Origin: Antechinus flavipes | Taxonomy: Eukaryota | Reading direction: 5' to 3' | Assembly (NCBI RefSeq): GCF_016432865.1 | Contig: NC_067401.1 | Location: forward strand, 191,146,001 to 191,210,000 | Length of the DNA stretch: 64,000 nucleotides | Shown: positions 1-64,000 of the stretch, one piece after another | Position numbering within the stretch: position 1 is the first letter of the stretch | How the letters are laid out: each line of letters begins with the position of its first letter | Notes under the pieces: model-generated | What the model was told of the DNA's origin: nothing | The model's database searches: none | Seen by the model: the letters and a program-made list of their open reading frames with translations, nothing else | Translations under genes and position numbers: made by a program

Positions 1-387
1 CTGAGGGGATATTACAGTGATACCTGTTGGGAGGGCTGGTGGTGAAAGTCACAATGGCCTAAATCTATTTTTTTTAATATGATGTATCTATCTATATTTT
101 GAGGTAGAAAAGAGGGCAGAGGAGACTGAGTACAGGTCCAAGGATGATGGGAAGGGAAAGGCAAGGGAGCAAAATACAATTGTCAACTTTAAGAGTGACT
201 GAAAGGTTATACTGAAAGGTAAAAAAGGACTAAGGACATCATGGATCAAGATGTTCAGAGGTCACAAGGAACAGAGATTCACACTAGGGTCTGTTGGCAT
301 AAAAGAGCATCAGATTATATGAAAATTCAAACCAAGGTCAAGGATCACATTATAGTTCAAGAGGATCATGGAATCACAACAGCTCAC

Positions 388-1684
388 CTGGGGACTGCTG
401 ACAGGGCCATAGGGTCCAGGAGGGGCTGGGGGAGGCAGCCCAGGCGACCCCATTGAGGAGCTGATGACAGGGAAGGGGGAGCCAAGTGGGAGTTGGGACG
501 GGCCTCCTGTTCCTAGAAGGGATGAAGCTGCAGAGGGTAGGGGAGCCAGGGGGGGCCCAGGAGAAGAGGGAGGGCCCCCCCGGGTAGGAGGCTGTGGGGA
601 TGAGCTCAGGGAGGAGCTGTCTGGGCTTCTACAGTCTGGATGGGAAGAGAGGAAAGAGAGAAACAGAGACAAAGATGCGAGAAACAACAACAAAAAAAGA
701 TAATCAGTCTTCAGCTGGTCAACTACTTCTATTCAAATTCAACATTTATTTAGAGTCTACTACGCGCAAGTCCCTGTAGTAGGCATTGGGAATACAAAAT
801 TAAAGACTAAATTTCCTCCACCCCAGATGAAGACACTTAGCTTTTCATCATTTTTTCGTTTTGCCCAAACCAGACCAGGACCAGGGATAAGACACTCCTT
901 TTGGTTAGGAAGTTGCAGAGTGCTTTGGATTTTCTTGGGGGGAGGGGGGGAGGGAGAATAGAAATAAAATGACAAATTCTTTTTCTTGAACTGGGAAAAG
1001 ATTTGGAACTCAGCTTAAAGGTCTATTTTACATGTGAAGAAACTGAGGCCCAGAAAGGACTAGTGACTTGTTCAGGATCCCAAAGCTGCTAAGAGTTGAC
1101 GCCAACATTCTAACTCGGGTCTCCCAAGCTCCATTTTCTCCAGAGATGAGTTGGAGGCATAAGACGGTACTAAGAATGGTCTGTGGGTAATAGAACGATG
1201 AACCTGGCCATTTAGAGCAGAACTTAGTGGGGAGTGACCTGGAGCCTATCAGTGTGAGTGGGATCCTAAGTGCAATACACAAGCAATCCCTCTATCACAG
1301 CTACTGCAGCCTGAACTCGGAGGTCAGGTTCACCCAGAGGGGGAGACTGGAAGATGCTGACCCCAACTTGACACCTGCTCCGCCCCCCAGTCCTCCCTCT
1401 CGCCAATCCCTCTCGAGTAAAACAGAGTGCTGACCGGGCTCCTCCATCCCACTCGAGACTCTAGAGTTAATGGGAAGCAAGATCCTCCCAACATTTGGAT
1501 TATCCCGAAACTGGGCGTTCGGCAGGGGAGGGGGAGGGGAGACGGTAGGCAAAGACACCCAAGGGTGGATGTAGAAGGGGAAGAAAACATGCAGTTAACA
1601 CCATCGCTCACCCGCCCCCCACCTCCCCCCCATCCCCGCTCGGCTCTACCCTGCCTACCACTCACCCCGCCCGCTGTCGCCCAT
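388..1684 (-). CDS. RXRB: Retinoid X receptor beta, 5' part (coding exons 1-2; gene continues off the left edge)
   Basis: Exon 1 coding 1684-1666 (ATG GGC GAC AGC GGG CGG G|GTGAGT = MGDSGR). Exon 2 635-388 (248 nt, CCAG|...CAG|GTGAGC) encodes DCRSPDSSS...PLGSPFPVISSSMGSPGLPPPAPPGPYGPVSSPQ, matching the RXRB A/B domain as I recall it. A probable exon-3 acceptor (TCCCCTCAG) sits at positions 9-1. The head-to-head arrangement with SLC39A7 is the known synteny. Confidence 0.93.
1015..1110 (-). mobile_element. MIR/Ther-type SINE fragment (similar fragments near 16190-16330, 19240-19400, 22120-22330, 30820-31030, 51450-51680)
   Basis: MIR core motif TTTTACA..GAAGAAACTGAGGCCCAGA..GTGACTTG. Confidence 0.7.
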
Positions 1685-1879
1685 CCCGTCCCGTCCCGCT
1701 TCCCCCGGCTCCGGCTCCGGGGCTTGTTGTTCTCCGGCCGCCACCTCCACCCGCCGCCGCTACCACCGGGTCCCGGCCCCACAATGCTTCGCGTCACGCT
1801 CCCCCACAGGCCCACACTGCCCTGCGGCATGGGTGCTAGAGAAGGATCGATGGGGAGGGCAAAGCTGCCCATGGCATGG

Positions 1880-2300
1880 TCCCCAGAAGGAGGTGTGCAA
1901 GGACTTGGGGGAAGATACCTACAGAGCTCTGGAATCGGAAGAGAAGGATAACATACTGTCAGGATCTTGGGATGGGGCGCCAGATCTGGCGGAACAAGGT
2001 ACTTCTCTTTGCCCTAAACCAAGATGGCAGCACCGTGGCCAGGAAGCTGCTGAGTTAGTTTCCGCCCTTTACCAAGGTGGAGGAGGCCGCTCCGTTCTTT
2101 CCGGCTGGCTCACTTCCTCCGTACACGCATGCGTATCAAAGGACGCGTATCCCCGTAGCTGCAGCTGAGAGCCGATGTTTGGGTAAAAGAAAGGGGCGGA
2201 GAAAAGGTGGAACTTCCTCTTCTCTCAGCAACGGGGATCGCGGGAGTGCCACGTCCGTCTGTGTGAATCGAGGAGAGAGGAGATCCCGGGAGCGGTAAGA
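1880..2300. promoter_or_regulatory. Bidirectional CpG-rich promoter of RXRB/SLC39A7 and probable non-coding SLC39A7 exon (donor GT at 2295)
   Basis: CpG-rich interval between divergent genes. Contains a YY1-like AAGATGGC (~2021), an NRF1-like CGCATGCG (2126-2133), ETS-like CTTCC motifs and GCCACGTC (2248-2255). Donor GCG|GTAAGA at 2294/2295 pairs with acceptor TTTCTAG at 2571. Motif calls are pattern matches only. Confidence 0.7.
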
Positions 2301-2580
2301 CCCCAGCCTCGGTTTGCATTCACAGCTCCCTTATCCTCCCAGGTACCATCGAGACGGTGGCCCAGAGGGAACAATAAGCCGGAAGACCTGAAGACTAACG
2401 AGACTTTTCCCAGGCATCTGAGAGCCCGGAGAGGGATGGGGAAGGGGGGCGGGGAAGGAGTCTAAAAGAGGCATTCTAAGGACCATGGTTTAGGGGGAAT
2501 AGGAAAACAGCCACACTAGTGAATAGATTCGTTAGATGGATCCGGAAGAATCACTGTCTCTTTCTTTCTAGGTAATCACG

Positions 2581-5384
<2,804 letters not shown>

Positions 5385-5924
5385 GAGGTGGGAGACCCCT
5401 TCCCCTAAACCTTGAAGAATAGGGTCATCTGGATGGGGGGCATTAGCCAAAGGGAGAATGAGCCAAGTACTAGAAAGACAAATGTCTAAAAAGTCAACAA
5501 ACTTGTGTTAACCCTACAAGGCTGAATGTTCCAGGGAGCAATAGTCTTGAGAATGAGAGGCAAGAACGGCTGTAGTATTGAGAATTGAGTTAGGTTTTAG
5601 GAGGCATAACTAATTGTGATTGACTCCAAGAAGGAAGAGGGAGCCACAGAATAAGGACTCTTAGCACCTGTGTTCCCCATACCTGTTCTCAAGGGACTAA
5701 GCTGCCCCCAGCTGCACCTCCCATCTCTCTCATGACGGTGTGCCTTTCTCAAAGGCCTGAGAGCCCTAGACCGAGGAAGGGAGGGGAGGGGTCAGGATTA
5801 AGATCAATCGTGTGTAGTGATTGGGAGTGGGGAAGAGGGAAGTCTTGTTATTGAACTTATAACTGTTTAGGTTTTGCTTTTTTTATATCGTGGGGGGGGG
5901 AGGGGGAGGGAGGGAATTGGGGGG

Positions 5925-6189
5925 AAGAGGAAGTGACCGGAAATAAAGGCATCGGCTCTTTTATCCCATCTGGTCTCTTGTTTTAATTTCGGGGAAGGAA
6001 CGGATGTGTACCCTGGCCTCAGGTACCAGGAGAATTTTAACACTTCTTCCCTGGGGCTTGGGTCCCGTGGAACTCTAGTTAGTAGCTCCGGAGAACTAAT
6101 ATGCCTCGGTTCTCTTCTGATTGGCTTCAAGTTCTCAGCCCCGCCCTTTTCTCTGCTCCCATTGGCTTGGGGCCGAAGTTTTCTTTACC
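5925..6189 (+). promoter_or_regulatory. HSD17B8 promoter
   Basis: ETS motifs GGAAGTGACCGGAAAT (~5929-5944), two inverted CCAAT boxes (GATTGG ~6119, CATTGG ~6160) and a GC box, immediately upstream of the ATG at 6190. Confidence 0.6.
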
Positions 6190-8351
6190 ATGGCGGCCCA
6201 GCTCCGACTGCGTTCGGCGTTAGCTCTGGTCACAGGTTAGGGAACCTAACCATACTCCACCATCCGCCTTCCCGACTGGGGGTGGGGAGGGGGATGCTTT
6301 TTCTGGCGGGTGATGTCACGCGAGGGTCGCGGGAGGGTGGGTTTCCCAGGAAAGTGTTTAGAGTGCTAGTGTTCCGCTCCATTGCCCGGTGTTAGGTGCT
6401 GGCGCGTTCTCCGAGTACTCCCACCTCCGATGCCGGGGTCTGTCTTTTTGACGTGGTACGCTAGGACCATGCGTTTGTACTCCTTTCCTATCCCTACTAC
6501 CTAGGTGCAGGCAGTGGCATCGGTCAGGCAGTCTGCCTGCGCCTGGCCAAGGAAGGAGCACTAATAGCTGCAAGTGACCGGGATGGGGCAGCGGCCGAGA
6601 AAACTATACGGCTTTTGGAGGTGATGGGGAAAGAGGCTGGGGCCGTCCCCAAGGGTCACGCTGCTTTTCAGGTGGATGTGGCCGAGGCCGGAGCCGCCCA
6701 GGGGGTAATTGAGCAAATCCAGGTGAGACAGAGCATGCGCAGCCCCGCTGTCCAATGGGAAAAGGAAAAGCAATTGCTTTTGTGGATCTATTTCCCTAAG
6801 TGTGTTTTTGTGTTTCGCGGCCAGTAATCTCTCCTGCCTGCTTCCCCTAGGGCTGCTTCTCACGCCCACCATCAGTGGTGGTCTCTTGTGCTGGAATCAT
6901 TCGGGATGAGTTTTTGCTCCGAATGCCTGAGGATTACTGGGATGAAGTCATTGCTGTCAACCTCAAGGTCTTGAGCAGCGATTCTTTCATATCCTGTGGA
7001 CATCCTGACCCTGACCCGAATTTATCTGTTTAGGAGAGATTGAGACAGGGTCCCCAAAATAAGGGAAGTGTTGAGTACTGTGACCATCAGTACCTTTGTC
7101 ATCCTTTCCCTTCATTTTCAGGGCACCTTTTTGGTCATGCAGGCTGCAGCTAGAGCTCTGGTATCCAGTGGCTGTGGTGGCTCCATTATCAACATGAGCA
7201 GTATCATAGGAAAGGTCAGCCTGGGACAAGGCGAATGGGAGGAAAGACAGCTTCCCCTGTGATCTCTGATCATGACTTTTCCACAGGTGGGGAACCTGGG
7301 TCAGGCAAACTATGCAGCATCCAAAGCTGGAGTGGATGGAATGACCCGAAGTGTGGCTCGAGAACTTGGACGGTTAGCTTGGGTGACGAGAGGGATCATT
7401 AAGCTGGTTACTTTTTACATCAGCAAAATAATTGCCACCTGTGTAGTATGATTGATCCCAGATCAGCTAATAGTAATAAATTGATGCCAGCCTGGCAATC
7501 ACTAGTGTCAGAATGGGGAATTAGCTATTATCAGAGGTTAGTGATAATTCTTCCTCCTCACAGACATGGAATCCGCTGTAACTCTATCCTTCCAGGATTC
7601 ATCATAACACCCATGACAAAGAAAGTACCACAGAAAGTATTGGACCAGGTAGGGGTCACCTAAACTCTCCCTTTCTTCACCACTTAGCAAACCTTATCAT
7701 TGTGAAAATTTTGGACAAGACCCAGGACAGAGAAACTACTTATTCATAATTTTTTAAAACTTTGTCTACTTTCAGATAACTCCACAAATCCCCATGGGCC
7801 ATCTGGGGCTTCCAGAGGGTGAGAAACAAGGGTAAAGAAAAGATAGAAAATATGGAAAGAGAAAGAGTGAGTGGAAGGGAGAAATAGAAATTGGAGTTTA
7901 AATAAGTGGAGACTGAAAGATATCTTTAGACACAAGGACTAGGATGTTTGTGAGATGGTGGCCTTAAGGTTGGAAGTTAAATATTATGGTTGTTGTCTTT
8001 TTTTTTTTTTTTTTTTTTGGGGGGGGGTGTAATACTTCCCAAGATACAATGGGCAGCAGTGATAAGACTTCTGAACCTTTTCCCCAGATGTGGCAGATGT
8101 GGTAGCATTCCTGGCATCAGATGACAGTGGATACATAACAGGGACCACTCTGGAGGTCACTGGTATGATGAAAAGAAAATTGGAAACAGGACCCAATAAA
8201 TTGGGAAGTTAACGGATACCTTTGAAACAATTCTTAGGGACTGGGGAAGTCTTGAAGTACTGGGGAAGATGTGAGAGGTTAGAGAAATCCTATTCCAAGC
8301 TCTTGTCTTTTCTCTCTATTTCTGACCCTTCCAGGAGGTCTCTTCATGTAA
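6190..8351 (+). CDS. HSD17B8: 17-beta-hydroxysteroid dehydrogenase 8 / 3-oxoacyl-ACP reductase subunit (HKE6), 9 exons, 259 aa
   Basis: Exons 6190-6235, 6505-6722, 6851-6967, 7122-7214, 7287-7372, 7564-7648, 7776-7818, 8088-8162, 8335-8351 (780 nt). SDR motifs TGAGSGIG and NYAASKAG, and C-terminus [22 protein letters not shown] at 8490-8495. Confidence 0.98.
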
Positions 8352-9522
8352 CCCCCACAGAGTCCCAGGACACACCTCTTTCCCCCAAGAAGTATCATAG
8401 CCAGGCAAAGGAAGATTCAAATATAGGACAGGAGACCAGCAACTTTATATTGGGGAGACAAGTTATATGAAAAGGGTATCTGAAACCCTAATAAATTTCA
8501 AATCTTTGTACCACCTCTCGTTTCTTCTTGTGTCCAAACCTTCAGACTCCTCCCCATTTCCTCCTTCCCTTCTCCTAGTGGGATTGTTCCTATTCACTGG
8601 CTCGTTTCCCAGGGCAACCCTAGCCACCGGGTGTGAGAGGGAAAGGTTGTGGGATACAAGGCCTGCAGAAGGAGGGGGTCTTGTCCCCACTCCTTTAGAT
8701 TGCCCCAATGTCCAGAATCCTCCCCCCTAACTTTTCCCATCCCTGTGTCCCGCAAGGGGGTACTGGGATGAGGGCGTATTTCTGACTCTGGCCTTAGTGT
8801 AAAGGGGGACAATGTGGAATATATGCCTCAACTTTCATCCTTTTTCTCTCAGTCCCCTTTCTATTCCTCCCCCCTCTTCTTGATGCTTCACAATAGTGCT
8901 GCCAGCCTGGAGATCAGAGTAGGGGGTGGGGGATTAGAGGAGGTGGCCAGGATTAGGGGAAGGGACCAGCCATTGAAAGGGGCCAGAGGGGATGAAAGAG
9001 GGACTGAGGGGGAGAAGAAAGGAGGGGTAATGGGGAGGGGAAATGAGGGGGCCAGGGGCGAATAGCCTCTGGAGCCCACTTAAGGACTGGCCACGGACGA
9101 CGGAGAGGACAGGGAAGTGGTGGGTTCGGAAGGGAGGGGGGACTGGAGCAAAAAAAGGGCGGGCTAGGGAATTGGGGTGTGGGAAGAACAACTCCCCCAT
9201 CTCCACAGCTTCCCTCTCTCGGTCCCCAACTTGATCTCTGGTCCATGTGCACCTGCTCCAGTGGAAAGGAGGTCTAGGCTCCTCTCCAACTCCCGTATCA
9301 TTCCTGCGCCCACTTTTTTTGAATTGGGATCCCCTCGTTGTCTTTACCTCCCCATCCTCTCCTCTTTCCCATCCCCTGACACCTCTAGGTCTCTATCGGC
9401 TCTCCTCTTTATCTTACAGTCTTTTCATTCCCCCCAAGACGGCCCCCTTACCCCACCACAGCAGTCTCTGGCCCTCCATAGGTTGGGTTCTCTATCCCCC
9501 TAGTAACCATCCTGCTCGGGCA

Positions 9523-9596
9523 GCGGCTCCTGATTGTCCAAACGCAATTCTCGTGGCTCCGGCCCTCGAGAATTGGGTCTGGACATCCCGAGCCGC
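9523..9596 (+). ncRNA. MIR219-1: pre-miR-219-1 hairpin
   Basis: Mature 5p TGATTGTCCAAACGCAATTCT (9531-9551) equals miR-219-5p. 3p arm AGAATTGGGTCTGGACATCCCG (9569-9590). Closing stem GCGGCTC/GAGCCGC. Position between HSD17B8 and RING1 matches human. Confidence 0.97.
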
Positions 9597-9899
9597 GGGC
9601 CCCCGCCTCGCAGAGGGGGCGCGGACTTCAGGACGCCTGACACAGAAGAAGGGAGTCCCTAAAACGGAGCGAGCCGGGTGGGAATGAGGACTCCGTGGCG
9701 TGCCTTCGGGACTGGAGACGCTTGTACTGAGTGCAGCAACTAGAGATGAGGATACAGAGAAGGGTGGGCTAGGAGCGGCAGGAGGGCTGGAGGATAAAGA
9801 TGGAGGGCCCTTCTCATTCTAGTCTCCAGTGTAAGGCAGCTTGGGGCCACTCCGCGTTCTTCCCACGGAAGGCAGGCGATGTCACATCTCCAGCCCACT

Positions 9900-10300
9900 C
9901 CGAAAAGAAGCGGCCTCACCGGGAGGAGTGTGTCCTTCCTCCCAGTGCCTTTAGGTGCAGGAAGCCGGTGGAGGTGCGTCCCGTCCCGTCTCTATCCCGC
10001 GTGACCATCGGGAAGGAGCCCCACGTGGAGCAAGAAAGCGGCACACTCGCCCGTACCCTCACGTGGAGGGCATGTGTCACGTGTGCGAAAGAGGTTGGGG
10101 GGAGATCCTCCTTCGATCCAAGTTCCACCCGCGTTCCGGATCAGCCCGGTGACGTAACCATGGTTCTGAGTCAGATAGGGGAGGGAATGGGAAGGCGGAA
10201 GTGACGCATGGGCCCGAGCGCCCCAGCCATGGCGGCACCGGGAGATGTATCGGCGGCGGTGGGACCGGGGTCCTGAGTGGGAGGGACCGAGGATTGAGTG
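9900..10300 (+). promoter_or_regulatory. RING1 CpG-island promoter and non-coding first exon (donor ~10298; next exon acceptor at 10544)
   Basis: CpG-dense. Contains GTGACGTAA plus an RFX-like palindrome AACCATGGTT (10149-10166) and an ETS-CRE composite GCGGAAGTGACG (~10195-10206). Donor GA|GTGAGT. Confidence 0.65.
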
Positions 10301-10617
10301 AGTTTGGCCCGGAAAATACACGACGATAGGGGACAGGGATCGGGTAGGACGCCGGCGGCAGAGGGAACCCTGGAAGAGAAACCTAGGCTGGTGGGCGGGA
10401 TGTGGGGCAGGAGGAGGGAAGAGGAGGGGGGAAGGGAAAGAAATGTAAGGGGGCGGGGCCTCGGGGATTGGAGCGCGTATAGAAGGGGCGGAGCGAAGAG
10501 AGGTGGACCTTAACCCCCACTCCCACTCTCATCCCCACCCCCAGGAAAACTCCGGCAGCTCCTTAGTGGCCCAGTCTGCCCCCAGATCTCCGGAGTGGTG
10601 GTCGGCTCCTTGTCACC

Positions 10618-13000
10618 ATGGCGACCCCAGCAAATGCACAGAGCGCCAGCAAAACGTGGGAACTAAGTCTCTATGAGCTACATCGGACTCCACAGGTGAG
10701 GAAGGGGATCCCCATTCACGCGCATCTCTCCTTCGCACCGCATCCTATACTGTTTACTGTTAACTTCCCCTATCTTGCCTGTATCCAGTTTCTCATCTTT
10801 ATAGGCGACCCAAAGACTGCATATTTTATATGCTTCTCCATCCTGATCTTTCTCACTAATTCCGTTTCTGCAGGAGGCCATCATGGATGGCACAGAAATT
10901 GCTGTTTCCCCACGATCCCTACACTCAGAGCTCATGTGCCCAATCTGTCTGGACATGCTCAAGAATACCATGACCACCAAGGAGTGTCTGCATCGCTTCT
11001 GCTCAGACTGCATTGTCACTGCGCTGCGGAGCGGGTATCAGGAGATACTTGCTAGAATTGGAGGGGTGGGGTGTGGGGGTGTGTGAGGATGGTGAGGTTC
11101 CATGCCTGTGGATGATCTTCTAATCCCTTTTTAGTGTGTGAAAGTAACAGAAACCTCCAGTTACCATTTTGCATTGTAAGTGGTTTCTTTCCTCTAACTC
11201 AATGCAGGAACAAAGAGTGCCCTACTTGTAGGAAGAAACTGGTATCAAAGCGGTCTCTTCGGCCAGATCCAAACTTTGATGCGCTAATCTCCAAAATCTA
11301 CCCGAGTCGAGAGGAATATGAGGCCCACCAGGATCGTGTCCTTATTCGGCTTAGCCGCTTGCATAACCAGCAAGCACTGAGCTCTAGCATTGAGGAGGGG
11401 CTCCGAATGCAGGCAATGCACAGGTATAAAAGTGGTGATACTGAAGTGCTAGACACTAAATTCTAGGAGGTTTCTGGGCATGTAGTAGGCAAAAATTGAT
11501 GATTTTCACTTTCTTGTTTTTTGGCCTCCTAACATCTGACCTCTGACTGCCTAGCCTTCCTACATACTGATTTCTAATTGTTGTTCTTTGCCTCTACAGG
11601 GCCCAACGTGTAAGAAGGCCAATGCCAGAGTCAGACCAGACAACAACAATGAGTGGTGGGGAGGGAGACCCTGGTGAGGGAGAGGGGGATGGGGATGGGG
11701 AAGATGTTAGTTCAGATTCTGCCCCAGATTCTACTCCTGGACCTGCCCCCAAGCGACCTCGGCCAGGGATGGCGGGAAGTAACAGTGGAGGAACAGGGGG
11801 AGGGGCTACTGGAGGTATAGGTGGGGGAGCAGGTTCTGAGGATTCTGGGGACCGGGGTGCCCCGCTGGGTGGAGGGACCCTGGGTCCACCAAGCCCACCT
11901 GGGGCTCCCAGTCCTCCTGAGCCAGGAGGAGAGATCGAGCTTGTGTTCCGGCCCCATCCTTTGCTGGTTGAAAAAGGAGAATACAGTCAGACTAGGTGAG
12001 GAAATTCCCTCAGCAACTGTCTAAAAATTGGGGAACCAGGGACCAAAAGGGATACCCCAAAGTCACAGGGCTTCCTTGTCCAGTCCTGAGGATAATTCCA
12101 TCTATCACTTTGACTCCCCCAAATTCAGAAACATACCTAATGCAAAATCATGATTTCTTCCAAACTTTAAACAATTTCCTGAAAACCCCCAAGATGCCCT
12201 TTCAATATAACATATTTCCTGTTTCACATATATGCTGTATCAAAGCATATTTGCTTTTTTTCACTGATCATTTGCCCCAATTCCTCAGATATGTGAAGAC
12301 AACAGGGAATGCCACAGTTGACCACCTCTCCAAGTACTTGGCTCTAAGGATTGCACTTGAACGGAGGCAGCAACAAGAGGCAGGGGAGCCTGGGGCGCCA
12401 GGTGGAGGAGTCCCAGAAGCTGGAGGACCTGAGGGAGGTGGGGGGGAGGCACCCAGAACTGGAGGAACTGATGGGACAGAGGAGCCAGCCTTGCCCAGCC
12501 TGGAGGGTGTCAGTGAGAAGCAGTATACCATCTACATTGCACCTGGGGGAGGAGCTTTCACGGTGAGAAAATGGAAGGGAATAATTGTGGGGGGGTATTG
12601 GGAACAAGAGAAAAATTTAAGATAAAACATGCTCCATTCATCTTGTCACTAATCAGTTTTCTGTATGCTGTTTCTCTCCCACTTTTCTTTTTGTCCTTCC
12701 ATTTATCTCCCATTACCTTCCTCTTTTATTCTTTTTTTTCCCTTCCCATCCCTCTCCCTCTTTTTTCATACTTGGAGATTTTTCTTTATATCACTCATGT
12801 CTTTTTTTTCCCCCTGATCCCACTTTTTTTTTCTCCTTCCTTTTAACACTGTTCTCCCCTTCCCTCTACCTTCTTTCTGATTTATTTCATATCCCTAGAC
12901 TTTGAATGGCTCACTGACCCTGGAGTTGGTGAATGAGAAGTTCTGGAAGGTGTCCAGACCCCTGGAGCTGTGCTATGCCCCAACTAAGGACCCCAAGTGA
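10618..13000 (+). CDS. RING1: E3 ubiquitin ligase RING1 (RING1A, PRC1), 6 coding exons, 408 aa
   Basis: Exons 10618-10695, 10874-11034, 11208-11423, 11600-11995, 12289-12562, 12899-13000 (1227 nt). C3HC4 RING (CPICLDML...CLHRFCSDC...CPTC), Gly-rich linker and RAWUL C-terminus ending [18 protein letters not shown] at 13467-13472. Confidence 0.98.
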
Positions 13001-13479
13001 CCCAAGGGATGGGGCTCATGGGGCTTCTGTGTGTATGTCCTAGCTCTGCCTCCAGGTCTGTGTTCCCCCTACCCCACTCCTTACCCTGCCTGGCCGGCGG
13101 AGAGAGGACACCGAAGAGGACAAATGGCTTTTATATAAAGTGTCTATATCAGATTCTTCTATATTGTACAGATTGGGGTGTGCACCCCCAATTCCTTCCT
13201 TTTCTATTCACCAGTCACCTCCCTTCTGTAATGGGATGTTATGGAGGGAAGAAAACCTCCCCTCCCGCCAACAACGCATTTGCTTTTTTTCTTTCAAATC
13301 TGTGTCTGTCTGTGTGTTGGGGGAGGGGGGAATGGACCAAAGAAGGAAGGGGAAATAGTATCGACCATGAAAAATTTTGAATGTTGCCTCCGTGGGAAAA
13401 AATCAGATCGCTAATACAGTTTGAAAGCCGGAAGGAGCAAAGTGGAAGAGATAAAAATATCTCCCCAATAAACGAGAGT

Positions 13480-13985
13480 GGCTAGCAGATATCGTCGCTG
13501 CCCTGCTTGTTCTGCGTCCCTTGTCCTTGGTCACAGTTACAGCTTCATGGCGCTCCGCCTCCCTGGACGTCTAAGAGGGGCAGTAGCCAGGACTACGGTT
13601 CCCATGAGGCCTCAGAGTAGGGCATCGCTGACCTTAGAACGCTACTGTCCCGAAGGCCTATGGGGATTGTGGTTTTTACTTCCCCAGGTAGTGGGGGAGG
13701 GGGTCGTGGAAATCATTGGTTCGCCTTTCTTGCTGCAAGATGGGTGGGATGTGAGCTTACCCGGGACAGAGTTGCAGGGGCTGATAAGCGTCAGGGCTCA
13801 ACGGGAAATCTAGTAGAAAGCTGGATGGCTTTGGGAGGGATCGAGCCCCTCCCGCCCCCGCCCCTTCTTCGGGTACTCTGCCTCTCACTTCCTGTTTCCG
13901 CTACTCCTTTCATTTCTCCCCGTCCCCAAATTCCCGTGTCTGAGCTCAGTCCGCTGTCTGGCTGGCAGTCGAGTTGGTGGTGCAG
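13480..13985 (+). promoter_or_regulatory. CpG-rich promoter and probable first exon of the KRAB-ZNF gene
   Basis: ZNF143/THAP11-type motif GACTACGGTTCCCATGAGGC (13591-13610), a second degenerate copy ~13642, ETS motifs CACTTCCTGTTTCCG (~13886) and a strong donor CAG|GTAAT at 13985/13986. Confidence 0.6.
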
Positions 13986-15438
13986 GTAATTGGTCCGCCC
14001 GGTCCTCTCCCTAATATCTCAGCCGTCAGTCCTCCTCAGCCCCGAGATCCTCAAAACCAGGGACTCCCACACCTTGAGACCTATATTGTGGACCTTCCAT
14101 ACCAGGGACCCTCCCACACCCCCGGGACTTTCAATACTAGGCCATGGACCTTAAATATTAGAGACCCTTTCCGAGACCCAGGATCCTCGATTTCGTGAAT
14201 CCCTCTGCCCAAATCAATAAGGGACTCGCCCATGCCTCTGAAACCTATAGCCTCCGGACCTCAGTGTTAGAAACTTCCCAGTCCCTGAAACCTCCAATAC
14301 CAGAGACCTGCCCCTTCTCCCACACATCTACCGTACTCGACATCTCAGACTCAGAACTCTCAGCCTCCGATTCGATATCAGCCAGCCTCTTACGCAGCTC
14401 GAAGACACCCCCAGAGCCCTCAGGGAGCTTCAGTATCAGGGACTTTTCTATTGCTGCATCTTTAACACGGGAGAGCTCCTTTCCTGTAACCTTCAGACAG
14501 TTTTTAAAGACCCCCAGTGCCAAAACTCTCCCAGTAGAACTCTCAATGTCATAAATCTCTCCCTGAATTCTTGTGTCTTCCTACAGTACCAGAACTAGGG
14601 AATCTCCCCGGAACCAAAGACTTTCTGTAGCCTCTGGGAATGATCCAGTGCACTCTCCCAGTGTTTTCCTAATATCAATAATTTCCATTTGCACCCTTCG
14701 ATATATGTCTTCTCTAGTTTTGAGGGTCATTTAATGACCACCTATACTTTTCCAACCCCCCAACCTCAAACCCAGGCAGCACCTCCCCATTTCCCAGGCT
14801 TCCTAATAAGTCATCCAAATTCCTGTTCTCAAAACCCTGAAGCCAATCTCTCTCTCTCTCTCTGGGCATCCTGTTCCTAATTCCCCCAGTTTGCCTTCTT
14901 TTCCTCTGTTCCCGATCTGAGAAGTGTGGTGTTTCTGGCATGCTGGGGGAAAGGAAGATGGGACTAGTTTGGGAATTGAGATGTTTGTTCAACCTGAACC
15001 TGGTGCCTCCCAGTGGTCTGAGCTTGCTAATTTCATAGTGGCAGAAGGAAGTGCTAGATGATATGGAGAAAGGGGGGGGGGGGGGGGGCGCGGGGGAGAG
15101 AAGGGCTAGATAGATATACATGAGGAAAAAAATGGTGGAATTTCCCCTCTTCTCTGTTTTGGTTCCAGAGACAGTGTTCCTTCCCCTTCTCATTAAACCT
15201 AACTTCCCAGTGGTCCTTTCTTTCCTCCCAGTCCTGTTCCCCTTACTCCATCCTGGCGCAGTCCATAATTCCCCTTTCCCCCTGCCCTTCCCCTTCCTCC
15301 CCATGTCCTTGTCCCTCCCCTTCTCCTCCAGCTCTTATGTCACCTACATCTTCCCATCCTTCTCTCCTCTCTGCTTCTCACTTTTCTCCACCTTCCCTCT
15401 CATTGTCTTCCACTGGTCATCTTAATCCTCCACCCCCT

Positions 15439-17978
15439 ATGCCAGTGACTTTCACAGACGTGGCTGTGTATTTTGGAGATGTCATGTGGGAGAGCTACAG
15501 GGACCTCATCTCCTTAGGTGAGTACCTTCCATTCTAACATTTATTCTATTAGGGGTGTTGAATTAAAGTGAAATGTCAAATTGAGAGGTGATCTCTCTGT
15601 ACTCTCTGCCAGCATTTCAGTCTTTGAGGTCCCTAGCTCTCTCTTCTCGATTCACCCTCAGGCATCCTACTTCACCATCTCTTGAGTCTTCCTGAATCCA
15701 GCAATCAGATTTTTCTCAAGCACTTTTAATTTGCAAGTATCTGTACCAGATGCAAAGAATACAAGAATACACCAAAAAATGTGTTTTATTGGCTTTTGGG
15801 AGAGATGAGTTACAGAAGTCGATAGAACACTAAGTGGTCAAGAAAGACTTTATGAAAAAAAAAAAAACAAAAAACACTTCATGGAGCACTTGAACTGGGC
15901 CTTGAAGAATTGTTAGGATTCAGCACCAGGGAGGGCTTGGAGGAGAAATTTTTCTAGATAGAATAGTGAATCTTGTTCTTTCTTGCCCCAGGATTTCCAT
16001 TCCCTAAACCAGAACTGATCCCTCACCTGGAGGAAGGGAATGAGCCATGGGGTCCGGGATCTCAAGAATCTGAAGAAATGGGAGTCCCAAAAGAATCCTA
16101 TCCAGGTGAGTAACCAGCACGGAAAATATCCTTTTGCCTTCCCTCTACCTCCTCATGTTCCAAAAAGGGAATTATCAGCTCCAAGATTTGGAGCTTGAAA
16201 GGACTTTGGAGGTCACCTATTTTACACAGGAGGAAATTGAGATTTAGAGGAAAATATCTGCCCAAGGCCAAAGGACTAGAAAGTGGCAGGAGCAAGAGTT
16301 TGAGGTTCTCCAGTGCCAAAACCATCAATCTTCCCACTGTATCACATGGCCCCAGGGATGGAACTCTACTATACCCCCTCACTATCCTAAACTATACTCT
16401 TGTTCTCCAGTAATTGGCAGGAATCATCAAAGTTCTTACCCCTGCCATCAGTAGAGAGGGCTAACCTTAGCCCCTCTCCCCCATCCCTTTCTCCTTGTGC
16501 CTCCAAGGATACAAATTGCTGTATGAGATGTCCTGGTCCACTCCATGTCCCTTCAGGAATGCTATCTATCACAGAGGGGAGGAAAACAATTTCCATAGGG
16601 ATTGAAACCACCTTTCTCCTGTTCACTACAAGATCCTCTTCTTCCTCTATATTCCCTTCATTTCATCACTGTTTGTCTCATAGGCATGAGGACCAAGGAA
16701 GAAGAAGAGGCAGAATCAGTCCCTGACCTTCCTTCTGTCTTGGAGAGTTCCCCACTACCAGCTATACCCTGTGGCTCAACCATCTCCCCACCCCCAGCAT
16801 CCCCACCCCCACCCCCAAAACCCTTTTCCTGCCCTGAATGTGGTTCCTGCTTCTCACGACGCTCCCACCTTTCCCGCCATAGGCTGATTCACTCCGGTGA
16901 GCGCCCCTTCCCCTGCCCTGAATGTGGAAAGTGCTTTGCCCAGGGTGCCCACCTGGCCTTGCATCTGCGTTCCCATACAGGTGACCGACCCTATTCTTGT
17001 GGTCAGTGTGGCCGAAGCTTTCGCCATGGCTCCCATCTGGCCCGGCACCGACGCACACATCTGCCTGACCCCCCCTACCGATGTGGCCAGTGTGGCAAGG
17101 GTTTCTCCCAGAGCTCTGGGCTCCTACAGCACGCCACTGTCCACACCGGCGAGCGTCCCTATATTTGTGCTGTTTGTGGCAGAGGCTTTGGCCGTCACCC
17201 CAGCCTTATCCGCCACCAAAAGTCCCATTCAGGGGAACGTCCTTTCCCCTGTCCTGAGTGTGGCAAGCGCTTCACTCAGAGTGCCAATCTTGCTCGCCAT
17301 CTTCGGACACACACTGGAGAGACACCATACCTGTGTAGGGAGTGTGGGCGCGGCTTTAGCCAACACCCTCGCTTAGTGGCACACCGGAAGACCCACCACT
17401 CAGGACCCCCACCCCCACCCCCTCCTGTCCATTCCTGCGCTGACTGTGGTCTACTGTTCCCTCAGGCTCTGGCCCTGGTCCGTCACCAGGCAGCCCATCA
17501 TGGTGGTGAGAAGCCATTCCGCTGCACCCAGTGTGGGGAGGGTTTTGGTCACCGCTCCAACCTGAGGCGCCACCAGCGTGGCCATGGTGGGGAGCGGCCG
17601 TACCGCTGCAGTCAGTGTGGCAAAGGCTTTGGCCAGAGCTCCGGCCTGGTCCAGCACCAGCGCATTCACACTGGTGAGAAGCCCTTCCGCTGCCCAGACT
17701 GCGGGCGTGGATTCCGCTATAGCTCCAACCTGGCGCAACATTACCGGGGCCACACTGGGGACCGCCCCTTCCGCTGTGAGCATTGTGATCGTGGCTTTAC
17801 CCGTAGCTCTCACCTGCTACGACACCGTGCCACACATGGTGGGGAGGATGGAGATGAGGACTGTAGGCCCGGAGGGATCCCTGTGCTGACAATTAAGGCA
17901 ACTTCCCTAAGCCAGGAATCTCCCAAGGACTCTGGAGGCACTGTCCAAGTGAGTGAAACCCTATCTCAGCCAGAGTGA
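15439..17978 (+). CDS. KRAB-A/KRAB-B C2H2 zinc-finger protein with 12 fingers (~495 aa)
   Basis: KRAB-A exon 15439-15517 (MPVTFTDVAVYFGDVMWESYRDLISL G|GTGAGT). KRAB-B exon 15992-16105 (GFPFPKPELIPHLEEGNEPW...). Final exon 16684-17978 has 12 intact CxxC...HxxxH fingers with TGERP-type linkers. Phases 1/1 are consistent and there are no internal stops. The start codon is uncertain. Confidence 0.9.
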
Positions 17979-20329
17979 TTTATTTGTTCCCTGCGGTTGG
18001 AGCAACTGAGTCTTACTCCAGCCCAGTCTTTGGCTGTAGTGACTCCCAAAGCAGCCACTTTTTTGTAACCCAGATGATTACTCTTCCCTTGTCTTTCCTC
18101 AGAGAACAGGTAACCAACTCCCCATGCCCATGCCAGGAGTGAGAGCTCCTAAGTGCCCTCCTTGTCTCTCTGAGACTATGCCTATGAGACCTCCTCTAGG
18201 GGCTGATTCCCTTTGCCTAAGGAAAAGTGTTTCCCAAAAGAGAGTACGCTCCCTGTTCTTTTCTCTCTTCATCTTTATCTAAAGAGTTTGTTGAGGCTGT
18301 CTCAGGAATAGCTGGCAATTACAGGTCTCTGCAGGAAACTTCAAGGAAGATAAACTGAATCCCTGTGATAACCCCTGCCTGGGATACAAAAAAATCACAC
18401 TAATACTTTCAGAAGTTGCACTTGGTTCTTAACCACCATCTCTTTATTTCTGACTGATCCCATGATGCTTTGGAGGCTACCTGGGATCCTTTCTTTTATG
18501 GGTACCAAAGTACTTTCCACAGCTTCCTTTGACAATGTGATCTACACTGACTGTAGCTCTCTAAAGGTGCCAGATCTTAAAACTCCTTATCACATTGAGT
18601 CAAGAACACAGGCAAATCGAGCTATCCCTTTCCAGTTGCTTACATTCCCTTGCATTACTAACGTTCTATAGAAAACCTGGGATTTCCATATTGTAGATGC
18701 TGTCTCCAGTGATGTAGCTCAAAAATTGCCATTGCCCATGTCTATGACAATTCTTATTACCATCCCCCCCCCCAAAAAAAAGCATCACCCAGTTGCCAAC
18801 CTTTAGCTGATGAACTCTTCCAAACTTAATTAGATTGCCTCTAGTGCAACAGACTCAGTGGATTGTTAGACTATACTTTCAAACATCTTTTTGATTTGGT
18901 AAAACCTGTCAAAATTTAAATGGATTGCTCTTGTAGTAAAATCTTAAAAGAACTTAGCCTCACCTCCATACCAAAATAAGGCATCAGAATAAGACTGTAT
19001 TAGAATGTTCCCTTAGATTAAAGCCTACAAATGTTGGGAGATATAATTAGGAAAATCAGAAGCAAGATAAAAGTACAATAGCAGGGTCTGGTTGAAAAAA
19101 CTAAAAGGGGGGGGTGGAGTAAGGGAAGTTGGAGAGAGATTAGAAGATAGAAATAAGGGAATGAGACAGGGTATCACTTGTTAAAAAGTAATAATTTCAC
19201 CATATAGTATTGTATTTTATAGTCAAAAATTTTCATATTTTATTTGATCCTCATATAGGCCTGTGAGGTAGATAGTCTCATTTTCATTTGTTAAGATGGG
19301 GTCTGGGATAGGAAAGGGCAATCTCACATACCCAGCCAAAGGAAAAACCAGGATTGGAACTGGATCTTCTGATTTGAACATCGATGGATGTTTCACTATG
19401 TCCATACCACTTCTAGTACACTAGCTGGCTTGGTCCTGTCACCAGAAAGCTTATAGCGTATTTAAGAAAACAGGACATATCTAGGGGGAAAAAAAAAAGA
19501 AGGCAATATATAAGGACAAAGCACTATGCAGTGAGGCCCCCTTATTTACATTCCTCAGAACCTACATTTCCTATCCATACAGGGTCTCTTACCCCTGTAT
19601 GAAAAGCAGTCCATGGTTTCCATAAAAGTTTCCAGTGAGGGATATGCAGTTCTCATACAGACATGTCACAGTGGAGAAAATGGGATCTAGTGCCAAAGTT
19701 GACACCAAAGGAGGAAACTATTTCCATCTGTCCTTGGAGAAGGTACTAGGATGAGAAAAGTCCATACTTGCAATATCTTTTGTGCTTATTGTTAATAATA
19801 AGGTATAAATAGTTATTTTAGTTAATTTATTATCTTTCCTCAATGTAACTTTTGGGTTGTTAACAGTAAATAATAAATATTTGAGTTGGAATCTCTCCTA
19901 GAATGTGTCAAAGGGATTTACCTTTCTTTGTATCTCCAATATTGGGGCAAGACCTTGGCACATAGTAAGCACTTAGTAAATGCTTATTGGTTGACTATTT
20001 TGATAAGTGCAAGAAAGAACTATGGGATGGCTGATATTTAAGCTTAGAGATAGTTGCATCCAAAATTCTTTCTTTGCAAATAAGAAAATGAAGGTCTAGA
20101 GAGGGGAAAGAAGTTATATTGCAATACAATATCAAGCTATAATATGAACCATATATAGTAATCAAGCGATCTGAATCAAAGAAATGCTTCCTAAAGGAGG
20201 TAAGGGTGGAGAGGAAGGACACAGGTAAGTAGAAAAGAGAGAGTCATACATTCCTTCTAAAGCAACGTCTGCATCAGGAAATTCTATGTCCTGCCTCCAT
20301 GTCTTTTATAAGTTGTCCCCTAGGGGACA

Positions 20330-21000
20330 TAGAATGTTGAATATAGGAAACAGCAAATAGGTCAGTTTTCCTGGAACTTAGATTTCTAGAAGTGTATTTA
20401 ATTATTCTGGAGAGATAGTTAAGAGCCTAACTGTGAAGAATTTTAAATATCAAACAAAGGAGCAACTTTATCCTAAGCAATTGAAGCTTCTTAAGCAGGG
20501 GAATGAGTGGTCAGAGCAGTGCTTTAGTGATAATCACTTTGGTAGCAGGTGAAAGATGGAGTGAGAGAAGAGAGACCAATTGGAAAGCAATTACAAAAGT
20601 TAAGGCAAGAGATATTGAGGTCTTAAATTAGAGAGGTGACCATATGAATGAAAGGAGAACTGGTAAGAGAGATTAAAGAGGTAGAATTGACAAGATCACA
20701 TTACTGGATATGGGAGTTGAGGGAAAGGGAAGAATCAGTAGCAAAACCTGTTGTGAACATAGGAGTCTAAGTAGTGGAAAAAGTTGAGAGGAAGAATGAG
20801 TTTATAGGAAAAGAAATTCTTTTTGAGTTTGAGATGACTATGGAGGAAGCTGGAGGTCTGAATACAGGAGATATGAGAGTTGAATATGTAGATTTGAAAA
20901 TGAACTGCATAGAGGCAACAATTAAATTCATGAAAGCAGATGAGATCATCAAAGATAGTGTAGGGACAGATAAGAGAGCCCTGCTCATCAGGGAATAATA
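20330..21000 (-). mobile_element. Ancient LINE-2 fragment
   Basis: Purine-rich, L2-like text (e.g. GAGTTTGAGATG...ATGTAGATTTG...GATGAGATC). Recognised by eye only; boundaries approximate. Confidence 0.55.
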
Positions 21001-21284
21001 AACCAGAGGGGGGGCAAAGTTTGGTTTTGGCAGTATGGAAAATGAAGGAGAAGAAATAAAAAGTAAATTATAGGTTATAGATCTGTGAGTCAATAAAATA
21101 ATAGTGATGCTATTTACATTATATTCACTAAAATTTCTCCAGATATCTTGGGATTTATAGGCCTTAATCACTGCATAGACTTTGTCTGAGGCAAACTGAG
21201 ACCTGTTAAAAACCTTAAAATAAAAAGGACAAGATCTTCCACTGCTTTCAGGACCATTTCTAATAGTTCTGATCTATATTTTGC

Positions 21285-21830
21285 TACCGGACCTAGATGG
21301 CTCCAGAAGAGAAGGTGAGACTGGTGACCCTCCCTCATTTAAATACAATTTATTTACATGTTATGGCATCACCTTCCTGATGTCATAAATTTTTTCAAGA
21401 ATGCAAGACAAACAACAACCTCTGTGAGTAATAGTAGCAGCTGTCCCACTGGGGACCCAATTGTTAACTGGCCAGTTGGACAACACAGCTCTTTTTTTTC
21501 TCTTTTCTCTCCTTTCTTTTTCTTTCCCTTTCTTTCCCTCTATTCACTTGGGATATCATACCCTTACCTATGAGTGCTCTGCCCAAATGAATGTAAATTT
21601 TGATAGGTAAAACCTTGCAAGATAGTTTGGGATTTATGGGCTAGAATGATGCCTTAAATCCAAATCACTCTGGCTTCTGATCTACATCCTGCCACTGGAC
21701 CCAGTGAAGAGAGTGAGGCTGGTGACTTTGCCCAGCCTATCCTGATTTAAATCCAATTCACTTGCATCTCATAGCATCGCCACCCTGATGATATGGATCT
21801 CTTCCTGAAGAAAGGATCAATAGCAAGGAT
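21285..21830 (+). mobile_element. Two RTE-derived SINE/3' fragments (about 21285-21420 and 21640-21830); another tail near 23800-23860
   Basis: RTE 3' motif GGACCYAG...GAGRCTGGTGAC...TTAAATCCAATTCAC...GGCATCACC..CCTGATG...GAAGGA, followed by a CAACAAC tail. Confidence 0.65.
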
Positions 21831-22439
21831 CCATTTGATAGTTATGGATAATTAGAAAAGGATAAAAATTTAAATGTTCAGATGACAGAGAATGTAATTT
21901 GAAGGAATGGGAAATAAATGTAGCAGGAGAAAAACAGGGAACCAAGAAAAGCAAAATGAGAATTAATAGTGTTAGCCAGAAAACTAGGAAAACCAGAAAG
22001 TAAGATCAATTAGGGAAGAATTAGGAAAGGCATGTTCAATAATATCTGAAAAGAAGATGAAAACTTAAAAATCATTGTATTTGGCCAAGAAAAAGTAACT
22101 GATGAACTTAAAATAATAGTTAGCATTTATATAGTGCTTTAAAGTTTGCAAAGCACTTTACAAAGAATATCTTATATGATCCTCTGAACTTTAGATATGG
22201 CTGCTATCATTGTCCTCATTTTACGCATAAGGAAACTGAAGCAAGCAGAGGTTAAGTGATTTGCCTAGGATCACATAATAAAAATCTAGATTTGAATTCA
22301 AGTCCATTCACTGTGCCACTGAGCTGCCTCCAAATCCAGTGAACAAATCCATCTTTGAAACAACTTGAGTTATGTCCCCATAAACTTCTTGGATTTGAAG
22401 GGCATCAGATTAGGTTAGGAAATGTAGGGACATGTGAAG

Positions 22440-23200
22440 GGAATCACTTGATATTTTATGAATAAAGAGGAATGTTAAAGGTAAAAAGATTTGAAGTTCA
22501 GAAGGGAGTAAGGATATGGCAACAAGAAATGTATCTTCTACTATGTCCAAAAAAGGCTACCAAACTGTTCATACTCTTTGACCTAGTAGTGTCACTACTG
22601 GTCTTGTATCTCAAAGAGATTATAAAAGAGGGAAACATATTTGTAGCAGTTCTTTTTGTGGTGTCAAATTATTGGAAATTAGCAGAATGTGCATCAATTG
22701 GGGGATGACTGAATAAGTTATAATATTTGGATGTCATGGAATATTATTGTTCTATAAGGAATGATGAATAGGCTAAGTAAAGTGAGCAGAACCAGGACAA
22801 CATTATACACAGTAACAAGGTTAAGGGATGGTCATCTACAATAAACTTAGCTCTTCTCACCAATACAGTGATCTAAGATCCAAGAAAATGTCATTTGTAT
22901 CCAGAGAAAGAACTATGGAGATTGAATGCAGATTGAAGCATACTATTTTTCACTTGTTTTTAGCTTGTTTTTTGTTTTTTTTTCCTTTCTCAGGCTTCCC
23001 CCCCCCTTTTTTTTTTGTTTTTCTTTCACAGTATAACTAATATGGAAATATGTTTTAAATGTTTGTAAATAAGCCTATATCAGATTGTTTGCTATCTTGG
23101 GAAAGGGAAAGAAAGGAGGGAGAAAAGAAATTGGAACTTAAAATCTTACAAAAATATTGAAAACTATCTTTAAGTGTAATTGAAAAAATAAAATATCGGG
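22440..23200 (+). mobile_element. L1 3' end (ORF2 C-terminus remnant plus 3' UTR)
   Basis: LVLYLKEII...VVSNYWK...SIG resembles the L1 ORF2 C-terminus, followed by a marsupial L1 3' UTR ending in an A-rich tail. Confidence 0.7.
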
Positions 23201-25379
23201 GGGGAGGGAGAGAAATGTATCATCTAATAAGATCTGGAAGGAAATGAACTCAGTGCTGCTTTTAGGTTAGAACAGCTGAAAACCTAAGTGATAACTACTT
23301 GGATCTGGATGTACAGACACCAAATGTAGAGGGCACGAAGATCCTTGAACACCATTGTAGTCATATTAACACATTTTTCATAATGAGAAGGCTTTCCCTC
23401 ACTTTTTATCATTATTAGCAGGTCTCCTGGATAGGGTCTCTGCTTGTACAGAGGGGAAAGTAGAATAGAAATTCAAGAATCATGTGGTGTGGACATTGGT
23501 TCCCTTCAGTTCCTGTTTTCCAGTAGTCAATATTCTATCCAAGACTTCTCTGAATATGTATTAGATGGGAGAGGAGAGGAAGCAGGGGAAGCATCAAGGA
23601 AGCAGAATAACTCAAGAAGGGTAGATTCTTAGAATTCAAGGGGCAAAAGGAAAAGTTTTGGCTGGGGTTCCTGAAATTTAACTTCTACTTCCCCAGGCTT
23701 AGTTTTGGAGTACTATGTTAGTCCAGACCCATTCTTGGGTAATTCTACCTCAATGGAAACAGTGCTTATTCTCATTCACTAATCCACTCGAAAATCAAGA
23801 CATCATCCGCATGATGTCAGTGGTCCTCTTTGAGAATGAAGGATGAACAACCACCACCTGGGCTCAAATCTTATCTCTTCTCCTCACTAACTAGAATCTC
23901 AAACAAGTTGCTTCCCTTCTCTGGACCGCAGTTCCCTCATCTGTAAAAAAAGAAAATTGAATTAAATGAGTTATAAATAACTTTCAACTCTAAATACTAT
24001 GAAATTCATTCTGGCAATGAGAAATTTACCCAGCTTCTCCCTATCCTGCATCATGGATATTCCTAGAACTCCTGATCTCCAGGTTTTTTTATCTCGATAT
24101 CACCCTGATCAAAATTAGTGAACAAGTAGGGAGCTACAAGGGTTCTATCATCAAGGGAAGTACTGTTGATGATGTTCAAGTCATGATGAGCTACAACAAA
24201 TCGCAAAGATGGGGAGTCAACCAGAATGAATTCACAGGTTCGAACCATCTCCAGGTTTATTCTACTGCCATAAGGTGGGAAAAATTCCTCATGAACTTAC
24301 AATTAACAAAGGCAGATTTGGGACCTTTTATGGGAAAGGATTATAAGCAAGGTATGCTAACTATGCCAGTTGTGTGCATCAATAAATCAACTAATGGTCA
24401 TGGCTGTCTATACAAGACAGACAAGATGTCTATAACTTAATATCCATATTGTATAAGGTAATTGTAGGTGTCAGTACAAGATTATGCATGATAATTTTAC
24501 AGAGTCAATACTGGGGCCTCTCAGATATTGGGTTGCTTCCAAAGACATTGTCTTTTGCTGGAGTCCATTTACTCCATCATTATCACTTTGGATAGGACTG
24601 AAAGCAAAGGAAGAAAATGAGTCAGGACAGAACAAAAAAAAATTGACCTGTCTCTGGTCACATCTAAAAGTGTTAGAGTCAGGTCAAAGGAGAACAAATT
24701 GTTAAATTTTCAGTGTGAATATTTATACCCAGAAGTTAACATTAGATTAGAGTTTGATTTATTGTTAATTATTGAGGTGTAGACTTAAGAAAATTATAAG
24801 GAAAATATTGATAATTCATATCAAACTTTAAAATGACAGGTACATTTTTAAAGAGATCCACTTGTTCAACATTTACCTACCTCACACCCCAACCAATAAC
24901 TATAGTATGAAGAATCAGATATTAATCAACTCTCTCCTTCCAGTTTCTGCTTAAAATGTTACTGCTTCTAGAGCAACTCTTGGTTTCACTTTGATTTGTC
25001 TGGATATATTCCTTGTAATAGAACAAGAACTTTTTGGAGACGTCAGTTTGAGTCTGGATTCTGACACTAGCTATGTCACTTAACCTCTATTAAGAACCAA
25101 AAAGTATGCTTTACCCTCAACCCTGTGAAGGCAGTACTGAACACATTAATTAAAGTTGTGAAATCTTTCAAGGCTCTTTTCTTTTACACTACTATGGTGA
25201 GATCATGCAAATCATTTTCCTAGTTTTTCTCTCTTCTTTCTGCAAATTTTCATAAGTATCTCTGAATTCTTCAGATTTGTCATTTGCTCTTGTCAATAAT
25301 ATTCCATTGCTTTCATATACACTTTGTTCAGCCCAGTCAATGAACACTCACATTCTTCACCCCCACCCCCACCCCGTCC

Positions 25380-28300
25380 TCACTGGTATTTTATTTTTTC
25401 CAATTGCACCTAAAAGTAATTTTCAACATTCATTTTTGTAAGATTTTGAGTTTCAAATTTTTCTCCCTCATCCCTCCTCCCTTCCCAAGATAGCAAGCAA
25501 TCTAATATAGGTTATACATGTATAATAATCATATTAGACATATTTCTGCGTTAAGCATGTTGGGAAAGAAATATCAGAACAAAAGGGGAAAACCCCAAGA
25601 AAGAAAAACCCCAAAGTGAAAATAGTATACTTTAAAATGCATTCAGAGTTTATATTTTTTTTCCTCTGGATGTGGATAGCATTCTCCATCCTGAATCTTT
25701 TTGATCTCTGTGTTATTGACAAGAGCTAAATCAATCATAGTTGATCATCACATAATGTTACTGTTACTGTATACAATGTTCTCTTGGTCCTGCTCACTTC
25801 ACCCAGCATCAGTTTTCATTAAGTCTTTCCAGGTTTTTCTGAAATCCACCTACTCATCTTTTTTTATATCACATTAGTATTCCACTACATTCCATACAAC
25901 TTGTTTAGCCATTCCTCAATTGATAGGCATCCCCACAATTTTCTATTTTTGAGAACCCAGTTTTTTGTTACTACAAAAAAGGGTTACTATAGCTATTGTT
26001 CCATCTATAGGGAGTACTCTTAGAATATCAAAATATGTTACCCAATACTTTAGGTTTTTACCTTCTGGAAGAACATAAGATATTGCCAGGAATGGGTTGC
26101 ACAATACCCCAAGCAAGAAGTGTACTTTACACTGAGGAAAGGTGAATTTAGTTTACCAATCATTTAAATAAATGCTTACTATAAAGAAAGCAATAAATTA
26201 AGTGTTGGGCAAACAAAGATAAAAATAGAGGAGAAACAAGAAATCTGTATTTTACATCAATGATAGAACCTGGGTAAATGTCTCTCTTTGCTTCTGTTTC
26301 TCTGGTAATTTATTTTTAGAACTTCAAATCCACTTTGTAATGGCATTATTTACAATAAATTTTGCCCCTTGACTAGGAGATGGGTTCAAGCCTGCAAATT
26401 CTTTTGAGATACCTTGTGACACCAGTCTGTGACCCAAAACTTTTGGGATTCCCTCTTCCCCATTTCAACACTTTCATTCTTTCATTTGCTTTTTCTAAGA
26501 GATTTGCCTTTATGTATTTAAGTTTTCCTATTATGGCAATAAACTATACCATATATTGTCTTAAAACTTCTTTTAGGAGGAGCTAGATAGTGGAATGGAT
26601 AGAACACTGGCCCTGGAATCAGAAAAACCTGAGTTCAAAAGTGACCTCAGACACTTAATACTTACTGTGTGATTTCAGGTAAATCACTTAATCCCAATTG
26701 CCTTGAAAACCCACCCTCCCCCCAAAAAAATCTTTAAGATTTTGTTTTTTCTTTCAAATTATTCAGGACCATCCTATTATTGTTCTATATCCTCCTGGGA
26801 ATCCACAGGGTTCTGTGTTTCATCAGGTATTGGTTGAATTTCCTTTGTCTTGCATTATATTTTGTAAAGACATTTGCTGTCTTTTAGATGCTACAGTTAC
26901 CATCTTCTCTTCCAATTTTTGTAGCACAGTTGTTGATCAATCTGCTTGTGCTTTAAATTGTTAACTAAATTTTCTTCCACTTAAAATCTTTAGTACTCTC
27001 TCCCTCCTCCCCCTCCCTTGAAATCCCCCTATTGTTTACTCTTTGATTCTTTTTATGTTAATAGTAAATTTACTCGTGGAACTTTACTTCAAAGTTATCC
27101 TAACTTCCTCTCACTTTGAGGAATTCATTTTTGACTGGCTTCATTCCCAATCCTAGGCAATTTGTAGAAGAACAGAACTGGTACGACTTAGACATCCTTT
27201 ACTCCAGATCTTGTGCAAACTTAAATGTTAGAATCATGCCCCATTTCCCTTTGTTCTTTAGCCCTCTGGCTGAGCAATACCACCACAGTTCTATCCCTCT
27301 GTATCACCCCCTATATTGCAAGTGATGAACAGATTTAAAATCCACAGTTTGTTGCCACAGAATGGTGGAATTAGAGCAGAAACAAGTATTCTTACAAAGA
27401 TTCAAGCATCAGCAGGGAAATTTGAGTGAGTCCTAGAACACAAATTGGTGTGTTGAGTCAGGTGTTCAGATAAAAAATAGAAGCTAATATAGAGAAAAAG
27501 TTGATTGAATGAGCAATTTAGGAATTAACATTCCCCACCGTTAATTCATAAGACTATTACTTTCTTAGACTTCTACAATAACTCCTAAAGCCAGACACAA
27601 TTGCTCTAGTTCTGACACATACTTTCTCTTTTGAGGGGAAGGATTGAGAGTTAATAAAGATTAGAGAAAATGTCTCCCTCATATTTGAAGTACATTTATA
27701 TTTATAGTGTGAGTTCTTGGTCTATTCCAATTTTTGTGTAACTATATTCCAGTTTTCTCAGCATTTTAAAAAATTGAGTGCTTATCATAGTAGCTTAAGT
27801 CTCTGGATTTATCAAAAACTTTGCTACTATTGGCTTCTGTATGATATGTACCTAATCTGTTCTACTGATCAACTACTTTAATTTTTTTTTAACCACTACC
27901 AAAGAATTTTGGTGATTTATGTTTTGTATTAGAATTTGAGTTTTGGTGCTGCGAGTTTTCCTTCTTTATCACTTTTTAAAATTATTTCCCTTCAAATAAC
28001 TGACCTTTTGTTCCTCCAGTTGAATTTATTTTTTCCCTAACTTTATCCAATAATTCTTTGATATTTTAATAGTTGAAAGATTAAATAAGTAAATTAATTT
28101 CAATAGGCATTGTTATTATATTGGCCTTACCTAGTAATGAGTAATTAATATTTCTCCAATTATTCTGTTCCTTTCCTATTTCTTTAAAAAGTGTCTTATG
28201 GTTGTGTTCATATAGTTCCTGTAAATCTTGATAGAGACCCCAAAATATATTTTATTTGTTTTAATAATAGCTTTCTATTTTCAAAATACTTGCAAAGTAT

Positions 28301-28740
28301 TTTTTGACTTGTCATTTCATAGTTTTTTATTTACAAGTTATATGTATGAGTAATTTACAACATTGACAATTGCCAAACCTTTTGTTCCAATTTTTCCCCT
28401 CCTTCCCCCCACCCCCTCCCCTAAATGGCAGGATGACCAGTAGATGTTAAATATATTAAAGTATAAATTAGATACATAATAAGTATACATGACCAAACTG
28501 TTATTTTGCTGTACAAAAAGAATCAGACTCTGAAATATTGTACAATTAGCCTCTGAAGGAAATCGAAAATGCAGGCAGGCAAAAATATAGGGATTGGGAA
28601 TTCAATGTAATGGTTTTTAGTCCTCTCCCAGAGTTTGCAAAGATAGTTTTCAATATTCACCTTTGCAAAACCTTGTGTTCCAAATTTTTCTCCCTCCCTT
28701 CCTGCCATTTCCCTTCCCTAGATACCAAGTAATCCAATAT
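25380..28740 (-). mobile_element. Interleaved old L1 fragments with a WSINE1-like SINE at 26576-26704 (+)
   Basis: Antisense L1 3' UTR and ORF2 motifs. The SINE has the GGCAGCTAG...CCTGAGTTCAAA...CCCAATTGCCT layout. Boundaries approximate. Confidence 0.6.
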
Positions 28741-28755
28741 AGATTATAAAATATC

Positions 28756-29175
28756 TGTTTCCTTGCCTTAGTTTCCCTGAATTGTTTTGCCTCAGTTTCC
28801 CTGGTGGCCATCCCCCAACCCCTTCCTGGCCATTAGGACTGAGAGAATTAGAGTTTCTGAAGCTCTGGCCACTCTCACATTCCAGTGAGTCATAAAACTC
28901 CAGATGGCTTATTTCAAATGCCTGGTTATCTTCTGCCTCAGACTCCTGTTTCTTGCTCTACCATCTTCTTGACCCCCAACCTGTCAGAATTAAAATTTTA
29001 TGGTCCTTTCCTGGAATTTCCACTCACCCAGTGCTCTACTCCCCCTTACCTTTGTTTCCCTGATAGCTGGAGCCCTATAAAAGTCTCTGGAATTACTTGC
29101 TGATTGCTGGATGCTCTGAGACAAGAGTCCCATCCAGCCAACTAGTCTGGCTTTGCTAGTCCAAATTCTCCATTA
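28756..29175 (+). mobile_element. Probable solo LTR, interrupted at its 3' end by an L1
   Basis: Starts with TG and has a TATA box CTATAAAA (~29075). No TSD found. Confidence 0.4.
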
Positions 29176-29645
29176 TTAATTTTTTTTTTAATTTTTTTAT
29201 TTAATAATTACATTATATTTACACTCATTTCTGTTCCGATTTTTTTTTTCCCCTCCCTCCCTCCACCCCCTCCCCTAGATGGCAAGCAGTCCTTTATATG
29301 TTGGATATGTTGCAGTATATCCTAGATACAATATATGTTTGCAGAACCGAACAGTTCTCTTGTTGCGTAGGGAGAATTGGATTCAGAAGGTATAAATAAT
29401 CCGGGAAGAGAAACAAAAATGCAGATAGTTCACATTCGTTTCCCAGTGTTCTTTCTTTGGGTGTAGCTGCTTTTGTCCGTCATTTATCAATTGAAACTCA
29501 GGTCTCTTTGTCAAAGAAATCCACTTCCATCAAAATATGTCCTCATACAATATCGTTGTCGAAGTGTATAATGATCTCCTGGTTCTGCTCATTTCACTCA
29601 GCATCAGTTCATGTAAGTCTCGCCAGTCCTCTCTGTATTCATCTC
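29176..29645 (-). mobile_element. Young 5'-truncated L1 3' end
   Basis: Near-identical, in reverse complement, to the 3' part of the L1 at 59893-60556 (both give the MGVAAFVRHLSIETQVSLSKK antisense ORF). T-rich tail at the left end. Confidence 0.85.
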
Positions 29646-31778
29646 TAGGCTTTTCTGAAATCATCCTGCTGGTTGTTTCTTATAGAACAATAATATTCCA
29701 TTTTATTCATATACTATAACTTATACATACCCAGAGCATATATATATGTGTGTGTGTGTGTGCATGTACACACACGTATACACACATCTCTACATACATG
29801 TACATGTGTATGTACACATAGATCAGGATTTGATATAATTTCATGTATAAATTGTGTATCTATCTATCTAAATATATATATATATATAATTTGAAATTAC
29901 ATAATTGACCTATTTTATATTACTTGCCTTTTTGCTAAGTGAAGAATCACTAGTAATTACTTGGATATTGGAGAAATGATGTTCACTGGGAGGTCAGATC
30001 TTCATTAAAGATTATCAGTTGGCAGGCATCTTGCTCACATATTGTGATGAGAAAGAGATTGCTGCAGACTATTTGGGAAGAATATAAAGTATTGGGCAAA
30101 AGAAAGAAGAGGAATCAGATGCAGTATTTTACTGTGTTAGCTGCCTGAATCTCAAAGTTTTTCTTTCTTAGTACCTCAAAGAGAAAACTAATAAGGAGAA
30201 ATTAGTAATATCCTCTCCCTTCTTGCCAACTGTTGTCCAGGAACTGATGAGTGAGTTAAAACTCTCATTGTCATCAGGATGGATGGAAGAAGGTGTAGAG
30301 ATCCTACAGAGAGTCACTCTCCCCAGAAATCAGGGACTCAGTGATAACCTTCTTTGGAAGAGGAAATTATCTACTGGTACTACAGACTGCTCTACACTGC
30401 TGTAGACTGAACAGTGGGGCAGAGGCTCTCTGATCATCTATGGTTATTTTCACTATGACATGACCAATTGGCTAAAGAGGAAGTCTTTGCTGGCTGCGTA
30501 GAACATGCCACAATCATGCTAGGGACCCAATGTAAAACAAAAACAAGTATTAGGAAGCTCAGAGGACTTGCTGCGTTAGACATTATTGAGACATGAAAAA
30601 CAAAACATCTTGAGAACATGGGGCTTTAATGTTCGTGATATTGACTACTCATTGTGTTCGTTCCAGGAGTACCAAAGATCCCTATGTGAAATTCCTCTCT
30701 CCCAATGGGATAAATATGTATCCTCTGACTTTATTTTAATATTGGAGAAACTGATGCTGAAAGTCAAAATCAGGAGTATGGTATCCTGTAGGAACAGCAT
30801 AAATGACAGTAAGCTGACTCAAGTGCTAGGGATATTGTATATAATTATCAGAAGACCTAGAGCTGGAAGAGATCTCAGAAACCATCTGGTCCAATCCTTT
30901 TATTTGACAAATGAGGAAACTGAAGCCCATAAAAATTAAGAGACTTTCCCAAGAGCCCAAATATTAACAGATGGTTTTTGAGCCAAGGTCCTGACTCCTA
31001 AGCCAGCACTTTAGTCCTGTGGCACTGTTTAGCCTTCCAAATTCAGAACCCTTTCCACCACACTATCCTGCTTTCTTTAGTGTGTCTATGCTTGGCCAGT
31101 GGGAAAAACACAAACTCATTTACTTAAAACATCCAATCAATCCTGAAAGTAGAGAAAGAGCATTTTAGACAACAACAATAACAAAAATACTGAGACCAAA
31201 GCAGAGTTTTATCTTGCTCACAAAGCACAAGCCTTCTGTTTGCTAGACCAGTGCCTGGTCATTTCTTCCAGGGGTCATCTAACCATCATAGAGATCCACA
31301 CAGTTAAGAGTCAGACAAAAGGATTTTGCTGGGGTTTTTCCCCCTACAGTTGTGAATTGGAAGGGCATGTGAATGAAATGTATATACTATTGCATATGTA
31401 CTCACACCAACCCATTTTCAGTTCTCCTTTACATTTCATCTTCTTTCCATTGAAATATAAACAGGCAAGTACTTTCTTGCTTGATTGTTTATCTGTCTTC
31501 AGTACTTAGCACAATCCCTGGCATACAATAAGTGTTTAATAAATGCTGTTTGTCTTTATCTGGGTCTCTCTCTCTTTAGTACAGTCATTCATCCACAAAT
31601 CTAATTTCCACACAGCCAATTTTATCTGCTTGAGGAAGCAGAGATGGGGGTAAGAAAGGTGCCACTTGTGGTCTTGCACTTTTTAGCCACTAGGAACAAG
31701 TTCTGAGAGCTTGTCTGATCATTTTTATTTTTATTATTTTTATTTTTGTTGTTGTTGTTTTTTGTTTTTGTTTTTGGC

Positions 31779-31899
31779 TGAGGCAATTGGAGTTAAGTAA
31801 CTTGGTCACACAGCTAGGAAATGTTAAGTGTCTGAGGTCACATTTGAACTCAGGTCCTCTTGAATTCAGGGCTCATGCTCACTGTGCCACCGAGCTGCC
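31779..31899 (-). mobile_element. WSINE1-like tRNA-derived SINE (other copies 35891-36012 -, 40743-40878 +, 42040-42172 -, 57731-57861 +)
   Basis: Consensus-like GGCAGCTAGGTGGC...GGACCTGAGTTCAAA...CAGACACTTAACA...GTGACTTAACCCCAATTGCCTC. Confidence 0.8.
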
Positions 31900-33667
31900 A
31901 CTTGTCTGATCCTTTTTGAGACAACTAGCAGCATGAACAAGATAAAAAGAATCTTATTTGTATTTGTGACTTCTTCCTAGTCTCATTTGGATTTCCAGCG
32001 TTTGGAGAGAAAAGAATCTTGGAAATGGAGCACATGGTGGAAGCACGGAACCTTAAGCAAAAGGGCTGAGGATACTGGAGTAACTGGGACCTGTCCTGGG
32101 CAGATCATTTCTACCCAGAATTTTCGAGTACTAGGAACACTTAAAGAATCTCATTCATTATCTAATTAGAAGATTTCTCCCTACATGTCATTGTTCCTAA
32201 GAGAAAAGGAGCATTTTCTCCCATTTATTTAGGAGCTAGTTTTTGCTTGCCTGAAAAATTTTATTTCTATGAAACTCAGAAAAGAAGTGACTATAAAGAG
32301 GAGAACCATTAACAATGAGCGTAACAATGACTAATTATTTCCTCATAGGTGGAGGAAAGATTATCCATTTCCCTTTTCATTTTCGTCTAGATAAAATAAA
32401 GTTGCAGTGATTCCATGCTGAATGACTAAATCTATTAACAGGGAAAGATATAGATAGAATTCACAAATTCAAGGGCATAGGAATAGATCCAAAAAATACA
32501 CTTATGTTATACATTTTAATATTTGATCTTCAGTTTTAAGACTGAGAAGAAGGGAAAACTGGCAAAGGCACCCTATTGAAGATGGAAAAACCTTAAGAAT
32601 TTTGCAGAAGGAGGCTGGCTGAGCTTTGAGCACTTTCTAGTGGCCAACAAGCATGTTTAAAAAAACAAAAACCTTATCCTCCCCACTATCTAGGGTGAGA
32701 CTATCCCTCTCACCCCTATTTTCTTTCCCCTTCACATTTCATTTCTCCAGTCTTAAGAGAAATAACTATAGTATATTGGAGTCCAGCTCCTGTACTGATT
32801 TAAGGTTGTGAAAACATTCCGGGACTAGGCAGAGAAGTTCGAATTATGAACTCTTCAAAGTTTATTGATCAGAGAGACAAATATACATATATACTCATAG
32901 TCTTTGAAGTTCCTATAGTTTTCTCTAACAAACAAAATCTACTAAACTGTAAATGATTAAGCCCCAGAACTTGGTTACTTTTTTACTTAAACAGAGATGC
33001 AAATAGTTGAGATACATCAGTGTAAAGTTTATCATACCATTATCTCAAGTATCTTTTTCCCAAATGCCTTTAGTCTCTATTATGGACTGTTTTTCCTGTA
33101 CTAAATTCAAAGGTTTGCCTTTAATCCAAAAAGTCATATTTGCATTTTGCTTCAGTCGCCAGATTATTAATTTATTATATTGACAAGCTGTCTCTGCTAT
33201 TTCACTAAGAAAAGGGAGTTTTGATGAGCCAAATTACTGTAAGATTCAAGACCTGGAATGAATTCTTATCTCCTGGCCCTCTACAATAGTAGAACTACAC
33301 TTTATGTACAATACAGATAATTGGATTCTTTGCCTAAGTGACACCAGGCAATATTTCAGTTAAAAATTATTCATGTTTATCACATTACTGAGAATTGAAG
33401 AATCAATGTTTTCTGCTATTTTAAACAGTGACTCTGCAGTAACAACTATGTTCCAGATATTTTAGGAATAATAGATTCAGAGAAGTTCAAATTTGGAGAT
33501 TTTCTCAGTGCTTGAAAAGTAGAAGAATTATTTGAAAAAGAAACTCAGCTTAAGGACCAATGTGTCTTTCTGCATCCCTTCTAATTTTGGTTGTAGTGGC
33601 TTTCTTCTTCCTTTCTTTCCTTCCTTCCCCAAACAGCAAGCAAATCTGCTATGTGCAATCAAATTTC

Positions 33668-34262
33668 TGTTGGAATCCTTACTAACTGCTAAGTAATTAG
33701 AGTTGATCTAATCTTACAAGAAGTTGTTTTGGCCAGAACTTGAAACAAGGTACTAAGTAGAACTAATCAAGACAAGGCTTGTGTTCCCACCTTTACTCAT
33801 TGGAGTCCACAAGTATGCTAGCTTCACAAAGTACACTTTCTAACTTCAAGGGAGTCCACACCTTAAAGCTCTTTGGGCCAGAGAGCACTATGGGAGAAAA
33901 CCCATAATCCCATTCTCTCAGAAGTTTCAGATATAAGGCGAGACAGCCATTCCAGAATACACTTTTTCCTCTTGGCTGGCTGATCGCACTGGACTCGAGA
34001 GGAACGACTCTGGTGCAGAGAACACTTTTGACGGATTTCAGGGGAGCTACGCCAGAAGCCCTCTCTCCGCGGCAAGTTGGTGGCTGGGCTCCCCAGAGGG
34101 AGATAAGAGAGACTTTCCATCTCTGTCTTGGTTGGAGGCAGAAGAAAGCAGAGGCAGAGGCTGAAGGACAGAATCTTTGGATTTGGAGACATCCAAAGGG
34201 CTCCAAGCCTCTAAACCGGCTGTGCTCTGAGAAGAACAAACTCCAACATTTGAACTCTAACA
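33668..34262 (+). mobile_element. Solo LTR (595 bp) related to the betaretroviral LTR at 53020/55657
   Basis: TG...CA ends, flanked by AATTTC / TATTTC (6-bp TSD, one mismatch). The first ~130 bp and the GCAGAGGCAGAGGCTGAAGGA block match the reverse complement of the provirus LTR. Confidence 0.88.
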
Positions 34263-34269
34263 TATTTCC

Positions 34270-37070
34270 ATATTTATTACAATGTGTAAAGAAAAAATCA
34301 GACCAAAAGGAAAAAAAGAAAGAGAAAAATAAAACAGAAAAAAAAAAAAAACCCAAAAGGTGAAAATGCTATGCTTTGTTCTACATTCAGTCTCTATAGT
34401 TCTCTCTTTGGATGCCAATAACATTTTCCACCCCAAGTCTATTGAATTGTCTCGAGTTGAATTGAATTGCAATGTTGAGAAGAGTCACAGCCATCACAGC
34501 TGATCATCACACAATCTTGTTACTGTGTATAATGTTCTTTTGGTTCTGCTCACTTCACTCAGCATCAATTCATGTAGGTCTTTCCAGGCTTTTGTGAAAT
34601 GCTTATCATTTCTCACAGAACAGTAATATTCCATTATATTCATATACCATAACTTACTCAGCCATTTCCCTACCAAACATTTTTGTGCAAAACCTTTTTA
34701 ATTGTCGAAATCTTACATTTCATAATGTTCTTTATCTCCTGTTTGGTCATAAATTCTTTCCTTCTATATAGATCTGACAGGTAAACTTTTCCTTGCTCTC
34801 CTAATTTGCTTTATGTCTAAATCATGTACCTATTTTGACATTATCTTGGTATATGGTGTGAAATGTCAGTCTATGCCTATTTTCTGCTACACTGCTTTCC
34901 AGTTCCTCAGCAGTTTTTGTTGAAAAGTGAGTTCTTATCCCAGAAGCTGAAGTCTTGGAACTTATCAAACAGTGTAATCGATTCCACTGATCTACCAAAC
35001 TATTTCTTAATCAGAACCAACTAGTTTTGAAGATTGCTGTCTTATAATATAGTTTTATAGAAGGCTAGGCCACCTTCTTTTGCAGTTTTTTTCCCATTGA
35101 TTCGCTTGACATTCTTGATCTTTTGTTCTTCCCAGTGAATCTTATTATTATTCTAGCTCTAGTGTTTCTAATAGGAACTGGATATGGGAGTTGTATAGGA
35201 ATGGGTGCTGTATTTTGTCAAGGATTTTTTCTTCATCTATTGCTATAATCATATGATTTCTGTTGGTTTTGTTAATGATATGATTCATTATGCTGATAAT
35301 TTTTCTAATACTGAACCAGTCCTAAATGCTGGTATAAATCCCATCTGCTCATAATGCATTATTCTAGTGATAAATCATTATAATCACTTTGCTAATATTT
35401 TATTCAATTTTTTTGCATCAATATTCATTAGGGAAATAGGATCTGTAATTTTCTTCTGATTTGACCCTTTAGCATGCCATGAAAAGATTCTTTAATAGTA
35501 CTGGAATATTTTATATAATAATTTATATAGTTTTGGAATTAGTTGTTCTTTAAATGTTTGGTAGAATTCACTTGTAAATGCATCTGGCCCTAGAGATTTT
35601 TTCTTAGAGAATTCAATGATGGTTCATTTACTTTCTTTTTCTAAAATGTGACTGTTGAAGTATTTTATTCCCTCTTCTGTTAATGTGAGAAATTTATTTT
35701 ATATATAAATTATATATAATTTGTTTTAATTAGACCATCGGATTTATTGGCATACAGTAAAGCAAACAAAATAGTTCCTAAATATTGCTTTAATTTCCTC
35801 TTCATTAGTGGTGGTTTCACCCTTTTCATTTTTGATATTGGTAATTTGGTTTTCTTCTGGGTCCCACCCCCCTACACACGTCCCTCCCCCAGAGGCAATT
35901 GGGGTTAAGTGACTTGCCCAGAGTCACACAGCTAGGAAGTGTTTAAGTGTCTGAGACCAGGTCCTCCTGACTTCAGAGCTCATGCTCTATCTATTGCACC
36001 ACCTAGCTGCCCCTTTCTTCTGTTTTAAATCAAATTAACCAACCATTTATCTATTTTGTTGATTTTTTTTTCCATAAAACCAGCTCTTAGTTATTTTATT
36101 AGTAAAATTGTTTTGTTTTGTTTTTTACTTTCAGTTTCATTAATCTGTCTCCTTTGATTTTTTGAATTTGATATTTAATTGTGGATTTTAAATTTTTCCT
36201 AGCTTTTAAAATTTCATGCCCAATTCACTGATCTCCTCTTTATTTTATTCATATAAGCATTTAAAGATATAAAATTTTCCCTAGTAACTTATTTGGCTGC
36301 ATCTTTCTCATAAGTTTTGGTTGTTATCTCATTATTGTCCTTTTCCTGGATGAAATTGTTGATTGTTTTTATGATTTGTTATTTGACTCACTCATATTTT
36401 AGGATTAGATTACTCAAATGCCAATTGATTTTTAGTCTATCTTTATTGAATGTAATTTTTATTGCATCATATCTGAAAAGAATTGGATTTAATATTTCGG
36501 CCTTTCTGCATTTAATTATGAAATTTTTATATATTAATACATGGTCAGTTTTTGTGTTGGTGCCGTGTACTACTGAGAAAAAAAATTATATTCCTTTCTA
36601 TCCCCATCCAATTTTCTTCAGAGATATATCATACTTAACGTTTCTAAAATTCTATTCATCTCCTTAACTTCTTTTTTGTTTATTTTGTGGTTAGATTTAT
36701 CTAATTCTGAGAAGGAAAGGTTAGCAAATGGTCAGGCTGTGCATCTAACTCAAAATATGTTTTTATTGGTGCCCTACAAGGAACAACTCAGAAAATTTCA
36801 TATGAAGTAACTTTAGCATCATTTTACTGAGGTGTCCCCCACTAATATAGTTTTATTATTTCTTCCTATAACTGACTTAACTTCTCTAAGAGTTTGGATT
36901 TAAAAAAAAAAAAGAGTTTGGATGTTATACCACTTGTGTATATATGTTTGATATCAATATTTTTTTCATTATCTATGGTACCTTTTAGTAAGATGTAGTT
37001 TTCTTCCTTATCTCTTTTAATTAGATCTATTTTTTATTTTTGCTTTGAAGTATGACATATTTATTTACTT
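34270..37070 (-). mobile_element. Degraded L1 ORF2/3' region
   Basis: Antisense ORFs such as MVGKWLSKLWYMNIMEYYCSVRND and EN-domain-like text mirrored by 63685-63894. Confidence 0.75.
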
Positions 37071-38759
37071 CAGCTGGAGCACTTTAAATCCTGCCATCTC
37101 CTCCCTGACGTCTCTCAATCAGAAGAGATTGTCCATAATTGTGAGGAAGTTATAGACTCTGTCCACTCCAGCAGATCTGACTTAAAGGACACCCCCCTTG
37201 AGAACGCCGATGGGGAGTGGGTCACAGATGGGTCGAGCTTTCTCGAGAATGGGGAGAGAAAGGCCGGCTATGCTGTGGTGTCCCTTCACAGCACCCTGAA
37301 GGCCAAGCCATTGCCTCCTGGTCCTCTGCACCGAAATCGGAGCTCATTGTATTAACCAGAGTGTTAGAACTTGGGAAGGGGATGAGAGGCAACATCTACA
37401 CTGAATCCAAATATGCTTTCTATATTTTACATGCTCATGGAGCAATTTGGAAAGAAAGGGGCTTGTTGACAGCAAAAAACTCTCCCATTAAACATGCGGG
37501 AGAAATTATGCACCTATTGCACGCTGTCCGTGAACCCAGAAAGGTCTCGGTCATATTCTGTAACGGGCACCAAAGGGGGGATTCATTTCAGGCCAACGGA
37601 AACAGGCTGGCAGACCTTGCTGCTAAGTCTGCTGCCCTTTCACCACTGACTGTGTCTCCTTTAATTCCCTAACTGCCCGAGTCTTTTGTTCCTTCCTAAA
37701 CAGCTCTAGCAAAGGAACGGGGGTTCACCCTTTCTCCCTCCGGTTGGTTTCAAACGCCCTCAGACACTTCTTAATTCCGGAGGCAAGTCAGTGGAAACTT
37801 GATCTCTGGTCTCCACCAGGCCACGCACCTGGGGAGAAATGCTCTCCATTCCCTGGGGAAACGCATTCTCATGGACCACAAGCTGGGGGAAACATTCAAA
37901 CAGGTGTGCCAGGCCTGCCCAGTCTGTGCCCAGGTAAATCCCGAGGGAGCTGTTAAGCCCCCACCTCTCCCGAAGCCAGTCCCGAGGGGAGGCACGTGCC
38001 CTGGCGAGGATTGGCAGCTAGACTTCCCCCACATCCCCCCTTGTAGAGATTTTAAGTTGCTTTTGGTATTTGTTGCTACTAACCTCCCAACTGATAGAAT
38101 GCTTTGCGACTACATTCATCCATGGGGCCGAGCAACCAGGAGACTGCTTCAGAATCTAACCTCAGGTACCGTCTGTGCACCTAAGGGATATGCCTCCCTC
38201 TGCAAAGTAAGTTCCCCATTCCCCTCCAGCACCTCTCAGAGGCCTATTAAGAGAAATGCCTCTGATTGGAACCCACTCCCACCTGTGACTCTCTCCACCC
38301 AGTGCTTGACGCCCTTCAAACACTATGGGTCTTGCATCTTGGGCCACTTGATTACCCCTTTCACTGTATACAATGCCAGTGCCCCAGATGCAGCCCCAAC
38401 TCCTCTGAGGAGACATAAGCGGGGATTCTGGGAGAACACTCTGTGGTACTTGAAGAAAGGGGCTGGGATGCTATTTCCTTGGGTTGGATATTTAGAACAT
38501 GAAAGTGTTCTCTCCAACCTGACAGCCACAGTCCACCAATTTGCCAATGAGCCAATAAACAGCTCATTCATTGAGGGAGATTCAGGAATCTCTTGACTCG
38601 TTGGCTAATATGGTTTTGGATAATCGCATGGTTTAGATTATCTTCTAGCCTCCAGCGGAGGTGTCTGTGCTCTGGTAAACACCTCTTGCTGCATGTACAT
38701 TAACAACTCAAGGAAAGTTGAGCTGCGCACAGAGAGAATCTTACAGAAGGCTGCCTGGA

Positions 38760-38958
38760 ATATACTGCAACATATCTAACATGTATAGGACTGCTTGCCA
38801 TCTAGGGGAGGGGGTGGAGGCAGGGAGGGGAAAAATCGGAACAGAAACGAGTGCAAGGGATAATGTTGTAAAAAAAAATTACCCTGGCATGGGTTCTGTC
38901 AATATAAAGTTATTATAAAATAAAATAAAATATTAAAAAAAAAGAAAGAAAGAAAGAA
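38760..38958 (+). mobile_element. Young L1 3'-tail insertion into the ERV1 env with a 15-bp TSD
   Basis: TSD AGAAGGCTGCCTGGA at 38745-38759 and 38959-38973, with an A/(GAAA)n tail. Confidence 0.88.
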
Positions 38959-39352
38959 AGAAGGCTGCCTGGATGCAAGATATCCATGAGCAGTTTCTCA
39001 CCCTCCAAGTCCTCTTCTGAATGGGATTCCTGGACATGGTCCCTACTGGCCCCTATACAAACCCCTCTTCTGATTATTATCATTCTGCTCATATTCGGTC
39101 CTTGCATTTTCAGATTGCTCATGAGATTTGTTTCTTCTAGGCTACAAGCTACAAACTTCCAACTTCTCCTGCGACCCGGGAACCCTGAAATAACTGATAG
39201 GCAAACTCTGCATCCACTGGACACTGGCTACCACTTTCAGATCTTGCTTCTCTCCCCCAAGCACCACTTCCCCTTCTTCCCCCCTTTAGGTTGAGCTCTA
39301 CGACCATTTCCAGCAGGAAGTAGATACAGAAGATTTGAGACGACCCTTTTCC

Positions 39353-39733
39353 TTTATTTTTTATTTTATTTATTTATTTAATCATTTTAAAAAATATTTT
39401 ATTTTATTTAATAATAACTTTATATTGACAGAATCCATGCCAGGGTAATTTTTTTACAACATTATCCCTTGCACTCGCTTCTGTTCCGATTTTTCCCCTC
39501 CCTCCCTCCACCCCCTCCCCTAGATGGCAAGCATTTCTGTATATGTTAGATATGTTGCAGTATATCCTAGATACAATATATGTTTGCAGAACTGAACAGT
39601 TCTCTTGTTGCACAAGGAGAATTGGATTCAGAAGGTAAAAATAACCCGGGAAGAAAAACAAAAATGCAAATAGTTCACATTCATTTCCCAGTGTTCTTTC
39701 CTTGAGTATAGCTGCTTCTGTCCATCACCGCCA
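39353..39733 (-). mobile_element. Young L1 3' UTR insertion between env and the 3' LTR
   Basis: Related to the L1s at 29176 and 59893. Flanked by ACCCTTTTCC on both sides (~39343-39352 and ~39734-39743). Confidence 0.8.
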
Positions 39734-40199
39734 ACCCTTTTCCAAAAGATTTTGTGTTTATTGCTTGAGGGGGGAGATGATGAGGACAATGCAGCCTCAC
39801 CCGGAAGAGCATCTGCATTCCCTGAGAAAGATTCTCTTCCCACACATTATGCACCTTTTGGATGCAAAACCTACATTCCTTGAGAAAGACTCTTTTCCCA
39901 CACCCTATCTCAAGTGTGTTCCTTTTGGTTGCAAAACCCAAATTGTTTTGTTTCTTTATAAGAGTAAGCCCTGAGAAAATGTCTCTTGGCAATTCTTTGA
40001 CATTGCCCACTAAGAGAACATCTTGGTGTCTCTCTCTTTCATAAAGTGCCTTTTCTTATCACAGCCTTTTGTGTAGCGTTTCTCGCAGCAAACCCGCCCT
40101 AACTTGGTGTTCTGGAGAACTAGGAGACCAACCCATTTTCCTGCCACGATCCATACCTCACCAAGACAATGCTCATATCCCTCCCTTCTTTCCATCCTA

Positions 40200-42950
40200 A
40201 TAGATGTTTTGTGTCTCTTTGTATGATCTAATTTATCCCATTTTATTTCCCCAATCCCTTTTCCACCCTTCAGTATCTTTTTTTGATATCACATCACATC
40301 ACATCAATTTATAGCCACATCATCTGTCTATATATATGTCCCTTCTAACTGCCCTAATAAAGATACAGTTTTCAAAAACTACAAATATCATCTTCCCATG
40401 TAAAGATGTAAACCGTTTAACCTTTAAAAAACATTTTTTTTCTTTACTATTTACTTTTTTTACGCTTCTCTTGAGTCTTGTATTTGAAGATGAAATTTCT
40501 GGTTCGTTCTGACCTTTTCATGAGTGAAATGACTGAAATTCTGGAATTTAGCTACAATATTCCTTGAAGTTTTCATTTTAGGATCTCTTTCAGGAAGTGA
40601 TCATTGGATTCTTTCAATGACTATTTTACCCTCTGCTTCTAAGATACCAGAGTAGTTTTCTTTGAAGATTTCTTGAAAGATGCTGTCCAGAATTTTTTTT
40701 TTTTTTATTATGGTTTTCACATAATTCTTCAATTGTTACTCTGGGGGCAGCTAGGTGGCACAATGCTTAAAGCACCATCCCTGAAGTCAGGAGGACCTAA
40801 ATTCAAATCTGGCCTCAGACATTTAACACTTCCTGGCTGTGTGACCTTGGGCAAGGCACTTAACCCCAATTGCCTCAGGAAAAAATATTTTAATTATTAA
40901 TAAAAAACTATTTAAAAAAATATTACTCTGGGTTCTATTTTCCAGATCAGCTGTTTTTCTAATGAGATATTTTACATTTTCTTATTTTTTTTCATTCTTT
41001 TTATTTTGTTTGATTGATTGTTGATGTCTCATGGAGTTGTTAGCTTCCATTTGCCCAATTCTAGTTTTCAGATTATGATTTTTAAAAAATTACTATTAAA
41101 GCTTTTTATTTTCAAAACATATGCATGGATAATTTTCCAACATTGATCCTTGCATAGTTTTGTGTTTCAAATTTTCCCCTCCTTCCCCCCTAGATGGCAA
41201 GTAATCCAATATATATTATACATGTTAAAATATATGTTAAATCCAATATATGTAAACATATTTGTACAATTATCTTACTACACAAGAAACATCAGGTCAA
41301 AAAGGAAAGAAAATGAATTAGAAAACAAAATGCAAATGAACAACAACAAAAAGAATGAGAATGTTATGTTATGATCCACATTCAGTTCCCACAGTCCTCT
41401 CTGGGTGTAGATGGCTCTCTTCATCATGAGGTCATTGAAACGGGCCTCAATCATCCCATTGTTGGAAAGAGTCATGTTCATCAGAATTGATTGTCATATA
41501 ATATCGTTGTTGCTGTATACAATGATCTCCTGATTCTGCTCATTTCACTTAGCATGTTCATGTAAGTCTCTCCAGACCTCTCTAAAATCATCCTGCTGAT
41601 TTTTTCTTATAGAACAATCATATTCCATAACATTCATATATCATAATTTATTAAGCCATTTTCCAACTGAGGGGCATCCACTCAGTTTCCAGTTTCTTGC
41701 CACTACAAACAGGGCTATCACAAACATTTTTGCACATAAAGGTCCCTTTCCCTCCTTTAAGATCTCTTTGGGATATAGGCCCAGTAGAAATACTGCTGAA
41801 TCAAAGGATATGCACAGTTTGATAATTTCTTTAGTATAATTCCTAATTGCTCTCCAGAATGGCTGGATCTATTCACAGTTTCACCAACAATGTATTAGTG
41901 TCTCAGGGTATGATTTTCTTGAGCTAACTTTCTTACTTCCTTTTCTATTTAGCTAATTCTACTTTTAAATGTGTTGTTTTCTTCAATGGATATTTTTTGC
42001 ATTTAATCAACTGAGTTTTTTTGTTTGTTTATTTTTTGCTGAGGCAATTGGAGCTAAGTGACTTGCCCAAGGCCACACAGCTAAGAAGTATTAAGTGTCT
42101 GAGGTCAGATTTGAACACAGGTCCTTCTGACTTCAGGGCTGGCACTCTATCCACTGTGCCATCTAGTTGCCCCTATCAATTGTATTTTTTAAGCAATTGT
42201 TTTCTTCAGTTAATTTTTGTCCTTCCTTTTTCAAGCTGTTGACTCTCTCTTGCATGTTTATTTTCCCAATTTTTCTTCTACTGTTCTTATTTGACTTTTA
42301 AAATCCTTTTAGAGCCCTTCCAAGAAGACATTTTGTTCTCTTCTGAGTCATTGTTTTAATCTTCCCTGTTCCCATAGTAGATTTCTATGGTCAAAGTTCT
42401 TTTTTTTTTTTTGTTTCTTACTCATTTTTCTTCTTTTTCATAGCTTTTAAAATTGAACTCTGCTCCTGGGGTACAAAAGGACGTATCCCAGGCTTGTGGA
42501 GTCATTGGTTTTGAGTGCTAAGACCTCTGGTGTTTGGTGACTTGCTCACTATGAAACCAAGTTTCACCTGTTGTTGCCTGGTTTCTGGGGCCAGAAAGTT
42601 GCCTTCTGAACTGGGAATGAAGGCTCCACTGATGATCTTCTATGCTAATGTCCTATTGAGCCAGGTCTGAGTAGGTTTTTGTTGCTAATTTATGCTGTGG
42701 TAAGATCCTCCTGCAGGACATTGTCTTCACTGGGCTGCATTCCCCTTTCAGTGAGATTGCTCTTTCTTAAAGTCCTTTCAAACTATCTTAAGTTAGAGAA
42801 TTGTTTCAATCCATTTCTTTGTAGGTTCTGTTGCTCAGAATCTGTTCAGAAACTTTATTTAAAGTTGTTTCTGAAAGAAACTGGAGAGTTCAGGAAACTT
42901 TGTGGTTTCTCTCCATCTTGGCTCCACTTCTGGCATTTGGACAAAAAAAG
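40200..42950 (-). mobile_element. Nested old L1 fragments (ORF2/ORF1/3' UTR) with SINE insertions
   Basis: Antisense L1 text with nested L1 3' ends and WSINE1-like copies. Boundaries approximate. Confidence 0.6.
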
Positions 42951-42994
42951 GCCTCCCAAACCCTCTGGAGCTGAGCAAGTGCTATTGTGTAGAG

Positions 42995-45502
42995 CAGGGA
43001 TCCTCAAACTATGGCCTGTGGGCCAGATACGGCCCACTGAGGACATTTATGCGGCCCGCCGGGTTATGGCAAAATTAGACCAGAAGTGACGTTTGATCTA
43101 AACTTGCATTAGCAACACACACTCCTGGCACTGGGCTGCGGTGGTGGAGATAGAGTGTGAGGCAGTATCGAGGTGAGGTGAGTTCCCAGGCCGGGGTGTG
43201 TGGGGGGGGGAAGGGGGAGAGATGCAGAAGACAGAGAACTGAGGGCCCGTAGGGGATGTACAGTGCATGCTGCACATGTCACTGCCGCTGCAGGGGGAAT
43301 TCACTGCAGCAGTGAAGGTTGGAAGCGGGAACTCGAAGAGGGGGAGAGAGAGTGCAGGAAACAGAGGCGTCACAGTGCAGAGGCAGCTTGGAGGAACTTG
43401 GGCACGTAGTCTGTATGTCTCTGTGTGGGCAAAGTTACTGCTGGTATGTTGTTTTTGTAGCGCTGTATACACATATTGGTATTTTATTAATAGTAATTTG
43501 GAATCCCTAGGAAATAATGATGTCAAAAAAAAGAAAAATTGACTCAGAGTGTAGGATATTCAAAGAACAGTGGATTTAGGATTACTTTTTCATGCAGGAC
43601 AAGGAAAGATCTGGGTGTCTGATATGCCAGATACTATATTCTGTGTTCAAAGAATATAATTTGCGTGGCCACTATGAAACTCAACATAAAGATTAATATG
43701 ATTGTTTGGTTGGAGAAATGAGAAAAGATAAATATTAAAACTGAAAAACACATTGACAACTCAGCAAAATACTTTTGTGAAGCAGAAGCAGCTAAATATT
43801 TCATCACTGCGAGCAAGTTTTCAAGTTGCCAAGCTAATAGCACGCACTGGCAGACCATTCGTGGAGGGAGAATTTGTTAAAGAATGCCTTCTTTCTGTTG
43901 CCAAAGAAATATGTCCAGAGAAGGCCGATTTATTTAGTACAGTGAGTCTTTCAAGACCTACAATTACACGGAGGATTGAAGAAATGGGAGACAATCTGCA
44001 TCAGCATTTGCAAAACTCCATAAAAAAAATTTCATATTTTTCCTTGGCACTTGATGAAAGCAATGATGTTTGTGATTCTGCACAACTTCTAATGTTTATT
44101 CGTGGGACGAATGATTATTTAGAAGTCATAGAAGAGCTTGCTGCACTACAAAGCATCAAAGGAACAACTACAGGAGAGGATATCTATGAAAAAGTTTGCC
44201 AAACTATGAATGGTTTGGAGCTGGACTGGGCTAAACTAGCCAGCGTGACAATTGATGGTGCTCCTAGCATGGTGAAGTCTAAGAAAGCAGTAATTGCTCA
44301 TATTAACCAAGAGATGGACAAACATAACCATTCTCATCCAATAGCCACACACTGCTTCATCCACTGACAAGCGCTGTGTAGTAAATCACTGAAGTGGGAC
44401 TCCATTATTGTGTAACTTCATTAGAGCTAATGCACTAAATCACAGACAATTTCAGGAATTTCTGTCTGAGCTAAGTGTTGAGTATGAAGATGTTCTATAT
44501 CACACAGAAGTCCATTGGCTGAGTTGAGGGAGAGGTTTGAAACGTTTCTATGACTTACTTCCACAGATTACAACTTTTCTGCTTTCAAAAAACAAAGAAG
44601 TACCAGAGCTCAATGACGCAGAATGGAAATGGCACCTTGCCTTTCTGACAGATGTAACAGAGCTACTCAACAATTTCCATATGCAACTTCAAGGTAAGGG
44701 GAAGCTCATCTGTGATATGCAATCACATGTCAAAGCATTTGAAGTAAAATTAGGCCTCCTCATCAAACAAGTGAAGGAGGAAAACTTCTGCCATCTCCCC
44801 ACAACTCAAAATCTGTTAGTGGAAAAACCACTGATTGCATTCCCAAACAAAACATGTGTGGATTCACTGGAAAAATTGCAAAAGGAGTTCCAATTTAGAT
44901 TTAAAGAGCTTCATCATGGAGATGACATGCAGCTTTTCTGTAACCCATTTTCTATTGACATTGAAAACGTGGATACAATTTACCAAATGGAACTGGCTGA
45001 ACTGCAGAATTGTGACTCTCTGAAAGATGCATTCAAGTCAAGCAGCCTTCATAATTTCTATGCATCTCTCCCTTCTGAGACATAGCCTCATCTCAGGAAC
45101 CATGCACTCAAAATGGCAACCATCTTTGGCAGCACTTATGTCTGTGAACAGACTTTTTCTAGAATGAAACATTTGAAATCTCCGACCAGATCAAGACTAA
45201 CGGATGCACACTTGCATCACTTGTTACGACCAGCAGTGACAAATATGGAACCAGACATTGACCATCTCATTAGCCAAAAGCAGGCCCATAGTTCCCATTG
45301 AAATACTGGTAAGTTTGTTGATTTAACTTTACTTCATTTTAAATATTGTATTTGTTCCCATTTTGTTTCTTCACTTCAAAATAAGATATATGCAGCATGC
45401 ATAGGAATTTGTTCATAGTTTTTGTTTTTACTATAGTCCGGCCCTCCAACAGTCTGAGGGACAGTGAACTGGCCCCCTATGTAAAAAGTTTGAGGACTCC
45501 TG
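42995..45502 (+). mobile_element. Near full-length hAT (Charlie group) DNA transposon, OposCharlie1/OC1-like, 2508 bp
   Basis: TIRs CAGGGATCCTCAAACT (42995) and AGTTTGAGGACTCCTG (ending 45502). 8-bp flanks GTGTAGAG / GTATGGAG (6/8 match). Contains a decayed transposase. Confidence 0.92.
43517..45301 (+). pseudogene. Decayed hAT transposase (SPIN/OC1/GTF2IRD2-like)
   Basis: MMSKKRKIDSECRIF, zinc-finger CLICQ...KEYNLRGHYETQH, FSLALDESND, DGAPSM and dimerisation motif FGSTYVCEQTFSRM. Multiple stops and frameshifts. Confidence 0.92.
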
Positions 45503-45860
45503 GTATGGAGGGCTGAAACTCCAAAAAGGTGTGTTTGAATTAAATAACCAAGCCCTTAAGACTAATTACCCATTCAATGTGAGACAATGACTCTATTAGC
45601 ATATATTTGGATAAATGGCTCTTCTTTGCTTGCTGAATGTTGGGTGTTAAGATAATCAGAGGCAAGGATTGGAGGGGAAGGGAAATTGGCAGAGTCACTT
45701 GGTGGCAGAACAAGGTGGAGAGAAGTTGGTGACTCTGGACTCCCGAATCCAGGATTCTGCTTGCCTGACTCCTTCACTTCTCCCGCTAAAGACCAAGGAC
45801 TTTAATTCATCCTGATTCTGGCTGATCTTGAAGCCTCCAGGGAGCTAGCCTGTACTCTAT
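45503..45860 (+). mobile_element. Probable LTR whose 5' end (TGTAGAG at 42988) was split off by the OC1 insertion
   Basis: Removing OC1 gives TGTAGAGGGCTGAAACTC..., which resembles marsupial LTR starts as I recall them. Not verified. Confidence 0.45.
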
Positions 45861-46939
45861 AGTATTGGTCTAAGATATGGCTCAAATAGCATATTTAGAG
45901 AACATAAACCATAGCCAGCCTTTGGAGATGGTGTGGAGAGATGTTTTTTGGTGCTAGAAAGGAGTAGAAGATAGAAAAGAAGGAAAGAGTTCTAGAAAGG
46001 TAGAAGGTAGGAGCCTAGAAATAGCAATCTGGTTGTGACTGACCACTTTACCTATATCCATACACATACCCAACCAGGAATAAGCCTTTCCCCTCACCCC
46101 CATGATAGCCAAAACATTCTAAGAAAAATGTATCTGTTAATAATTTACCTCCCAGTATCCATACTGATCAAGATTGAGATTTTTGAGCCTGCTTCATGGC
46201 AGGCTGCAAAATTCGCATAAAGATATTTTAAAATATCTTTAAATAGGAATTAATATAGTAGGAGGGATATCTACAATTTCTTATTTAGATGTGTGGCTCT
46301 CAGTAATTCACTTAACTGCTATGAGATTTAGCTTCCTTATCACCTGCAATCTCTTTAAATTTAGTTTCACCGTCAAGGCTCTAATTTTTGTCTTATGGAC
46401 ATTTGACTCAGTAAAAGGGCCTTGTTTCTTGGCCTCTGGCATTTATTCTTTTCTGTTTTAGGTGTAGAAAGTGGAGCCTCTATTACCTAATAAGTTCAAA
46501 AGGTCTTGAAGGTTCTTTGGCACCCCAATTTCTAGGGTCTAGGATCCAAAGCCAGTGCAGCATCAGTGCCCCAAAAAGCAAGAAATTACTTTTGCAACTG
46601 AAATAAGGACTCATCCAGGAGTCACGCCACATCTGGACATGAACTTAGTGGGACCAGTTATGTGGCAACTGAATAAAGTTGTGAGTTTGCCTCTTCCTAA
46701 AGACTGAGGTGGCATAGGGATAGTATGGCCTGAGATATTAAGGTAAATATCTGGACATTTGTTCTTTCTATATTTTTTAAATAAATAGTCTTTTGTTCAA
46801 GCCAATCAATTTTAAGTGTAATGGAACTGGGAGTGCTGGTAACTTTAACAAAGGATATCCTTCTGGAAACCTGAGGTGTGATTTACAAGGCCCAATTCTG
46901 AGAAAGTGAGCCAAGGAATACTCACTGTTCTTATTGTTT

Positions 46940-47330
46940 ATCCTCAGTACCTGAAAAGGATCAGTGACGTCATGGTATTGGAGTAAAGATACAAATAAGA
47001 CACTAATAGACCACAAGAACATATGGGATATAGATGTCTCCAGATTTTTGAATCTTATGTTTCCTTTGCTAACTGAGATTCTGCTTCACTTATGGAACAC
47101 AACATCTTCTTTGATAAGAGTGCTGGGAGGTTCTGTGCCAGCGTCTCCCATGTTTCAGAAGTGATACTAAAATTCTTCAGAAAAACCTTGAAAGTGTCTT
47201 TTTACACTCCACATAAAGATAGTGGGGTTTATTGTGTGACTTCAGGGTCAGATCAGATCAATGTTGTCAGAACACTGGAGTCGGAATTACTAATTTATAC
47301 AGATTATGAAAAGAAATTGTAGAAACTGTA
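46940..47330 (-). mobile_element. RTE (Bov-B-like) LINE, 3' ORF remnant
   Basis: Minus-strand translation KDTFKVFLKNFSITSETWETLAQ resembles the RTE ORF C-terminus (KDTLKVSLKNFGI..ETWETLAQDR). Confidence 0.7.
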
Positions 47331-47888
47331 CAACACATCTCTGCATAGTATTAAAAAAATTGGTGTCTGAAATAATTGTCAAGAAAGAAGCTGGTGGCTA
47401 GATTTATGCCTTAGAAACTATATAACTGATTTTTTAAAAAACCCTTTATAATACAAATACAGTTCTTAATATATACTTTACAACTCAACAAATAAGTTTA
47501 GAACTTGAAATTTTAAAAAAAAAAAAGAATGTTGAAAATTGTTTTACATGTAATTGGGAAGAAAACAAATTTTTTGTATTCAACTTGAATCCAAATACAA
47601 AAAGACAAAAACAGAAAAACAAGAAAAAAACACTTCCAGTGTATATGGCATGACATAAATAGAGGATTCACTATATAACCATGAAGTTCCATTTCAGACT
47701 GTTGACTTTTTTTGGGAAAAACTATGTAATAAAAACTCTACATTGTTTTCAAGCTACCAGTACAGTACCAGTTTTCAAGTACCAGTACAGCAGCTTTTCA
47801 GTACTTCCTTCTAAGTTTTCTTTTGTTCTCTGCTGTGCTTTTTTTTTTCCTCCCTCCCTACCCCATCCTAAAAAAGGCTACAATCACA

Positions 47889-47926
<38 letters not shown>

Positions 47927-49898
47927 TGCACAAGCATATCACATACATATCATATAAAATAATATCTCAAAGTTGTTTTAATTTGCATTTCTCTAATCAT
48001 TAATGAATTAGAACATTTTTCCACAAGACATTATATAGTTTTGATTTCTTCAGTGAAAAACTGCCTGTTCATATTCTTTGATTATCAATTGAGGATTTAC
48101 TCACATTATTATACATTAGACAAAATTCTTTATATATTTGAGAAACGAGACATTTATCTGACAGACTGTCTACAAGGTTTTCATACATATATACATACAC
48201 ACATATATGTAAAAGAAACATAATGTTCCACTATGCTTGGTGTTTTATAATGTCATTCACATCCTTTGCCCAATTCTAGTTTTCAAGGAGTTATTTTCTT
48301 CTTTATATTTTTGGTTTTGATTTTCTTTTCATGATTTTCTTGAATTCCACTTATTTTTTCCCTAATTTTTCCTTGATCTCTCTTATATAATTTTTGAATT
48401 CCTTTTTAAGTTTTTCCAAGAATTCTTTTTGGACTTTTAATTATTTGATATTACTCTTTAATGTAGGAATAGGTTTTTTTGGTTCACTTTCTTCCTTACA
48501 ATATCAATTCAAATCTTCTCTATCCCCATAGTAAATTTCTATGATTGGGTTCTTAGCAACTTATTATTGCAGTCAAGTTATTACCCATGATGTGAGTGGG
48601 TAACCTTCCTTACTATTATTCTCTGGACTCCAGCCAAGGCGAACCTTAGGCATTCCTCTTCCCACTAAGCCATGGGTAGGCCTCCAGGATGCTGTTTTAC
48701 AAATGTTATTCCCTGTGGTCTGTCTCTTGGCTGTGAATTTTGATTCACCCCTTTTTCCTGGAACTAAAGCCAAACTAGAGATTCCAGTCTCCTGAAAGTG
48801 TCCACAGCCAGTAAAGTACATGCCTCTCTACTACCATAGTCATCAGGTATATACTTGCTCCTTCTTACCCATAGCAGAAACCCTGACCAAGTCTGACCAA
48901 TTGGCCTTGACATGCCAGGACAGCAGGATGTGAGGGAATCCTCAGTCTTCTCCTAATCAGCTATCTAACCCCTACACAATCCATAAGGTGAAAATTTCTG
49001 CTGCCCGGGCTCACAAGGCCCCATCCCCCAAGGCTCGTTCTTTGTTGACTCAACAGAGTCAGCCCAGAAGTGTTTACATTTCACCAGGATCAGGCCTCCA
49101 CCTCTGGGGACTGTCTTTCCTGTGACTTTCCTGAGTGTTTTAGGAAGACAACTGTTTTATCCTGACTTTTGTTAATTTTTGCTACTTTACATTCACTTTG
49201 AGATGATAATTCTGTCTTGTTTTGGGGGGAAATTTGAAGGGCTTGGTAGTTTATGATCTACTTTGTCATCTTCCCAGAATCCTCTCAAAAAAAAATATTT
49301 TTTAAAAAGAATTCAACCAATTAACTAGAATTAAGGTATTATCACAGACACAACTGTTGTCCACAATTGCTTGGATAGTTGCCATACCAAATACACACTA
49401 TGCCATCATGTCCAAATTCCATAGAATGAAAATATTTGAAAATACAGAGAGTTTCAAAGAATAAATCAGTCGTGAGAATAGAATGAGGTCCAGGTTATTT
49501 CTATCATCTCATTTGCTAATGAAATTGTCCCAGAAATGTTTTTGGTGAATCTACAGAAGATGAATTTATATTTTCATACTTTTATTCAATTAAATGAAAC
49601 CATATTTTATCTACCTGTACAATTGTTCATAGAACACTAAATTGAAAAAAAAAATTGAGAAAGTTGATTCCTTAATGACCCCTGATCAAACTCTAATCAG
49701 TATGAGACAGTTCATAATGACTTTATTAGAGGTAATGATTGTTAATTCATTAATCTAGTAATACATATTTAGTTTATCATCTAATATTATGTGAAAGAAT
49801 AAGCAATTCATATTGTGTATAAGTTACATAGGATTATAGATTTTAATTTTTAAAACCCTTATAACTAGACCTCATACTTTAATATAACAGATATTACC

Positions 49899-50418
49899 TG
49901 TTTACCAGCTATGGAACTTACTTGTGCAACCACAAGACCATAAGCTTGCTGACATGAAATATCTCTTATTTTGTTTTGTTCAAATACACCCAATTAAATT
50001 CACTCATTCAATTGTGACATGATGGAGAGTTCCCCAGTTTCCCCCAAAAATGTTCTTGTGACATGTGCCATCTCTGCTTGCCCAACCTAAGAGACAGCTC
50101 ATCTGTCTTGTGACCTTCTAGTCTGAAAATATTTTTTGCCTCGCCCAATTCACAATCTTGTGACCCTGATGGTTTTTTTTTTATTTTAGTCTATGTATGT
50201 CAACCAATGGAATTGTTTTGTATTTGGTATAACTGTTCTTGAATGTCTAGATATTTAGTCTTATAAAAATAGGGCCCTAGAAGGAGGTGGGCACTTCAGA
50301 CCCACTGGCATTAACTTCTTTGGAGCAGAACTGGATCCCTCTAATAAAGTATTATTGGCTAAGAGTTCTGCCTCAATTTCCCTTTTGGCCATTGAGGGTG
50401 ATTTCCCCTACTATCACA
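49899..50418 (+). mobile_element. Probable solo LTR
   Basis: TG start, TATAAAA (~50262), AATAAA (~50344) and CA end. No clear TSD. Confidence 0.55.
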
Positions 50419-51408
50419 AAACAATAAGGTAGCTTGCATCATGTACCAAAGTAAGATCTAAATGAATCTATGAGAGATATTAAAAAATCACATCAAAAGA
50501 GAAGCAAGGAAGAAATTGCTTTTTAGATTCATGAATAAAGGAAGAAGAGTTCATGAGTAAATAATCAATAGATGACAAAAAAAGGAAAAATTTAATTATG
50601 TGAAATTGAAAAGGTTTTGCCCAAACAAACCCAATGTAATAAAAATTAGAAGGTAATAGGGTAACTGAGGAAAACTTTTTTGTAACAAATTTTTAATAAA
50701 GGACTCATGTCCAAGATATATAAAGTAATTAAAATTTATAAGACTAAGAGCCATTCTTCAATAGTTAAATGGACAAAAGATATATCTATACACACATACA
50801 TATATATGCATATACACACGTACATATATACACATACCTACAGGCAGTTTTTAAAAGAAGAAATACAAACTATCAATAATCATATGAAAAAATGTTCTAG
50901 ATCATTAATTTAAGGAAAAAGGAATGTGTGTGTGTGTGTGTCCATATAGACTGTGTCTAGATGTGGCTCTCAGGGAGGCATGAATATCACTAAGCTTTAA
51001 AGTCTCATCCACCTACCCTTTTCCAAAGCAGATTTTGATTCTCGCCTAATGGAAAGCATGAGATTGGAGCCAAAGCATAGCCATTCTGTTTTTCTCAGAA
51101 AGAGGGATTTCCAGGTCAGAACCATATCAATCTATCCCTCCCATCTATTGTTAGTCTAGATAAATAATTTAAACTTGATTACAACTCCTTAACATGGAAG
51201 GCTCCATATCCAAAACTATAGAATTATTATCTCAAACCAGATTGATAAATCAGATGATCCCTCCTTCCTAGCTACCACACTCCCTTGTTCTTATACCTTA
51301 TAGTTCTTGTAGCTCCAATACTTAGCACAGGCCCTACCATGCAGTAAGCATGTAATAAATTATTTTTTTATTCACTCATTCATGTGGATTATATATAATA
51401 ACTATGTA

Positions 51409-51439
<31 letters not shown>

Positions 51440-53019
51440 ACAATAACTAACATTTGTATTGTACTTTAAGGTTTATTAAGTCCTTACAAATATCATCCCA
51501 TTTGAGCTTTAAAGCAACCCTACAAGGTAATCTATCATTAATCCCATTTTACATTGAGGAAACTGAGGCAGACAAAAGTTGACTTGCCCAGTATCATACA
51601 GCAAGTATTTAAGGCTGGATTCAAACTTGTCTTTTTTATTTTAGGCCTAGCACTCTATTCACTGAGCCATCCAAATATTCACTAGCCCTGTATAAATGTA
51701 CAAACATCTATAATAAGGATTATTTTTCTCACATTAATAATTATTAATTAAGATTGTCCCTTTTCAATTTCCTTACTCTGAAATAAACCTTTTTAGGTTA
51801 TATAGCCAATCTTCATGAAGGACTTTGATGATAGATGAGATTACCCAAATGCTCTGGCTTCATCCTTCTTATCCCATCCCTTTTTCAAGGAGAATTTAAT
51901 CTAGGTAGAATCCATATCCCACCATCATACATTATTCACCAATTGGTTATCCTATGTAAAAGTAGTCTGGCTTGAGATAAATCTTTGTCAATGAGGATAT
52001 GATCAGTCACATATTCAGTCCCTTATTAGAATAGTTTCCACCTTCCTTTATAATATTCATTTTCTCACTAATTATTAAACAATCAGAACTGATTGCCAGT
52101 TGTCAGAAACACCCACTCTTCCAAGGACATATAAGCATCAACAAGCCTCCATCTTTGGTTTACTGAGAGTAAGACCATGACCATCCTTTTATTAATTATT
52201 TCCTCTCCATAATTAATAAAATGATTAATTACCCAGAAATTATATCTCTCAAACTTTTCACACATCACAATATACAATTATATACATATATAAGTATATT
52301 TATAGAAAATGGAAGTAGTTACAGTTAGAATTGAACAAGACTTATCAGCAGCCACAATAAAAGACCATGTGTTCTAGAAACATAACAGTAATGAAAAGAA
52401 CTAGGCCAAAAATATCATGTCCAACAAAATTATCCATAATGAATTTTTAAAAATGGACATTCAACAAACTTGCAAATTTTCAGGACTTTCTTTTAACCAA
52501 ATCCAAACTCAATTGAAAATTTAACATATAAGAGGCAATATCAATTTCAAGGAACTTAACTTTGACAAATTATTTATGTTTTTTACATGGAAATTTATAC
52601 CAAGTGTTTAAGATTGATATCAGCAAATGGGAAACTCAAAAGAAAAATTGGGGCAAAATTGAGCATGATCTAACTTTAAAAAGCAAAACTGCCTAGGAAA
52701 TGGTAAAAATAGTTATTACATTACACAAACGAGGTTCAAAGTAAGAAAGACACAGAGGCATTAGAGGGGGAAAAAGGACTTGTAGTTCTGAAAACCTAAT
52801 CTCACCAGGAATGGATTAAATAGGCAATACTACATATATACCATAAAGAGTATAGTACTCTCCAAAATCTATAAAGAAATAAGGTGGGAAGGGATAGTGG
52901 AGGGAGAAACAAAGTATGGAGGAAAAAGACAAGGGAGGAGTCCATGGGTAGGGAGAGGTTAAATAATAGCAAGGTAAGTTAAGAAGCAGAAATAAAGCAG
53001 AAGAGTCAGCAAGGATAGG

Positions 53020-56000
53020 TGTGGTGAGCTTTTTCTTCTTAAAACGCAGCCAGGTGATAAAAGTTCAGATCTTTTATTATTTCCAATATAGCCCGGTTAG
53101 CTTAGAGGCCTATCTCTCTGCTTGGTTCCAAGAGCTCCCTCCGAATGTCACCAAATCCAAAGGTCTGGTCCTTCAGCCTCTGCCTCTGCTTTCTTCTATC
53201 TCCAGCCAGCTCTACTCTTCATGTCATTCCGGCAAAATCTCGACTTGTAGTGTCTTCACTCTCAAGAACCTCTTCGACTGGCCCATTGGCCTATTTATGC
53301 TCCTTCCAGAGAGAGGGATTATGGGTTTTCTCCCATAGTGCTCTCTGGTCCAAAGAGCTTCAAGGGAGGTATGAACTCATTGAACTCCAATGAGTAAAGG
53401 TGTGAACACAAGCCTTGTCTTGATTAGTTCTACTTAGTACCTTGTTTCAGGTTCTGGCCAAAACATCTTCTTGTAAGATTAGATCAACTCTAATTACTTA
53501 GCAGTTAGTAAGGATTCCAACATATCCCCCTTTCTTTTGTTTTAAAACATAGGGGGTTTCTGAGGGGGTACACATAAATCCATCAATATGGGCCAGAACT
53601 TTGTAACAGATATACATGGTATACATAAATCCATCAATATGGGAGGCATTATACATAATTTACATAAGTACATAGCAATATAACACAGGCTAGTCCATTA
53701 GTTCATGTGCCAGGAATCTAATAATTCCTGTAAGCTCTGAAGTACTGCAAAAGGTCTCATCAACAATTTTTCATCTCAGGGAATCCAGTGATTCTTGCTG
53801 GTTTTTCAGGAACTGAAAGCTGAAGATTTTAAAGTTCTTTTGACAGTCTCATTGTTAGCCTTTTCCACCTGTGAAAATATAAGCAGATCCTCTTCCCCAA
53901 GCAATTAACCTATTTAATTCTCTTCTATTTACCAAGTTTGGGATTTCTCCTCATCATCTGGTAATTACATTGGAGTTGTTTGCATTGGATATTGTCTTGT
54001 TGTCTTAAAAAGCCTGTATTCTTCCCAACTGTAATCTTGATTGCTTTTCTGTTGGTTGATGACATCAGAGTCCTGAATTTCTAAAGTCTCTCTGGGTGTA
54101 ACCTCAGCTGCTATCATGCCCCACCTGTCCTTTGATTGATACTTTGGAGCTGGGCCTTGCCTCTCCTTCCTCTGGGTCAATATACATTTAGAGGCCCAGT
54201 GAAAGCCTCGGTTACATTTTGGACATGGGGTTTTGGGTTTTCTCTCACCCTGTCTTCTCACTCTATCTCCATATCTACAATGAGCTCTCAAATGTCCAAT
54301 TTTTCCGCACTGAAAACATCGACGAGTTTCTCTAGAATTCCTCTGCCAAGAAGGACCTTGTCTTTCCATGTTCATCATAGTCTGGGCATAATAAGCATTT
54401 GTGCCCACTGTGGCACAGCGTCTTATGATTTCTTCTAAAGGAGCATCTTTGTCTAGCCCCCATATAATTCTTTTGCAAACCTCATTGGCATTTTCCTTAG
54501 CCAAATGTTTAGTCATTATTTCTGTTGCTGCATTGTCTCCAATGGTTCTTATTACAGCTGTTTGTAAACGTCCCACAAAATCTGCAAAAGGTTCATTGGG
54601 ACCTTGCTCTATTTTTGTGAAAGCATTATTTCCATCTTTCTGTCCAGGGAGAGAATTCCAAGCTTTTATTGCAGCCTTAGAAATTTGCTCATACACTGTT
54701 ATGGGATAATAAATCTGTTCTGAACTCTCTGCATACTGACCTTCTCCAGTTAGTTGGTCAAAAGCAACTTGTACAATAGCTCCTGTTTGCCTATTGCATT
54801 GGGCTTGAATCCTACATAATTCATGAAACTCTGAAAGCCACAATAAATTTTGTCCCGGTTCTAGACAAGTTTTCGTTATGGATTTCCAGTCATTCGGGGT
54901 TAGGATTTCATAAGACAAATTATCTAGTAACATCTTCACATAAGATGATGTAGCCCCATAAAGAGTGCAACCCTTTTTCAAATCTTTAATTTTTTCCAAA
55001 TTAAAAGGAGTGTATCTTCTCCTTTTTTGACCTGAGGAGTTGAGCTCTTCAATCACAGGATATGCATGTATAAAATCAGATATATCTTCTCCTTCATTTT
55101 TTGCTTTAATTAATGCTTTTTCTAATCTTGTCAAATTCTGCTTTACAGGAGAAGCTGACTGTGTTTCTGTCTCTCTCCCTCCCCCTTGTTCTACCCATGA
55201 AGGGTTAATTGCGGGGGGAGGGTCATGGGATGTGGAATCACCTAATTCCTCCTTCTGTGAAGTATCATACTCAGAATTGTAATTAACTCCATTCTCATCT
55301 GATTTGTCCTCCTTTTCACCTAGTAAAGTTGGCACTTCCTCCTGTACTTTCCTTTTCATCATTCTATCACTTAAATAACTTCTTATAGCCAATTGTATTA
55401 CATTATATGTATTAATTATTGAGTTAGGCCCATTTTTATCATAGAATTGACAAAGATCCTCTCCAACCAATTTCCATTCATTTAGATCTAATTCCTTATC
55501 AAGAGAGAAACAAGGACATATGTCCTTTACAGTTTGTAAAAGTTCAGTGATTTGCTGTAAACTTATAATTAAACCTTGGCTTTCCATAATTTTGACAATG
55601 CTCTCTAAACATTTTCCACTGAGGGGGGTCTGTTAGCCCCACGTTGGGCGCCAAAATGTGGTGAGCTTTTTCTTCTTAAAACGCAGCCAGGTGATAAAAG
55701 TTCAGATCTTTTATTATTTCCAATATAGCCCGGTTAGCTTAGAGGCCTATCTCTCTGCTTGGTTCCAAGAGCTCCCTCCGAATGTCACCAAATCCAAAGG
55801 TCTGGTCCTTCAGCCTCTGCCTCTGCTTTCTTCTACCTCCAGCCAGCTCTACTCTTCATGTCATTCCGGCAAAATCTCGACTTGTAGCGTCTTCACTCTC
55901 AAGAACCTCTTCGACTGGCCCATTGGCCTATTTATGCTCCTTCCAGAGAGAGGGATTATGGGTTTTCTCCCATAGTGCTCTCTGGTCCAAAGAGCTTCAA

Positions 56001-56159
56001 GGGAGGTATGAACTCATTGAACTCCAATGAGTAAAGGTGTGAACACAAGCCTTGTCTTGATTAGTTCTACTTAGTACCTTGTTTCAGGTTCTGGCCAAAA
56101 CATCTTCTTGTAAGATTAGATCAACTCTAATTACTTAGCAGTTAGTAAGGATTCCAACA
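53020..56159 (-). mobile_element. Young gag-only betaretroviral (class II/ERVK-type) provirus, 3140 bp
   Basis: Two 503-bp TG...CA LTRs (53020-53522, 55657-56159) differ at 2 positions. Perfect 6-bp TSD GATAGG. PBS TGGCGCCCAACGTGGGGC (55653-55636, tRNA-Lys1,2 type). PPT AAAAGAAAGGGGGATA next to the 3' LTR. Confidence 0.97.
53965..55587 (-). CDS. Betaretroviral Gag, intact 540-aa ORF (N-truncated MA, CA, NC)
   Basis: MA-like KDICPCF...EWKLVGEDL. CA with MHR IEQGPNEPFADFVGRL. Two CCHC knuckles, CFQCGKIGHLRAHC and CPKCNRGFHWASKC. No internal stop. Confidence 0.93.
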   Translation of the reverse strand: MESQGLIISLQQITELLQTVKDICPCFSLDKELDLNEWKLVGEDLCQFYDKNGPNSIINTYNVIQLAIRSYLSDRMMKRKVQEEVPTLLGEKEDKSDENGVNYNSEYDTSQKEELGDSTSHDPPPAINPSWVEQGGGRETETQSASPVKQNLTRLEKALIKAKNEGEDISDFIHAYPVIEELNSSGQKRRRYTPFNLEKIKDLKKGCTLYGATSSYVKMLLDNLSYEILTPNDWKSITKTCLEPGQNLLWLSEFHELCRIQAQCNRQTGAIVQVAFDQLTGEGQYAESSEQIYYPITVYEQISKAAIKAWNSLPGQKDGNNAFTKIEQGPNEPFADFVGRLQTAVIRTIGDNAATEIMTKHLAKENANEVCKRIIWGLDKDAPLEEIIRRCATVGTNAYYAQTMMNMERQGPSWQRNSRETRRCFQCGKIGHLRAHCRYGDRVRRQGERKPKTPCPKCNRGFHWASKCILTQRKERQGPAPKYQSKDRWGMIAAEVTPRETLEIQDSDVINQQKSNQDYSWEEYRLFKTTRQYPMQTTPM

Positions 56160-56449
56160 GATAGGAAAGAAAAGATATGCACAAACACTACAAGAATCAG
56201 GAGTAGAATTTATTAGAAAAAAAAAGTACACTAATAATCATTGATCTTAGACAAAGTCAAATTCAATAGTATTCAATAGGAGAGAAATCTACATTATATG
56301 TCAGTCATACTAATATTGTTTTAGATGCATGTTTATATATGGGTAAATGCATGTATGTATGTGTCTGAGTATATGTAGTATATACATGTTACTCTATGTA
56401 TGTGGGTCTGTAGGTGGGTATGATTGTATATGTATATATGTGTGGGTAC

Positions 56450-56451
<2 letters not shown>

Positions 56452-56498
<47 letters not shown>
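56452..56498. repeat. (TA)n microsatellite; also (CA)n at ~47889-47922 and (TA)n at ~51410-51432
   Basis: Directly visible. Confidence 0.9.
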
Positions 56499-56501
<3 letters not shown>

Positions 56502-59322
56502 GTGCTTAACTTTAATCTGCTTGGGAGAAGTGGGAGTAGGGATGAAAGGGGGGGAAAAGAATAAAGTAAAAATATATTTGAAGCAGAGAATAAAAGAACA
56601 AACAAGGAAGCAAAGAAAAGAGGGACATTCATGAATATAATTTCTCCTACTATTATATATCCTTTCTTGAACTGGTAATTTATTATTTTATATTTTAATC
56701 CTCCCTGATGTTCTGCTGGATACATGACTATGTTCTGTTTTGTTTTATTTTCCTTTTCTGTTTTCTTTTTCTATTTTTTTCTATTATGTTTTCCTTTAAA
56801 GAAAAAAAGAAAGAAAATGGAACTAATACTACATCACTGGGGATAAATGTAAAAAAGTAGCCTGATCCTCTAAGAAATAGCATCAGGAATGCTAGCTCTC
56901 TGAGTTTGACTTTGATTCTTGGAAGAATTCTAAAATGCATTATTAAAATATTAGTTAGTAAGCATTTGGAGAAGGAAGAAATGATCTTTTAGAATCATTC
57001 TAGCTTTATCAAGAATAAATGATTTGGATGTAGGTAACATGCTTTATCATTCCTTCCCTGGAATTCTGAATTATCAGTTTTCAAGTCTTTCAAAGCTATT
57101 TCTATAACATTACATTGTTTTTTAGAAGGAATATTTAAATGAATCATCTATGAACAAAACAGAATGAAAACAGATTTCATTTTTGTCTATATCACAAACA
57201 TCTATGAGAGTTCCCAGAATGTAGTAGACACTAAGTAAATGTTAGTTGATTCAAAGAATGCAAGACCTCTATATGTATACAGCTATACCTTCTATATTTT
57301 TATACTTATATTTTTATCTTCAAATACTTAAAATAGGAGAATTGTCTAAAAGAAAGGGAAGTATATTAAACTTGAAAAGTAGCACTCCTTTATAAAAATC
57401 TTTTTGATAGTTTAAAATATTTTTTTCAGATCCTGAAAAGAGAAGGAAGAACTCAGTTTGTGAAAAACTAAGAATGGTTATTTAAGATTAGAATTAGAAG
57501 CAGATAAACAGAGTAAATTGTGTTTTTTGAACCAGGTCAAGAAATTTAGATTAAAGCAGCTTGGGCTACAAAGAATTTAAGCCACAAAAAAGCACTTGTG
57601 TTTATTTACTAGTTTGAGTTACATGATGAAATCTGAAAATTTGGTTAATTAGAAAAGTTACTATAGTATATGTTTAAAATGTTTCTTCAAAACCAAACTT
57701 TTATGTGTTTTTCAGTATTAAAAGATGCCCTAGGGCAGCTAGGAAGTGCAGTAGATAGAGAGAGCACCAGCCCTGAACTCAGGAGGACCTGAGTTCAATA
57801 GACACTTAATACGTCCTGGATGTGTGACCCTGGGCAAGTCACTTAACCGCAATTGCCTCAGCCCCCAAAAAAAAAAAAAATGCACTGTATAACAAATGTA
57901 TCAATAAATTCTACATCTAAAATAGTTTTCTTTCCACTACTAGAAAGAATAAATGATTTGCAGTTCCAATAAGATGGCAGAAGGTTGTAATTTTTTAAAA
58001 GTCTAGCTCTTCAATATTTTCTCTATAGATAAAAATGCCCCCAAATAAATGTTAATTAATTAAAATGGGAAAGATAGAATAAGAAGATCAATTCAAAAGA
58101 AAATTGTTTTAGGTAAGAAAAGAGTAAGAAGGTATTCAAGCAGAAAATATGACGAACAAATATTAGGGATTTAAATATTCCAAAGAAACACGATCATAAG
58201 GGAAAAAATAATGCATCAACTTCATTAGCAATAGAAACAAAGATGAAATTAATGCAAGACTCTATAGAGTTAGATTTCAAAAACAAAACACCTTATAGGA
58301 AATAGGAAATGAAATGTAAAGGGTTGCAAAGCCTTTGGCAAAACTGAAAAGTACTGTATAAATAAATTATTTGGTTTGATAATAATGATTATTAAATTTT
58401 TATGTTACAGATGAAAAAAACTTGCTATGGTCACATGACTTAATTGACAGGAAAAAAAAAAAAGTGTAAAAGAAATGGACCGTGTTTTCCTACATGGACC
58501 CTTAGACTACTATATCCTTGGCAACTTTCCCACTCAAACTGCTGTTTTTAAAGAGAGGGATGAAAGGATCAGTTCTGATGTCAAGTGACCAACTCCACGA
58601 CTAAAACAGTGAAAGCAAAACAAAACAATGAGAGGTTAGATGAGGGTTTTGGAAGCTGACCTGGCTTGTCACCAATCACCAGCCTATGTGGCTCCATGGG
58701 CATCTTTGGTTGACTGCTTATGGCACCAGCATTAGTCCTCCTTCCTTTTGAAAGAGAACCCAGTGACATTAAGAGTGGGTCTTGACTCTTGCCCGAATTA
58801 TATTTAAATGAGGCAGAGTTACATAAAGTCAACAACTTCACTCTCTCTTCCAGAATCATGAAAGTCCCAAGGTCAGGACAACTGGAGAGCGTCTGAGATG
58901 ACCTTATTTGAGCAAGCTCTAAGCATTCCACAGCCCCTTCTTCAATCACCTTCATGGTCATTGACTCCATGTTCTGGCATAGACAGCTCCCTAACCCGAC
59001 AATGTAGCCCTTCAGGTATCAGGTATCCTGCTGAGACAGTTCTAATGGGGTGTGGCCACTGTACACTGTAAGCTTCTTGGAGTCGTAGATGAGCAGCCTT
59101 GTAGGGCTTGGCAGCCCTCATACATAGGCCCTGCTCCTGTCTGAACATCCCATACACCCGTGTTCGTTCACTATCATCTCTCCCGCTTGATCTCTCAGTG
59201 TGGGCCAAAACAAGCAATCAATAATTATTATTCACATGGCCTTCCCAGAAATTCCTGGTCTTAAGGACAAAATGGAAAAATATGACTGACTCTGAAGACA
59301 AAAAAAAGGGGTGGGGGGGAGA

Positions 59323-59558
59323 NNNNNNNNNNNNNNNNNNNNNNNNNNNNNNNNNNNNNNNNNNNNNNNNNNNNNNNNNNNNNNNNNNNNNNNNNNNNNN
59401 NNNNNNNNNNNNNNNNNNNNNNNNNNNNNNNNNNNNNNNNNNNNNNNNNNNNNNNNNNNNNNNNNNNNNNNNNNNNNNNNNNNNNNNNNNNNNNNNNNNN
59501 NNNNNNNNNNNNNNNNNNNNNNNNNNNNNNNNNNNNNNNNNNNNNNNNNNNNNNNNNN
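59323..59558. other. Assembly gap (236 N); a second gap lies at 62021-62235 (215 N)
   Basis: Runs of n. Confidence 0.98.
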
Positions 59559-59892
59559 GAAAGGAAAAACACCACCACCACCAACAACAAAATCAACTTT
59601 TTACATTTCTACTGCCCGGAATTTCTTGTTCTTATTTGGGGGAGACTGAAGATGAAAACCTTCATCTCCCCACAGCTCCCAGCCTCTCCCGGCACGACCT
59701 GCTCCCCTCTTCTCATCCTGTCTGTGCAGACAAGGGCTCTGGTGGGGAAGGGGGAGGAGGGTACATCCTAGTGTGCACGTCTGAGTGGGCCGTATCCCTG
59801 CTAAGCGTCAGTCCTGTGCACCGAATATTTAAAAACAAATTTTAACATGAACAGAAATAAAATTTTTAATAGTCTGTGAAAAAAAGGGCTGC

Positions 59893-60556
59893 AGTGTTTC
59901 TATTGGGCTTATATCCCAAAGAAATACTAAAGAAGGGAAAGGGACCTGTATGTGCCAAAATGTTTGTAGCAGCCCTGTTTGTAGTGGCTAGAAACTGGAA
60001 AATGAATGGATGCCCATCAATTGGAGAATGGCTGGGTAAATTGTGGTATATGAATGTTATGGAATATTATTGTTCTGTAAGAAATGACCAGCAGGATGAA
60101 TACAGAGAGGCTTGGAGAGACCTACATGAACTGATGCTAAGTGAAATGAGTAGAACCAGGAGATCATTATACACTTCGACAACGATATTGTATGAGGACA
60201 TATTTTGATGGAAGTGGATTTCTTTGACAAAGAGACCTGAGTTTCAATTGATAAATGACGGACAAAAGCAGCTACACCCAAAGAAAGAACACTGGAAACG
60301 AATGTGAACTATCTGCATTTTGTTTCTCTTCCGGATTATTTATACCTTCTGAATCCAATTCTCCCTATGCAACAAGAGAACTGTTCGGTTCTGCAAACAT
60401 ATATTGTATCTAGGATATACTGCAACATATCCAACATATAAAGGACTGCTTGCCATCTAGGGGAGGGGGTGGAGGGAGGGAGGGGGAAAAAAATCGGAAC
60501 AGAAATGAGTGTAAATATAATGTAATTATTAAATAAAAAAAAAAAAAAAAAAAAAA
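59893..60556 (+). mobile_element. Young 5'-truncated L1 (664 bp: ORF2 C-terminus, 3' UTR, poly-A) with a 15-bp TSD
   Basis: TSD GAAAAAAAGGGCTGC at 59878-59892 and 60557-60571. ORF LLGLYPKEIL...ARNWKMNGCPSIGEWLGKLWY. Empty site in copy 2 at 62511-62525. Confidence 0.95.
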
Positions 60557-60610
60557 GAAAAAAAGGGCTGCGTATAAGCCAGGTGTGGAGCAGTTGTAGC
60601 CTATTGATTA

Positions 60611-60628
60611 CTCACCAGATGGCGCCCC
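60611..60628 (+). promoter_or_regulatory. CTCF-like motif, duplicated at 62565-62582
   Basis: CTCACCAGATGGCGCCCC closely matches the CCACCAGRKGGCGC core. Motif match only. Confidence 0.55.
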
Positions 60629-63539
60629 TTCCCCATCCCACTCCACTCCTTCAACCCCAAAGACTAAGTCGTCCGCACTTTCACTGGAAGTCTATTGGTA
60701 GGACCTGGAATAGAACCAGAATTTTCAAAAATGCAAATTTCTTCAACTCATTAAATCCCCGTTTCCACGATATGACTGTTTTCTTTCAACCACAACTTCC
60801 CGAGCTCATAGGAAGAGAGTGAGGTTGGGGGAACTGTGGGTATGTGTGGGAGGGGGCTTCTAGGAGCAGTTTAATGCCAAACAGCTACACGCGAGCAGCG
60901 GTGGTCAAGTGGCTTGTTTCCTTGTCAAGCTTCTCTCTGGGGTGAAAAGGGAGACTAAGGTGTGCTCTGGAATATCATGAAACTTTCAAAAAACCTTGTT
61001 CCTCATTGGGACGTCCCCACCCCAATCAGATGGGAGAAAAAATCTCTTCTTGCTTTGGGTCAGCTTAATCCCATGCATCACTCAGATTTTTCACAGGTTA
61101 TATTTATAGCCACGGACTTTAATAATGTAAATAGAATTAAATACAAAAAAAATTAAACTAGCAGGCCGCAGTATGGATGGCAATCTGGGAAATAGATCTA
61201 CTATATCCTTGGCAACTTTCCCACTCAAACTGCTGTTTTTAAAGAGAGGGATGAAAGGATCAGTTCTGATGTCAAGTGACCAACTCCACGACTAAAACAG
61301 TGAAAGCAAAACAAAACAATGAGAGGTTAGATGAGGGTTTTGGAAGCTGACCTGGCTTGTCACCAATCACCAGCCTATGTGGCTCCATGGGCATCTTTGG
61401 TTGACTGCTTATGGCACCAGCATTAGTCCTCCTTCCTTTTGAAAGAGAACCCAGTGACATTAAGAGTGGGTCTTGACTCTTGCCCGAATTATATTTAAAT
61501 GAGGCAGAGTTACACAAAGTCAACAACTGCACTCTCTCTTCCAGAATCATGTCCCAAGGTCAGGACAACTGCAGAGCGTCTGAGATGACCTTATTTGAGC
61601 AAGCTCTAAGCATTCCACAGCCCCTTCTTCAATCACCTTCATGGTCATTGACTCCATGTTCTGGCATAGACAGCTCCCTAACCCGACAATGTAGTCCATC
61701 AGGTATCCGGTGGTTTAGCCCACCTGCTGAGACAGTTCTAATGGGGTGTGGCCACTGTACATTGTAAGCTTCTTGGAGTCGTAGATGAGCAGCCTTGTAG
61801 GGCTTGGCAGCCCTCATACATAGGCCCTGCTCCTGTCTGAACATCCCATACACCCGTGTTCGTTCACTATCATCTCTCCCGCCTGATCTCTCAGTGTGGG
61901 CCAAAACAAGCAATCAATAATTATTACTCACATGGCCTTCCCAGAAATTCCTGGTCTTAAGGACAAAATGGAAAAATATGACGGACTCTGAAGACAAAAA
62001 AAAGGGGTGGGGGGGAGAGANNNNNNNNNNNNNNNNNNNNNNNNNNNNNNNNNNNNNNNNNNNNNNNNNNNNNNNNNNNNNNNNNNNNNNNNNNNNNNNN
62101 NNNNNNNNNNNNNNNNNNNNNNNNNNNNNNNNNNNNNNNNNNNNNNNNNNNNNNNNNNNNNNNNNNNNNNNNNNNNNNNNNNNNNNNNNNNNNNNNNNNN
62201 NNNNNNNNNNNNNNNNNNNNNNNNNNNNNNNNNNNTTCTACTGCCCGGAATTTCTTGTTCTTATTTGGGGGAGACTGAAGATGAAAACCTTCATCTCCCC
62301 ACAGCTCCCAGCCTCTCCCGGCACGACCTGCTCCCCTCTTCCTTCTCATCCTGTCTGTGCAGACAAGGGCTCTGGTGGGGAAGGGGGAGGAGGGTACATC
62401 CTAGTGTGCACGTCTGAGTGGGCCGGATCCCTGCTAAGCGTCAGTCCTGTGCACCGAATATTTAAAAACAAATTTTAACATGAACAGAAATGAAATTTTT
62501 AATGGTCTGTGAAAAAAAGGGCTGCGTATAAGCCAGGTGTGGAGCAGTTGTAGCCTATTGATTACTCACCAGATGGCGCCCCTTCCCCATCCCACTCCAC
62601 TCCTTCAACCCCAAAGACTAAGTCGTCCGCACTTTCCCTGGAAGTCTATTGGTAGGACCTGGAATAGAACCAGAATTTTCAAAAATGCAAATTTCTTCAA
62701 CTCATTAAATCCCCGTTTCCATGATATGACTGTTTTCTTTCAACCACAACTTCCCGAGCTCATAGGAAGAGAGTGAGGTTGGGGGAACTGTGGGTATGTG
62801 TGGGAGGGGGCTTCTAGGAGCAGTTTAATGCCAAACAGCTACACGCGAGCAGCGGTGGTCAAGTGGCTTGTTTCCTTGTCAAGCTTCTCTCTGGGGTGAA
62901 AAGGGAGACTAAGGTGTGCTCTGGAATATCATGAAACTTTCAAAAAACCTTGTTCCTCATTGGGACGTCCCCACCCCAATCAGATGGGAGAAAAAATCTC
63001 TTCTTGCTTTGGGTCAGCTTAATCCCATGCATCACTCAGATTTTTCACAGGTTATATTTATAGCCACGGACTTTAATAATGTAAATAGAATTAAATACAA
63101 AAAAAATTAAACTAGCAGGCCGCAGTATGGATGGCAATCTGGGAAATAGATCTGCTTTCTCCTCCTTGCCCTCCCTTTCCTTCTACCTTTCTGAGAGAAA
63201 AATAGCAAAATGATACAAATCAAACCTCCCAAAACTTGGACAAGGAAAACTTGGACTCCAGGAAATCAAATGAACAGGCCAATCAGTGATTGGCCTAAAT
63301 ACTCTCTGCCTTGATTTCCCCCTCATCTCCCATCCCTGGTTCCTGGATTTCCTCCTCTAGGCATATCTTCTTAATATTAGCATGCTATTTCATCTATTTT
63401 ACCTATCATTATAGATTATTATTTATTTTTCCTGTAATAACTGTACAATTCCTAATAATAACTATAAAATCTGTATACCTTTAGATACTACACAGGTATA
63501 ACGTATACTACCTAATAAAGAAACTAGGGAAGTTAATAG

Positions 63540-64000
63540 GATCCTAGAATACCTGGATATGATATACCTCTGGAGAAAATTGAATACAGACAGAAAGGAG
63601 TAAACATTTTTCTCAGTAGTACATGGCAGTTACAGAAAAATTGACCATATATTAGGGCATAAAAACTTCACAATCAAATGTGGAATGGCAAAAATAGTAA
63701 ATGTTTCCTTTTCAGAACACAATATAATAAAAAGTATATCCAATAAGGGGATACGAAAAGATAGACTAAAAACCAATTGGAAATTAAATAATATAATTCT
63801 AAAGAATGAGTGGGTCAAACAACAAATCACAAAAATAATTCATATTTTCATTCAAGAGAATGACAATAATGAGACAACATACCAAAATCTATGAGATACA
63901 GCCAAAGCAGTTTTTAGGGGAAATTTATATCTCTAAGTAGCTACACGAATAAAACAGAAAAAGACAAGATTAATAAATTAGGCATGCAAATAAAAAAGCT
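63540..64000 (+). mobile_element. L1 ORF2 endonuclease-region fragment (runs off the right edge)
   Basis: KIDHILGHK...FSEHN...NWKLNNIILKNEWVKQQI...ENDNNETTYQNL is typical L1 ORF2 text. Confidence 0.88.

Follow-up and report, generated by a model that had tools for sequence, protein, structure and literature searches.

In dasyurid marsupials, RING1 is directly followed by what is in all likelihood a functional gene, present in a single copy and of KRAB-ZNF descent, for a C2H2 zinc-finger transcription factor. Alignments with the RING1 loci of placental mammals place the same gene, its KRAB-A box already shortened, beside RING1 in the therian ancestor as well, and identify its eutherian counterpart as a unitary pseudogene. 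The gene was found in a window of 64,000 nucleotides of the Antechinus flavipes genome (the whole stretch of DNA that we analyzed, to which all coordinates refer unless stated otherwise), in which SLC39A7, HSD17B8, mir-219, RING1 and the zinc-finger gene follow each other on the plus strand (Table 1). Two assemblies of the Tasmanian devil genome show an identical gene order, and their alignment with the window yields about 92% identity overall and 90-96% over the SLC39A7-HSD17B8-RING1-ZNF segment. The RING1 end of this segment is anchored outside the marsupials, too: positions 12800-13355 align with the last exon and the 3' UTR of RING1 from fox and bat. Runs of undetermined bases (N) are present in the window near 59.3-59.6 kb and 62.0-62.3 kb.

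Structure and transcripts of the gene downstream of RING1

A previous reading of this DNA, made from the letters alone (the sequence-only reading), had described a complete gene with its own promoter, a start at 15439, intact KRAB-A and KRAB-B boxes and 12 fingers separated into two groups by a poly-proline spacer. Its account of the fingers, the spacer, the KRAB-B box and the distance to RING1 proved correct, whereas the complete KRAB-A box, the promoter and the start at 15439 did not hold up. The finger exon begins 3.2 kb past the RING1 AATAAA signal on the same strand (16684 versus 13467) and encodes, within an open and GC-rich frame (GC content 0.61 over 17001-18000), 12 intact C2H2 fingers in a single exon (Pfam zf-C2H2, E 1e-65, 12 stretches; zf-H2C2_2, E 4e-79; finger list). 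A 46-residue acidic, proline-rich linker precedes fingers 1-7 (16824-17411); fingers 8-12 (17430-17837) are followed by a 46-residue tail, and seven consecutive prolines after finger 7 (about 17404-17430) divide the fingers into the 7 + 5 arrangement. A C2H2 array with H/C links in one large 3' exon, and a KRAB-B box on an exon of its own that aligns with those of 14 KRAB zinc-finger proteins (KZFPs), are features that the gene has in common with this protein family.

Table 1. Features of the antechinus window and their decayed counterparts at placental RING1 loci
Feature	Position	Strand	Basis
SLC39A7, His-rich ZIP transporter ORF	from 2581	+	
HSD17B8	between SLC39A7 and RING1	+	
mir-219 hairpin, upstream of RING1	9523-9596	+	Rfam, 71 bits
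RING1 RING-finger exons	at 10883 and 11209	+	ORF list, Pfam
RING1 stop codon, 3' UTR and AATAAA	stop 12998-13000; AATAAA 13467-13472	+	last-exon translation, motif search
Zinc-finger gene, exon 1 (non-coding or poorly conserved as coding)	13542-13985, 5' end approximate	+	devil RNA contigs; GT donor 13986
Alternative 5' extension of KRAB-A exon	about 15169-15445	+	joint 13982>15166; contig unbroken 15166-15515 (run X17)
Short KRAB-A exon, 72 nt, 25 residues	15446-15517	+	Pfam KRAB, alignment, splice joints on both sides
KRAB-B exon	15992-16105	+	alignment to KRAB-B of 14 KZFPs; splice joints
Finger exon, coding part	16684-17978 (open frame 16602-17978; acceptor AG 16682-16683; stop 17976-17978)	+	ORF list, Pfam
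Probable long 3' UTR	17979-22200, end inferred from devil contigs	+	AATAAA candidates at 21913 and 22277
Exon-1 block relic (window 13854-13985)	fox L005 14300-14410; bat L007 14343-14473; titi L010 14674-14789; camel L012 14010-14086	same strand	blastn, 68-72% identity
KRAB-A relic	fox L005 15186-15257; bat L007 15082-15153; camel L012 about 14855-14930; titi L010 15782-15847	same strand	tblastn: titi E 1.6e-5, fox E 0.004; bat and camel by alignment
KRAB-B relic	titi 16648-16764; camel 15503-15614; chinchilla 15696-15840	same strand	titi nhmmer E 2e-4; camel tblastn E 0.015; chinchilla by alignment
Finger-exon start relic	camel 15848-16169 (= window 16696-17039)	same strand	blastn E 1.4e-22, 63.5% over 348 nt

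Splicing of the gene, which the sequence-only reading had proposed to check by RNA, can be followed in assembled contigs from four RNA-type devil libraries that we placed on positions 13300-18400 of the window. Such contigs cannot give strand, ends or expression level, and carry-over of DNA is possible for their unspliced parts; that they stem from the devil is evident because their variant letters match this species at 39 of the 40 listed places. All three splice joints of the gene were recovered: 15517>15992 and 16105>16684 in each of the four runs, and 13985>15446, flanked by GT..AG ends, in one library, while the acceptor at about 15169 is used in another. The KRAB-A, KRAB-B and finger exons are joined in phase 1, with splice joints that agree with the reading frame of the devil protein. 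A long 3' UTR is suggested by contigs of about 5.5 kb, which extend from the acceptor of the finger exon to about 3.8 kb past position 18400.

Because an upstream exon is spliced onto position 15446 in the RNA contigs, the gene starts near 13.5 kb and not at the promoter that had been postulated just upstream of 15439, where the observed/expected CpG ratio amounts to only 0.1-0.17; the only CpG-richer stretch (0.5-0.8) covers 13400-14400. The ATG at 15439 is intronic, by 7 nt, in the main splice form and, like a second in-frame ATG at 15337, is retained in the devil and becomes exonic only when the alternative acceptor at about 15169 is used. Frame analysis of the antechinus main splice form found no ATG in frame ahead of the KRAB-A exon; the N-terminus is therefore uncertain, and KRAB-A may be translated only in part. 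In the NCBI model of the devil gene (P0001, 639 amino acids), exon 1 contributes about 150 residues. The corresponding frame of antechinus is shifted and closed, and these residues are hence not conserved coding sequence.

The RING1 AATAAA signal is followed by exon 1 at a distance of about 75 nt (within about 100 nt), and a single devil RNA contig runs unbroken from the RING1 3' UTR into the exons of the zinc-finger gene. Transcription of exon 1 may in part depend on read-through from RING1 rather than on a promoter of its own.

Constraint on the finger exon and the shortened KRAB-A box

The close spacing to RING1 and the bridging contig, taken together with the unclear start codon in antechinus and the crippled KRAB-A box, could also be expected if the gene were a non-functional relic in dasyurids too, or if the transcribed region were a read-through extension of the RING1 3' end that gives rise to no protein product. 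We hold this explanation to be very improbable in view of the finger exon itself, and the NCBI pipeline, moreover, models the gene as coding. Between antechinus and devil, the finger exon differs by 43 substitutions and no indels; 37 of these substitutions are synonymous and six are non-synonymous (dS 0.126, dN 0.006, omega 0.049), while introns of the same gene have diverged by about 6.5% and carry many indels. All 48 base-contacting residues (helix positions -1, 2, 3 and 6 of the 12 fingers) are identical in the two species. A frame of 430 codons that remains without an indel or stop at this level of dS and omega, and with its DNA contacts frozen, is incompatible with neutral drift: strong purifying selection has acted on the finger exon since antechinus and devil diverged. 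The two KRAB exons have likewise changed little, with a single, synonymous difference in KRAB-A and 35 of 37 residues identical in KRAB-B.

Apart from the devil copy, the gene has no close relatives among annotated proteins. We ran the protein searches exon by exon and not with the joined spliced model. Among 5.8 billion clustered proteins, the finger exon matched only the devil protein closely (99% identity); all others fell between 35 and 51%, a level of identity that is generic between any two KZFPs. When the KRAB and linker region of the devil protein was used as the query, nothing except the devil protein itself was matched. Since no protein other than that of the devil exceeds 51%, there is no close paralogue and no annotated orthologue in eutherians or in other marsupial orders; an intact eutherian copy, whose existence would speak against a loss in this lineage, was thus sought without success in this collection of proteins. 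For the other marsupial orders, loss and missed annotation are both possible explanations. A RING1-like protein of Dromiciops derives from an intronless retrocopy at another locus. The comparison of finger fingerprints suggested by the sequence-only reading sets the dasyurid pair apart in the same way: next to the perfect devil score, the best value among 120 matches was 19 of 48.

A complete KRAB-A box comprises about 42 residues that form three helical segments; the antechinus exon encodes only 25. Alignment with 14 canonical KRAB boxes revealed that about 17 central residues are absent between the conserved 'VYF' and 'DVM' motifs, while the signatures 'VTF.DVAVYF' on the N-terminal side and 'DVM.E.Y..L.SLG' on the C-terminal side are kept. 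It is because of these absent residues that the Pfam KRAB match (26-28 bits) is split in two and leaves out the central part of the model; with 28.3 bits, the match is nevertheless above the 20.4-bit cut-off. The crystal structure of a KRAB-KAP1 complex has defined the roles of helices alpha2 and alpha3 and of the residues Asp8, Val9, Glu17, Glu35 and Asn36 (PMC9753469). Projected onto this structure, the missing stretch corresponds to helix alpha2, which includes Glu17 as an essential residue, and to the start of alpha3 (PMC9753469). In addition, the position of the essential Asn36 is occupied by Ser in the antechinus gene, while the Asp-Val pair is retained. Because alpha2 with Glu17 and the beginning of alpha3 are deleted and Asn36 is replaced, canonical recruitment of KAP1/TRIM28 by this protein is probably absent.

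These features bear on the question of whether the protein is an ordinary KAP1-recruiting KRAB-ZNF that silences a family of marsupial transposons, as most KZFPs do. The KRAB-A remnant with its Asp-Val pair, the KRAB-B box, the long finger array and the exon layout and phases typical of KZFPs would all fit such a function. We nonetheless consider it unlikely, given the structural lesions in KRAB-A (the part that contains Glu17 and half of helix alpha3 are deleted; Asn36 is changed to Ser; PMC9753469), the location of this single-copy gene outside of any ZNF cluster, its slow evolution over more than 20 My, and a shortening of KRAB-A that predates the split of marsupials and eutherians (see below). 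We rather envisage that the two finger blocks would bind a long and specific DNA target, and that the protein might act in the manner of the old 'variant-KRAB' zinc-finger proteins with functions for host genes, and not as a fast-evolving repressor of transposons.

Decayed counterparts of the gene at placental RING1 loci

The RING1 loci of other species were reached through RING1 protein searches that started from one RING1 exon, and RING1 together with 10 kb flanks was then compared for fox, horseshoe bat, camel, titi monkey, chinchilla, echidna, kiwi and rattlesnake. The sequence-only reading had proposed the antechinus gene as the possible living orthologue of an ancestral therian gene that was lost in eutherians. 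The colinear, decayed remnants that we detected in fox, bat, camel, titi and chinchilla (Table 1) substantiate this view, and the survey of RING1 loci that had been proposed along with it was thereby rewarded in five non-human placentals; in echidna, the 10 kb around RING1 showed no trace.

The exon-1 block is retained in four of these species, with E-values of 1e-7 to 1e-12 in fox, bat and titi and a weaker match in camel (4e-4). It contains a tandem ETS-like motif (13886-13900) that is fully conserved between marsupials and eutherians. Relics of KRAB-A are present in the same four species, and in each of them the central part of the box that is missing in dasyurids is absent as well. They are damaged in different ways: those of bat and camel contain stop codons, and an Alu element truncates the 5' end of the titi copy. 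Pfam does not recognize the eutherian KRAB-A relic peptides on their own. The KRAB-B relic of titi carries indels and a stop codon and has lost its splice donor. The camel locus preserves, in addition, the beginning of the finger exon; this relic starts at the same acceptor, spans the acidic, proline-rich linker and fingers 1-3, and is disabled by an 18-nt deletion, frameshifts and stop codons. In fox and bat, deletions run across the KRAB-B and finger part of the locus.

Fingers are otherwise scarce at these loci. A hidden Markov model built from the 12 antechinus fingers recovered all 12 in the devil and none downstream of RING1 in the other species (10 kb flanks); for fox, bat and titi, relaxed tblastn and nhmmer searches of these flanks likewise yielded no relic of the fingers. 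A block of 1.2 kb that is conserved among fox, bat and titi at the place where the fingers would be expected failed to align with the finger exon of dasyurids even when used as a three-species profile, and was discarded as a candidate. By blastx, the finger relic of camel is no closer to the RING1-adjacent gene than to generic ZNFs at the protein level. The orthology of the eutherian relics rests instead on nucleotide alignment, on the linker outside of the fingers and on colinearity.

The alternative that has to be weighed against orthology is a young, dasyurid-specific duplicate of some KRAB-ZNF gene that came to lie beside RING1, with the similarity in eutherians being due to chance or to an unrelated conserved non-coding element. 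An annotated orthologue in the devil only, and the failure to find fingers in the 10-kb RING1 flanks of fox, bat, titi, chinchilla, echidna, kiwi and rattlesnake, would be in line with such an origin. It is, however, largely refuted by the fact that no parental copy with more than 51% identity exists in the devil or elsewhere, by four eutherian blocks that are colinear and in the right order and on the right strand (including the 348-nt match with an E-value of 1.4e-22 at the same acceptor), and by an unusual internal KRAB-A deletion that dasyurids and eutherians have in common. We regard a recent duplication as extremely improbable.

The descent of the gene from the therian ancestor, with a short KRAB-A box already at that time, is indicated because placentals retain colinear and disabled relics of exon 1, of both KRAB exons and of the beginning of the finger exon. 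As colinear, same-strand remnants with disabling mutations, for which no annotated eutherian protein exceeds 51% identity, these relics have the attributes of a unitary pseudogene. The gene was lost in placentals by decay and piecemeal deletion, and dasyurids have kept it under strong constraint. Echidna, kiwi and rattlesnake exhibit no trace of the gene within 10 kb of RING1, and the RING1-VPS52 interval of kiwi, which could be viewed in its entirety, contains only a class II alpha-like gene. The gene may have originated on the therian stem; alternatively, it may be older and have been lost without a trace in the three latter species (10 kb examined in each).

The human locus had served as the point of departure for the sequence-only reading, which considered ZNF70P1 as a possible dead human counterpart of the antechinus gene. 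ZNF70P1 would be a human zinc-finger pseudogene between RING1 and VPS52, where the non-human eutherians carry their relics. In the literature that we searched, neither ZNF70P1 nor any ZNF gene next to RING1 is mentioned in papers on the MHC of marsupials, cat, bat or human. Because titi retains KRAB-A and KRAB-B but no finger relic within 10 kb of RING1, a finger-bearing human pseudogene near RING1 could be a different and younger insertion.

With the therian-ancestral gene, one member is added to the reconstructed ancestral extended class II region of therians, and placentals gain a clean and datable unitary zinc-finger pseudogene with a living counterpart in marsupials. The most far-reaching proposal, namely that of a hitherto unrecognized framework gene in the extended MHC class II region of therians whose KRAB-A box had lost its interior more than 150 My ago, which has been tightly constrained in marsupials all the same and which would encode a KAP1-independent DNA-binding factor, strikes us in its entirety as quite doubtful. 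On this reading, the spacing of about 100 nt, the devil contig that bridges both genes, and a conserved ETS-like element that persists in eutherians might reflect a transcriptional coupling to RING1, and the encoded protein could act as a sequence-specific partner or regulator linked to Polycomb RING1. As far as the word 'unrecognized' is concerned, which the sequence-only reading had used as well, it does not apply, since NCBI already predicts the devil copy under the name 'ZNF436'.

Relationship to known zinc-finger proteins

The label that the automatic annotation has given to the devil gene, 'zinc finger protein 436 isoform X1', is misleading. ZNF436 is a multi-finger C2H2 protein with 12 fingers, as is the protein studied here, and 'ZNF436-like' matches from reptiles reach 44-47% identity. 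This similarity is generic, however, and the locus of ZNF436 is not adjacent to RING1; the name is a best-match label and not a statement of orthology. We rejected ZNF436 as the orthologue, given that 'ZNF436-like' matches do not exceed 47% (as is the case for many ZNFs), that their fingerprints agree at 19 of 48 positions at most, and that RING1, HSD17B8 and SLC39A7 are the neighbours of the dasyurid gene. Our analysis corrects the name in the devil annotation and flags the upstream 150 residues of the corresponding model.

A second protein that comes to mind is MZF1, which contains 13 fingers in two blocks that are separated by a Gly/Pro-rich spacer, and a SCAN domain. Like MZF1, the antechinus protein has two blocks of fingers around a proline-rich spacer, and orthologues of MZF1 are among its better matches (45-46%). 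In contrast to the RING1-adjacent gene, MZF1 possesses the SCAN domain, splits its fingers into different blocks, matches the fingerprint at only 18 of 48 positions and resides at another locus.

A further parallel is provided by the old and conserved subset of KZFPs described by Helleboid et al. (2019; PMC6745500), in which the KRAB domain is variant or degenerate. The antechinus protein resembles these variant-KRAB KZFPs in its KRAB-derived N-terminus, its long C2H2 array, its age, its single-copy status, its slow evolution and its departure from the KAP1-binding consensus. It differs from them in that its KRAB-A box carries a clean deletion of about 17 residues instead of scattered substitutions or an added SCAN or DUF3669 domain, in that the gene survives, as far as seen, in marsupials only, and in that its loss of KAP1 binding is a prediction from the sequence. 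A KRAB-A box without its core can thus be conserved over very long periods of time, a finding that bears on the way in which old KZFPs have lost their dependence on KAP1 and gained functions for the host.

Possible transcription across the RING1-ZNF boundary

A single 2.8 kb contig from a Tasmanian devil RNA library (run X16) spans window positions 13300-16103: it connects the RING1 3' UTR, across the poly-A site, with exon 1 of the zinc-finger (ZNF) gene and continues through intron 1, which is retained in unspliced form; the two splice joints downstream of this intron are both present. Possibly, this contig represents a RING1 transcript that reads through into the ZNF gene. Residues 1-150 of the NCBI-predicted devil protein (P0001) correspond to window 13478-13985, where the reading frame is not kept in antechinus: it is disrupted by a frameshift and a stop codon, and no in-frame ATG is present. 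NCBI's devil model has probably translated 5' UTR sequence at this position.

A conserved motif in ZNF exon 1

Exon 1 contains a tandem ETS-like motif with two TTCC cores (see table) that is letter-for-letter alike in antechinus, devil, fox and bat, despite the loss of the ZNF gene in eutherians. It may serve as a promoter or enhancer element that has been retained for a reason other than the ZNF gene.

Features in the window and at comparison loci
Feature	Position	Strand	Remark
mir-219 precursor	window 9523-9596	+	Rfam RF00251, 71 bits; shortly 5' of RING1
Tandem ETS-like motif	window 13886-13900	+
Motif counterpart, fox	L005 ~14335
Motif counterpart, bat	L007 ~14385
Mobile-element ORF	window 37217-38596	+
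Mobile-element ORF	window 43753-45085	+
Mobile-element ORF	window 53965-55587	-
'RING1-like, low quality' protein, Dromiciops gliroides	L003 10001-11254		intronless 1.25 kb coding stretch
MHC class II alpha-like gene, kiwi (Apteryx)	L009 13478-14828

Surroundings of RING1 and the ZNF gene

The 45 kb located 3' of the ZNF gene in the window are high in AT and crowded with mobile-element ORFs. Some of these frames are retroviral, resembling RNase H/integrase and env; another, similar to a hAT transposase, is split in two, and a gag frame of 540 aa carries a zinc knuckle. The RING1-like stretch of the monito del monte is devoid of MHC neighbours and appears to be a processed RING1 retrocopy. Between RING1 and VPS52, the kiwi carries a class II alpha-like gene; in dasyurids, the ZNF gene lies in this interval.

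Follow-up and report, generated by a model that had tools for sequence, protein, structure and literature searches.

The 3-kb, gag-only ERV on the minus strand of a 64,000-nucleotide stretch of the Antechinus flavipes genome (NC_067401.1, positions 191,146,001 to 191,210,000; hereafter the window, numbered from its first letter) is best explained, with a probability of roughly 65 %, as a recent, doubly deleted derivative of the MEBrv3 group that would have been copied by borrowed enzymes and would provide little working Gag of its own, a passenger resembling mouse ETn. An old and shared deletion has removed about 3 kb from the gag end to the integrase tail, leaving the arrangement LTR-PBS-gag-integrase tail-polypurine tract (PPT)-LTR. 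This gag-only form would spread non-autonomously, typically with an open Gag starting with Met-Gly, as in mouse IAP IΔ1, while RT and integrase would be supplied in trans by a gag-pro-pol relative. A younger deletion, restricted to a minority of copies, has taken away the leader and the first matrix codons, probably in a small multi-copy sub-lineage; such a short-leader copy would travel with its PBS, PPT, LTR ends and gag-coding RNA alone.

Structure and parentage of the element

Re-examination of both LTRs and their flanks reproduced the near-identity and the flanking TSDs described in the sequence-only reading (Table 1); both LTRs end in TG...CA. With the rate assumed to be 2e-9 per site and year, two differences in 503 nt correspond to an insertion age of about 1 My (range 0.1–3.6 My). 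The succession of PBS, 48 nt and first in-frame ATG (55587) was located by sequence, and the Gag frame, earlier called uninterrupted, is indeed open for all 540 codons from this ATG (555 codons from stop to stop). Likewise, three-frame translation of the region 3' of gag revealed no pro, RT or env. The integrase relic is present as described, but the start first assigned to it (about 53860–53900) is too late: it extends from about 54016, inside the gag ORF, to about 53855, and the final 16 Gag residues are, as judged by eye, integrase tail read in frame. Overlooked in the sequence-only reading was the first ATG after the PBS (55612), which is out of frame and lies ahead of the gag ATG. Judged from its sequence, the element is a recently integrated, internally deleted copy derived from the env-less dasyurid MEBrv3 group.

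Table 1 Features of the gag-only element, given in window coordinates
Feature	Position	Strand	Basis
Whole element, 3140 nt	53020..56159	-	LTR pair and TSDs
TSD GATAGG, 5' side	56160..56165	.	LTR-flank inspection
5' LTR, 503 nt, TG...CA, AATAAA at LTR position 445	55657..56159	-	
PBS, 18 nt, 3 nt past the 5' LTR; presumably of the tRNA-Lys1,2 type	55636..55653	-	
Remnant separating the PBS from the first in-frame ATG, 48 nt; homopolymer run of variable length at about 55623-55628	55588..55635	-	
Upstream ORF, out of frame, 22 codons, overlaps gag ATG	55544..55612	-	
Gag ORF, 540 aa; N-terminally shortened matrix, CA-N, CA-C, two CCHC knuckles	53965..55587	-	
Deletion junction, gag end / integrase tail	54016..54017	-	By-eye comparison with the MEBrv3 record
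Integrase C-terminal relic, frameshifted, with stops	53855..54016	-	Translation and by-eye comparison
3' non-coding region, shortened, like the 3' region without env in MEBrv3	53539..53854	-	By-eye comparison
PPT, with a similar counterpart in the MEBrv3 record	53525..53538	-	
3' LTR, agreeing with the 5' LTR at 501 of 503 positions	53020..53522	-	
TSD GATAGG, 3' side	53014..53019	.	

Pfam matched the matrix (Gag_p10), CA-N and CA-C domains of Gag, and the solved structures closest to the protein carry the labels Gag, Gag-Pro-Pol and HERV-K Gag. The Gag_p10 matrix, a capsid nearest to those of HERV-K and MPMV, and the two CCHC knuckles assign the element to class II (betaretrovirus-like), and the same assignment is obtained from the TG...CA LTRs, the 6-bp TSD, the PBS and the PPT. 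Late-domain motifs (PPxY, PTAP, YPxL) are absent from the Gag ORF, an absence that is family-wide and not peculiar to this copy. The exact Gag of the window has no entry in the protein collection searched.

According to the accessible part of its description, MEBrv3 is an env-less element of about 7.3 kb with gag-pro-pol, has identical LTRs in copies from quoll, dunnart and antechinus, and averages 67.5 % of dasyurid ERVs (PMC11334065). The window element shares with it the class II affiliation, the absence of env, the amplification in Dasyuridae and the occurrence of young copies whose LTRs are identical. Agreement with the MEBrv3 record, as compared by eye rather than by computed identity, extends to the gag end, the integrase tail, the 3' region and the PPT. 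The ordinary gag stop is lost at the junction, where the gag end runs straight into an MEBrv3-like integrase tail, and about 3.0 kb comprising pro, RT, RNase H and most of the integrase are absent relative to published MEBrv3. The element is thus not the autonomous form with intact gag-pro-pol of about 7.3 kb, but a derivative of its group; it also differs from the representative, as far as that is described in the accessible text, in the leader of about 110 nt, the Met-Gly start and the LTR. Since its LTR is unlike the published one by eye, the window element belongs to another LTR subfamily, and since its 3' non-coding region and PPT resemble those of MEBrv3, the ancestor was probably already env-less before the deletion. 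The MEBrv3 representative, with its deviating LTR, does not present a helper carrying the LTR of the element, a point against the preferred explanation. All close homologues with a named source are dasyurid (Sminthopsis, Sarcophilus, Antechinus); the Antechinus protein P0033 is 94 % identical to the window Gag over 268 aa, and no relative was found in the metagenome and viral contigs scanned.

The surroundings of the element comprise, at 313–17975, successive Pfam matches to nuclear-receptor AF-1, to a ZIP zinc transporter, to a short-chain dehydrogenase and to RAWUL, with a KRAB zinc-finger gene next in line; within the extended MHC class II region, this order is taken to be that of RXRB, SLC39A7, HSD17B8 and RING1, and the element is located about 35 kb beyond this RXRB-to-RING1-like row. 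An older related LTR, apparently solo, lies on the plus strand at 33668–34250; its first 251 nt are 82 % identical to the element LTR, and an additional 72 nt are 86 % identical. Another ERV is represented by decayed pol/env (Pfam RNase H, TLV_coat) at 37202–39291, and two long frames without Pfam match at 43732–45082 presumably represent a hAT-type transposase. Between 59225 and 62475, two near-identical stretches each run into an N gap (59323–59558 and 62021–62235), reflecting either a local duplication or an assembly artefact. The flank of the element is repetitive and yielded nothing on polymorphism.

The shared gag-integrase junction

Six of the 177 fetched proteins (P0001, P0004, P0022, P0024, P0028 and P0030) align past the gag-integrase junction. 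All are Sminthopsis (dunnart) models located on four scaffolds (told apart by size), with 60–71 % identity to the window Gag. The same stop is found in five of them, while P0004 reads on in the shifted integrase frame of the window; the devil proteins P0007, P0031 and P0015 terminate at the ordinary gag end. In addition, a 206-nt contig of run X7 (record 26; 53937–54142, three differences, no gap) spans the junction and represents the sole depth at 54037 in this run, which is small (49 million letters) and possibly RNA and from which no evidence on expression is drawn; in the RNA runs, 0.13–0.19 of the words were present. The same deletion junction accordingly occurs in multiple independent copies, those of dunnart being known from gene models, and its presence in both these models and the X7 contig speaks against decay at this locus. 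The claim that the deletion defines a family beyond the single insertion is thereby upheld: on the evidence of the models and the bridging contig, a multi-copy, cross-genus gag-only family exists, which is likely old, non-autonomous and dependent on borrowed enzymes. Of the deleted, non-autonomous, MusD-like family that had been envisaged, the first two attributes are retained in view of the recurring junction and of MEBrv3 as an env-less gag-pro-pol group (accessible part of PMC11334065), but the MusD-like framing is not.

The window element combines intact cis elements (LTR ends, PBS, PPT) and a fresh TSD with the absence of any enzyme, which implies that RT and integrase acted in trans unless the deletion came after integration; the latter is unlikely, since the junction is shared. 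A dominance of the junction form, at first deduced from the absence of loose ends, was dropped, as the break at 55617 is likewise missing among the 24 of 2,903 pieces listed. Equal depth on either side of the junction would be expected of full-length elements as well and does not establish dominance of the junction form.

In favour of selection on gag, long open frames are retained in the dunnart junction copies and, among the 12 of 34 indels listed, both of those inside the gag ORF measure 3 nt and all 1-nt indels fall outside gag. On the other side, the third-position signal is weak (10 of the 20 gag sites among the 40 of 263 variable sites listed; p = 0.09). The capsid tree, covering 32 of 33 rows (without P0021), unites the window with P0002 and P0005, a protease-bearing model (97/90), and separates it from the clade of the dunnart junction copies; this position suggests an exchange of gag with helpers. 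Recombination may consequently renew gag, as opposed to selection preserving it. Comparison of the dunnart Gags P0001 and P0003/P0030 revealed near-identical capsids next to very different matrices (40 % versus 57–59 % identity to the window), a mismatch that points to recombination inside the family.

Across 53523–56159, the sense strand carries A where many relatives have G at 15 sites (among the 40 variable sites listed). Two of these follow C, and the next base is a purine in 12 of the 15 (p = 0.06). The G-to-A excess of the window possibly reflects editing by an APOBEC-like deaminase.

The lost leader and its alternative readings

The window element lacks the leader of roughly 110 nt together with its splice donor, as well as the Met-Gly start, all of them present in relatives; comparison with these relatives and with the MEBrv3 record corroborated this. 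Env-less as it is, the MEBrv3 record begins gag with Met-Gly, behind a leader of about 110 nt. Met-Gly also opens 14 of the 15 relatives whose N-terminus is complete, P0033 included (19 rows listed minus four that are fragments or spurious weak matches). Depth at 55622, within a segment specific to the short leader, amounts to 468 in run X1, 1886 in X2, 2963 in X6 and 0 in X7, compared with bin means of 477,171, 254,703, 288,567 and 21, respectively; the short-leader depth is thus about 100- to 1000-fold under that of neighbouring gag, depth not being equal to copy number. A 428-nt contig of X7 (record 32) is identical to the window over 55441–55617 and unlike it from there on. The low depth and this break together indicate that most family members are without the leader lesion. 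The homopolymer run of the remnant occurs in two or three lengths per run in X1, X2 and X6, each length in 1–3 contigs at depth 47–481, and the diverged pieces listed have depths of 12–83. Length variants with depths above those of diverged pieces suggest several to a few tens of short-leader copies, i.e. a small sub-lineage.

That leader and Met-Gly were instead lost by a one-off reverse-transcription error in this copy (or in a few duplicates), dead on arrival within an otherwise real gag-only family, is considered unlikely. Such an error would account for the low lesion depth (zero in X7) and for the PBS junction, which is spanned by at least 31 nt on both sides in no contig among those listed. 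It would also conform to MMTV, in which packaging depends on the 5' UTR in full and is crippled by its loss according to the accessible part of PMC3473059, a requirement that argues against efficient spread of the leaderless form. However, the lesion segment is covered in three of the four runs and under three organism labels, the contigs carrying the two or three run lengths per run are up to several times deeper than diverged pieces, and X1 contains the +2 and +3 lengths without +1, unlike a series produced by sequencing errors.

The sequence-only reading had tentatively interpreted the missing myristoylation start as a MusD-like family adaptation in a copy that still supplies its own Gag. 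MusD of mouse lost Gag myristoylation, and a comparable step would yield unmyristoylated Gag from the internal ATG, with cytoplasmic assembly favouring its own RNA and the lesion being adaptive. The 540 open codons, the intact capsid, both knuckles and the strong context of the in-frame ATG, from which leaky scanning could still yield protein, are compatible with this, as are the hints of several short-leader copies and the existence of IAP without env and without a myristoylation signal (accessible part of PMC9412291). Yet the env-less parent group was amplified with Met-Gly kept, which removes the premise of a MusD-like step; neither a family-wide loss of Met-Gly nor an autonomous gag-pro-pol in the element was found. 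Relatives that start with Met-Gly have the internal Met too, which hence is not a new start. This Met aligns with residue 24 of P0033, in whose structure model matrix helix 1 comprises residues 15–26 (block pLDDT 71–74; the model is poor outside the matrix, with a mean pLDDT of 49, and was used for helix 1 alone), so initiation there would remove 9 of the 12 residues of the predicted helix. With most of helix 1 lost and an out-of-frame ATG coming first, little or no working Gag is predicted, and the proposed self-supply is doubtful. Finally, chance would leave the gag frame open in most copies of such low age, the probability being 0.85 at 0.2 % divergence. A MusD-like adaptation is therefore regarded as quite improbable, and the missing start likely represents additional damage within a minor sub-lineage.

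Very improbable is a host-retained, dominant-negative Gag poisoning MEBrv3 particles: a capsid-intact, matrix-damaged Gag could co-assemble, and enJS56A1 (known here from partial accounts) is a precedent, but the insertion is very young, nothing points to fixation, expression or selection at the locus, and the identical Gag fusion is present in many copies.

Relation to known systems and implications

As a doubly deleted derivative of the MEBrv3 group, the element has several counterparts, which are compared here on the basis of the accessible portions of the respective sources. Mouse IAP IΔ1 is likewise an internally deleted, non-autonomous subtype within an env-less ERV of class II; it has an open ORF that fuses gag and pol and requires proteins in trans, while the fusion ORF acts in cis. 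It has lost 1.9 kb and kept much of pol, whereas here about 3 kb are lost and 16 integrase residues are fused (PMC6466679). Unlike that of IΔ1, as far as it is described there, the junction of the window family is common to genera. By analogy, the gag-only form with Met-Gly would behave like IAP IΔ1. The mouse MusD/ETn system also pairs an env-less betaretroviral master with non-autonomous passengers, and the short-leader copy would act like ETn; ETn is, however, without coding capacity and MusD is autonomous (PMC6466679). In the window element 540 codons are open, yet behind an out-of-frame first ATG and with a shortened matrix. A further difference from MusD/ETn is that Met-Gly is retained by the env-less parent and was lost in a minority form that is defective. 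Defective morphs of the bovine D-type ERVK[2-1-LTR] are mobilised in trans, can outnumber competent ones and undergo inter-morph recombination, but have no intact ORF and depend on a helper that carries env (PMC10924933). Plant TR-GAG elements, in the partial accounts available, share the presence of gag and the absence of pol within an LTR element; they are plant LTR retrotransposons of unrelated origin, and the resemblance is one of design alone.

Trans-mobilised deleted ERV morphs as such are already well known, with examples in ETn, IAP IΔ1, recKoRV and the D-type elements of cattle (accessible part of PMC10924933). A description of the gag-only dasyurid form was not found in the accessible literature searched. 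The words 'non-autonomous', 'gag-only', 'truncated' and 'myrist' are absent from the accessible text of the MEBrv3 paper (PMC11334065), the form is not described in the accessible parts of PMC4408412 or PMC13641905, and those of bioRxiv 10.64898/2026.04.21.719790 have nothing to add on it. The ERV2-1_SH-I family named in PMC13641905 may, as far as the accessible text goes, cover the gag-only form.

Taken as a single locus, the element is a young, defective insertion of an ordinary kind and does not demonstrate a marsupial MusD. A wider reading can be offered tentatively, as possible rather than probable: the bulk of the ERV explosion in Dasyuridae ascribed to MEBrv3 might be a 3-kb gag-only parasite older than the split between dunnart and antechinus, the Gag of which was held open for many millions of years by a need in cis, and which now spawns a still-spreading, second-order leaderless parasite. 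A hint for a gag-only bulk is provided by the mean length of gene-containing ERVs in dasyurids (1,675–1,844 nt in the accessible part of PMC11334065), which is about that of gag plus integrase tail. Were the leaderless parasite indeed still spreading, the packaging signal would have to reside outside the leader between PBS and gag. If much of the MEBrv3 load consisted of a non-autonomous form that keeps gag and is common to several genera, the expansion would be explained differently, and the family would offer a natural, many-copy test of the cis-preference of Gag in a vertebrate ERV, for which mouse IAP IΔ1 has so far been the main example.
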